A DNA stretch of 64,000 nt, taken from positions 47,926,001 through 47,990,000 of the forward strand of contig CM060733.1 of the NCBI GenBank assembly GCA_030704615.1, given 5' to 3'. The position numbers and the translations under genes were made by a program. The notes under the pieces were generated by a model. That model had not been told where the DNA came from and did not search any database. It saw nothing but the letters and a program-made list of their open reading frames with translations. Shown here in pieces: positions 1 through 64,000 of this stretch. This stretch comes from Takakia lepidozioides. Its lineage: Eukaryota > Plantae > Bryophyta. Within the stretch, counting starts at the first letter, position 1, and each line of letters opens with the position of its first letter.

Positions 1-388
1 CAACTTGTCCTCCAATGCTTTCACAGGTTTTGTCCCTACACACTTTGGAAAATGCAGTAGACTTGTTGTTGTAGATCGACATGTTACTTCCAATTAATTC
101 CCTGGGTTAATGTGTCTTGGTGAGCTAGGCCAAAGCCAACACATGACAACATAACTAGCAAGGCAGGAGTGAGCACATCAGTATGCTCACCGACAACATT
201 TGTTTCTGCTCTATTCTCTGAACTAATCCATTACGAGCTACATATGCACAAGGCTTTTAGGCTTAACAAACGCTTTGAGAAAGAAATTTTTTGGGGGCTC
301 TCTCTTTCTTAATTCATGCTATCTCTTGTCCCATAAATGATCTCCTCGGAAGTTTTGAAGTATCATATTTCATGTCCTGTTAATTCCC

Positions 389-3235
389 GTGAAGCTGAGA
401 ACCTTACAAAGCCTGACAGTTTTGTACTTGCTATACAACAATCTCGCAGGTGTGATTCCTACTAGTTTGGGAGATTGCTCATCTTTGGTGGAGCTGGACT
501 TGAGCAACAATCAGCTGGGTGGGCACATACCAAGGGAGTTAGGGGGGTTGCAAAAACTAGCGATCCTTTACCTTTTCAGCAACACACTCATAGGCACCAT
601 TCCTACTACTTTGGGAAATTGCTTATCTTTGGTGCAGCTAGACTTGGACTCCAATCAACTCACTGGAGACATACCGATTGAGCTAGGGAGGTTGGAAAAC
701 CTAACGCAACTTTTCCTTTGGAACAACAGCGTCACAGGCACCATTCCTGCTAGTTTGGGAAATTGTTCATCTTTAGTGGATTTGGTGTTGACCAACAACC
801 AGCTGAGTGGGAACATACCCGTGGAGCTAGGGATGTTGCAGAATCTAACTTTCCTTTATCTTTTCAGCAACAATCTCACAGGCACCATTCCTGCAAGTTT
901 GGGAAACTGCTCATCTTTGGTGGCGGTGGAGTTTTCCGACAATCAGCTTAGTGGGAACATACCCATGGAGCTAGGGGGGTTGCGAAACCTAACTTTTCTG
1001 TATCTTTGGAACAACATGCTTACAGGCACTATTCCATCTAGTTTGGGAAATTGCTCATCTTTGGTGTACCTTGACTTGTACTCAAATCAGCTGAGCGGGA
1101 GCATACCGATGGAGCTAGGGCGGTTGCAAAACCTAGCATACCTTCTCCTGTGGAACAACAGCCTCACAGGTACCATTCCTGCTAGTTTGGGAGATTGCTC
1201 ATCTTTGGTGGTGTTGGACTTGGACTCCAATGAGTTAAGTGGGAACATACCGGTGGAGCTAGGGCAGTTGCGAAGTCTAAGGGTCCTTTACCTCTGGAAT
1301 AACAGGCTCACAGGCACCATTCCGGCTAGTTTGGGAGACTGCTCATCTTTGGTGGAGCTGAAGTTGAACAACAATCAGCTTAGTGGGAACATACCAACGG
1401 AGTTAGGGCAGCTGGAAAACCTTAAGATCCTTTACCTTTGGAAGAATGGACTCACAGGCACAATTCCTACTAGTGTGGGAGATTGCTCATCTTTGGTGGA
1501 ACTAGAATTGTACTCCAATCGATTGACGGGGAGCATACCGATAGATCTAGGTCGGTTGCAAAATCTAGAATATCTTTTCCTGTGGAACAACAGTCTGACT
1601 GGCATCATTCCTACTGGTTTGGGAGGTTGCTCATCGTTGATAGAGTTGGACTTGAGTCTAAATCCGCTGAGTGGAAATGTACCGATGGAGCTAGGGATGT
1701 TGCAAAACCTAACTGCCCTTTACCTTGGGAACAACAGCCTCACAGGCACCATTCCTACTAGTTTGGGAGATTGCTCATCTTTGTTGCAGCTGGGGTTGTA
1801 CTCCAATCAGCTGAGGGGGGGCATACCAATGGAGCTAGGGAGGTTGAAAAACCTAAAATACCTTTACCTTTTTAACAACAACCTTACAGGCACCATTCCT
1901 GTTGATTTAGGAGATTGCTCATTTTTGGTGGAGCTCGACTTGAGCTACAATCAGCTAAGTGGGAACATACCGATTGAGCTAGGGCAGTTGCAAAACCTAA
2001 CACTCCTTGTTCTTAATAACAACAGGCTCACAGGCACCATTCCTACTAGTTTGGGAGATTGCTCATATTTGGAGCAGCTGGGGTTGAGCAACAATCAGCT
2101 GAGTGGGAACATACCTAACGAGCTTGAGAACTGTTCAGGTTTGCAGAGGATAATACTTGGTAACAACTTGATCACTGGAGAGTTCACATTAGATTTGGCA
2201 AAGTTTAGCAACTCTCTTCAGACTCTGTCAGTGAACGACAATCAGTTTTCAGGGAAGGTCCCAATTTCCTTTGGTAAATGCACACATCTTGAGCTGGTTG
2301 ATTTCAGTGTAAACCAGTTCAATGGGAGTGTCCCAATTTTTGAGACTGGTGGTTTTCAGGAACTACGGGTGCTCAGTTTTGGACACAACACACTTGATGG
2401 CACAATTCCAGATTGGATCTGGAATCTGACTCAATTGCAGGTGTTAGATCTCTCACACAACAACTTCATAGGTGGGCTCCCGACAATGTTTAGTCAGTTG
2501 CTAGGCTTCAATGTGAAGGCAAATGCATCGACTGGATTTAGTGGATTGAATGGTCGAGGTTATGGTCCTTTCACTCTCTATACTCAAGACCTCCACATCA
2601 CACTCAAGGGCAGCACAAGGACATTCAGTTACGTCTTATTGACCACAACTTCTTTTGACGTCTCAGCAAATGCGTTCAGTGGCCAAATTCCAGCAGAGAT
2701 TGGATGGTTAGGGGAGCTCCTCAACCTGAATTTATCCCACAATTCCTTCACAGGCCCCATCCCAGGGAGCATGTCCAACATCAGCGCACTGGAGTCCTTG
2801 GACCTCGCCTATAATTTAATGGGCGGTACAATTCCAGACACCTTAGCAAGTTTGAATAACTTGGAGGTCCTTAATCTCTCCGATAATAACTTCTCTGGGC
2901 AGGTTCCAACAGAAGGTGGCTTTAGTACAAGATTCCTAAACTCGTCATTTCTTGACAATCCTGCTCTATGTGGGTTTCCTCTCTCCAGGAAATGCCCCTC
3001 ACAAAAAAATACCAGCTCAACCCCACCAAGCCCAATTATCGACACTGATAAAACCACATTCATAGATCAGGTTGAAGAGTTTCTATCAATTCCTGGCTTT
3101 GTCTTGGGCATGGTGTTTGGGTTTGTTTCTGTATTAACAACGGCCATTGCCTGGGCTCCAGCACGCCGTTTGATATTGGAACCCACGGTGGTGAACTACG
3201 ATCGCAAGTATGGAGCATTTTCCTCTCGACAGTGA
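389..3235 (+). CDS. LRR receptor-like protein (extracellular LRRs, island domain, TM helix, short cytoplasmic tail, no kinase); true N-terminus lies upstream of 389 and beyond the window start
   Basis: 948-aa ORF of plant-type LxxLxLxxNxLxGxIP repeats; island with Yx8KG (YTQDLHITLKG); C-cap NPALCGFPLSRKC; TM GFVLGMVFGF (GxxxG). ORF start is GTG. Bases 1-78 encode the preceding LRR (NLSSNAFTGFVPTHFGKC), as in the paralog at 24356. Confidence 0.92.
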   Translation: MKLRTLQSLTVLYLLYNNLAGVIPTSLGDCSSLVELDLSNNQLGGHIPRELGGLQKLAILYLFSNTLIGTIPTTLGNCLSLVQLDLDSNQLTGDIPIELGRLENLTQLFLWNNSVTGTIPASLGNCSSLVDLVLTNNQLSGNIPVELGMLQNLTFLYLFSNNLTGTIPASLGNCSSLVAVEFSDNQLSGNIPMELGGLRNLTFLYLWNNMLTGTIPSSLGNCSSLVYLDLYSNQLSGSIPMELGRLQNLAYLLLWNNSLTGTIPASLGDCSSLVVLDLDSNELSGNIPVELGQLRSLRVLYLWNNRLTGTIPASLGDCSSLVELKLNNNQLSGNIPTELGQLENLKILYLWKNGLTGTIPTSVGDCSSLVELELYSNRLTGSIPIDLGRLQNLEYLFLWNNSLTGIIPTGLGGCSSLIELDLSLNPLSGNVPMELGMLQNLTALYLGNNSLTGTIPTSLGDCSSLLQLGLYSNQLRGGIPMELGRLKNLKYLYLFNNNLTGTIPVDLGDCSFLVELDLSYNQLSGNIPIELGQLQNLTLLVLNNNRLTGTIPTSLGDCSYLEQLGLSNNQLSGNIPNELENCSGLQRIILGNNLITGEFTLDLAKFSNSLQTLSVNDNQFSGKVPISFGKCTHLELVDFSVNQFNGSVPIFETGGFQELRVLSFGHNTLDGTIPDWIWNLTQLQVLDLSHNNFIGGLPTMFSQLLGFNVKANASTGFSGLNGRGYGPFTLYTQDLHITLKGSTRTFSYVLLTTTSFDVSANAFSGQIPAEIGWLGELLNLNLSHNSFTGPIPGSMSNISALESLDLAYNLMGGTIPDTLASLNNLEVLNLSDNNFSGQVPTEGGFSTRFLNSSFLDNPALCGFPLSRKCPSQKNTSSTPPSPIIDTDKTTFIDQVEEFLSIPGFVLGMVFGFVSVLTTAIAWAPARRLILEPTVVNYDRKYGAFSSRQ

Positions 3236-3629
3236 AGCGATGGTGATGGTGGTGATGTGTTTTGTGGACATGTAGCCAGATGCCAAAAGTGTTTGTGTAC
3301 TCCATATGAAGCTTGTTCGCCTCTGTTTGTAGTTCTAAGCTCGAAACAGACAGATCTTGCAGATTTTGCCTGTATATTCTGAGACTCTGCACCGGGAACT
3401 TCTTGCAATTTAACAGTTTATATGCTTGTAGCGACTACAGATCTCCATCTGCTTTTGATCTCTAGTCACTTTCCTTGGGATAGAATCCAATAAAACTGCA
3501 CATGGGTTGAACTCTTCACCGAGGAGATGTACACTACCATAAATGGCCTACAGCTCGAGGGCAACTCGTATTTTTGGGGCGCGAGGTCACTTCTGATGTT
3601 GATGTAATCATCATACAGAAATCTCAACT

Positions 3630-3905
3630 CTGTCCTACAGAACACTTCTTCTTCTACTGCCCTCTATACTACGAGATCCGTGGGAGATTCCACTGTTTAT
3701 TCAGTGGAACCCAAACTCTCACTGATGTCTTCCACTATGAGGATAAAAAATGCTTGGCAGCCTACCTGCACGAGGCCTTCACCCTTCGACATTCGCTAGA
3801 ACATTAATTGTGGTTTCTAGACTTGTTCTCTCTCATGTTTCCATTTTGTCCCATAAGCTCTATGAGCTTTCCGCGGACGTTATAAAGTACCATTTCATTT
3901 CATTT
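3630..3905 (+). mobile_element. Possible 3' fragment of a non-LTR retroelement
   Basis: EHFFFYCPLYYEIR resembles the second half of a LINE C-terminal CCHC knuckle; ends in a short (CATTT)n tail. Confidence 0.4.
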
Positions 3906-4531
3906 CTGTTCCAACTTGACAATCCGAAGTGCAATTGCCAGCTTGTTTCTAGGCTTTTGTCTTCCAGATGTCTGCAGGATGACAAGCAATTCTGGAGTGG
4001 AGAAAAGCATTCAGTAAAATTTACAGTTCATTGCCGTGTGAATGTCATGATGTAAGGTGGCATCCGATGCTATGCAAATGTTTCTTTATTAAGTTGCTCT
4101 TTACAACAATAAATTGTATTGTTAGGGGCCATCATCCACTGAACTGGTAAATGGATATAATTGGATATAGCAAAAAGTTTAGTGTGTTTGCAAGAGAGAG
4201 ATTTTGTGCATATCTGAGGACTCTAAAGAAGGGGAGAGGAGGAAGAGGAGACCAGGAGGGAGAAAAAAATTCATCCACACAAGTGATGGAAATATATTGA
4301 CAACAGGAGCAGAACTTAGTGTTGGTGAACTGATCATTGCATTCAGCACTTCAAATGTTTCATCTCTGAAACCCACAGTAGGTAGATATAAACACAATTT
4401 GAGCAAGTCATTTGATCTGCAACCTCTCTCTCTCAACTTTTGTGGGGACATATGGAACTCTCTTCACTTCAGTCACTTAACTTGATAAACTTTAGTCGTA
4501 CAGGTGATTGTATGGACGAGATTTGCAAATG

Positions 4532-4990
4532 GCCATCGCCTGGGCTCCAGCACGCCATTTGATATTGCAACCCACGATCGCAAGTATGGAGCATTTTCCT
4601 CTCGACGCTGAAGCAATGGTGGTGCTGTGTTTCGTGGACATATGTTTAGGTAGCCAGATGCCAAAGTGTTTGTGTACTCCATATGAAATTGTTCGCTCTG
4701 TTTGTAGTTCTAAGCTCGAAACAGACAGATCTTGCAGAGTTTACCTGTAGAATCTGAGACTTTGCACCTGGAACTTCTTGCAGTTTGACAGTTTATATGC
4801 TTAGCAACTACAGATCTCATCCATCTGCTTTTGATCTCTAGTCACTTTCCTTGGGATAGAATCCAATAAAACTGCACATGGGTAGAACTCTTCACCCAGG
4901 AAATGTACACTACCCCATAAATGACCTACAGCTCTTGAGGAGGTGACACTCAAGTCTACAGCCATTTTTGGGGCGCGAGGTCGCTTCTGA
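4532..4990 (+). repeat. Local duplicate of the RLP 3' end and 3' UTR (about 3142-3597)
   Basis: GCCATCGCCTGGGCTCCAGCACG... realigns with 3142 onward, with small indels. Confidence 0.85.
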
Positions 4991-5012
4991 TCCATACATG
5001 AAGGAAGCCAGT

Positions 5013-5397
5013 TTGTTGGCTCTCTTGCAGAGAGAGACTTTGCAACATGTTGAAGTCAATGGAGAAAATGTGGTCAAAGGACCTTACACCGTGTCAAGGC
5101 TCCGATTGGTCCGATTGTGCTGAGCTATGCCCCTTACTCTCACCTTCTGCTTATGTTTTGCCAAAGCAAGAGAGCCCATCGCAGTTGTAGGCTTGTGTTT
5201 TTTTGTTTTGTTGGCTCTCTTGGAGAGAGAAACTTTGCATCATGTTGAAGTCGGTGGAGAAAATGTGGTCAAAGGACCTTACACCGTGTCAAGGCACCGA
5301 TTGGTGTGTTATGCTTAGTCATGCCCCTTCCTCTCACCATGCCCCTTCCTCTTATATTTTGACAAAGCCAGAGAGCCAATCTCCGTTTTAGGCTTGT
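5013..5397. repeat. Two tandem copies of a ~190-bp repeat; third copy at about 7984-8165
   Basis: Shared ...ATGTTGAAGTC..GGAGAAAATGTGGTCAAAGGACCTTACAC... core in all three copies. Confidence 0.8.
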
Positions 5398-5489
5398 TTT
5401 GTTTTGTTTTGTTTTGTCACGTAGAGATGTCCCAAACTGCCAGCCCCAGCCATGGTGCTTGGTACCATTGGAAAGCCCTCGTTGAAATC

Positions 5490-6724
5490 TAAGACCGAAT
5501 GCAATTTCCTATGTATCCAATGCGTCTCTTGTGTTGAGGCCCAAGTGCCACCTCTAGTGTAGCTTATGCCGTTGGCCCATGTGTGAAGAATTAAAATCTA
5601 AGCCCAAGTGCAATGTCCTGTGTATCCAAGTGCGTCTCCTATGTCTTGGCCCTAGTGCGACCTCTAGGGTAGCCTGTGCCGTTGGCCCACATTAGCTTAT
5701 GAATAAATTGTCATCTAAGCCCAAGTGCAATGTCCTGTGTATCCAAGTGCGTCTCCTATGTCTTGGCCCTAGTGCGACCTCTAGGGTAGCCTGTGCCGAT
5801 GGCCCACATTAGCTTATGAATAAATTGTCATCTAAGCCCAAGTGCAATCTCCTATATTGTATCCAAGTGCGTCTCCTATGTCGAGGCCCAAGTGCGACCT
5901 CTAGGGTAGCCTGCACCGTTGGCCCAAATGTCCAGCGTAATCTTTAAGTCCAAGTGCATCTCCTATGTGGAGGCCCAAGTGCGACTCTAGGATAAAATAG
6001 CAAAGTGAGGTTTCCTGGGAGCCTCGACGGGAGATATATCAATAATGGACAACCAGCATGTAGCCCAGTGGTAATGGGGACATACCACGTTGGATGTGGT
6101 TGTGGGTTCAAACCACGATCTGGTGTGTCATGAAAGATGTTCACCTTTCAGCTGGAAGGTAGTAGCCCTTGTGGTGAAGAGACTCCATAATTTACGCTCC
6201 CTTTGGGAGGCGTCTATATATATGTTTTTAATCAATAATGATGGATATATTACTACTCAATAAATTAATGGAAAAAAATACATCGGGCCTTGACATGGGC
6301 GACGTACTTGGATACATAAGAGATTGCACTTGGGCAAGTTAGATGACATTGGACACTTGGGCCTCTACATGGGAGATGCACTTGGATACATAAATAGAAG
6401 ATTGCACTTGGGCTTAGATGGGCCTCGACATGGGAGATGCACTTGGATAAGTAAGAAATTGCACATGGGCTTAGATTTCAATTCTTCACACATGGGCCAA
6501 CGACATAGGCTACACTAGAGTTCGCACTTGGCATAGGAGACGCACTGGGATACATAAGAAATTGCACTTGGTCTTAGATTTCAACTCTTCACACATGGGC
6601 CAAAGACATAGTCTACCCTAGAGGTTGCACTTGGGCCTTGACCTAGGAAACGCACTTGGATACATAGAAGATCTTACACTTAGATGATACTCGACACTTG
6701 GGCCAACGGCACAGGCTACCCTAG
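5490..6724. repeat. Foldback-like array: ~117-bp tandem units (5490-5990) and their reverse complements (6285-6724)
   Basis: CCCAAGTGCAA/TATCCAAGTGCGTCTCCTATG/CTCTAGGGTAGCC units on the left; CACTTGGATAC/TTGCACTTGG/CTACCCTAG on the right. Confidence 0.8.
6048..6230 (+). mobile_element. tRNA-derived SINE
   Basis: A box TAGCCCAGTGG, B box GGTTCAAACC, TA/T tail; 10-bp TSD ATCAATAATG at 6038-6047 and 6231-6240. Confidence 0.8.
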
Positions 6725-9163
6725 TGTCCATTACAACAATGGGATGCTAGGGTTAGTGCAAAGCTTTTCCTTCATTCTTTAATTCTCTTTTGGTCTTTAG
6801 ATCCATACCAAATAAGAATCCCAATATGGTAGTTGTTGTGGCTGTTGCTACAGGTTGGCTCATAAAGTGGTGAACAACAGTATGGGATTGTTTTCTCCCA
6901 AAGAGGCTCCAAAGTATGGTATTGGACAGCTTGTTTGCTATTGGCCGAGCCTAGGTATCATCTACCTTTCTTAATAGCTATAACCCCATTGGATCCGCAC
7001 GGTTAGCTGAAGTCCTTAAAATTCTGCAAGAAGGGCATAGCCTTCAACTCCAGTTCCCTGCCGAAGACCTTGGCTTCAGGTTTGTGCAGATATACACTAC
7101 TGGTAGTGGGAAGGAGGTAGAAATATGGAGAGAGAGGCATCTTCTAGGGTTGAGAAGTCACACTGTTGTCTCTTTTTCTCCTTTCATGGAACTACATTCA
7201 GTCTCAAAAGGTGTGTAGGTACTTAAAGGGAGCCAGTGTCCCTGCACAAGGGGAGTGTTCGATCCCCAAAGATAGGCATGCCCCTACAGGCAGGAGAAGA
7301 GAATATATTCCATCAACTCAACCAGTTGCACGGCTTCCACATTTCCCTATTGTTTTCCTCTCTTTGAATTCTTTGGCAGTCCACAAGGTATTTTCATGTC
7401 TATTATGCACAAGGGGGTGCCCCCAGGAAGGAATCGCCCCTTAAAAATGAGAGGGGGTGGTTCCATGGACAGGTTTCCATTCACCCCCCTAGAAATCTTT
7501 AATTGTTGTGGGCCCATGACATAATAATTGACAATTAGTTTTGGATAGAAATGTCAAAAATCATTCCCTCTCCTAAAATCTAACTTACTTTGGATGGAAA
7601 TCAATGGTATTTTGTAGGCTGCGGCCCCCTATAGGAAAAGACAAAGGTGTCAGTTAGGGACGCCGTGAAACCTTGTGAAGGGACGGTTTTTTTGCGCCCC
7701 TTAGCAAAGGGCGAATCCACTGGCTGTTGCATGAAGGGGGTCGGGACGTCTATGTGGAGGCGGTGCTGTACATGTAAGATAAGGGTTAGTGTTGGTTTCG
7801 ACTACTCATGCCTCATAAATCTTGGGGCGATTCATGCGGGGGCGCTTGCAGCTGCCCATGGAACCCGGCTCTAAGTGTCTCTCAAATCAACAACTGTAGC
7901 GTCATGTGATATTTGGAGAGGCTATCTAATATGGTTGTGTTGGACTGTCAAAGCCTTTGCTAACATGTCTTCTGCATCGACGTTTGTTGGCTCTCTTGTA
8001 GAGAAAGACTTTGCATCATGTTGAAGTCAACGGAGAAAATGTGGTCAAAGGACCTTACACCATGTCAAGACTCTGATTGGTGTGTTGTGCTGAGTCATGC
8101 CCCTTACTCTCACCTTCCTCTTATGCTATGCCAAAGCAAGAGAGCCAATCGCCGTTTTAGGCTTGTTAAATGGGAACTTGTTCAACTCTGGAGTCTGGAC
8201 CTCATTCGTGTAGACAGACTCAAGTTTTGTCTCATTGTTGGGTGCAATAAAAGCGGGTGCGCATGGGGGTGTAAAGCCCCATACTTGCATAAGCCGGGAA
8301 ATAGCCCGTTTCATCCAAAACGGTGATACACATTCCCGTAATTTTAACAAGCGTATCAAGTATTCTAACCTGTTTCAGGTGGGACAGACTGTGTGCGTTC
8401 GATTACAACATAACAAGCATGCATGCAAGTCTAAGCTCAAGATCAACGGTCCATACTTGATCTATCAGATTTTACGTGGGCGACGTGCTCTTCTTCTTCC
8501 CCAAGGCTCTAACACTGAAGTGCGGGATGAACCTGTTTCCTTGACAGACTTGGTGCATTCCGAGCTCGTTTTTTTTATCTCGCATGTATCAATGTGGAGG
8601 GCGCACGGTGGGGTGATGTCTTGCTCTTCTTCGCAATCTACTTCAGCTTATTCCACTTCTCTTCTTAGCGGCTTAGTCTTAGTTTACGGCTGATGACTCC
8701 TGGGATCCTCGGACTTGAACTCTCTAGGACTTAAAACATTTCTAAAGACATCTCACCATTTGTACTCCCTGCACGGTTTTCCTAGCCAAGGGTTTTGTCC
8801 TCGGCCCAACTTACAGGTGCCAGGTTTTCCCTTGGTAGGTTTTTCACCCAGCAGTGGAGGTTGATATTTTCCCATCGTTGTTTTCCTTCACGGAGCTCAA
8901 GATTTTTTCGTGGGGGTAGGCTTCACAGATGTAAAGCCCCATATTTGCTTAAGCCGGGAAATAGCCCGTTTCATCCAAAACGGCGATACACATTCATAGT
9001 ATATTTTTTGGCGTGTAAAGTCGTTAATCCGTTACAATGATGTTTAGGTTAGGGTTAGTTTAGGCTGGTGGCTTGATCCTGGCCCTTCATCAGATCTAGG
9101 GCTACAAGGCAGCACCGTGGGCTTTGGCCTATGATGCCTCGCCACGTGGTGGGCCACTATGGT

Positions 9164-10223
9164 TCACATGGTCCTTCCAAATCATGCCATCCCGACCCTC
9201 CAAGATCAGGACTCCTGAGGGCAACACCTCTCGAACCCTCAAAATAGTACGTCATGCAGTCACATCCAAGGTCGTAGGAGCAGTCTGCTGCAGATAAACA
9301 TAGTCATCAGGGTTAAATCTCCAAATCCCAGGACGATAGCCCCCACCACGTATGGTAGCATACCTCAATGTATCACGATGTTGTGCAATGGCAAGGTTCT
9401 CGAAAGCCATGGGCATGACTTTCTTGAACAACTCTGCACGTTGATCACATGCATGTGCCCACATGTCCGGATCGTCAAGGTTGAGAACTGTAGCAGCTTC
9501 TCTACGAATGGATGCAGGCAAATCCGGCTCTCGGCCAAAGAGAAGAAAGTATGGTGAGAAGGAGGCAAGTGATGCTTGCTTGCTGAACCTGTAGCCCATG
9601 GCTAACCAAGGTACCTGAAGGTCCCAATCTCCTAGGTGTCCCTTCTGCAAACCATACTTGCGCAAACCCCTCTTCATTGTTTGAACAACCCTCTCTGCCA
9701 AGCCATCGGCCTCAGGATGATCCCGAGAAGTGGTGCGGTGGTCTACCAAGGCCTTGTCACACAACGCCTGAAACTCCCCCTAGAACTCTCTCCCTTGGTC
9801 CGTGAGTACCTCAGTTGGAGCACCGAATCGGCTAAGTACACAATCCAAGAATGCATACGCAGCTCCCTCACTAGCCTTATCAGGCAATGGAACCAACTCG
9901 ATCCACTTGGAAAAGTGCTCCACCATCACCAACACGTACTTGTTGTGGCGCATGGTCAATGGCAACGGCCCTGCGAAGTCAAGACTTCACCTGTAGCCCA
10001 ATCCCATGATCGGAAGAGGGTGCAATTGTGGTGTAGGGGCGTTGAATGAAGCACGCACCCTCTCACACACCATGTACCTAGCCACAAATTGTTGCACCTT
10101 ACCACGCCACCAATACTGCCCCTGAAGTAGACTATGAGTGCGTCGCACCCCAAAATGCCCCAACTCCTCATGGGCATGCCGCACTAACCGTGCCCGCTGT
10201 ATTGGGTGAGGCACAATCCTCAC
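9164..10223 (-). pseudogene. Element A DDE integrase
   Basis: HEELGHFG (HHCC remnant), VLTDQGREF, HPEADGLAER, SPYFLLFGR; tail ...LEGRDGMIWKDHV. Confidence 0.92.
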
Positions 10224-10979
10224 TCAACCATCCTCCCACACTCGGAGCAGGTGTGTCCCCTCCCACTTGAACCTCTTGGCTCGTTGTAGGATCTGATCCC
10301 TCTCCTTAGCAGTCACAGTGGCTGCCGTGTCTCCAGTGCGGAGATAGTCCAACACAGTTGAATCCTCATGTATATCTTTGGCGCCACCTTGCTCATTGCT
10401 GGCCTCAGGGTCCTCAGACACTCGGTCTACAGTCACCCCTATTGTAGGTCCAACCTGGCTTTCCGCTGCCAAGATACATAGAAATGTAGATGCATGCCAT
10501 CCAGGCACCATCTCCTCGTCCGTCTCACCATGCCACCGAGCTCCAGTGTCATCCTGCTGGCTCGTGCATGGATTGCGACTCAACCCATCCGCATCCCGAT
10601 TGACCAAACCCGGTCGATGCACAACCTGAAAGTCATACTTTTGAAGTATGAGTGCCCACCGTGCAAGCTTCCCCGTAAGCTTGTCTGACTCTATCAACCA
10701 CTTGAGTGGCTGGTGATCCGTGACAAGGGTGAAGAGATTGCCGTATAGATAGCACCTGAAGTGTGCCACGGCCCACACTGCAGCTAAGCACTCTCCCTCA
10801 TATGAGCTATACTTAGCCTCTGCAGCGTTGTTCGAGCGGCTAGCATAAGCCACTAGGAACTCTCTTCCCTCATCATCCACCTGTGTGAGCACCGCTCCAA
10901 GCCCCAGCATGCTCCAATCTGTATGCAGCTGAAAATGACGCCCCCTGATAGGTCGTCTCAAGATGGGCGCCGAGGTCAA
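10224..10979 (-). pseudogene. Element A RNase H
   Basis: LHTDWS, YSSYEGECLA, LVTDHQPL, DADGLSR. Confidence 0.92.
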
Positions 10980-11009
10980 CCTCGCCTTGAGCTCTTGAAA
11001 AGCTTGTTC

Positions 11010-11940
11010 TTACTCATCTTCCCACTGCCACTCCTGGTCCACCTTGGTTAGCTTGGTTAGAGCCTTTGCAATGGCACTAAATCCCTTGACAAACCGTCTA
11101 TAATAGTTTGCCAACCCCATGAAAGCTCGGACTCGGCTCACATCCGTGGGGCGTGGAATCTGTGCAATGGCCTCTACCTTAGTCTGCTGTATCCCCAATC
11201 CTCCAGGATATATCATGTGACCCAGATACTCAATTTGGTTGTGGAAAAACTTGCACTTCCCCGGATGTAACTTCAATCCGTGCGCCCTCAAGCGCTCAAA
11301 TACCACCTGAAGGTGTCTCTCATGCTCCTCCACCGTAGCACTAAAGATGATGATGTCATCTATGTAGCATCGAGCAAACTCCACCCCTGCTAGAATCCTG
11401 TCCATGACTCTCTGAAACTCTGCAGGAGCGTTCTTAAGCCCAATTGGTAAGAACCGCCACTGGTATAGGCAATCCTTCCCGTGCTCATTGATCCCCCCAA
11501 AATGTCGTCTTCTGCTTATCCGCCTCCTTGATCGGCAATTGGTGATATCTGGATCGTAAATCCAAAGTGCTAAAGACCTTGGCATGCCCAATGGCATCAA
11601 AGATCTCCTTTGGTGTCGGCATGGCATACCTCTTGGACTTGGTCTGACGATTTACAGGCCGGTAATCACCGCACATACGTCTCTCCGTCCAATTGCCATA
11701 GACATCCTTCTTGGCTGGCATCACTGTGGCTGAAGCATACTCTCCACCAGATAGCTCCACCAAACCAGCTTCCCAAAGGTCCTGAGTCCTCATCTGAATC
11801 AAGGACCTCTCCATGTCACTGTATCTATAGGGTCTCCGAAAGATTGACGTGTCAGTGGCCAATTCAATGCGAATCTCTTGACCTTTCAGTGCTCCCAAGT
11901 CCTTCAAACTGAAGGCAAAGCAGTTCCTGTAAGCCCTCAA
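11010..11940 (-). pseudogene. Element A reverse transcriptase
   Basis: RMCGDYRPVN, LDLRSRYHQ, LPIGLKNAPAEFQR, YIDD, YLGH; frameshift near 11490. Confidence 0.95.
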
Positions 11941-12379
11941 GAATCGCCGTATACGTCGTCTCTCTCCTCCGATGACTATGGGTCCAACATCAGGCTCCTA
12001 GTTGTCCTCCGTGAGTGCAACCTTGAGTCCAGCAGGCTTAGAGGTAGAAGACGCGTCCCGTGGTTGCTATGTTGTAACCTCTTGAGCTGTGACCACTTCC
12101 TGCTCTGTCAGTGACAATGTCTCATCATGCCCCACCATCTCATCCTTGAGGACCTCCTCAACTCGAGAAAAATCCCCAACCTCATCCATCACCGCCGCCT
12201 TGGCTGCCAACTCCCTCTGAACCTCGAGCACCTCCCACGTGTGCCATGGATGCGGCCTGCACCTCGTGGTCCTCACCTGTTCGCCCCCACTCGCTGCTTG
12301 TACCGTCTCGGTAGGCAGAGAGACTATCAAGGGAAGTGTACTCCGTACTCTGCGCTGCTCAGCCATAGCCAAGCTGATA

Positions 12380-13330
12380 ATCCAGGTCAAGCAATTGAGA
12401 TCCATTGTTTGCCCCAACACCTGACGACGTGATGCCTCAGAAAGAGATGGCACCACCGTGGTACCAGTGGTAAAACCCAATGCCCGCTCGCGCTCGTCAG
12501 CATTGGGTTCCACTAACTGCTGCAACTGGCTATCCCACAAGAGGCCAGATCCACCATCCTGGAAAGCATGAGATCCTGGAAAGCTGAGTAATGTAGGCAA
12601 TGCTGCTCGTGGGTGACCCACCTTATTGGCCACTGCCAAAGGTGAACGGTCATCGTGTCTCACACGCTGAGACTGCCTCCCTATGTCCAAAATGCTATCC
12701 ACCGTCAGGTTTGGTGGCCGCTGCATCCCATCAAATGCACGCTTGAGTAGTGTAGGTGACATCAAGTTGGTCCACCATAGTCGTGGGCGATGAGCTTGTA
12801 ACCCCACTGCAGCTGCATCCAGCAACACTGCTGACCCAAGCCAAGACCACACTTGATGTACACTGGCCATCACCTTGGCCCGAGAATCACCCATCAATGG
12901 CACATTCTCCAAGATATATGTCAGAGAGTCTGTCTGCTGGATCTGTAAATAGCGCAGGACCATCAACATCTCCCAAAACAGGCGTGACCTTGAGTCTTGT
13001 AACCCATTGCCATGCCCGGCTAATGAATGTCCTTGGCAGGGCCAACCTGCCACTACCAAGTGAATAGGGCCAAGCCGCTCCAAATCCTGCGCCCCCAAAA
13101 AGAGATGTCTACTGGCAAGGCTTGCTGGTATCCACGAACTGCAGACACTGACAACAAATCAGGGTACTGCTGCACCAACTGAGCAACATGGCGCAGTGAG
13201 ACGCGTCATGCAGTCTCATCCCTCTCCACATACAGGTAACGTCGAACTCGTACACCTGCCTGCAGCACTGCAACCAATCCAGTGCTGATCCCGCCAAACA
13301 AGTCCAGAAGGCATATGCCTTCATCCGGGC
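12380..13330 (-). pseudogene. DNMT3-like C5-cytosine methyltransferase domain within element A pol
   Basis: Motif I LLDLFGGISTG, II YVE, III DI, IV LVVAGWPCQ, VI ILENV, VIII AHRPRLWWTNL, IX ERERALGF, X RRQVLGQ, in linear order; one TGA (13206) and one frameshift (about 13100). Confidence 0.93.
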
Positions 13331-13649
13331 ACTGCCACACAAGAGGTGTGGTGTCCAATGGCGACAACTGAGGTGGTCCTGATGCAATCACCGCACTCTC
13401 ATCCTCTCTTGACGGTACAAAGGCCTCTACCCAGGCTTGTTGCACACGTCTATCAGCAGTCTGCTGCAAATCCTTACTCGTACCCCACAATGGAGTGTGA
13501 GCAACCATGGCAGGCAACTCCGCCGTACCATGCATGTCATCTTGCTCTGCTGGAGGTGGCACATCCTCTGCATGGGCATTGCCCTCCAACAACTCTCCAG
13601 GCCAACTAACTGCAGCTGTGAAGGCTGCTAGTATTGGCATCTTGCCCCG

Positions 13650-14168
13650 CTAGGCAGCAGCAACACCCCCAATGAATGTCACAGGGAGCTGTACACGACG
13701 ACCATCCCTTGATTGCCATCCAGGCCTGTAGGATGTTGACTCCTCCCAAAAATCCAGGGTGAAGCCCATGGGATACAATATTGCCCCACCAACAAGGACA
13801 TTGTAAGAGACTGCGTCTGTCACAATGGACTTGGCTCGCATCACTGAGCCATCTATAGGATGATCCGGCTGTAGTCTAATGGCCAACTCACGCCGTGTCA
13901 TGCCCCGAGTCTGCTCTGATCCTCCCAGAGATGTCTGTATCTGGAAGGGACAAGGCTCCATATCCGCCTCCATGAGGCCCAAACCTGCAATAGCGGCTCT
14001 GCCCAACATCAGTGGCTGAGCTCCCAAGTCCAACAAGACCCGCAATGGCCGGTACCTCTTGCCTGCCGGTCCACTCAAAGAGAAAATACCATCCTGGTTG
14101 TCTAACAAGACAACTCCAGGTGTCACCATGGCACGCTCAAAGGCTGGCCTAGTTGGCAGCTTCGTCAA
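13650..14168 (-). pseudogene. Element A aspartic protease
   Basis: VLLDLGAQPL (DSG-type motif variant) and YNVLVG; ends in an in-frame TAG that reads on into the DNMT segment. Confidence 0.8.
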
Positions 14169-14599
14169 CCTGGCAGCTGCAGCTTGCTATGGCGCAGCCG
14201 TGGCAGTCTTGACCCTCAAATCCGATGATCCCTCTGCCACTACACCTTCCACTAACTCCGCAGAAGATGAAGTGACCTCCCCACTCTCACAGAGTGTTGT
14301 TGCTAGTCTGAACACTGCAGCTGGTCTTACCCCCGGCGTCGCAATCATGGTTGCCTAGAACAGTGGGGCCTGACACACAGAGGTGGCCGCCCCCAACAAC
14401 ACACTAGCTGCACTAGCTTTGGCAGCAGGTGTCAGTGCTGCACGTGTAGCTCTTCCCAATGGCACAATAACCTCCGTCTCGGTATCCGTGGGGCGAGAAT
14501 TAGGTGCCATGGATGTCATCGACACTGTCTCTGCCAAGATGAATGATTGAGGCAACCTAGCCTGACGGCTTGCCTCCCCACGCTGCGGATCCAACTCCA

Positions 14600-16200
14600 C
14601 CTCTGCACCTCGTGGCTCAGAAACTCGTGCTGCTCCTCGAGTGACGGCTGTAGCAGACTCCACCTGCACTAATGGTAGTGCTGCCCCACATAAATCCCAT
14701 GCCTCCCATGTCTCCTCCGTCAGAGTGACGTTGCTGAGGAGGAACATGAGGTGGACCCTCAGGTCTTGGAGCTGGTACCACCTGAGCTGTGGCCATGGCA
14801 GCAAGCCTTTGCTCTAGCTGCTGAGGCCGGTTGGCCATGCCTTGGTCAACGCCCTGACCTCCACGTCCTTGGCCATACTGTGCTTGCCCTCGTCCTGCAC
14901 CTTGTCCTCTCTGAGGTGCTCCACCTTGCCCTCGGCCACCATTGTTCCCTTGGAACTGGCCTCGCCGCAATTCAGGGTGCAAGTCATAACACTGGGCATC
15001 TCCATGCCCATACTTGTCACAATGCCCACAATACAATTGTGCAGGTTGTGCTTGTGCCGGCCCTTTGCCACTTTCTGGGCAATCTTTCTTGACATGGGGT
15101 CCTCCACATGTCCAACATACCACCCCTGGTGGCTGTTGGCTTGCAAAAGAAGCTACTGGCCTCTACACCTTAGGCCCCCTATAAGCTCCATGCAATTTGG
15201 GTTGGGCAACCTTGCCCCCCCTGACCACGCTGTTGGGCAGTCCCTTGTATCAGTTGGCTGGCAGCTGCGCCTCGTGCAGACATGTCCTTGCCAAATCCAA
15301 TGGTAACAACTCGCTCCTCCACCATGTTGAGCTCAATCCGCTCAGCCAGCAGAAACACATCTGCTAATGTGGGTTGGCTGCTTATAACAGGGTTGCATCC
15401 CGCACCCTTCTCCTGAACTCCTTGTCCAAAATTCCATACCAGAATTGGATTGCCTGAGCTTCAGTAACCCCTTGGGTCATATTTATCAAGCGCCTCATAC
15501 GAGTGTAGGCCTCTCGCAAGCTCTCACTGGATTTGCGCTGGAAGTCTTGCAAACTTCACAGCTTCTCTGTCCGTACGCCTTGGTAGTTCCTCCGCAACTC
15601 CTGGAAGAACTCCACCACCGGGTTGAATCTAGGCACATGTGTTGTAGTCGTGGCAGGAGGAGTAGTAGCACCTTTTGAACTGGTACCACCTGCAGAAGTA
15701 CCGGCACTACTTGTTCCATTACTAGTGCTAGCAGTGGAAGATATTGGTGCTGATGCAGCTACTGATCGCGTTGTGCCTCGAGTAATGGAGACGTAGTCAG
15801 GTGACCAATACAGCCTCCACTCCTCAATCTCTGCTTCATGTCCTCGCCTGAACTCGTGGTAATCGTCCATAGGCGGGCCTTCCAAATGTTGGAACAGTCC
15901 CTTCCACGCCATGAATGGGGTGAACAGCTGTGGATTGCGCATCTACTGCAAATCACACCAGCTGTCAAACTCCTGGATAAAGTCATCCACCTCGATTGTG
16001 CCCACAGCTCCAGAGTACCTACGAGGCCCCTTGGTAGCTCCATACATCTCCTCCACTTCGTCCCACAACAATGGCGAAGGAAATTGCACACCTGTTGATG
16101 AAGCCTCCGAGTCTGTGTCAGACTCTGCACTAGTTTAGGGTGGAGGTGAAGGTGGTCTAAACCAAACACCTCGTCTTGTGAACCCACTCTCACTGCTACT
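14600..16200 (-). pseudogene. gag: Element A gag with two zinc knuckles
   Basis: RFNPVVEFFQELRRNYQG retrotransposon-gag-like segment; CWTCGGPHVKKDC and CGHCDKYGHGDAQC (CX2CX4HX4C-type). Confidence 0.85.
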
Positions 16201-19074
16201 GCCTGTAGCCGTACTCTCCTCAAAACCCTTGGGTAACTCCGTGATGACACTCACAACCCGCACCTCCCCCACGTGACACTATAAGGCTCTAGTATTAATT
16301 CTAATAGTGACACGGGTGAGCACCTGTTGCGGATTAAGGGTCATATCCCAGTGGCTAAGGGCACCTGCACCTGCATCCACCGCAAGAACTCCTATGGTTG
16401 GCTGGTTATCAACCCAGCCTCACCATAGAAGAAACACTGGTGGTCTTGCTGGTCATCACTCCAACCTCACCACCGACAGCATACTCTAGGATTGACCGGT
16501 GATCAAATCCGGCCTAATCCCTATGAAAACAAGCGCCCACACAAAACCAACATGGCGCACAGTCAAGCATGCAGGTGTGGGGGGGATCCAAACACAAGAA
16601 ACCAAAACATCAACACCCCCACACCAAAATCCCTCCGCAGTGCTGCTCCTACAGAATACCCCAGCCCAAAAACCCCGAACTGACTGGCCTCCACCAAGAG
16701 AGGCTTTGGCAACTACAAGTACAAAGTAATGAAAATAGTAAAGAGAGGGAGGGGAAGAATAGAGGTCCGACCAAGCAAGATCTAATTCTGATCTATGCTA
16801 TCAACTGCCAGACTTCTCTCAAAGTTCCTCGCTCTGCATGATGGTAAGGTGTGGGAGGTATATCTATATCCTGAAACCTGCCACTAACCTTATCCCAAGC
16901 TACAGTAGCTCGCTCTAACCAACCCTCCTCCTCTCTCTGCCAGGTAGAGACAAAACAATACTGCCCTATCTCCCGCTCACTGAATACTAAAGAGAATAAA
17001 GGTAGGGTCTGATAGTCTCTCAACTCGAAAGCTTTGAGACGGTTGCGGGTGTCCTCGTTGCGAATGACTGCATCTCCTTCAAGCAGAACAAACTGTTCGT
17101 TGTTAATGAACCCCCGTTCGTGGTTGCCTGGTGCAGAGCGTGTCCGGCTGCAACCACGTCTGATTGCAAAAACTTGTGCATTCACCTACAGCTGCAGAAG
17201 CTGCTTGCTCCAACAGAGTTCTGACTGTCCAAAGCAATATTGAGGCCCTCAACGCCAACTACAGCAGTTTGCTGTCTATTGCTAATGCCTGACTCCCAGT
17301 ATGCAATCAACTCGTCCAACTGTTCTCCACTCAAATCAGTCTGAGTTCCTTGAGAAACATAAATCTTGTCTCCTTGTGTGTACACAATCTGTAGGTATCC
17401 CCCCAAAAACTGCGTCAAACGAAGCTCATATGACAAAGATATGGCCAAACAGGCTCTGTAAATATAATATATGACAATACAAGGAAAAACTATTTTCAAT
17501 TGGTTTCGTTTGGTTCCTTGTTCCCACGTTTTATTTTATTTTGTTTTTGCGATTCCCTGTAGGTTCCCATCAAGTTCAAAATACAGTGCCCTGCGAGTGA
17601 CCGCAAAATCCCCCAACCGTTCAGAGCCTGATACCCCTTCAGCCAGCGATTCAAGAGCAATTGGCCCTCATTTGAATTAACTAATCAACTTCACAGCCAT
17701 CCACCATTTTTCAACTTCAATTCCAGCTTCACCTTGACGTGCTGGCCAGCCATATCGTTGAACGTTGGTATTCGAATGGCAGACAAAACTATCCCTGATC
17801 AGTTCCAATTCAAATAGCCCACCATGGAAAACACAGAGATTAATGAGATCGCCACAACCTGGTCATGGCGGAAGAGCTTGTCAATCTTCTTCACACCTTC
17901 CTCGAGTCAAGGCCATCCAAACTCCACTATTTGCACGTCTCCAACAGTCTCAAGATCCGTCATGTTCATCTTGCCACAAGACTGATCACTTAGTCATTCC
18001 ATCATTGAAGTGCGCATTGCCCATTTTTGTGTGCCATTTGTCTCTTCACATTTAACCAAACAACTCTGTGGAGTATATAGCCCAGTGTCCTCGAACTCGA
18101 CAGCAACTACCTCGTCTCGTCGTTCAAGGAATCCGTCAAACAAATCACCAGTCCTCTTCGTGATCTTCTTGTCAAGCAAACTGAACTGGTCCATATAGCA
18201 TCATTCGATTTCAAAACCATCATATGTTGTTCCCTAGCACTGGTGAGGCCGCTGCTGCAGGCCTGTCACGACGTTCCAATCGACAGCCATGCTAGAAACA
18301 ATTGCACCACTACAGCCTGCTGTGCTGTGCCTGGCGAGGGCCGCGCCATTAATAGCCTCCTTATGTGTGGCCTACTAGAGTACTGTGAAAGCTTCATACA
18401 ACAAAATTCGGTCTTAAATGTTCATGGCTGCACAGGGTCTAAGAGTCCGACCAAGCATCTTGTAGCTCGTGTATTCCTCTACTCTGGCTACCCTGCAAGC
18501 TCCACGATTGTATTATGTGGCTGCTTCAACGCCGCCCAGCCCCTCTTTGTGCCTGCACTGTCTCACCAGGTTGCAGCAACTGCTAGCCCCTGTTGGAAGA
18601 CTTCATCGCCCAATATGCTACTGGGAGGCTAACTACGGGCTGATCACCAGACTCTTTTTCTTGTGCACATAAACATGCTAGGCTTCAGATTCTGACAACA
18701 TTTATGACACAAGCGACACTCCACCAGCTTTTTCACAGCCCACTTTGAACAAGCCACTTTGCTCTTTCACCAACTTGCAAGCAACAACCTGCCGAGCTGT
18801 TTGTCCGCACAACTGCTACTCCGGCTTTGTATATCCTGCGTAGAGCCTACGAGGCTGTCCAAGCCTCCATCCTCTTATTTGGCATCCTGTGTTGTGCCTC
18901 CCATGCACGCCATCGTACCATACCGCAAACAAAACCAGCATCAATGACTTCTACCTTAACCACTCATTAGGAGTTGTGCTTTCCCTACTTCAAATACCAT
19001 CGACATAGTGCTAACATAAAAGAACTCTATCTAGCTTAGCACTACAAAAATCTAGACAGAGCATCTCTCTCGAG

Positions 19075-19427
19075 TGAAATAAAAACTAAACTCACACTGG
19101 CTGTTGACACAAAATACGGAATACAATATAATCACTCGTTAAAATAAGAGTCAAGCCAGGGGCACCCCAAGCTATGGGGATTCCACCCCACAACAGCCTA
19201 CTCTCCCTCCATAAGTACACTCAGATGCTAAGCATCGAGGGAGCTCGGTCGTGCAGGCTCAACTCGAGAGAGTGAGCCGCACGACTGACGAGCTCGTGAA
19301 GATAAGATGGTGCAGGCGTCAAGCTAAACTTGACACCTGACTTAACACTTGAACTAATTCCAAGTGTTAAATACAAATAACTAGATTTATTCTAGTTAGT
19401 TTCACACTGTGTTTATTTAACTTGACA
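19075..19427 (-). repeat. Element A 5' terminal repeat Y (~353 bp)
   Basis: Reverse complement of 21271-21623, with about a dozen differences by eye. Confidence 0.92.
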
Positions 19428-20596
19428 GGGTCAATCAATACCTGATTGTACCCTGAAAAGCCATCCATAAAGGAGTAGAGCTCGTTTCGTGCTACTTCTT
19501 CCACCAAAGTATCTATGAATGGCAAAGGAAAATGATCCTTGTGTGTTACCTTGTTAAGGGGGCGGAAGTCCACGCATACCCTTAGGCCTCCATTCTTCTT
19601 TTGGACGATCACCATCAGGGACACCCATGTTGATGTTTCCACCGGGAAAATAAATTCTGCGGCCAGCAACTTTTCGATCTCTGCTTTAATGAGTAGTGCC
19701 AAGTTGGGGTTCACCCTCCTCTCGCGTTGTCGTCTTGGGGTGGCTCCCGGAAGTATGGGAATGGAATGCATTGCCACGTAAGAAGGCACTCCCTTCAATT
19801 TGGTGTAGGACCATGCAAAGATGTCCCGAAATTCCTTGAACAGTGCCTGATACTCCAAGGACTACTCTGTTGTCAAGTGGGCTCCCACCTTCACCATCTT
19901 TGGTGACTCTCCTCCAACTGCCATGTCGATCAACTGCGTCGTTGGTTCCGATGTGAAACACGACCTCGGCTCAAATCGAGATCCGTTTGATCTCTGCTGC
20001 AAATAAAGAACATAGGGGGTGCTATGTTTCAGGACATCCCTTTCTAGGTCGACCTCCTCTACAATTCTCATATCTAGAATCTCACTATTTTCCTCCTAAG
20101 GAATCTCTTGTTCCTGCAGACCAACCCGTTCGGCAGATATGGAAAAAAGTTCGGTCAATGACTCGAACTCTGGAAGTGCCTCGGTTGATATCGAGTGTAC
20201 CATCATTTCCCTGCCTTGGTTTTCTTCGAACAACCAAGCCATGCAGTCTGCATCAGACTCGCATTCATACAATCCCGGTCTTAGAGACCTGACTGCATCT
20301 TCTAGTCCTACCTTTCTTCGCTTAACCTCCCTGTGAGGCGCTGTAGCCGTTGCTAAAACTCGGTGGGCGTGCGAGGTGGGGAGGAGCTCTCCCTCTGACC
20401 ACAAATCCTCCTCACTCAAGTCTGCAGACTCCTCTTCAGAGCCAATCATGCTAAGCTCATCCTCATCTGTTTCTTCGTGAGGTGCTCCGGAAAGAAATGC
20501 AACAGTAGTAGTGTAAGGTCTTACCCCATAAGTAATGGTGCCTACCCCCCAATCCGTTCGTGCCCTGGACTGGACCAACCATGGCCTCCCTAACAC
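19428..20596 (-). mobile_element. Gypsy element B (non-chromovirus, Athila/Tat-like RT), 5' piece: protease end to RT N-terminal half
   Basis: LGRPWL, DIFAWSY, LRVCVDFRPLN, FPLPFID, YSFMDGFSGYNQVLIDP; cut exactly at element A's terminus. Confidence 0.88.
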
Positions 20597-20708
20597 ACGA
20601 ATCAGACACTAAGCAGCTCTCATCCAAAACTTGTACACCCAAATCACATACACACCAACACCCGAGTACACCGTCCTGACCTTGTGTCAGGGCGCCGTCT
20701 TTATACAA

Positions 20709-20926
20709 GTGCGCCATGTCACCTTCCAAATGTTGATGGAAGGGTTGACCCAAACCTGACAGTGGTACCTGCAAGTTTGAGGTGCATGTTGTGTGGGTCT
20801 GCTAGAGGGGCAGCCACCATGCTGGTGTGTGATCAATGCTCTAGAAGTTGGCATATGGGATGCTTGACTCCACCTCTTGAGATGGTTCCTGGTGGGGATT
20901 GGTTATGTCCGCATTGCATTGGATAG
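20709..20926 (+). CDS. PHD finger, C-terminal end of element A pol
   Basis: (C)APCHLPNVDG...CMLC...CDQC...WHMGC...WLCPHC (C4HC3), followed by PPT and element A terminal repeats. Confidence 0.85.
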
Positions 20927-21172
20927 TGGGAGTGGATACAATCATGGAAGGCTAACAAGAAATGCAAGGCCAAGCTACTAGGAGACCAACACACGAGATC
21001 CTGACTCAAGTTCACAGATTGCAAGACGGCGACTAACGATGGGGCTGCTCTTGTACCCGGCCTCTTGGTCTATAGAGTTTGAGTACAATAGGGACAGTGA
21101 TAGAGGACTTAGTACGGCTGTGGCTATTACATCTTGTAGCTATATGGAGTTAGAGGGACCTAACCACTAGCT

Positions 21173-21709
21173 AGGGGGGCGATTGTGGCAGACTACTTTA
21201 TTGTGCATATATGTGTGGTGTGGTTTGGACAGCGATGTAGTTGTGTAGCGATACGTATGCGCACGACAGCTGCCAAGTTAAATAAACACAGTGTGAAACT
21301 AACTAGAATAAATCTAGTTATTTGTATTTAACACTTGGAATTAGTTCAAGTGTTAAGTCAGGTGTCAAGTTTAGCTTGACACCTGAACCATCTTATCTTC
21401 ACGAGCTCGTCAGTCGTGCGGCTCATCTCTCTCGAGTTGAGCCTGCACGACCGAGCTCCCTCGTTGCTTAGCATCTGAGTGTACTTATGGAGGGAGAGTA
21501 GGATGTTGTGGGGTGGAGTCCCCATAGCTTGGGGTGCCCCTGGCTTGACTCTTATTTTAGCGAGTGATTATATTGATTTCGTGTTTTGTGTCAACAACCA
21601 GTGTGAGTTTAGTTTTCATTTCATTGTGGCAGATTACTTTATTGTGCATATATGTGTGGTGTGGTTTGGACAACGATGTAGTTGTGTAGCGATACGTATG
21701 CGCACGACA
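21173..21709 (+). repeat. Element A 3' end: PPT, then X1 (21184-21268), GC, Y2 (21271-21623), T, X2 (21625-21709)
   Basis: AGGGGGG purine run, then the 85-bp X repeated twice (2 mismatches seen) around Y; ends GCACGACA followed by TSD ACCC. Confidence 0.9.
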
Positions 21710-22885
21710 ACCCAAAGGACAGGTTGAAAACCACCTTTACTCACCATGGGGCACCTTTGCCTATACACGGATGCCCTTTGGCCTGTGCAACGCACCCTTG
21801 ACGTTTCAGAGGGTCATGCCTTCTCAGACATCGTGAGAAGAAATTTGGTCATCTTCTTAGATGACTTTTGTTGCAATGGGGATGCAAAAGATTACGTTGC
21901 AGCATTACGAGAGTGCTTCATCCGGTGCAACGAGAATGAGATCTCTCTCAACCCAATGAAGTGCATGTTTGCAGTCACACATGGATTGCTACTAGGGCAC
22001 ATAGTGTCCAAAGATGGCGTGGCGACAGATCCAGCAAAGGTGAGCGTCATAGTCGAATTGCCTGCATCAGAGACATCATCTAAGGTGAAAGGGTTCCTTG
22101 GCCACACAGGGTGGTATATGAAATTTATGGACAAGTATGCAGCAAAAGCCTTATCTCTGACTCGATTATTGAAAAAGAACCAGATAATTTCCTGGGATAC
22201 AGGGTGTCAAGAGTCTTTCGAGACACTCAAGCAGCGCTTGGTGTTCGCTCCCGTTTTGGCCGCTCCCGACTGGAACATGCCTTTCCATGTTTACGTTGAT
22301 GCTTCAGCGGTGGCCGTAGGCTGTGCCTTGTGCCAACCAGATGCTGATGGCCATGGTCATCCAATATCTTTCACCAGTCCACAACTGACATTCACCGAAA
22401 CGAGGTATAGCACCACGGAGCGGGAGGCTCTGGGAATGATTTTTGCCGTAAAAAAATATCGGCATTACCTGTTGGAGACACCTTTCATTTTTTTGTTGAT
22501 CACATGGCATTACGATACCTGATCAATAAACCCGATTTGACGGGAAGAATAGCCAGGTGGGTTATTCTTCTTCAGGAATTCGACTACAAGGTAGTCTACA
22601 AGCCCGGAAAGCTTAATGCTCAGGCCGATCACCTTTCCCGATTGTCGGAGGAAACAGGGGCTGAGCCTATTGACGATGACTTCCCGGATGCATTTTTGTT
22701 CTCCATAGAGACCGTTCCTCCATGGTATGAACACATAGCTCAGTATTTAAGCACCCTGGAATTTCCCCCAAGATTGGATCGACATGCGCAACGAAGGCTT
22801 TGACTGCGCATCATGAAGTTTGCTTTTGTGGGAGGGCAACTTTATAGAAGGGGATTGGATGGACTCTTGAGGCGATGCGTTTGAT
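21710..22885 (+). mobile_element. Gypsy element B 3' piece: RT C-terminal half, RNase H, start of the IN linker (truncated)
   Basis: Resumes PKDRLKTTF..MPFGLCNAP, FLDD, YVDAS, TEREAL, ADHLSR. Confidence 0.9.
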
Positions 22886-23927
22886 CCTCCTCTCGCACGT
22901 TGCTTGCTCTTTCCGCTCGCCCCTTTGTTGTGCAACCTCGCTTCTTGAGAGGAAAGGAGTATATGCTTCAGGCTTGTTTTAAGGCTTCACAGGGGGATAC
23001 CGTGTTGGCAGTGGCAGGAGCCTTTGGAGTTTCTGTCAGAGTCGCAATTATCTGGCCTTCTTTGTGCAAGCATGGGGTTGCAAAAATGAAAGTTGTGTAG
23101 TACAGGTGGAAGAAGTAGGAGAAGGTTGGTGGGATACATGTAACCTCCCAACGTTTGGTGCAATTTTGGTTAGGCCTGATGACCATATTGCATGGAGTAC
23201 TAAAGCTGAATGCCAGGTCTCTTCTTTGCGGGAAGAGATCGACCATTGACTTCCGACAAAACAGTTTTGTTTAAGTCCATCTATAGTTTCTACTAATGGA
23301 ATATGTAAAGAAGTTCTTCCTAGTGACATGGTATGCAAATCATATCTACAGAAACCTCAGATAACAATCGGATGATCGCTCAAGGCTGCTCCTCGGAATA
23401 GTGGATTCTACTTTCATCCATAATAAACTTGAAAAATCATCCATTTATTTTCTATAGGTTGTTCAATATATAGAGATGTCACTTAATTGGCAGGGGCCTT
23501 CGAAGGGCTCAGAATTTTCATCCAATCTGCATAATGTTCCTGATTTGAAGTCATTGAAGTCATTTGAATGTGATTTGAATTCTGGCCCCACAGAGCATCT
23601 CAAGTCAACCATTTGACAATTTAGCAGCGGGTGGTTTTTCAGATGTTTGAATCTTGCGTACCTGGCGGGCCATGGATTCTCAAGTGGGCAGCAGGATGGT
23701 GCTTTTGCATCACAAGTAGACCCAACCCAGGCGGTGAGCAATCGACAGTTATCGGACCTTCCGGACCACGAACTCTTCCCTGAATTACATTTATGACAAG
23801 GTATGAAAGACGTTTCAGAGGTGCCGGCCATTGGTCTAGGGAGAGGAAGACGTCGATGGAATGCGAGACGAGCTGCTCCTTCCAGGCTCGCTCGCTCTTA
23901 GCAGAGTGTTAGCAGTGTGCTGGCGAA

Positions 23928-25944
23928 ATGTGGGCTGAGCTTGCTTGTGTGCAGAAACAGATTGCAATGAATCATCCGAGGTTTTACGAGGTTTTAGGCA
24001 TAGTTTTAGTACTAGGCGTCATGGCGGGTGTGTTGTGTGGGGCAACACCACCATCGCCTGCTGCTGCAAGCTTGCAGAAGCACAGGAACATAAAAATGGC
24101 TGATGATCGTGTAGGCAAGAGTGGCCGGATTGCGGACGTGGAGGTGTTGTTGGCATTCAAGATTGGCATACTTAAGGATCCAAAAGGAATGCTAACGAAT
24201 TGGAGCGCAGCGGCCGGAAGAGACATTTGTCACTCATGGAACGGGGTCACCTGTGATGCAGCACATGCACACGTGGTACAACTGAATCTTGGAGGCATGG
24301 AGCTCCAAGGCACCATCACTCCATTGCTTGGCAATCTCTCCTTCTTGCAAACTCTCAACTTGTCCTCCAATGCTTTCACAGGTTTTGTCCCTACACACTT
24401 TGGAAAATGCAGTAGACTTGTTGTTGTAGATCGACATGTTACTTCCAATTAATTCCCTGGGTTAATGTGTCTTGGTGAGCTAGGCCAAAGCCAACACATG
24501 ACAACATAACTAGCAAGGCAGGAGTGAGCACATCAGTATGCTCACCGACAACATTTGTTTCTGCTCTATTCTCTGAACTAATCCATTACGAGCTACATAT
24601 GCACAAGGCTTTTAGGCTTAACAAACGCTTTGAGAAAGAAATTTTTTGGGGGCTCTCTCTTTCTTAATTCATGCTATCTCTTGTCCCATAAATGATCTCC
24701 TCGGAAGTTTTGAAGTATCATATTTCATGTCCTGTTAATTCCCGTGAAGCTGAGAACCTTACAAAGCCTGACAGTTTTGTACTTGCTATACAACAATCTC
24801 GCAGGTGTGATTCCTACTAGTTTGGGAGATTGCTCATCTTTGGTGGAGCTGGACTTGAGCAACAATCAGCTGGGTGGGCACATACCAAGGGAGTTAAGGG
24901 GGGTTGCAAAAACTAGCGATCCTTTACCTTTTCAGCAACACACTCACAGGCACCATTCCTTCTACTTTGGGAAATTGCTTATCTTTGGTGCAGCTAGACT
25001 TGGACTCCAATCAACTCACTGGAGACATACCGATTGAGCTAGGGAGGTTGGAAACCTAACGCAACTTTTCCTTTGGAACAACAGCGTCACAGGCACCATT
25101 CCTGCTAGTTTGGGAAATTGTTCATCTTTAGTGGATTTGGTGTTGACCAACAACCAGCTGAGTGGGAATATACCCGTGGAGCTAGGGATATTGCAGAATC
25201 TAACTTTCCTTTATCTTTTCAGCAACAATCTCACAGGCACCATTCCTGCAAGTTTGGGAAACTGCTACATCTTTGGTGGCCTTGGAGTTGTCCGACAATC
25301 AGCTTAGTGGGAACATACCCATGGAGCTAGGGGGGTTGCGAAACCTAACTTTTCTGTATCTTTGGAACAACATGCTTACAGTCACTATTCCATCTAGTTT
25401 GGGAAATTGCTCATCTTTGGTGTACCTTGACTTGTACTCAAATCAGCTGAGCGGGAGCATACCGATGGAGCTAGGGCGGTTGCAAAACCTAGCATACCTT
25501 CTCCTGTGGAACAACAGCCTCACAGGTACCATTCCTGCTAGTTTGGGAGATTGCTCATTTCGGCGATGTTGGACTTGGACTCCAATGAGTTAAGTGGGAA
25601 CATACCGGTGGAGCTAGGGCAGTTGCGAAGAATGGACTCCCAGGCACAATTCCTACTAGTGTGGGGGATTGCTCATCTTTGGTGGAACTAGAATTGTACT
25701 CCAATCGATTGACCTATAGATCTAGGGCGGTTGCAAAATCTAGAATATCTTTTCCTGTGGAACGACAGTCTGACTGGCATCATTCCTACTGGTTTGGGAG
25801 GTTGCTCATCGTTGATAGAGTTGGACTTGAGCCTAAATCAGCTGAGTGGAAATGTACTGATGGAGCTAGGGATGTTGCAAAACCTAACTGCCCTTTACCT
25901 TGGGAACAACAGCCTCACAGGCACCATTCCTACTAGTCTGGGAT
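23928..25944 (+). pseudogene. LRR-RLP paralog, frameshifted and 3'-truncated
   Basis: Hydrophobic signal region and LRRNT (LLAFK..DP...NW...C.SWNGVTC); near-identical to window 1-1770 from 24356; several frameshifts, a 169-bp deletion at GAAG microhomology, no TM. Confidence 0.9.
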
Positions 25945-26324
25945 TTCAAACTCGTGCAAGAAACATTTACATAGCTTGGAATCCGCCCAGAGAAGTTGTT
26001 AGATGAAGGAAATCCCAAGTTTACAGGTGATTGTATGGACGAGATTTGCAAATGTAGATGACATTGTACATGAAACAACGATGAACCCACTTTCTTGTGA
26101 GCACTGGAATACAGAAAAGTACAATCCACATCTGTGCGGAACATGGGAGAGAGAGAAAGAAGAGAAACCATGATGATGGTGCCAACTATGGCTAGCAAGC
26201 ATAAATATGAAGCTCCTTCTCCCTAGCAAGGCTCCTGCCCTCTTTGAGAGTTGGTGCTATGAGGTTTTGGGTTGGTTAGGACATGAGATGAAAATACAAA
26301 GCTTTTTGTTTCCTTACGAAACAC

Positions 26325-29300
26325 TCAGTGACTCATTTCTGCATCCACCAGTGCCTGGAGGACACTGGTCTTCTGCTTACCATAGGTGCACCGGCAAATG
26401 TGCATGGCTCGCTGATTTGCGGATTTGAACTGAACTGACTTCTTGCTGCCAGCACGCCTGGCTGCCTCTTTCGCCACAACTCCCATGCGTAGAGTACTTT
26501 TGCTGCCTGGGCACACTGCTACCATGGCCTCAACGGCTAGTTCTAAGAATGGGTTCAGCTCATGATTACTATTGATCGTGGTGTTGGGATAAGGTGTACA
26601 AGACTGTAGAAAGGAAGCCCGAACCCAGCTTTCTTCCAGAGATTTTAGCCCAAGACCCTTCAATCGTTTGTCAAGCTCTTGGTAGAACTTGGGCCCCAAT
26701 GCTGCCTGTGTCTCTCTGGCATTTGGATCTGACCCATTCTGTGATTGGGACTTGCCTACCAGCTCCATCTGCAGGTTGTATTGAAAAATCAGCTTCTTTG
26801 AGTGTAGAAATTCCGAAACAAAGTCTTAGGGATTAGACCAACAGCAGACCCTTTTTGATCAAGCCTTCAAGCATTTGACAATTCTGTTTTCCTTGTTGGA
26901 AGTTCACTTGTGTATGAGAGTGCAATTCTCCTTCTGAGGGTAGATTGCAGTCAGCAGCACTCACCAGCTTGATATATCGACTCGTGACTTGAGAGGGAGG
27001 GGATTCCAATGACTCTTCCAGCTTGCACCGAGTGCAGTCACAGACAAAGCCCCAGCCCTTGGTGCTAAGCTCCCTCCGTTGCTCTTGTGGCTGAAAGATG
27101 TTGAAGTAGTTCCGAGTGATCTCTTCCCCAGCCCGCAGATCACGGGATGCAAACACAAACAAGTTTCTCCCAACAAGCATTAGCGATGAGTTGGGAAGGC
27201 ATGAGTGGTTGATGAAGGAGGGCAGCCACCATAACCCCCATGACTCCACCTGCACCCATCCAATGTTCTTTCAAGTCAAATTATTGTGAGAATGCGACCC
27301 TCATGCAGTGTCCATGCAACTCGAAACCCTCCATGTGTCACTTTGGAGACAGCAAGTCTGCATCTACCTTTGATCGCTCACAACCCAACAGATACCTTTC
27401 TTGAAACCTGTCATAATTGGTACTATTGGTAGTCTGTTATAGAGCCCTTTTTCTTGAAGAAGAATTTCAGGCCCCAACTTCTCTACTAGCAGCCCATGCC
27501 AACGGAATGTTTGCTCCATGCGTGCATGGGGTCCCTCATAAGAAGAGGAGAGGGAGAGAGAGAGATTGACCTTGTTTTCTTTTTCCCCTGAGTCTCGCCA
27601 GTTTCTCCATCCCAATGTGGTGTTGCCATTTATTGCATTGAGCTGAATGATGCGGCAAATGTGTTCAGTGTCAAGTTGGGTAACAGGTGTCCCGTTCCTT
27701 CCAAGGGCAGAGATACTTATAAGAGATGCTGGCAAAGGTCCATTTCCATGGAACATAGAACTCAGTTTTTGAAAATCTCTGTCACCAAGTACACCCAATG
27801 CTTCATGAAGCAACCTGCTCGCAACTTCCTTACAGGATTCATCTGCTATCTGCTCTGAACCAGACGAAGTTGGTTTGAACTGCGTGAAAGCCATGGGGTT
27901 TGCAACAAGTAAAAGGTCACCAGCCTCTACATCTTTGGTCAGAATCAGACCCCGTCCATGCCCGCTGCATTCCTCGATCTTTACGGACCCTACGAATTCC
28001 GCGTATGAAGGGATCTCTCCAACAAATCGCCCTCTTGAGTAGAAATGTGACAAATCAAACACGCCATGCTGGCTTTGCTGGACACCAACAATGCTCTCCT
28101 GAAGTGCAGCTTGGAGGTCTTTGTCTGAAGGAGCACGCGGAGCAGCTGCCTGCAAGGAAAGACAGTTTGCTGGATGATGTCAAAAAAGAGAGGAAAGGAA
28201 ACCACTTTCGTCAATAGCAAAAAGATTGGCCCATTCAGAAAACTCTCTCCAAAACCCGAAATGTAAAAACGAAGGGCCAAAAATAACTCGACAATAGGAG
28301 CAAGCAATGCCTCCTTGTAAGAAGTTCTCCAGGAACCAGAGCTCGTCGCCTATTACAGTGACCAAGAGATTGTAATACAGCACTACTTAATTAATGAAGC
28401 AGCAATTAGTTGATCAAACTAACAAAGTAAACAGAGACCACCGCACCTGTAAGATTTCCAGAGCTTCCTGGTATTGACCAAGCCCAAGTAAGGCCCTTCC
28501 CTTTCTAAACAAGCTCTTGAGATGGTTGGATTCAAGAGCCAGGGCACTGTCTCCATCAGCAAGCGCGTTCTCGTAAAGATGCAGACGAATCCAGGCTTCA
28601 GCACGATTTGAATATCCCAGCAGAACCTCACATTCAGCCGCATGTCCATTGGCCTGAGCATCATCCTCGATAGGTTCAATCCCTTTTGATGGCTTTGCCA
28701 GGTCGTCGGCAGGAGATCTGTGTTCCTGTTCCCATTTAGCCTGAAGGATCCCCCTACTGTACAACTCTACAGCTCCTTGAAAGTCTCCTTGTGAGAACTT
28801 GTTGTTTCCTTGTATGCGTAAGGCTTTGGAAGATAGATGGTCAAAGTTGCCACTTAATATTTGCTCTCCTATCCTGTTTTCAACTGGGCTCTGTTCTACT
28901 AACCTTGCCTCTTGTTGGCTCTCGCCATCAAAACTTCCGGCTAAGGTTCCCCTTTGCACTGGTTTTTCATCATTTGATACTGCCACACAGTCACTTAAGT
29001 CAATCTCTTGTAACTGTTCCTTTGCAGCTGAACTTCTGGCCTCTGGTGGTGTTTTTGCCTGTAACAGCATGTCTACATCTGAGCCCCTAGTGAAGTCCTC
29101 TGTGTCCTCTCCTCCCGCGCTCAAACTTGAGAGACCTCCCGAGTCATCATGAACTTCCTCCAGTGGTTGAGTGAGCTCTTGAAGGTTAGACTGTCGGCTA
29201 TCTGATTGTGGCCTCTTCCCGTTCGAGCTCCTTTCTATGTCCTCCACACCACACGCATCCAAACTTGGACTGGACTCAATCAATTTTAAATGCTCCTCTG

Positions 29301-30810
29301 CAGTGGGACTGGTAGGCTGTAGTGATGTCAGCACCTGTGGTGTCTTTCCATCTGTGGTACTCATCACAGAGTTACTTGTCTGCTCTACTTCTAGATCTCT
29401 CGAACAGTCATTTGCTTCCTCTTCCAATTCGGCAAGTGTGATCTGCACATCAGAGCTCTCAGTTGTTGCATCCTTTTGCAATCCCTCTTCAGAGCCATGG
29501 CTATCCTTCTTTTCAATATCCTTACTTGAATCTTGACTGCTGACCTCTAAAGGATGCTCTGCTCCTAAGCTTTCAGCTACTTCTTCCATTTGCATATCTT
29601 CTCCTACTCCTGCCAAAATGCTGCTGGAATCCTTGTTCTGTTCAACTTTACTGGGAGCTGAGCTGCTGGCCTCTGATAGTTTTCCACCTTCAGATACACC
29701 GGCTACAGTTTCCCTGCTCACATCACTTTCCCCTGCTTCAGAGGTCTCTTCTGCATCTTTTTCAGCGGTTTGGCTGCTGACATCTTTAGATTCCTCTCCT
29801 TTTGGTTTCTCACTCATGCTTTGAGAGATGTCACCATTTGAGTGAAGCGCTTCTGGAGTGGACGCCCCAACCCCTGAGACGAAAGTCTCTTTCCCGGCGT
29901 TACTCTCATGATCACTTGGCCTCCTCTCCCAATCCATTTCTGGCATTGAAAGAAATACAATATCATCTGGGTTTTCAACAAGAACACCCACCATTCCATC
30001 TGGAAATCGCTTCAAGTAAGGATCTCTCACAGCCACCCTTGCACCCTCTGGGTAGCAATGCTGTGCTTGTGTCATACTAGCCCGCATAGGTACTGCATTA
30101 GTCAGCGTTATTTTAGCTGCCAAGCCCGAGTCTTCCTCCAGCACATTTACCTGGAGAACAAAGTAATTAGTTTTTGAAGTAAATACAAGAAGCTTGGACA
30201 CCAGTGTGCATGAGGGAGATGGTAAAGAATTCCCTATTGAACTGCCAACATTGTTCACACTGATTATTATTTATTACTCACGAATTCTCAATGCTGCTGT
30301 GCCTTGCTGAAAGAAAAGACTGGTTTGTCGTTCAGGTTATTTCTTGGTCAGTCCATGACTTCTACACCCCGGGTGTGTGTGTGTGTGGGTGTGTGTGTGT
30401 GAAAGAGAGAGGGAGAGAGGAGAAGAAATACCAACCACAGAGTGTATCTTGAGAGATTTCACGCAGAACCGACCCTCAAGCACGTGCCTGCGATGGGTTT
30501 TTCCCACCTTCATCTCCTTGAACGATATGGGCTTGAGACCCTTCCACGGGACCCCCGGAAGAACTGGAGGGATGGACGGCGCCTCGCTATCCGCTAATGA
30601 AGTTCCAGGGAGCAACCCCATCTCTAGCATGTGTGCATCATGCAGGGCTGCCAGGTGAGCTGCAACCAGTCCTGTCTTCTCAAAATACTCCGAGGCATGA
30701 ATTGTCTCAGCCGGCCCTGGACCCACCAATTTGCTGCCAGGGGACGTGCTTCCTATTTCGTGTGTCCCCTTTTTCACCGGACTGGCAGTTAGCTCCATGT
30801 GGGCTGGCAT
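26325..30810 (-). CDS. Multi-exon TPR + SET domain protein (SMYD-like lysine methyltransferase)
   Basis: TPRs (GNNKFSQGDFQGAVELYSRG, YSNRAEA); SET N GRGLILTKDVEAGDLL; SFINHSCLPN; GEEITRNY; post-SET WGFVCDCTRC; GT-AG introns visible. Confidence 0.85.
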
Positions 30811-32199
30811 GATTGCTACTGAACAATCGGACTACCTATGAGAGTGTTAACGAGGTTGAGGAAAGAGATGGCAAGAACCCAACCGCTGAATTGGCGATCT
30901 GAAAAGCAGACTCGTGAGTCAATGCGGTTGATGTCTGAACTTTCTTGGGTCCTTCTCTTTTCTTCCTCTCTGAAACACTGCCTGCGTTCTTTTTTGCTAC
31001 TGGTATTGCACCCAATGATCACTGCCGCCTCTTGAAGAAACCACTACCGCATCAGCAAGAAATCTCTCTCTCTCGCTCTCTCAAACATAAAACAGGCGAA
31101 GCATCCCCCACTCACTGTCGTTGCCTCTCCCGCTACCAGCGAAGAAACACGCTTAGCCCATCAAGAAGTCTGAATCTTCCTACATCCTCTTCTCCTCTCC
31201 CTGTCTGCCCTACGCCTCTACCCATCAACCCCTCTCTGCTGCTTTCTTCGCACTGCAGCATTGCACAACTGCAGCGGATCAAGGATTGCAGTGTGTCAAT
31301 CGGTAGCATAAACCCCGCGTTGCAGCGCGTATAGACCCTCCGACCGACGTGTGAACAGGCTCGCCATGGCTTGCGCAAAGCCAGGTGTCTAGCATGTCAG
31401 GATCGCACGATCTCTTTACTACGCAAGTCAAATCTCCACATCTTTTACATATTTGCGGTTCCCATCCACTCGCCTCCTAAATTTGTCCACTTGATCTTCT
31501 CTGCACTGCAGTTTAGCACCACCTTTGCATTGTCATCTGCGTCGCCTCCATCACATTTGCTTCAAACAACCAACTACAAAACTAGTGCGAGGCAATCGTA
31601 AGCTGTGAGCCCAAGTGTGGACTAACAACAAGTCGCTGCAAGCAGTAAGGATCCCATGAGCCCTCGAAAATTGTGAGCCTCAGAGCGGCTTGGGCTATCC
31701 TCTCAACTCTCAACCTTTTACCCCACCTACTTGTTACTCGCCTTCACTAACTTAGTACCGAAAGAGCTGGACTGGTCTAGAATCTGAAGATTCCTTTGTC
31801 GTCCTGTGGCCCCGTTTATGGATGTGCTTGTCTTATGGTCGAACTCTGTACTTTTGTATATGGTTTGTCATAGTGGAGTATACTTAACACTGGTTTCGAA
31901 CACCGGTTTTGATGGGCACTCGCAATCTGCCCACATGAATTGGCCCGAAGTTTGTAGCCCCTCTTTCGTTTAAATCGAATATTCTTTAACCCTTAAGCGC
32001 CGAGCACCATTTTGGTGGGCGCAGTAAAAAATAGTGCATACTCGCATGGAGGGAGTAACTTTTTACACCCAACCATGCATGCTGATGAACCTTATACTTA
32101 TGTGCATATCTACTACATCCATATCCTGTGAAAAGTGTAATCAATTTGACCAATGCATCTGGAGATTACAACAACATAATCTGCCCCAATTTGTAAATG

Positions 32200-32411
32200 T
32201 ATATATATATTATTTAAAGGAAACCTGGGAGCGGACAGCCCACAATTCAGGCCCTTGAGGAGGGGGAAAAATTAACCCCCTTTCATTTATGGGCCATGAG
32301 GCCTACAGGACGATACCGTCACCAACAATCCCAACACGGGGCAGGGCAGCGGGTTTGAACCCCGAACCACCAGGGCGACACACTGTGCACTTACCAGCTG
32401 AGCTACCAGCC
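32200..32411 (-). mobile_element. tRNA-derived SINE
   Basis: Minus strand GGCTGGTAGCTCAGCTGGT (A box) ... GGTTCAAACCC (B box), body, (AT)n tail. Confidence 0.7.
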
Positions 32412-33087
32412 GATGTTAAGATTAGTGTTCAATGCTAGGCTTAGTCCCTAAATTGCATGCCATTCAAACTAATGTGTTGCATTGTGTCCCATTCCATTCC
32501 ATTCAAACTAGGTGTTCAATTGATGTCAAGCATTTCAACTTGGGATTAAGAGAATATCTTTTGTATGTAAGCATATTCTGTTATTTTAGCATCTTGGGAT
32601 CTGGAATCTGGGCCTAGGGTGGGAGTCTTTTCGTCGTTTGCAGTGTACATAGCTCTTTCGGTGTACCTAGTGTAGAGTAGGCGTTGACATGATCCAACTT
32701 ATTGCAGATATGTAAGGCGCTGTCTGTCGGTGCCCTCTCGCAAGTTGCAAGGCAACAACAGTAAGGTAATAACAAGTGGGTATGTAGCAGTGTGGGGCTT
32801 GTGGGTCTGTCTGACAGTGTTCTGTGTCGTCATAAATCGTCATCAAGAGGGGCAATCATTGTGCACAGGGACTTGACAAATCGGTCTTGCATGCATACAG
32901 ACAAGACCCACATTCTGGAACCTGTTCCCAGCGATGGAGGAAGGCATGCTTTCATCCCTGACAACATAACGTCTTAAAACCTCAGCAAAGGGTTTAGGGT
33001 TTCTCAATTCTCTCTTTTCCTCTCTCTGTTTTTTCTCTCTCCCGGTCTTGAGATACACATACAGCTACAGTGCGTGCATCGGGCGTC

Positions 33088-36000
33088 ATGCCTTCCACCA
33101 GAAAGGGGAAGTTGTCCGCCTCAATTGAGGAGTCACACAGGCAGACTGGATCGCGCGAAAGTGAGTCCAAGTCGCATTCACGTCATGGTATGATCATCAC
33201 TCGCGCTCTTCCAAGTTTCGGCACGATTGAGTGATGTATGGAGCGACCAATGTATGATTTTTTATGTCTCTGATCGTTCGTGGATTGTATTTGTGTTTTC
33301 TGGTCAGAAGAAGATCCAGAAATGGCGGGTTTCGGTACCGAGACCCAGCACCTGTTTGGGAGCAGTGGGGATGAGGAACCAGATACCTTGGATATTGTCC
33401 CTATGTAAGTATCTACTTCGATTTGGTTGGAGTTAGAGAAGTACATCCTTTGTAGAATTATTAGAGCGAGTTTCTGCACCCATATACAATTATTTGTAAT
33501 GAGCTTCAGTTAGCTGCTGGAGAGGGCTGATTGTTAGGACACTTGGTTAGGTGGAAATTTGGGTATTTTCTGTGCTCTCTCTCTCTCTCTCTCTCTCCCC
33601 CTCAAGGAAATTGTGCCTGTACCTCTGTTTAACAACTTTGAAAATCTTGAGACTGAGCCAAAAGCCCAGGCCCTTTTGGGGTCTAGCTATTGGGCAAATC
33701 ACACACATCAGATTGATGCTTGTGTGAAGGGATTTCTGGAGGATATCTGGAAATCTCCGATCAACTGTTTATTCCAAGGTAAATCATACTACCCGCGTCA
33801 GCCCCTGACAAAGGTAGTTTCTGTCCCTTTATGTTCCGCTCAAACTGGGCGCGGGGTCAATGGCCACAAGGCTACGGCAAACATGTCTTATGAGTACATT
33901 CTCTCTCTCCCCCCCCTCCCTGCGAAAAAAGAAGAAAACAAAAGAAAATAACGTACTCAATCTGATGAAGGTTCTGTATATTACCCAATTGGACATTCAT
34001 TTTACCTGAGGTCGCACAAGATAACCTTTTCAGGCATGAAGATGGTCGGCTACGGCTACGGGCAGACATAGCCATGGAGGGCCCCGAATACTCAGGCAGG
34101 AAGAGCAGCCGCAAGGCTGCATTCGAAGGCAATGAGTCAGACGACAATGAGCATCAAAGCAGTGAAGAGGAGAGGGGGGAGCAAGATGGTCGAAATGCCA
34201 ACAAGACAGATGGTGTGCAGTTTGGCATGAGCTCTGATGAGGATGACGAAAGACTGGTACATAACATAAACTCTTGCTACCCTGGGGATTCTCAACCACA
34301 CAGACAGTTCATCATGGAGTTCATTAGTCCTTCGTTCTGAGCGTGATATGACATGACTCTCTCCTGCCAAGCTTGTTCCAAGTTCTGAGAAGGCTGTTTC
34401 TTGTTTGTGTGCAAAGATGGGCGGTTGGCAAGTAGGGAAGGGAGAGGATGATGAACTTGAGGTGCTCAATCGAGAATATGAGGAACTACGTGAACAAGAA
34501 GAGTAAGGTGCCCTCGTCTTAATGAAGGTGTCTTGCTTTATCATTCATACAGCACAGGTTTTTGATGGAGATTGATCAATGTACATCTGGTTAACTGTCA
34601 GGGCCTTGGGGAAGAACTGGACTTGAATGCATTGTGTTCACTTTGGATGTTATCCGACTGATAGAGGTCGTTGTACATTCAAGTAAGTATGCAAATGAAT
34701 ATTGTGTTTGTCATGCGTGAACAGGGAGATGATGAAGAACTTGAAAGGACAAGGTGCTGAAGACCATGAAAAGGGTGAGGCTGTGAGCCACCAAAAGGTA
34801 CTGCCCTGAGTCCTCACATAGCTTTGTGCAGAAGAGATTAAACTGTTCTCCTAACGCGCTGCAATGTTGTAACGTCCACAAGCTCCTCATGTGCTTGACA
34901 AGACCTCACTAAACTGCAGCCACAATTGGATGGCATTGATATTGGCTGGCCGAGACATTGCCATCAAGGCTGTAGTTATTGAGCTACGAGGCCTGATCCT
35001 TTCCTTCTTTGAGTTTCACAGCACTGCCTGATTTGGTGAACACAGGCTTTATGGGACAGAGCTCTGGAGACTCGTATTGGCTTACAGAAATTGGTGTCAG
35101 GTGCCAACCGATTGCCACAGGTACAATTAAAATTTATGTGTACATATGCTTATTTTAAAATTGTATGTACATCCAATAAACATCGAATTTTACAATCCAT
35201 CAATGAATGTTGTTAATGCACCATAACGTGACATACCTATCACTATCCACTGATGGCCTCTCAAGTTTCAATAGCTTGTTTGCTTCGAACCGCAGTGGCT
35301 TGAAAGTCCGTGTTCTCTTGCATTGCTCAACTGTTTTTTTCCCAGTAGGGTAGTTGTGGGCACAAAGTTTCTCCTGATGTACTGTGTGTCCAGCTCAAAC
35401 CTGTTGTCATGTTGTAAGTCCAGAGTTTGTACTCTGCACTTCTATGGTAAATAGGATTTGGGTGATCATGGAACTGTACTTTGGCAGGGGCGAGCCAAGG
35501 AGATGTTCTGTAAATCAGATGCGCAAACACAAAAAGCATATTCCTTGTTGACAAAGTCTGCTGTTCGGGCCCTCGATTGCCTCCTAGACCTTGAGAGGGT
35601 AACAGAATCTTCCGAGACCTTACTTCACTGAGAGTCTCAGGTAGATTTTTGCTTGCAGGCACAAGCAGAAACCTAAAACAGCTGGCCTCTGTTACTTGCA
35701 TGATAGGGAGTGAAGTTCTTTGTGACCAGAGGACTGCAGCCTCACCTTGCTGGTTCTGCCATGGTCTATGGTAGTGGTGAACTCATCTCTCACATTAGAG
35801 CTGTTTGGACTCGGTGTCAGGCTTTGCTTGAGCAAAACAGCGCAATAACGGAGGCCTATGCAGGAAGTCTCAATGGTAAGTGTTGGGCAAATGGGTTTTC
35901 TTTTGACTCCATGGTGATTCTAGTTTCAATTTACCTGTGGAGATGATTTTTCACCTCATAACAGTCAGGCAGTTTGTTTCCCAGCAATGACAACCATACC

Positions 36001-39000
36001 CTTCCTTGTTCACTTCAGTCCATCTGGTTGGCATGGGAGTTAAATTTTGACATAGGCTGTTTGCTGGGGTTCTCCTGGACAGCAAATGGCAAGAGGGAGA
36101 GGGAAGAGGAAGAGCCTGAAGGGAAGGGTGTGGAGAGCCCAGTGAATCCTGTTGATGCAGCCTGGGATCGCCTGAATGTCTTGTACTCAAGGTACACCTT
36201 CACCATCTGCTACCTTCTTCTCCTTGCAATCTTCATGTTCTATAGGTAACAAGGTTTCTCTTGCTTGTTTTTTGTTTCTATCTTAAAGGGGCTAAGTCCT
36301 GGCAGAAGAGAGTAGAAGAGATTCTCAAGGACCTGGACCTGGATCCGCAAGTCTTGACCCTGCTGGATAAATCTGACTTAGAGGCTGTAGTGTCCTCAGC
36401 CATGTCTGTTGCCATGAGATTGTCTGATGAAAATGAAGTTAGGCAGAAAACTTCCCTGAACTTGTTTCCAGTCTGTGACATGGGGGAGGACATCTTGGAT
36501 GACCTGAAGGGTCTACCCACTCTCGGCACTAGACTGAAATTTAAACTCAGGGCAGGAAGCCTACCTTTGAACAGCAAACAGAAGCAGAGAGGAAAGGGAG
36601 AGTGCAATTGCCCGTTGTGTGGGCAATCTGAAGACAGTATTCATTTTCTGATACACTGTCCGGGGTTCTCTCACCAAAGAGACGCTCTCTTCAAATCTAT
36701 TAAGGGAATTGTGCCTGTACCCCTGTTTACCAACTTTGAAAGTCTCGAGGCTGAGCCAAAAGCCCAGGCCCTCCTGAGGCCTAGTTTTTGGGCAAATCAC
36801 ACACAGCAGATTGATGCTTGTGTGAAGGGATTTCTAGAGGATATCTGGAAAACCCGGATTAATTCTTTATATGGAGGTAAGTCTTACTACCAACGTCAGC
36901 CCCTGACAGAGGTAGGTTCTGTCCCTTTTGTTCCCGCTCAAACTGGGCGCAGGGTCAATGGCCACAAGGCTACGGCAAACAACGTCTTATGAGTACAATC
37001 TATCTTAAAGGGGAGAGCCAAAAGTGCAAAAAACATCTTGGAACCCACGTTCCTATGAGGTTCCCAATGTACAATCCGACATCCCTAGTTAGTAGGGTAG
37101 AGACACATGGGCTCCACTGCTTGTTCAATAACTTGAGTCAGATGGACTCCCCGTGGCTGGTTCCCTATCTGATTTGTGGTACCCTTGACAGCATTGTCCC
37201 ATATCGAAATAACTCAGTGGATAGATGGCAACGGAAGACGCAGTTGTCAACAGGTGCAGCTGCTGTCAAGGGCAGACTTCGCGCATTCAACCAGGTTGAT
37301 TCATATCCTCGTTATCTGTTTCCTTAACTCCTTATGCTGACACTGCACAAGAGTAAAGCTCCTGCACATGAATACTGAAACCCTGCCATATGCTAATGCA
37401 GAGTGTAACACAACAAGTAGCAATGGCCATGCGAGATCCAAGCCGTCTCATTCAGCGTATGCGGTTGCAACAATCTTCTTCCCGGATTCTGGGCAAGGTG
37501 CTTGCAGCATTGCCAACTTCCACAACTCTTTATTTTGAAATTCACTCGGAATTTATGTAGTAACACCACATTTTATGATGTGAACCATTCAGTGTGCCCA
37601 GAATGACTCCAGTATTTAAACCATGGGAAAGATATGGGCACACTGTTAGTTTGAATCTGGTGACATGGCACAGAGGGTATGTTGCCTGATATGCGATTTC
37701 CATTCATAGTGCTGGTTTGTTGCAGTCGGCACAGCCTAATTCTGAGAAGGATGCACGTTTTGAAGCCGGGTCTGCTCAGGTGAATGGTGATATAGAGGTG
37801 AGATAGCTATGTCGTTTCAATTTGAATAGCTATTTCGCACTCCTTTCGCAGAGAGGGAGAAAAGTGTTTGTCTTCCTGTTTTCTATGAATGATGGGTATG
37901 ATGTACATTATTTCTGCCAATGAGACATGGAGAGAGAAATATTCAAAAACCTAAAAGGAACATCTTGCCCATCTTGACTGCGAATGACTGATTCTTTTGT
38001 GGGCAACAGAGAAAGAATATGGAGTATGATGAAGGTGCCAAACACTAACAGACTTCATGGATTTGGTCTGCTTGAGCTCCTTTGTGCATGACTGGACAGA
38101 AACATGCAAGGCACTTACGTAAATGCTAGTGAAGGATGTTGATCCTTCTGAAAATTGGTTGAGAGATACCTTCTACGGGCATAGCCCTTGCAGGATACTA
38201 ATCCTTCTGGAGTCAACTCTGGGGTCCTCACTCCTCCCATACCAGGGTATCAGCCCAAATTGTCATGTGGTGCACCGCCAACCACCGTTGTTACATGGTT
38301 GCCTGATTGAAGTAAAACAGAAAAAAGCGGAAGACAAAGTGACAGAGGTCAGACAAGGTCCTGTGTCATTCTTTCTCAGCTTGAAGCGTAATGCGGGTCA
38401 GAATGATGGCAGGTGGATGATGTGGACCCAGAGTCATTCGATGACTCAGAATTCTACCAGCAATTGCTTCAAGAATTTTTGGATTCCTCTGATCCGAGCA
38501 CTCTTGGTGGGTTCTCAATCTTGCCTTTCTGAGTTTGAGTGGAATGTTTTGGAGCAAGTAAATTTTGAACTTTGTGTAACAGACCACTCCGACATTGGCG
38601 GTTTTGATGGAATCACTCTCCTCTTTCCCCACTATCACACCTTAACCAAGCAGAATGGTGTTATGCAACACTGATGGATATTACAGACCAATTTAAGAGT
38701 TGTTCATGCAAATTTAATTTTTTATTTTGCACAAAAAAAACTCAATGCAGGAGATATGAGCCTGCTTTCAATGAGAAAACTGCGCAACAAGAAGAGGAAA
38801 ACGGTGGATCGACGGGCCTCTAAGGGGCGGAAAATCCGGTTCGTGGTTTCCTCTCTCAACCTGTTTTCTGTGGCTATGTTGGAGAATTCAGGTCCAGGTC
38901 CTGGTCCTTGTCGTTATCATACTCCCTCTGATAGGACAATGAGAGGTTAACCTTAATCTTATCCCACTATCTCACGGTTAGGCAGTGTGGCCTAACACTG

Positions 39001-39476
39001 CAGATGGTCGTGGAAGAATCTGTTCTTCACCCATGTTGGAGGTTTCACCAATTGGTTGTAGGTGGAGGCATCCTCCCATCAAAGTGGTTACTTTATGGAT
39101 CTGCAAATTTGTAGGGAGACAATGTGGCAGCAAAAGAGCCCATGTGGCTGTGGATGGGGTTCTCAAAGTGATCACCCACACTGGCAGGAGCCACTGGCCG
39201 TAGTTGGTCAAGAATGCAACCTTTGCATGGCCAGTATGTGCCTGCCATGGAGTGGAATATTAAAACGTTTCGGCGCAATATAGAATAGACCTGAACTTGA
39301 AAATAAGTATTTGGAGAGGTGCTGACAGGTCTCCTGTTTTTTACAGGTACACTGTTCATGAACCTTTGGTCAATTTTATGGCGCCAGAACCCATGGTACT
39401 ACCTCCCATGGCCTCCAAACTTTTTGCCAACCTCTTTGGTCAGCGGACCATTGCAGTTAGTGAGCCAGCCTCTTAG
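33088..39476 (+). CDS. AATF: AATF/Bfr2/TRAUB family rRNA-processing protein (multi-exon)
   Basis: Exonic ALWDRALETRIGLQK, WQRKTQL...LRAFNQ, FDDSEFYQQLLQEF, VDRRASKGRKIR, YTVHEPLVNFMAP...LFANLFG; acidic N-terminus. Start and exon limits approximate. Confidence 0.88.
33601..33899 (+). mobile_element. 5'-truncated LINE fragment in an AATF intron
   Basis: Homologous to 36700-36998; flanked by duplicated CTCTCTCTCCCC within a (CT)n tract. Confidence 0.8.
36292..36998 (+). mobile_element. 5'-truncated LINE (ORF2 C-terminus) in an AATF intron
   Basis: CPLCGQSEDSIHFLIHC knuckle; 15-bp TSD TCTATCTTAAAGGGG at 36277-36291 and 36999-37013. Confidence 0.88.
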
Positions 39477-41349
39477 GAGAGAGATGTACCAAACTTGACC
39501 TGTGCACATTGCAAGCCTTGCATTGTCCTGTGTCCCCCAAATTGTGGGATGCCTGTGTCTGTTGTAGTGGACAAAGAGGACGCCAAAAACGCTGCCCACA
39601 GATCCTCTGGTAGGATAGCAGTTTGACCGCTACCCGCATTCAGATAATGCCCTCTTCTACCTTCAGGACACTTGTGAATGAGATAAGATGTAAGCACCCT
39701 CGTGCATCACAACCTGCTGTGTGTTATCTTGGGAGTTGTACATGACCTAGCCAGGATTGGACTGGCAAGTGCCCACCACCATGATGATGGGGTTGCACCA
39801 TTAGGCCACTGTTCAACTGCAGATGATTCATACCATTCGCAAAGGGATATTGTCCGCATTTGAGCAGCCATGATAGTGGCAGACCTGCGCTGCGCTCATC
39901 TTCCTCCTACCAGCCCACTATCATGAGCAACAATCAGCAGGCTCCATTTCCCACAAATGCACACAGCAAGTTCTCTCATGAGGCTGTGCAGATAAGCATT
40001 CAGGTAGCAAGATAGCATCATACAAAACATCACACAGTACCACTTTCAGTGAGACATTGCCGTCAAGATTCCTTCATTTTTGAATTTATTTTTCTTTATT
40101 TATTCTTCCTTTGTATTGCTAGTTTAGTATTACCACTGAACAAATGCACGGAATACATTATGCAAGCCCAGCCCTATTGTAGTTGTCAATAGGTTGTAAA
40201 TACTTGGAGTTTCAATCAGTGCCTACACATCCCCGGAACATTCCATGACCTAGATTTGCCAATTTTTGGTAATCGGTAGAGAGAGAGAGAGAGAGAGAGA
40301 GGACTCCGGCGTGACTAAGAGCCACTTCGTCTTACGGCTACTGCCCTTTTCGGGGGTGGGCCCTATAAAGAGAACACCGGGTAACCAGGAGGAGGTAATA
40401 TATAGGGGATGGTGCCTAGGGTACCTAAGGTACCGGGGGGTACTCCAGGATATCCTGGGATGCCGCAGATGGGTTGGATTCGAGTTGTCGCTTATTGGTG
40501 ACGATGGCAGTGAGGTGGATGGTTTTAAAACATTTGTGGATAGGGGAGATATGGATTTGACGATTGTCGTGTAACGTGTTTATGTTGGCGATATGAATTC
40601 CACCTCTAGTACCTACTGTCAAGGACAATAACATGACTGAACACAAACAAGAAATCAGACTAGAGGTACAAAACTAGACAAAAAGTCAAGGTCGGCGTGG
40701 CCGTACGCACGATGAGTAAATAAGAATCAAGAAGATCTTTATAACAGTGAACAAGAGTACAAGATATTGGAACACGATTTGAATACTGGAATGTTGGAAA
40801 CTGGATTGGAGTACCAGATACTGGAAACTGGGCTAGAGTACTGAGAACTGGACTGGAGTACCGGGGGCTGGAAACAAGAGTAGTTTAAGTTTCTTGCCGG
40901 AGAAGTTTCCAAGATTAAACAAAGGTTTCTTGATGGAGAAGCTTCTTTTAAACAAATGAGGTATCTTGATGGAGAAGTTTCCTCCAAAGAAAGCTTCCCG
41001 ATCAGTTTTCAAATAACTCTTGGTAATTTGGTAAACTCCCAATTACTAGATAATTAATGGTAAATTATGGTAATTTATGGTAATTTATGGTAATTTTTTA
41101 TAACATGGTAATTTGATAATTTGGTAATTTCTGATATTTACTCCTGGTAAGTTCCTCTGGGCTATGTCTGTGACGTCACTCCTCCTCCAGCGCCGAGTTC
41201 CTCGAAGAGCGGTAAAATCTTGGACTTGCTTAGAGTTGGAGAACCTCTCTCCTTAATGTGTATCGGATACACTGAATGTGGAGTCTTCACCTTGAAGCTA
41301 ACTTGGCTGACATCATCGTTGTGACGTCTTATTAACGTGTAGCTCGGGG

Positions 41350-44300
41350 CTTAGCTGGATATCGTTGATGAAACTCTTCGACTTTGTCAGATGTATTGGC
41401 GAGGTTGGATGAAGGTTCTTACGTTTGTTCGCTGATATCGTAGTCAAGACGAATGTACGAAATACTCAAGACGTTTATACTTGATACGAGAGTCTAACAC
41501 TTCGTCAACTTCATACTCAATTTCTTGATTGACTTCGATTGGTGGAGGTGGTACGGAGACTCTCCGTGGAATATTCGATAGATGATACAACTCCAATAAT
41601 GAAACACGAAATACTCGATGGATGCGCATACTTCGTAGGAGTTTAAGCCGAAAACTGACCGGATTTACTTGTCGAATAATTTTGAATGGTCCCAGGCGTT
41701 GATAATCCAACTTCCTTGATGGTCGCAATGTTTGTATGTCTCATCGAAGAAGCCACACACGATCTCCGATCTTGAACTGGGGTTGGAGTTGGCGACGTTG
41801 ATCTTCGTACTCCTTATATTATTTTTGAACTTTTGCGAGGTGGAATGTAAGCTCCTTGTGAATCGTAGCGAGATGAGTAGCAAGGTTTTCTACAGCAGGG
41901 CTTCCAACAATCTTCATGTGAAAAGAGTTTGCTCGAGGATAATGACCATAATTAGATAAAAATGGAGTTTGTTTGGTCGAAGAATGTATAGTGTTGTTGT
42001 AGGCAAACTCAGCCAATGACAGAAGGTCCGTCCAATTATCTTGGTGATAATTTATCGTACATCGAAGATACTGCTCCAAAATCTGGTTTACACGTTCGGT
42101 TTGACCATCAGTTTGTGGATGATTAGTTGTAGAGAGATTGATCTTAGTATCCAATATGTGAAATAATCCCCTCCAGAAATTTGATATGAACTATGGTCCT
42201 CGATCTGATACGATGTCGTTCGGGAGTCCATGAATACGGTAGATATTATTGAGGAAGAGTCTTACAGTTTCCTCATCGGTAACCGTCTTATTACATGGAA
42301 TGAAATGTGTCATTTTCGTAAAACGATCTACAATAACAAGGATTGAATCGGTGGTCTTGGAAATTGGAAGATCCGTAATAAAGTCCATAGACACAGACGA
42401 CCATGGGCCCTTGGGAATGGGTAATGGTTGAAGAAGGCGGTAAGGTCGATGTCGTGGTCCCTTCGCTTTAGCACATGTGTCGCAAGATTTTATAAAAAAA
42501 TTCACGAGTTTCCACATCTGCAGCCACCAATAATCCCTGGATATCGATTCCATTGTTTTGTTGAAGCCGAAATGTCCTGCAGCCGGAAGATCATGACATG
42601 TTTGAAGAATTCGAAGTCGTGTAGGTCCTGGCGGTACATAAAGAAGTCTCTTGAAATAAAATACGTCATATTTGAATTCGAAATCGTTTGTAACATGTAG
42701 GTTGTCTCTAGGTCGATTTAGTTGCCTTCGTAGTGTCGTATCAAATTGGTCACTCTTTAGTGCTTCCTGAATCTCATTTATGATCTCTGTATCGTCATAG
42801 GTGGACATAGATAGCATATTCAATTGGAGATTTGCTGGTTTCAAGATGATGGATTTCTGTTGGTCAAAAGCTGCATCTCCTTCTTTTGGCGCAAGATACG
42901 ATCGTCGAGAAAGAACATCTGATTTTCCTTGAAGATGTCCGGGACGGTAGGTAATAACAAAATCAAACCTTACTAGTGACATACTCCATCTTGCTTGACG
43001 TCGATTCAAAACACGAGCACTCATAAAATACTCGAGGTTTTTGTGATCGGTATAGACAGTGACCTGATGTTTAGCTCCCTCCGATAGATGACATCACTCT
43101 TCAAAAGCATCGATAATCGCTAGAAGTTCTTTGTCATGGATTTCATAATTGATCTCCGCAACGGAAAATTTGCGAGAACGAAAACCAACAGGGTGAAGTC
43201 GGCCATCTGTACCGTATTGAGAGAATACCGCGCCAAGTACAAAGTCCGATGCATTTGCTTCCAAAAAGAATGGTTTAGATGGGTCTGCATATACCAATAT
43301 TGGAGCCGTTGTAAATGTCTGTTTCAGCCTTTCAAATGCTTGGTCAGCCTTCTCGTCCCATACAAATTTGTCCTTCCCTGTAAGTCGTGTCAATGGTGCA
43401 GCAATTTTGGAGTAGTCCTTGATGAAGATTTTATAGAAATTTGCAAATCCGAGAAAACATTGTATATGTCGAACCGAAGTTGGTTTAATCCACTCGATGA
43501 TGGTTTGTATTCTCTTCTGATTCGTAAAGACTCATTTGTCGGAAATAATGTAGCCCGAAAATTCGACCTCAAATTGGTGGAAAAAGATATTTTTCCAACT
43601 TGACATATAGTCCTTTTTCCCTCAATTTATGAAGGACAAGGCGTACATGACGACCATGTTCTTCTTCATTCTGTGAAAATATCAAAATGTCATCCAAATA
43701 GATGACTACAAAGTCATCTAAAAATTCTCAAAAGATGTCATTCATCATGTGTTGAAAATTTGCTGGAGCATTTGTAAGACCAAAAGACATAACCTGTATT
43801 TGAAATGTCCGTACCTTGTGCGAAAAACAGTCTTCCATTCATCTCCTTCTTTTATTCGTACAAGGTTGTAAGTTCCCCTCAAGTCGATCTTTGTGAAAAA
43901 TCCAAGTTATTCGAGGAGTCCGGAAATCAGCGGTAGTGGGTAACGAGTTTTTATAGTGACTTTGTTGAGCCCACAATAGTCCACACACAAATAAGATAGG
44001 TGCTCCCGCGGGTGATTTCGAATGTCGAATGAAATTCTTTGACAAATTTTCATCAATGTATTCGCGTAAAGCAGCCAGCTCCATTTGAGGTAAATTGTAG
44101 ATCGGGCCGAATGGTGGTTGAGCTCATTCTTGCAACTCAATTGCACAATCATAAGGTCGATGTTTTGGCAACATGTCTGCATTTTTCTTCTCGAAGACAT
44201 CCTTGAAATCTTGATATTGAGTGGGTAATGTCGAAGTACCTTGGTCTGTTATGGTTTTGATCGGAGTCACATAAAGTGCAAATGTCGCGTCTTCTTTCGT

Positions 44301-45837
44301 AGCTCTCATGAAGGCTCTAGCTCCAAGAAACATGGGTTGAATACCTTTGGTACTTTTGCATTTTTGTCTTGCCGAAATTTTTTGTGATCGCAAGTCGATG
44401 TCAGGATTATGAAGTACAAACCAGGGAAGTCCAAGGATCACAGGATTTGCTGGAGACTGGATGACATTGAAAACAATTTGTGATGCTTGATTTTTAAGCT
44501 TCACTTCAAGGGGTTGAGTTTCATGGTCAATATTTCCTGATGCTAACGGTCGTCCATCGATGACTTCAACAGGGGCCGAGAATTTCTTTCTTAAGAGCGT
44601 TAAATTGTGTTGCTTTGCAAAGTCTTTGTCAATAAAACACGCTGAAACGCCCGAGTCCAAAAGTGCTTCTACGGAGATATCTCGATTTTGCATCCTGATA
44701 TTTACTGAAACTGTGAAACAAGGTACAGGGTCTGGAGGTAAAAAGAGACTTATTTTTTGTGAGGAATTTGGGGTGTCCAGCCGCATGGTCCCTACTGTGA
44801 CTGGAAATCTTCGTTTTCCGACCTCCTCGTATCGAACACTTGAGTTGTGCCCCAAGCTTTGAATCTTCTCTTATTGAGGCAGTTTAATGCTATGTGATCA
44901 TCTTCTCCGTAATAAAGACATAATCCATTTGAGCGTCGTCTTTGTTTTTCTTGTGGCGTCAATGGCTTGAACCAAACAGCATCAATCTACATAGGATCAT
45001 TACCAGATGTCTGATGGATCGTTGTGTTTGGTGTCGTGGTAGTAGCGGCATGGTGCGTCGTCACCATCCAGATCGTTTCTCTTGACGTCTTTCGAACAAA
45101 CGATTATCGCATGCAATGACTTGGGTGATGGATTTGCTCAGTGTACTCACGTTTGGCATCGTCAGCAACAAATTTTTTACATACTGTTTTAAGCCACATC
45201 GAAACTGACTAGTGAGACTCTTCTCATTCCGGTCGAGGTTGCACACAAGTTGTCGAAATTCAGCAGCATAAACGAAAGCCGGACGTGCTCTTTGTCGAAG
45301 ATTTCGCATCTTTGTCTCTGCAACTCTCTCTCTATCATTCTCTCCAAACGTTGCAGTGAACTCGGACATAAACGTTTCAAAATTGTATAGTAAATGCGAA
45401 TTTTTTTCTAATAGCGGTGCAAATCAAGATAGGGCGGTGCCTGATAGAAGGGTGCCTACGAATCCTATTTGAATACCTTCATCGGGGTAGCGTTGTGGAT
45501 GTAGTCGTATGAACAATCGTACTTGTTCAACAAAACCGCGAAATCTTGATCTCGTCTCATCAATTTTTTCGGGCATGCTCACCTTTGGTTCATTTGTAAT
45601 CTGTTGAAGATTTGGAGAAACCGTGGCAGTATGATTTGTTGTAGTAGAGACTCATAAGGTTGAAGATTCATTGTTCGACTCATTCAACTCTGAAATTTGT
45701 TGTTGCAAATTGTTGAGAGCGTTGCCAAGATCTTGAGACTGATCAACTTGTAGTTGGGCAGTAGAGACACGAAGTTCTTGCATCTGGAGCTGAAGACTCT
45801 GCAATGTGACGACCATTTCCGCAAATATGCCTTTCAT
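41350..45837 (-). pseudogene. Chromovirus gag-pol (gag, PR, RT, RH, IN, chromodomain), degenerate
   Basis: ALLDSG, YLDD, IHDKELLAI, HDLPAAGHFG, SMDFITDLP, SDRGP, LGPF, EYEVDEVLDSR chromodomain. Confidence 0.92.
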
Positions 45838-46394
45838 CTTAACTAACTAAGGAACAAACTTTAATCTCGTCAAACTGTCAAGGATATGAATATAACTGAA
45901 CACAAACAAGAGATCGGACTAGAGGTACAAGACTAGACAAGAAGTCAAGGTCGACGTGGCCGTATACACGATGAGTAAATAAGAATCAAGCCGATCTTTA
46001 TAACAATGAACAAGAGTACAAGATATTGGAACACGACTTGAATACTGGAATGCTGGAAACTGGACTAGAGTACCAGATACTGGAAACTGGGCTAGAGTAT
46101 TGGGAACTGGATTGGAGTACTGAAAACTGGAAACAACAGTAGCTTTAACTGGTGTTGGCGAGACTGAATAGTGTCTAGTCTCGCCTCCTATATATACTGG
46201 CTACTAAGAAGCTTTCTAAGCAATTTCCCAAGTTATTCTTGGTAATTTGGTAAACTTCCAGTAACTTGGTAAGTAATGGTTCATCATGGTAAATCATGGT
46301 GGATCATGATAAATCACGGTAACATGGTAACATGGTAACTTGACAACTTCAAGTATTTACTCCTGGTAAGTTCATCTGGGCTATGTCCGTGACA

Positions 46395-47632
46395 GTAGCC
46401 CAGAAATTCGACCTCAGATTGATGGAAAAGACATTTTTCCAACTTGACATTAGTCCTCTTTCTCTTAAATTATCAAGGACAAGGCATACATGGCGGCCAT
46501 GTTCTTCTTCATTCTGTGAAAATATCAAAATGTCGTCCAAATATATGACTACAAAGTCATCTAAAAATTCTCGAAAGATGTCATTCATCATATGTTGAAA
46601 AATTATTGGAGCATTTGTAAGACCGAAAGGCATAACATCGTATTCAAAATGTCCATTTATTGTTCGAAAAGTTGTCTTCCATTCGTCTCATTCTTTTATC
46701 CGTACAAGGTTATAAGCTCCTCTCAAGTCAATTTTGGTGAAAATTTCGCTCATCCCAGTTGGTCGAGAAGCCCAGAAATCAGGGGCAACAGATAATGATT
46801 CTTAATTGTGACTTTGTTGAGACCGCGATAGTCTACACACATGCGTAATGATCCGTCCTTTTTTTTCACAAACAAGATAGGCGTGATGTCTTTCGAAAAA
46901 ACGATTATCGCATTCAATGACTTGGGTGATGAATTCGCTCAATGTGCTCACGTTTGGCATTGTCAGCAACAAATCTTTTACATCCTCTTTTAGTCCACAT
47001 CGAAACTGACTAACGAGGCTCTTCTCATTCCAGTCGAGGTCACACTCAAGTTGTCGAAATTCAGTAGCATAAACGGAAGCAGGACGTGCTCCTTGTCGAA
47101 GATTTCGCATTTTTGTCTTTGCAACTCTCTCCCTATCATTTTCTCCAAACATTGCAGTGAACTCGGACATGAATGCTTCAAAATTGTATAGTAAATGCGA
47201 ATTTTTTTCTAATAGCGTTGCAAACCAAGATAGGGCAGTGCCTGATAGAAGGGTGCCCACGAATCCCACTTGAATACCTTCATCGGGGTAGCGTTGTGGA
47301 TGTAGTCGTAGGAACAATCGTACTTGTTGAACAAAACCGCGAAATTTTGATCTTGTCCCATCAAATTTCTCGGGCATGCTGATCTTTGGTTCTCTCGTAA
47401 TCTGTTGAAGAGAAACTGTTGCAATATGAGCTGTTGCAGTAGAGACTCGTATGGTTGAAGATCCATTGTTCGACTCCTTTAACTCTGAAATTTGTTGTTG
47501 CAAATTGTGAAGAGCGTTGTCAAGATCTTGATATTGATTAGCTTGTAATTGGGCGGTAGAGGTACGAAGTTCTTACATCTGGAGCTGAAAACTCTGCAAT
47601 GTGACGATCATTTCCGCAAATGTGTCTTCCAT
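46395..47632 (-). pseudogene. Second, internally deleted chromovirus copy (gag + RT fragment)
   Basis: PEKFDGTRSKFRGF gag; [13 protein letters not shown]; ends at EFLGY against the middle LTR. Confidence 0.88.
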
Positions 47633-48407
47633 CTGAACTAACTAAGGGGCAAACTGCAGTCTCGCCAAACTGTCAAGGACAAGAACATGACTGAACACAA
47701 ACAAGAAATCAGACTAGAGGTACAAGACTAGACAAGAAGTCAAGGTCGGCGTGGCCGTATACACGATGAGTAAATATGAATCAAGACGATCTTTATAACA
47801 ATGAACAAAAGTATAAGATATTGGAACACGTCTTGAATACTAGAATGCTGGAAACTGGATTGGAGTATCAAATACTGGAAACTGGGCTAGAGTACTGGGA
47901 ACTGGACTGGAGTACTGGGGGCTGGAAACAAAAGTAACTTGAACTGGTGTTGGCGAGACTGAAGAGTGTCCAGTCTCGCTTCCTATATATACTTGCTACT
48001 AAGAAGCTTCCCCTATAGAGGTTTATTGATGAAGAAGCTTCTTTAAACAAATGAGGTATCTTGATGGAGAAGTTTCCTCCAAAGGAAGCTTCCTGAGCAG
48101 TTTCCCAAGTTACTCTTGGTAATTTGATAAATTTGGTAATTTGATAAATTCCCGATAACTTGGTAACTAATGATAAATCATGGTAGATCAAAGTAAATCA
48201 CGGTAAATCATGGTAACTTCCGGTAACATGATAACTTGGTAACTTCTGGTATTAACTCTTGGTAAGTTCCTCTGGGCTATGTCCGTGACACCTACTGTGA
48301 TAATTAATAGGGGGCCGGTGCGCCACCCACACAGGCGGATGGCGAGGATGAGGGGGACATATTTTTGTCGTTTCTCTAGAATGGAGGGGGCTGGGTATCA
48401 GTCATTA

Positions 48408-49255
48408 CACTACAACAGATCGTGGTATTTATGACTGTATATATGACTATTCTGCAGTCATAAACGGTACATATGACTTATATGAGTGTAAGTCGTGCAA
48501 ACCAAGTCAATACAATGAGTACAGGATGGTACGGTCCGGATGACTACAGTCATATGAACCAAGTGATATCTCTCATTGCAGTCATATATACCATACAACA
48601 GCCGCCGCTCCTGCGCCACGTGACGAGGCGTAATTGATTTAAAAAATTAAATTAAATTAAAAAAACAAAAAAATCAAAAACATATGTCAAATGTCGCGTC
48701 GCACCGCATTGTGCCACGTGGCATAATGCATTTTATAATAATGAAAAAACCACGTGGCAATCCATCTAGGGTACCACGTGCTATCCATAGCTTGCCTACT
48801 AACCCTAGGGCCATCTTATCCATTTGATTGTACTTAGAGAAGTTTGAACCTGCAACCTCTTTACTATAAGAGTTGTAGTTCACTACATGTTAACCAATAC
48901 ACCCAATAGTCATTTATATGATTATATGGTGTTTTAATTGTATTATACACACCAAATTACAAAATCCCCAGTAGTCATCATGACTATGTAACCTCATCCA
49001 TGTACACTGTAGTCATGGAAATGACTATGAATGGTGAGCTAAATCTGGTCAATTGCCGTTGACCAGCCTTCCGTCCATTCCGGAGCCATGTAGTCATACA
49101 GACGACTATTTAGATAGTTGTTCATATGACTACAGTCGTATGAACGACTGCAGGAGGTCAATTTCATATAAAAACATGGTGCAGTCATGGTCAAAGTCAT
49201 GAAAACCATAACTACCACGGTTTGGAAGTCATAACTACCGCGATCTGTTGTAGTG
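48408..49255. mobile_element. Non-autonomous CACTA element
   Basis: TIRs CACTACAACAGATCG / CGATCTGTTGTAGTG, 3-bp TSD TTA, ATGACT/AGTCAT subterminal repeats. Confidence 0.93.
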
Positions 49256-50687
49256 TTACAGTATGTGAATTCAACGAAGTGAATGGTTAATTCTAGGGAA
49301 GGGAAAGTAGGTAGGGGGGCATTGATAGTTAAGCCTTGGACGAGTAGGATATTTGGGCAAAGCCGAGAGGGACAGGTACAAGGTGAGTGATGACAACTAC
49401 ACGGAAGTATCCAGTTAGGGACAGTGTGGTCAGGGAGTCGGTCTTGGTAGGTACCAACATTGATAAGTGATAACCATCTGGTTTCTGATCTGGACATGAG
49501 AAGTTTATGGATGTGCCAAACTGCGTGATTATGGCGAGTGACGCGAAGACCATGTATAACGGGGAGGATACACTGACTAAGGAGGTGGGGCCAAGTGTTA
49601 CGCACTGTATGTGTATGTGAGCATAATGGGTAGTTGGGGGATGAGAATAGGCGTAGCCAAAAGATGTGCTTGCATTGGTGTCTCATATATTGGGCGTAAC
49701 GAAATCTGAGTGTTTGTCGGATTTGCGCATCGGTGACAGTTTTGGTGTGTCAGAAGTAGTTTGACAATTTGTGGTGAAGAATTGTGTCCATTTATGGATA
49801 TAGGCTTTGGTATGGCTGATAGAGGTTGGGGCTTGTTTGTGTGCTTCACGTGTAAGAGTGGATTTTAAGTTACGTATAGGCTTGGAAGTAGGGGGTCCTA
49901 GCACTGGGTGAATTAGCCAAAATGGGTGAGTGTAAGCAATATGGATAGGGTCGGCCTTTGGATCCAGTGGGGGTTGGGCGGCCCTTGCCAGGGCGAGAAG
50001 GTCTGCGTTTTCGTTATCGGTGATACCGGTGTGGAAACGAACTTTGAGAAAGCGTATGGGATGATTAATGGAAGCCGCTCGGTTAATGTTAGCTGCAATG
50101 AGGTTCCGGTCTGGGTGGTGAAGGTGGCAGGAGGGGCTGGAGAGGTGGTTGCGAAGAAGAAATAGTGAGGTAAGGCTGTCTGTGAAAATGTAGTATGGGG
50201 GAGAGAAGGAGGGCAGCTGGGAGAGTGCTTCAAAGGCAACCGGTATCCTTTGTTTATATACTTCATCCATCTATATTCACAATTGCCATAGTAAATCATA
50301 ACTTCTAATCAACAAAAATACATGGCAACATGCATATATCGATATCTATCACAAATGATCTCTCGTGGTAACCCATGCAATCTATAAATAGCCTTCATGG
50401 AAAGTTTGGCAATATCGACAGCTTGAGGATTGATAGACCAACTTTGAGATAGATTGATGCAAGTGATACGATTGGTTGATGATAGATTTGATGATAGAAG
50501 CTCGGGGGTGGACATGCGGTTCAAGGATCATATTTTTTTAATATCAAATTCACGACAAAATCTATTCTTATGTGCATAACGCTCAATACGTTCCTGAGCA
50601 CTTTGCATGCTTTGTTTACTCAGGGTTAATTGTGTATTCTTCTCAGTTACTATCTTATTCACATTTTTTACTTTGGATCCAGATGAG

Positions 50688-50872
50688 ATAAAGATAAAAA
50701 AGATAAAGATTCTTTAACGTCCAATGAATTTACAGAGCCTACTGCTCAACACACAGGCCATTGAGGGCCCAATGGACGACCTGAAGGCACATGTTGAAGG
50801 ATTGAACCCAGGATCACCTAGGTTATGCACAGGCAAGGCACAAACACCCAACCACTGGGCTATTTGCTCAAG
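50688..50872 (-). mobile_element. tRNA-derived SINE inserted in the Gypsy remnant
   Basis: Minus strand TAGCCCAGTGG ... GGTTCAATCC; (CTTTAT)n tail; probable TSD GATGAGA. Confidence 0.72.
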
Positions 50873-51796
50873 TGATGAGAGAGAGTATAACCGGAGATAA
50901 GCAATTTTTTCCATAAACCGCAGCAAAAGAACTAGTTCCAATAGTACTATGAGATTTATCATTATAAGCAAACTCTAACATATAGAGATACTCTTCCTTT
51001 GAACTCTAGTTTTTCCCAACGTATGTCCTCAATATAGATTCCAAGATTTAATTAGTCCTTTCAGTTTGAGCATTAGTCTCAGGACGATAAGTATCCAACT
51101 TAAGCAGACGACAACGTCGTTCAGTGGAATTATTTCAAATTCAATATGTGAATGGTAAAGATAATGTGATTGTTGACGCGTTGTCTAGAAGACCTTTGAT
51201 TAACGTTGTATCGATTGTCAAAAGCACATTGATTAATAAGATCAAAGGTCATTATGCAACAAATGCATTCTTTAAAGTCATTTTTCTAAGTCTTACATGT
51301 GACAATTGATTGATTGATAGAATTCACAAGTATTATGCATACTTATTGAAAGATAGGGTGTCATACATCTACGATTACACATTATTCATGATTTTCACGA
51401 CATCCCAATTGCAACACTCGGGTTTTCAAAAGACTTATATGATGGTAAAGAAAGCCACGGATGAAAAGACGGATACGTGATTATGTTGCAAGATGTTTCC
51501 TTATCAGGTATCAAAGGTTGAAAAAGTTAAATCTCCTGGTTTGTTGTAACCTTTGGAAGTACCCCATTGTAAATGAGAATCCATAAGCATGGACTTTATT
51601 GTGGCTTTGCCTAAAAGATGGCATAACCCTGACAACATATTTGTTGTGGTGAATAGACTCTTAAAACAAGCACATTTTGTGCCCACCAAGATGATAGCCA
51701 CAGCTTCGGATATCACCAAACTTTTCATGAAGGGGATCTATAGATTGCATGCATTATCGCGAGAGATCATTTGACAGAGATCGATATTTTTTTCAA

Positions 51797-53017
51797 CAGT
51801 GTTGGACCGGTATATGTATTTTTAAATACCAGACTGGTCCTGGTATGAAGGATCTGATCCCTTATGCAGCTGATAAGGGTATGGTGGCGGTATGACATAA
51901 TAGAGTATTAATGGTATCAATAGGGTAATAGGTCTTCTAAAATGGATAGTGTATGGGTATGGTATTGGTATTAATTCTTTTGATACTGATACTGGGGGTA
52001 TATGAACATTGGTATGGTAGTTATGTTGTTGAGCCGTTGTATACAATACAATTGTCAGACTGTCTTTCAGTTATTTTTCTGCCCAATCATGGTAGCCAAG
52101 ACCAGATTTCCACTTCCCCCGCGGAGAGTCTGAGCAATTTGTTCAGCCTGCACTGCCTGATACACATCTCAAGTGCTCACTGGAGCTCATATTCATACCC
52201 TACTTGTTCATATCCCTACTTATACTGAGCTCCATCGCCGCTTGCAACCCTTAATAATGGTATCGCAGGCAGTATAACAACAGTGACAACCTAGGCTGGT
52301 CTGGTATCGACGAGCAAATCCTTGACTCAATATCCACCCCAGTAGGTTATGTAAATGGGTATAATGTTCTTTCATACCAATAGAGAACCGAACCTACTAT
52401 TCTCTGTTCCCCGTAAACATTTGTACTACCCTACCAGAAGGTTCTCGAGTTCCCTGGTGGTCCCCCAAATCCTAACAGACGGCGGTTAGGGTTCTCCTTT
52501 CCCTGCCCCCTACCAGAGCTCGACTCGTCGCTGCACGTCTGTTCGGGTATCATGTTAAGATGCACATATAGACATTATGGATGCATGGTTTCATATGAGC
52601 ACCTCTTTATGATCTTCATTTGCGAGACACTATGGATGCAATTGATTCAGTGTATAATTGTATGGGGTTGATATCCTATGAGATGAGCATGTTTCCTTGT
52701 GGTTTTCTTGAATATTCAAATGGCTATTTGAATAGTTCAGATGGCCATTTCAATATTGAATTTGAATTTGAATTCCAGTACCATTTTTATTTTATTATTT
52801 TTTAATACCATATCCGAGTTCATATTCTAGGTTATTGCCATTCAGATACCATTGCTCATATCCGGATTTTTTTCAAAAACCACTCTATGCATACCAGATT
52901 CATACTTTAAAAAATCAGGGGCTGCATTATTGGAAAACCTACCTGCCTTAAAAAAATTCAGCACGACATATCAGGACCCTTCTGGTATTTCCAATTCAAG
53001 ATATCAGACCAACACTG
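51797..53017. mobile_element. hAT-like non-autonomous element (TIR CAGTGTTGG); related short copy at 54248-54355
   Basis: CAGTGTTGG...CCAACACTG termini in both; flanking 8-mers are reverse complements of each other. Confidence 0.55.
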
Positions 53018-55330
53018 GTTAGTACCTATGACCATACAGTGCTGGTCCCAATTTTGCCACTTGGTAAACAATCATTTGATATAACCCCCCCAAAAGTGTG
53101 ATTGGTCATAGGCCTCTTGGCATTCTGATTGGTTCGACTTTGAAACCCTACAACTTTGTGTAGGATTCATGAAATCAAATAGTTCCAAGTTTGTAGGTTG
53201 CCCCATATGTGGGACACCTTATGAAATTTACCTGAGGTAAAAATGACAAAAATCACCGTTATATTTTTCACCATCGTTATTTGAACTGTCATAGGCCAAC
53301 ATACCCTATTGCAAAACTGCCAATTGGCTACTATATATTATAAATAACCTGAAATGAAATGAAGATATGGCCATCTCATGACTATGAGCCACCTAGTTTA
53401 TGTGGAGTGAATGCAATAACCGGCTATTATCCAGATTATAACCTCCAGTTTTAAATGCCGGATATATGGGTTCATGACCTGCTTCTTTTGGACCAGTACT
53501 AGTTCCAATTCAATACAAAACGACTGGTTCTCAACTGGATTCGGTTATCCTATCTCTTCATATCCAGCGGTTCTTAATGGAGACGGAGGTTCTTATCGGT
53601 TCCTATGATGGTTCAAATATTTATTTTGATCGTTGGGAATGACCTTAGGTAAAACAAGTAATATGGCCTAGATCAGACATATAATTTCTCAACATACTTA
53701 CATGGAAAACAATATATATTTTCCATGAAGGAGATAAATTTAATTGTATGCAGCTGATTCATATTTTTCCAAAATGGGGAATGGACGAATGGACCACAAA
53801 ATCTAGGGGAGAGTTTCCAACATTTTCCTAACTTTTAATGAGTTATTTTGTGGTGACACGTTCGGAAATACCAGATCACCAACCTCAAATTCACGGTAAG
53901 ATCTATTCTTATCTGCATAAGCTTAATACGTTCCTAAGCATTTTGCATGTTTTGTTTAATTTAGGGTTAATTGCGTATTCATCTCAGTTACCATCTCATT
54001 CACACTTTGCACTTTGGATCGAGATGAAGTTAGCGTAACCGAAGGTAAGCACTCTTTTCCATAAATTGTAGCAAAAAGACTCATTCCAATCATTAGTACT
54101 ATGAGGTTTATCATTATAAGCATATTCCAAACATATAGAGATACTCTTCCCATGAACTCCGTTTTTTCCTAATGTATGTTTGATTAGTCCTTTCAGTTTG
54201 GGCATCAGTCTCATGATGATAAGAAGTACTCAACTTAAGTTTAATACCAGTGTTGGACCCGTATATATGGTCAGACCTAAGTATACAGTAAAGGTATGAG
54301 TTATGGTTCTTACCCGGGTCGATGCCCGGCGAAACCAGATACCATACCAACACTGGTACTAACAGAAGCGTTAATGGGGTGTTCGGTCATAAATGCCTGT
54401 TCGTTCATAGGCCAACTTACCCTAGGTTGATAATGCAACCGTCAACCTCCCAATTTTAGCCTTCCATTTTCTGAGATTTGAAAGGGCACACATATTTACA
54501 ACTTCATATTTTATGATGCATTCCCATTTTCTGAGATTCGAACGGACACTTGCATTTTCTGCATTATCCAATAGAAAATCTCCTAGAGGCTATGTTCTAT
54601 CCTAATAGTTGAAACTATGTTTTCATTAGTATTTTTAATAGATTAGATTTTTTAGGTTTAGGTTATTTTATTTTTATTAAAACAAACTTGGATTTGTTTG
54701 ATAACCAGATACTCACCGGAGGATGTGAACACAAAGTTAAAGTTAAAGTTAAACTGCCATAACTGACGCTCCGGGAGGGTTAAGTTTCCCACTGCATGAA
54801 AGGATGTAAGGCTATGGCAAGCCTATGTATAACTATATACCAGGTAATAAATATATATAACTAACGTCTAACTATATGCAGGTTTAACTGTAAATTTGAA
54901 CCGTTAGTATACCTACAGGCCTAAATATCCCATCACAACACACCACTAAAGATGAATAGCCCCACACGCATTCATTCGTGATATTTACATCCCTTTGAGG
55001 GGCAATGTATCATCCAAAAGGACACCACTTCCATCCTATAGGACAATGTCGAGGCTATGTACAAACTTATCCCTAACCTATAGCCTCGGTGGAAGGCTAG
55101 GTTTGGGAAGTCTTCTCTCTCGCGATGTGCTCCAAGTTGTTTTAGGTTATAGATTTTCAAAGTTCGGAGCTCAGATTGAGCGGTGTCAACTTGAACATTC
55201 TTCTCCTTGCGTGTTATGTTTTGAGGGATTGGTTTTTCATATTTTTAGGTACAAGCAAGTTTGTACCCATCTCTCTCCATAAAAATTCTGTGCAAGTAAG
55301 CCAGAGTGTAGAGGATTGCAAGAAGCAGCC

Positions 55331-58300
55331 ATGACGGATGTGTCGCTCGACGATATGCTGCTTGAAGCGGCAGGACGCCCTAAAGGAGGTGAAGGTGGGA
55401 AACCTCCCCTTCGCACACCCAAGCGGCGGCGTGCCCCTACCCATGATTCGAGCTCCGAGGACCGGAGCGACTCAAATCCAGACAACGACGATGAAGACGA
55501 TGATGAATTGGACGAAAGAGGAGGCGGGTCGGGCAGGATAAAAAGGGGATCAAAAATGCCTCTGAAGAAAAGGTAATTTGAAACTCTGCATAGGACTTGG
55601 AAAAAGCCTGCTTTCTTGGCACTCTGCGTGCTGTTGCCCATGAAGATTCAGAATGGGACACTAAACTGGAGCTCAGATCACAAATTCTGTTTCCAGGGGG
55701 CTTTACACCAAATGCAAAAAGTCATCCTGAATGAGCTTATTCTAAAGTTTAGAAGATCTTTGAGAGACATTGTGATTGTAAGTGCTAGATCCTTATAAAA
55801 AAACTGAGGATTGCAGGTTCTCATGGGGCCTGGATGGTTCTCTGTCAAGCTCTATGGTGGAAAAGCTGCAGCTTACATGGATTGTCATGTACATTTAGTG
55901 GCTCCAAAAGTTACTGGCTTCGCAATTGTATTTTGGAGTCGTTCTTACATCATGTCGTACCTCTTCAGGTTTGAATCGTCAGACAAGGATGCAGAAGAGG
56001 GCACTCGGGGCGATGGTTATGACAGCGAATTTTCTTTCGGGAGCGACCTCTACAAAGATGACGAGGACAGGGCAAATCTTGCTGCTATGACAGAGCTTCA
56101 GCGCGAGATGGAACTAGCGGAACGAGGGGATAAACGGGACACATGGCTGGCCTTGAGAAAGAGCCGGGGGGCACGCCAGGCAGAAAGTTCAAGGCCAAGG
56201 GAAAGAGGGATTAGAGACCAAGGGCCCCCCTCTTCTCGCATGCGGTCTTCTGTAAGAGAGTCCACAAGGAGTAAGAAGGAAAATGCACTGAATGAGCTTG
56301 TGGCAAGAAGACAGAGGGCTCAGGACCCTGATTTGCAGCGGAAGCGGCGGGACTCAGGGGCTGCTTCCCGGGAAAGAGAAGCTGGATCACCCCGGAGGCG
56401 GAAAACTCGGGAGAGTGTCAGCTACAGGTAGGTTCTTGTGATGTTTGTAGCAGTGCTAGTGTCACATAACTATCTCCTGAGTCCACTTGACATCTTCTAG
56501 GTTTATCAACCAATAGCATCTGCTGGATTTGCTTTATCCCTATTACTATTTATCTGAGAAAGAATTTAGCCAGGCAGGAAAAGCTGTCTGCAGTTGGGGG
56601 TTTCATTGAGGTAATTTCAGATGATCTTGATTGTTGCTAAAGACACTTTTACAGCTGACAGTGGGTAAATGTAGTTCTTGACTTTCTTTGGAAGTACATC
56701 ATCTAAAGTTTGTCGCACCAATTTTCCAGCGATTCCGACTCAGAGAGCCCAGATGATGAAGAGAGTGAAAGGGAGGAAGACGACCGCAGCGACACTGGCC
56801 GCTCAGATGATGAGATGGGGGAGAAGAATGAACCAGAGGCGCTTGAAGAAGACATACTCAATGTCACTATACGCCGGTCGAAGCTTGCCAAATGGTTTAT
56901 GGAGCCCTTCTTTGAGGACATCATTGTAGGCTGCTTTGTGAGGATTGGGATTGGGGTTTCAAACACAGGGCAGAGCATCTACCGGGTGTGCCAGGTGAAG
57001 AATGTGGATGCCAAGGACCCTGACAAACTGTACAAATTCGAGAATCGAATGACATATAAATACTTAAACTGTATTTGGGGCGATGATTCCACTGCAGCGC
57101 GATGGCAGATGGTGCGAGCCTCCGACCAATCACCTCCAAGTAAAACATTCCTGTCCTTTCAAGTAATCATAATTATTGACGTACATTGTGGCAATCATGT
57201 GCTTCTTCCAATGGTGGGAGTGGAGATTTCATGATTTTGATCAAATCGTTTGGATTGTTGCTTGTTGCCTCGATCACCAGTTGTGCATTAACATGTGTGA
57301 TTTGTATATATGGATGTGTGGATAGTGTTAGATAGATGGATAGGTAACGTCCTATTATCTATATCTGGCTCATTCTGAGTCTATTGAAATGCTGGGTTTT
57401 GAAAACAGCAAAAGAGATCAAGGAGTTCTTCCATGAAGTCGAGAAGTGTGGAGGCCGTAAGCTCACAAAGTCCGAAGTGTTAGAGAAGAAGGAGGCCATC
57501 GCAAAAGTGAATCAGTTTGTCTATTCAGCGTCTGCTGTGAAGCAAATGTTGCAAGAGAAGAAACTGGCCACATCACGGCCTGTAAATATTGCCCTTGAGA
57601 AGGACCGGATTGTTCAGGAGTTGGCTAAATTAGCTGAAAACAAGGGTGGTGATCGAACAGAGATTGAGAGGTTGCAGGCAAGATTGAAAGAACTTGAGGT
57701 GTATGCTACACAAAACAAAAGTAAAGATGCGAAGGCCTTGGCTCTGGCAGAGATGAATCGTCGAAACAGGTTAGATGCCCTGCCCGCTTGCAGATGGATA
57801 GTAGACTATTTTCTCGTATTTTCTTTCTCTTGCCAGGAACAGACATAATTAGAAGAATGCAGTGTACATCCCATGTGAACCTCAAAGTCTCTGAATGAAG
57901 AGGAGGATGGTCAATAATTGCATGTAGGTTCGAGAACTTCAAGAATGCATCAGAGATGAAGGCTGTGAATGTGAATGCGAAGGCAGGGGAGGCAGGCTAT
58001 GATCCTTTCTCTCGCCGATGGACACGCTCTCAGAACTACTACCAGTCTGAGCGCCCAAAGACTGAGAAGGAGGCCGCGGAATTCAATGGTACAGAAGGTA
58101 CTTATGCACATGCAAGCTCCATTATATACCAACTACTTTGTCACTGTAACACCATTTCAATTATGCTGACTTGGAAGGGTAATTCTGGTCAGAGGTGGGT
58201 GAGGTTAGATAGTGAGGGAAGCAATCTTACTTCATTATTCCTGAATGGCAGAGGTGACCTTTTCATTCATAAATTTGATTAGATATAGGCAGGCCTGAAG

Positions 58301-59232
58301 CTGTCCTAGTGTTCGTGGTCCTCTCAGTTAATTTGAGCCCAGCTCAAAGTCTATCTCAGCTCTTTCATTTTCAGTTAGAAAGGGTTCCAAATTTTCCTGC
58401 AATAACCACCCATATTGTTTTCCATGTTTCTGAGCATCTTGTTTGCTTGTGCAACAATGTGAAAGGATTGTCCCTTCAGGCAGCACAGGCTGACAGTTGG
58501 TTTCTGGTGTGTAAGTTGAACTTGTTCCTGAGGCTGCAGATGCTGACGATTTGTATGTATTTCTGCCTAAATAAGGTTTTGTCCTGGCTGATCTAGGAGA
58601 AAAAGCAGCTCCAGCGATTGCTGGGCAGGATGACCCCAACAAGCTTGTTGACATTCAGGCCCCTGTCGACAGACGAACAAAATTGTTTGCGATGCATAAT
58701 TTTGAGCTACCTGTTGCATTATCCAGGCTTGGAAATATGAAGGGCCCTGGAGGAGTCCACAACGCCTTCATGCTGGCCTACATGGCTCGAAAAGGAGAAC
58801 TCGAAGCTAGTTGTGGTGTGCAGGTGAGTAGGCATGAATCCGTTGGCTGTATTTCCTTACTATGATTGAGGTACGTAGTTTGTTGATCATAGCAGATTCC
58901 TATTGCCAAATGTTTGGTTTTTTTGGTGTCACAAATCTACAATCCTCTTCAGCGGAGGGAATTTCCTTGTTTCCATCGTCTTGCCAATGGTCACATCATC
59001 ACGTCATTCATTAGTCTAAAAACTACCCAGGTTCCTCATCCTGTGCCTTTCTCGCATATATAAGTTGGTACCTTGTCAAAGTCGGTACTTGTCATTGATT
59101 TAGTGCTCTTTGTCATTTTGTGTTGCTGAGAGACGATTCATTGGGGAATGGCAGGTAGAGAGTAATGATGGTCGGAGACACAGTTTGACATTGACAGTGA
59201 ACGACTACAAACGACGGAGGGGGCTAATTTAA
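55331..59232 (+). CDS. VIP5: RTF1/VIP5, Plus3-domain Paf1 complex subunit (multi-exon)
   Basis: LLEAAGR, SDLYKDDEDR...TELQREM, IRRSKLAKWFMEPFFE...GCFVRIGIG (Plus3), YDPFSRRWTRSQNYY, LTVNDYKRRRGLI*. Confidence 0.93.
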
Positions 59233-59787
59233 ACTATTTTAGTGATATCGTATCTGATGCAGCCTGTGAATATGATGATATCCCTTTTGAATAGGAAGTT
59301 TACTGTGACCAAGTTACATTCAGAGTCAGCAGCCTCCAGGGTCCTCCACGGGGCATATTTCAGCATCTACTGCATGTGAAGGTTGAGCAGGTGCAGGTCC
59401 TGTGCTCAAAACTCAATACACATCACCCTAATAGTCAGTGGAAGTCTTGGAAATGAGTATAGTAGGTATGCTTGGGTATCCCTTGATGTATTCTTTAATC
59501 CTTGTACCACATAATTTTTGAAAGTTTAATTGACTACTGATGAATTAAGCGATCTCACTACTTTTTTCTTAAAAAGGATTTATAAAAAGAAAAAAGTAAA
59601 GGTTATTATATAACCTCATAATTTAAATTCTCTTCCGTTTATGAGAGACAGGGAGAGAGGGTGGGGTTCATTGAGAGCAATTGGATGTGGGGACAAGGAA
59701 CACACTTTGTGAGTAGGAGTGCAGGTTTCTCTCGAGTTGCGTTGGTTGAGAGAAGAGAATAGAAGTTTTGATTGCGAGATCAACTCA

Positions 59788-60519
59788 ATGGATCAGTTTG
59801 GCGGCCATGATTTGATAGATTTGAAATCGCCAGATGAATCAGATGAAGAAGGATGGTTGTTCTTAGACGATTTAGAGGTTCCTATAGGAGAAGAAGATCA
59901 CATGAGGGTGGCTTGTATGCTGAATGCATTGGAAGGTTTGGAGAATGAAAGAAAAGGGAAAGGCAAGATTGAACCTTCATGTGCATTTGGGAGCTCGGAG
60001 GTAACAACGCTTGGCGGTACGGAGATGAGACCTAATGTCTATGGCAACATCTCACAGGCTACACCCTTGAGTTCTGGTACGATGGCCCACCACCGGGATG
60101 AGGTTGATGACATCTCCGTAGTTGTATACGGCAACAAGATGCCAACAAGGTCTGCAAGAGTCTGTTTAAGCGGAGCTATGAACATGAAACAGACTCAAGA
60201 TGAGGTTGCGCATAACAACATGCAACACCCAGCTGATCAATGTGACAACATCACGGCAGTCGTAACACCAAATTGTATGGAGGTGGATATGGTGCATGCC
60301 CTACCTGGAGTTGTTGACATCAATCAAGTTGTCTCAACTCCTGCACCCTGCAGGGCTTGTACCTGCACTGCTGGGAATTTGAACATGTCCGAGAGACGTT
60401 TGGGAGGTTCATCTTCACAACAAACGCTCACAGTCGAACAAGAGGAAGATATTTGGAAAATTCTGCAACAGCTGTGGACCGGGCCTAATCCTGAAGACAC
60501 TATCTACCTGGAGAAGTAA
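59788..60519 (+). CDS. Hypothetical protein or exon, no recognisable domain
   Basis: Open frame of about 240 aa from ATG with natural composition. Confidence 0.4.
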   Translation: MDQFGGHDLIDLKSPDESDEEGWLFLDDLEVPIGEEDHMRVACMLNALEGLENERKGKGKIEPSCAFGSSEVTTLGGTEMRPNVYGNISQATPLSSGTMAHHRDEVDDISVVVYGNKMPTRSARVCLSGAMNMKQTQDEVAHNNMQHPADQCDNITAVVTPNCMEVDMVHALPGVVDINQVVSTPAPCRACTCTAGNLNMSERRLGGSSSQQTLTVEQEEDIWKILQQLWTGPNPEDTIYLEK

Positions 60520-62414
60520 CTGCTGGGCTATATAGCAACAGACTTGGTACCTATTGCAATAGCCTTGGTGCGAGAATTTTCTTGGCCAGGAACTGTGGGA
60601 TCAGGATGGGCAGCTCTCTTCCTGGATGTGATAACTTCATGGCCATCCCCATGTCTTTTCACGTCTTGGATTGAGAGCCAATTTGTCTGAGGCAAATTTT
60701 CACTTCTTTTCTTTCTTTATTTGCTCTATGATTTAGTGGCTGATGTACTGATTCAACTGTGAATCTCCAGTGATCAGGAAAAACTGTCCTTTGTAGAACT
60801 TGCGCATCCCGCAGTAAAATAGTCACACTTAAGACTGGGATTGCAGTTTCCTATTTTCGCAGTTTGTTTCATTGTAAAGAACTCTTGAATGTCTTCTTAC
60901 CTTCATTAACTCAAATGAGCTTTTCATCTTTATTTTTGGGTCCCAGAGAAGTTGATAAAACTTGTAGGCAGGTTGATGGTTTTAGGGTTTGCCCCACATC
61001 ACTCTACTGGCGGATTTCGAGTTGAAGAAGCACTTGTTGTTGGGCACTGGCAGATCACGCGAGGTTCTCAAACACAGCCACCATCTTCTCTCCATTGATC
61101 TCACACACAAACCTACTATACATGTAAGTAGACCCGAGCATTCGCATCACCCTCCATCCAACCATTTCCCGAAAAGCAGCTGATAGATCTGAAAAAGACA
61201 AGGCTGCTACCTGAATGTGTGATCTGCGCATGGCATACAGAAGATGGTCTCAGCAGTGTCAAGAAAATTGAGGGTAACAATGAGCTTGATGGCGTGGACA
61301 GAGCCCCTTGTGAATTGTCAATCTGGATTTGCTTCAATGTGCAGCTCCATGCGGAGCTCACACAGACACTGGACTGGTAGCGTGCTTTGGCGCTCTCCTG
61401 AGCGTCCAGGGAGAGGCGACAGCGAAGGCCCTACGTTTGCTTTACGGTGAGAAGTTGGTGCGGGAGGGCAACAATTAGGGGGTCAGTCAGGTTGCGGAAC
61501 TGAAATGCATGCCAACCTTGAAACTGCCGTGTCAGAGACCCTTGCGAGTGAGGGCTATGTTGATGCCTCCCGAGTCTCCAGGGACACCGAAGACAGGTTT
61601 GAATGAGAAATTTCTTCCTGTATGTTGTGGTTGTTTAGCTTGTTGCCATCCAGGTTCCGAATAATTCCTCTAAGAATAACAGCCAATTTTGGTCCCAGAA
61701 GTTTGCAGTGTGGTCACGCACAGGGGTTCACGAGTGTTATTATCGACACTCTACTCGTCCTTCGATGAGCATGTTCAGCTTCCGGTGGAATATGAGAGAA
61801 AGCATCCACCAGGTTTTCTTTGCAGGTGGGGTGGGGTTTCTGATAGGGCTGGCCCATGGCTGACGGAAATGCTGCTGCAAGTTCCTGGAGGTGCAAACTG
61901 TAAACACTGGAGCTCGCTCAGGAATGTAGATCACTAGTTACCCACAAATTGTGGTGGCTCTTGGAGCAGTGCGGAACCACAATGTCAGTCAGCTACAGAG
62001 CCAGATCCGAGTATATGAGGCTCTGACTTCTCCACTTCCATTGATTTTCGAAGAATACTGATTGCTAATTACAGGTGGGGAGAAAACTGAGTTGATTCTA
62101 ATGAGTGCAGCTGTGATCAGCGCTTGTTCTGTTGGGAATGCCAGGGGTCTGCTCTACCTCATGTGAATGACTTCCAACAGCAAGAGGACAAGCAACACAG
62201 AAGCAAACCTGCTAATCAGATGGAGAAGAGCTGGACCGCTAGAGTCTAACTCAATAGCAGCCGGCTGAAATTGTTGTTACCTGATGTCAAGATATGGAGA
62301 CTGCTAGTGGCTCCTCACTGAGACTGTTCCTGGAAACTCCAAGTAGAGAAAGGAAAAGGTTTCTGAAGAGTGTTCGTAGAATTCCAGCTCTTGTGTGGCA
62401 ACCATGGTCATCAT

Positions 62415-62550
62415 TCCAGCTCTTGCAATTGCCCCCTGTGTGGGCAACCTGAAGACAATATTCATTTTCTGATTCATTGTCCTGGGTCCTCTCACCAGAG
62501 AGACACCCTCTTCAAATCCATCAAAGAAATTGTCCTGAACCTCTGTTTGT
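62415..62550 (+). mobile_element. Short fragment of the same LINE family as 36292-36998
   Basis: CNCPLCGQPEDNIHFLIHCPGSSHQRD. Confidence 0.8.
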
Positions 62551-63430
62551 CTGAGCAAAATCAAACCCCTGTCCTTCTGCAATGTGCATCCGTGAATGTG
62601 AGCCCTTGCAGAACCCTGTCCGGTATGATGCCATATCTTACAATCCATTCAACAAGCCAGCACCAGATTTTTTTTATTTGGAAAAGCTATAAGAGTATGG
62701 GTGAGTATGCTCCTTCTGGCAGTTCTCAATCATGAATGACCCAAATCATCTACGAAGCTAGCAAGGGCATGAAAGCCTCCCAGAACCTCTAAAATCTGTC
62801 CCCCTACAACAAGGCCATCTTCGGGGTATTTGGAACCACCAAAAACTAGCACACGTTCAGCTTGAGGCTCTCAAACCCTAATTCTCACAGACCAGAACAT
62901 CTCCCAACCAAAGTATCGTAAGATACTAAGCGATGAGAATGCACTCACAAAAACTTGTAGCGGTCACCAATGGCTCGTCACAGTAACTTTCAGAGTGGTG
63001 GTTCTTCTGTTGAGGTCGCCAGCCAGTCCGACGAAGATTGACGCTGGAAGCTTGCACATCGTCGGGTTTGTCTCTCCCCCTTATCTGGCCATCATATATG
63101 GCTCCTTGAAAGTCATAGCTCTCAAATTTGTTATGGTGGATGAGCTGTAAGTCATTTGGTTGGGTAGTGTGAAGCATATCCTCTATTTGTGGTGGACCGC
63201 ACCAAAACTGGTGAAAATCTGGAGCAGGTATTGCTTCTCTCACTGGTCGAGCCATTGTTTATAACAAATGACAATCTACTAGTCTTGGGAGCTGATGTTT
63301 TCCTTGTGTTTGCAGTTTGAATCCTGTGACGTAGCTCAGGCTACTCCATCGTGTTAAGAGTTTCTTCTTGCGATAACCTCCTTGGGTAGTTTTTTGGGTG
63401 TACATCACTAAAGAGGAGGTTAGGGCGGAG

Positions 63431-64000
63431 ATGGAGATAGCAGACATCGATGCCACTGTTGGCTCTGAAGCAAATGCAAGTGGCGAAGGGAGCCAAAACT
63501 ATCTTCAGGTTGCTTGTGCTTTGCGGGATATGCTTGATGATCTGATTGCAGGTACCCGAGAAGCTCCAGGGTTAAGAAATATCCTTCAATTTGCAGCACA
63601 ACATGTAGTCATTTCAGAAAGTGATTATCCTTCCGGCAAAACCCTTGTGGGCACTGAAACAAGGGGGTTGAAAAGTGTTGCAGTGGAGGGACAAACCACA
63701 TGTGGAGATTCCTGTTCACAACATGCAGCGCCGATGAACCCCACCACTGTCTGGAGCGGTTTGCAAGCTGAGCTGTTGCAGCTTGTCTTTGCACGTCTGC
63801 CATTGCCTCAAATCAATCGCCTTCGATGTCTTTCGCGAGAATGGCGTAGGAACATAAATGCAAGAAACTCGGACTTCAAGTTGGTATGTGCAGATGCTTA
63901 TCCAAAGTTGTTTGCACTCGTCTCAGAAGATGACGACGTGAGTGGGCTCTTCTGGGTTAGAGTCTTCGATATCCAACGTAACACATGGCATGCCTTTCAA
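63431..64000 (+). CDS. F-box protein, running off the window end
   Basis: Open frame from ATG 63431 includes VWSGLQAELLQLVFARLPLPQINRLRCLSREWRR (F-box, from 63734); absent from the ORF track because no stop lies in the window. Confidence 0.85.
   Translation, partial: MEIADIDATVGSEANASGEGSQNYLQVACALRDMLDDLIAGTREAPGLRNILQFAAQHVVISESDYPSGKTLVGTETRGLKSVAVEGQTTCGDSCSQHAAPMNPTTVWSGLQAELLQLVFARLPLPQINRLRCLSREWRRNINARNSDFKLVCADAYPKLFALVSEDDDVSGLFWVRVFDIQRNTWHAFQ

Follow-up and report, generated by a model that had tools for sequence, protein, structure and literature searches.

The window, by which we mean the whole 64,000-nucleotide stretch of Takakia lepidozioides DNA analysed here, contains a dead Gypsy retrotransposon with the domain order gag-PR-DNMT-RT-RH-IN-PHD, and sequence comparison places it in a family that is widespread in green plants and carries its own DNA methyltransferase (DNMT). 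We lean towards a reading in which this is an inverted copy of an old Gypsy lineage that would package an abundant DNMT able to methylate new cDNA. That a transposon retains a silencing enzyme has been a puzzle since 2018, because the known cases are in algae without genetics; Marchantia, with its methylation mutants and with copies that keep all catalytic residues (for example P0002, Mp_4g09160), offers a tractable host.

The element and its relatives

As the original prediction had it, every domain of this order is present, including the PR-RT-RH-IN order and DDE integrase of a Gypsy element (Table 1). However, it is the opposite (plus) strand that carries the PHD, the end of the integrase and the 3' repeats (20709-21709), because the segment 9165-20708, which spans the bulk of the element together with the 5' part of its host Gypsy, was inverted after insertion. 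In 4/4 runs, contigs of other copies connect 9165 with 20709/20711 on the opposite strand, and the inversion could be a real rearrangement or an assembly error. The host Gypsy is unrelated, and its RT reading resumes across the insertion site. Positions 1-300 of the window have an exact duplicate at 24356.

The DNMT had been described as following PR in frame save for one TAG. This TAG was found, but the domain is further split by a stop that follows motif II and by a shift of frame near 13100, so that motifs I-II and IV-X are read in different frames. The remaining claims made for the DNMT held: its motifs run linearly from I to X and not in the permuted order of DRM, PCQ and ENV were located in the window, Arg-x-Arg is near-invariant among relatives, and the PF00145 profile matched (E 2.6e-9). 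Stops, frameshifts and the inversion agree with the claim that this copy is dead. Five ORFs of the leader gave no Pfam match, and no tRNA primer site was found in the leader 3' of A1.

Table 1. Features of the element and its insertion site (window coordinates)
Feature	Position	Strand	Details
DDE integrase	9165..10220	-	located at 9986-9165; truncated at 9165 by inversion
RNase H	10570..10930, ends approximate	-	PF17917 E 6e-35; located at 10925-10704
Reverse transcriptase	11200..11900, ends approximate	-	YIDD at 11366; frameshift near 11480
In-frame stop, DNMT/RT linker	12061..12069	-	TAG (12067-12069) in context TAG CAA CCA
DNMT3-like C5 cytosine methyltransferase	12367..13322	-	motifs I-X linear
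DNMT motif X RRQVLGQ	12429	-	
DNMT motif IX ERERALGF	12495	-	
DNMT motif VIII AHRPRLWWTNL	12795	-	
DNMT motif VI ENV	12915	-	
DNMT motif IV GWPCQ	13047	-	
DNMT motif II	13238-13215	-	
DNMT motif I	13310-13284	-	
Aspartic protease	13690..14150, ends approximate	-	motif 14036-14016; homologues match PF13650/PF13975
gag with two zinc knuckles	14700..16200, ends approximate	-	knuckles 15117-15004; stops and frameshifts break reading frame
gag motif MYGATKGPRRY	16047	-	
Long leader	16400..19074	-	~17850-18940 sparsely covered by other copies
Terminal repeat A1, 5'	19075..19428	-	354 bp, begins TG; 341/355 aligned columns identical to 21271-21623
Target-site duplication ACCC, 5' copy	19429..19432	-	4 bp
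Unrelated Gypsy, RT interrupted by element	19433..22900	19433-20708 minus, 21714 onward plus	
Integrase tail and C-terminal PHD finger	20709..20923	+	PHD 20783-20917, PF00628 E 3.8e-12
Polypurine tract, 5' of B1	21173..21182	+	
Repeat B1	21183..21268	+	ends CA; 83/85 identical to B2
B1/A2 junction GACA-GC-TGCC	21265..21274	+	near-palindromic; family form GACA-GC-TGTC
Repeat A2	21271..21623	+	
Repeat B2	21624..21709	+	ends CA = right end of element
Target-site duplication ACCC, 3' copy	21710..21713	+	4 bp

The proposed parallel with DNMT3 was borne out. The best PDB match of the DNMT is DNMT3A (E 2e-22), ahead of DRM (1.5e-9; the match covers the profile only in part, and DRM has the permuted order VI-X then I-V) and HhaI (1.5e-6), and for the predicted structure of a relative's DNMT (pLDDT 87.7) the top Foldseek matches were all DNMT3. 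By sequence and modelled fold, this intronless domain, set in the polyprotein frame with its key residues kept, is DNMT3-like and unpermuted. Among 150 distant relatives (clusters at <50% identity) the catalytic Cys is kept in 146/147, the Glu in 150/150 and each Arg of Arg-x-Arg in 148/149; motif IV reads EC instead of PC in 86/147. The dN/dS of the DNMT between the window and relatives was 0.114, the same as for the RT (50 pairs; dS ~2, near saturation), and in the deepest bin it was 0.22 against 0.10 for the RT, i.e. a weaker constraint on the DNMT. As judged from these alignments the DNMT is under purifying selection, and we consider it probably active on DNA. The DNMT and RT trees show the same split, the former being a quick, unrooted tree without cellular DNMT3, and the case for descent from a host gene depends on the PDB ranks and a published tree. 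In the ESM Atlas the DNMT matched only clusters of generic phage C5 methyltransferases. Observed/expected CpG in the element (0.43-0.50) is not below that of host genes (0.32-0.55) and is therefore uninformative on self-methylation.

The same domain order recurs in named genomes, across dozens of independent loci and, in a second organism, within a single 5009-bp contig, and 578 clusters matched at E <=1e-30, all in DNMT-anchored searches to which relatives lacking the DNMT are invisible. Neither a one-off capture nor a neutrally evolving, degenerate DNMT, the outcomes that the original prediction had set against itself, fits this family-wide presence with near-invariant catalytic residues. 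Liverworts, Sphagnum and Closterium have relatives of the element, as do chlorophytes, where the DNMT stands between RH and IN; the bryophyte subclade is distinct from that of K. nitens and Closterium. A land-plant host, a moss, is supported by its RTF1, which joins Sphagnum at 100/100 in a tree without hornwort or algal rows, and in the literature searched we found no such element characterised in embryophytes, in line with the earlier expectation. No named vascular-plant, hornwort or Physcomitrium match appeared among the 53 + 120 listed proteins, most of which are nameless. Read depth indicates a very abundant family, in which contig coverage of the DNMT is close to that of PR and gag, a density that is not a copy number. 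Among viral contigs, 23 pattern matches yielded 0 relatives, and in prokaryote genomes 3/82 pattern matches were genuine, all of them whole retroelements taken as binning contamination. In bryophyte annotations such elements raise the apparent number of DNMTs, and they also turn up as contaminants of bacterial genome bins (L081-L083, P0104).

The stop between methyltransferase and reverse transcriptase

The single TAG noticed at first, between PR and DNMT, is best read as decay, because none of the stop positions there is common to >8/52 in-frame copies; the conserved TAG between DNMT and RT had been overlooked. A stop occupies this same position in 33/46 in-frame copies, including one position in 26/26 copies of the largest subfamily, and the other linkers have no stop position common to >8 copies. 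In L043, L072 and L081, relatives whose second frame is open, the DNMT/RT linker contains exactly one stop, followed in each by 1047 codons. Eight gag-PR-DNMT proteins end 76-83 residues past the DNMT, seven of them named as Marchantia, Calypogeia or Sphagnum. In the host runs, no variant at >=25% was present at 12055-12071 among those listed, and the stop adjacent to this interval was private to this copy.

The stop is followed by CAR-YYA in 6 copies, written with different codons (CAA-TCA, CAG-TTA, CAA-CCA), and by the weaker context CAR-YYC in 26 of the 33 stop-bearing copies, the background being 4-5 per 1046 codon pairs. CAR YYA is the readthrough signal of TMV and gives 6-10% readthrough in Arabidopsis (PMC2754532). 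This conserved stop implies that the DNMT would be made at the level of Gag and RT-IN-PHD by readthrough only; very probably, a few-percent readthrough fixes the Gag:Pol ratio and leaves the DNMT on the abundant side, a sharp prediction of stoichiometry that follows from the position of the stop. Of the in-frame copies 13/46, all of one deep lineage, lack the stop, as do P0025, P0401 and P0489, implying that bulk DNMT is not needed across the whole family. An RNA stem downstream of the stop was considered and judged weak: its z scores were -4.4, -2.3 and -2.5 in three relatives, but -1.4, -0.8 and -0.6 in the window, L048 and L015, with only 6 consensus pairs. One run, guessed to be RNA, had a contig over the DNMT-RT linker and was not counted as expression.

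Split repeats, palindromic junction and integrase

The layout A-body-B-A-B was found in the window and in 5/80 loci, and it is the only product seen, though a circle has two equivalent junctions. Exact 4-bp target duplications flank 4/6 elements of this layout; L059 has none and that of L076 contains one mismatch. The duplicated sites (ACCC, AAGG, GGTC, CCAA) do not fit the NCGN preference of the REXdb clade Phygy. The 12-bp palindrome at the B/A junction is exact in 7/83 loci, one of them of chlorophyte type, and a junction within one mismatch occurs in only 15/29 PHD-bearing loci, two of the 15 being probably false sites. Symmetric CAG/CTG and flanking CG are common to the junction sites of both architecture types.

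The integrase consists of rve and H2C2 with a PHD and no chromodomain, and no tyrosine recombinase match was obtained in two L072 ORFs, ORF2 of L081 or the five leader ORFs. The PHD is closest to those of CHD4, PHF12, KDM5 (PHD1), PHF21A and ATXR5, which mostly read unmodified H3K4. By analogy, it may bind the unmethylated histone H3 tail and guide insertion, a role we mildly favour. Together, the palindrome, the 4-bp duplications, the purine tract 5' of B and the missing tRNA primer site suggest that the DDE integrase opens a circle, and the integrase of foamy virus is described as cleaving palindromic circle junctions (PMC1180852). We give an even chance to a route in which plus-strand priming at the purine tract 5' of B would lead to a cDNA circle via the repeats, and the integrase would cut the palindrome after each CA, producing the usual 2-nt overhangs for strand transfer. 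Integration through an opened palindromic circle was not found for Gypsy elements in the literature searched. The circular-looking contig of L081 was rejected as evidence of a circle, because repeats collapse likewise in assembly.

Role of the methyltransferase and known systems

In the mechanism we prefer, the RNA would yield abundant Gag-protease-DNMT and, through the probably leaky stop, little RT-RNase H-integrase-PHD; many DNMT molecules would be packed in the particle and methylate the new cDNA, which would reach the host already methylated, like host repeat DNA, and the PHD on the H3 tail would steer its insertion. Whether the element's own cDNA, pre-methylated on arrival, is the main target seems to us evenly balanced. 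Tentatively, all these traits may combine in a lineage as old as green plants, with a DDE integrase acting on DIRS-like circles, no tRNA primer, aiming by the PHD, and, in the clade extending to mosses and liverworts, a leaky stop by which a captured DNMT3 would become an abundant protein of the particle for the delivery of methylated copies.

Other explanations were weighed against packaging of a cDNA-methylating enzyme. The domain order might be an accident of one-off capture, nested insertions or misassembly, as the broken, inverted copy and the duplicated positions 1-300 could suggest, but the independent loci, the named genomes, the 5009-bp contig and the 578 clusters leave this hardly any chance: it is refuted for the domain order, and only the inversion could be an assembly error. 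It is unlikely, though deserving attention, that the abundant DNMT works in the nucleus in trans, either limiting the element by methylating integrated copies and promoters or altering host chromatin. The stop would place the DNMT on a product more abundant than one cDNA could possibly need, and de Mendoza et al. raised a self-limiting role (main text of PMC5890265); on the other hand, the fusion to Gag and protease favours packaging, the host already has DNMT3, CMT and MET1 pathways (excerpt of PMC10952607), and the Klebsormidium methylome is ordinary and plant-like according to the same text of de Mendoza et al.

A small chance is left to a DNMT that serves the circle by binding or methylating the palindromic junction, thereby governing the choice of junction and the timing of its cleavage by the integrase. 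The symmetric CAG/CTG and flanking CG of both architecture types would suit such a function, as would the presence of DNMTs in DIRS elements, whose repeats are arranged alike (main text of PMC5890265), but the decayed forms of the junction (GACAACTGTC, GACAGTTGTC) are those expected from methylation by the host once the element had inserted. The chance is slender that the domain does not methylate DNA, being instead a nucleic-acid-binding or structural protein of the particle, or an RNA methylase. Production at the level of Gag, the EC of motif IV and the negative yeast assay of the Klebsormidium enzyme point that way, whereas the near-invariant Cys, Glu and both Arg across clusters at <50% identity, and a fold and sequence of DNMT3 and not DNMT2, argue against it.

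Packaging of the DNMT and methylation of the element's own cDNA were already proposed by de Mendoza et al. 2018 (PMC5890265) for KnitGypsy-Dnmt3 of Klebsormidium nitens, a Gypsy with DNMT3. The main text of that paper reports that the isolated enzyme gave no methylation in yeast, a result its authors call inconclusive, and makes no mention of a PHD, palindromic junction, target duplication or primer site. Our element is of this kind, sharing the Gypsy polyprotein, the intronless, unpermuted DNMT3-like domain, purifying selection and DIRS-like split repeats, and the K. nitens PR-DNMT protein GAQ93235.1 (P0460), which may not be one of the copies in the paper, falls in the same PR-side branch as the window (SH-aLRT 99). 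However, the host here is a moss and not an alga, and the DNMT and RT of KnitGypsy-Dnmt3 are described as one ORF, whereas the window's clade has a conserved stop in the same frame, implying a variant lineage and not strict membership. SymbioDIRS-Dnmt3 of Symbiodinium, with de novo CG methylation shown in yeast (main text of PMC5890265), resembles it in joining a retroelement DNMT3 to A-coding-B-A-B repeats, but has a tyrosine recombinase, as do DIRS, PAT and Ngaro, where the present element has a DDE integrase, a protease and target duplications.

The integrase of chromoviruses likewise ends in a chromatin reader, but this is a chromodomain and not a PHD, and chromoviruses differ in lacking the split repeats and DNMT; a chromovirus/Gypsy survey (PMC6317226) mentions neither PHD nor methyltransferase. 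In MuLV, Tca2, SIRE1 and TMV an in-frame stop likewise parts an abundant from a scarce product, with CAR-YYA in TMV (PMC2194720, PMC2754532), but it stands after gag or before env, whereas here it follows protease and DNMT. Cellular plant DNMT3 and DRM share the DNMT3 family catalytic domain, from which that of the element differs in having no introns and no companion domain, in lying inside a retroelement and, with respect to DRM, in being unpermuted. In summary, a DNMT-bearing Gypsy is a known kind of element, and what appears new from alga to moss is the conserved readthrough-type stop together with the palindromic junction.

Organization and decay of the window copy

Gag, protease (PR), a C5 methyltransferase (DNMT), reverse transcriptase (RT), RNase H (RH) and the start of the integrase (IN) were identified from ORFs and profile matches on one strand of the window, and the rest of the integrase and the PHD finger on the other (see the table). 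The predicted order gag-PR-DNMT-RT-RH-IN-PHD was borne out for every domain, the PHD lying on the opposite strand. Contigs of other copies connected 9165 with 20709/20711, the two sides being on opposite strands, in four of four runs; the intervening segment is thus inverted in this copy, through either a biological event or an assembly error. In a second organism, DNMT, PHD and purine tract were continuous in a single 5009-bp contig.

The insertion lay in the RT of a different Gypsy and was flanked by a duplicated 4-bp sequence, ACCC; the element's A repeats were identical at 341 of 355 columns. When compared with two relatives by tblastn, the element carried 21 stops (summed over five segments, some of them overlapping) and several frameshifts, and this copy is, as proposed, dead. 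One frameshift lay within the DNMT, so that the single reading frame was not borne out. The catalytic motifs and their linear order stood as predicted. Coverage of part of the leader was several hundred times below that of the coding region, and this part is perhaps an insertion confined to this copy or its subfamily.

Two tandem LRR receptor-like genes, sharing a stretch of 100% identity over at least 300 bases, bordered the retroelement block. A foldback-like array of tandem, then inverted, units of ~100-120 bp is possibly a MITE or foldback element, and a second, AT-richer Gypsy had duplicated gag segments, 10-bp tandem repeats and, unlike its neighbours, a CpG observed/expected ratio of 1.0. 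Among 25 sequences, which comprised no hornworts or algae, the RTF1 host gene grouped with Sphagnum (100/100), apart from liverworts, lycophytes, ferns and seed plants; the host is therefore a moss.

Features of the window
Feature	Position	Strand	Remarks
LRR receptor-like gene	359-3235		open
LRR receptor-like gene	23913-26050		broken
Identical stretches within the LRR genes	1-300; 24356-24655
Foldback-like array	5480-6730
gag to integrase	~16200 to 9165	-
Inverted segment	9165-20708
Integrase	broken off at 9165	-
Integrase, continuation	from 20709	+
PHD finger	after integrase remainder	+	PF00628, E 3.8e-12
DNMT-RT stop and following six bases	12061-12069	-	TAG
Leader part of low coverage	17850-18940
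TPR + SET-like host gene	26300-30800		from reading of ORFs
RTF1 host gene	55300-59250
Second Gypsy	40600-48300

A DNMT3-like enzyme retained across the family

The original prediction of a DNMT3-like, unpermuted enzyme was supported by several lines of evidence. Motifs I, II, IV, VI, VIII, IX and X followed each other linearly, DNMT3A was the best match of the window ORF (E 9e-8), and a 34-sequence family profile matched DNMT3A at 2e-22, DRM at 1.5e-9 and HhaI at 1.5e-6. A model of the whole domain of a close relative, P0058 (pLDDT 87.7), retrieved only DNMT3 structures among the matches listed. Catalytic residues were not degenerate: in the best 150 of 578 clusters (E 1e-30 or better), 146 of 147 relatives retained the catalytic Cys, 150 of 150 had the Glu of motif VI, and each Arg of motif VIII was present in 148 of 149. 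Comparison of the window with related loci by the Nei-Gojobori method, at dS near 2, gave a dN/dS of 0.114 for DNMT (50 pairs), 0.114 for RT (27), 0.079 for IN (19) and 0.19 for PR (23). Among close decayed copies the values for all domains drifted up to 0.4-0.9, and 7 of 75 loci had a stop-free DNMT.

A one-off capture of the DNMT is contradicted by its family-wide presence. The 53 and 120 proteins listed included some from Monoraphidium and, upholding the occurrence in land plants, from Marchantia polymorpha, M. paleacea, Riccia sorocarpa, Calypogeia fissa and three Sphagnum species; Klebsormidium nitens, Closterium and Scenedesmus were added by looking up 20 proteins, five of them with an organism name. 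Among those best 150 clusters, architecture could be placed for 109 representatives, the other 41 being DNMT-only fragments; the DNMT lay beside the protease (PR-side) in 14 and between RNase H and integrase (RH-side) in 95. Trees of DNMT (58 sequences) and RT-RH (50), both including 30 RH-side proteins randomly drawn from 63, split by DNMT position with SH-aLRT of 99 and 98, respectively. Streptophytes identified by name were PR-side and chlorophytes identified by name RH-side; the window fell within a nine-sequence clade with Marchantia and Calypogeia (99), and K. nitens and Closterium were placed in a separate PR-side subclade. Vertical descent of the family is plausible from these sequences.

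A sister lineage ordered RT-RH-DNMT-IN-PHD (proteins P0027, P0040 and P0379; loci L082 and L083), named in Scenedesmus and Monoraphidium, shared the junction palindrome and frequently had EC instead of PC in motif IV. Loci L038 and L079 were internal deletion derivatives retaining DNMT and PHD, the latter without RT and the former without RT, RNase H and integrase. Entire eukaryotic elements of the family occurred inside bacterial genome bins (L081, L082, L083), and the family protein P0104 was annotated as a bacterial DNA methyltransferase, both likely by binning contamination.

A conserved stop codon and hybrid ends

DNMT and RT were in frame in 46 of 61 sequences having both, and 33 of these 46 had a stop in the corresponding position, among them all 26 copies of the largest subfamily (17 TAG, 9 TAA). 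The 13 lacking it constituted one deeper lineage. A deeper PR-side lineage in which no stop is conserved between DNMT and RT (L056, L059, L062 and L076), with the same split repeats, offers a natural comparison for the readthrough model. Other linkers had no stop position common to more than eight copies. In L043, L072 and L081 a single stop was followed by 1047 open codons, and in L072 the gag-PR-DNMT frame ahead of it spanned 1369 codons; the downstream ORF formed a separate Atlas cluster (102 members, ~1035 residues). UAG followed by CAR YYA is the TMV readthrough signal (PMC2754532). The six bases after the stop read CAR-YYA in six copies (CAA-TCA, CAG-TTA or CAA-CCA, the last in the window), CAR-YYC in 26 and were degenerate in one, over a background of 4-5 per 1046 in-frame positions. 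Retroelements require ~20 Gag per Pol, which in some is served by an in-frame stop (PMC2194720). The stop is likely read through, which would place the DNMT on the abundant product.

The layout A1-body-purine tract-B1-A2-B2 of the window recurred, as A1-body-B1-A2-B2, in 5 of 80 metagenome loci, those holding both ends, and six more had the 3' B...B part. The outer ends were TG and CA, and exact 4-bp duplications surrounded four of six complete elements (one mismatched, one without). At the B1/A2 junction the two ends abutted across a spacer of 2 bp (GACA-GC-TGTC). The exact 12-mer was present in 7 of 83 loci, including one RH-side locus, and 15 of 29 PHD-bearing loci, the misses being taken as scored, matched it within one mismatch. 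TGG followed A1 in none of six complete elements, and a canonical tRNA primer site is therefore absent. The purine tract sits ahead of B, not of the TG end, and the start of plus-strand synthesis would therefore fall beyond the integrated left end by the length of one B. From this end structure we infer a circular intermediate, in which staggered cleavage of the palindrome behind each CA would yield standard processed ends; foamy virus integrase cuts this way at circle junctions (PMC1180852).

Relation to described elements

Literature searches, with most subscription papers outside reach, turned up no publication that treats members from land plants, the readthrough stop or the palindromic junction, and the accessible portions of 10.1101/363937, 10.1101/2021.11.30.470311, PMC6317226, PMC10952607, PMC11244446 and PMC7466625 reported no such elements in land plants. 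The available text of Sarre et al. 2025 (PMC12344493) mentions retrotransposon DNMT3s in "streptophytes and dinoflagellates", citing de Mendoza et al. 2018, and its supplementary trees may include bryophyte copies. According to the portions consulted of de Mendoza et al. 2018 (PMC5890265), the Klebsormidium element KnitGypsy-Dnmt3 has A-coding-B-A-B type repeats, cDNA methylation was proposed for it, and activity of its enzyme was not found in yeast. The element described here is real, family-wide and conserved; its likely readthrough control and hybrid end structure supply a testable mechanism, and it is a land-plant variant of the described kind, with the same split repeats as KnitGypsy-Dnmt3 as far as that element is described there.
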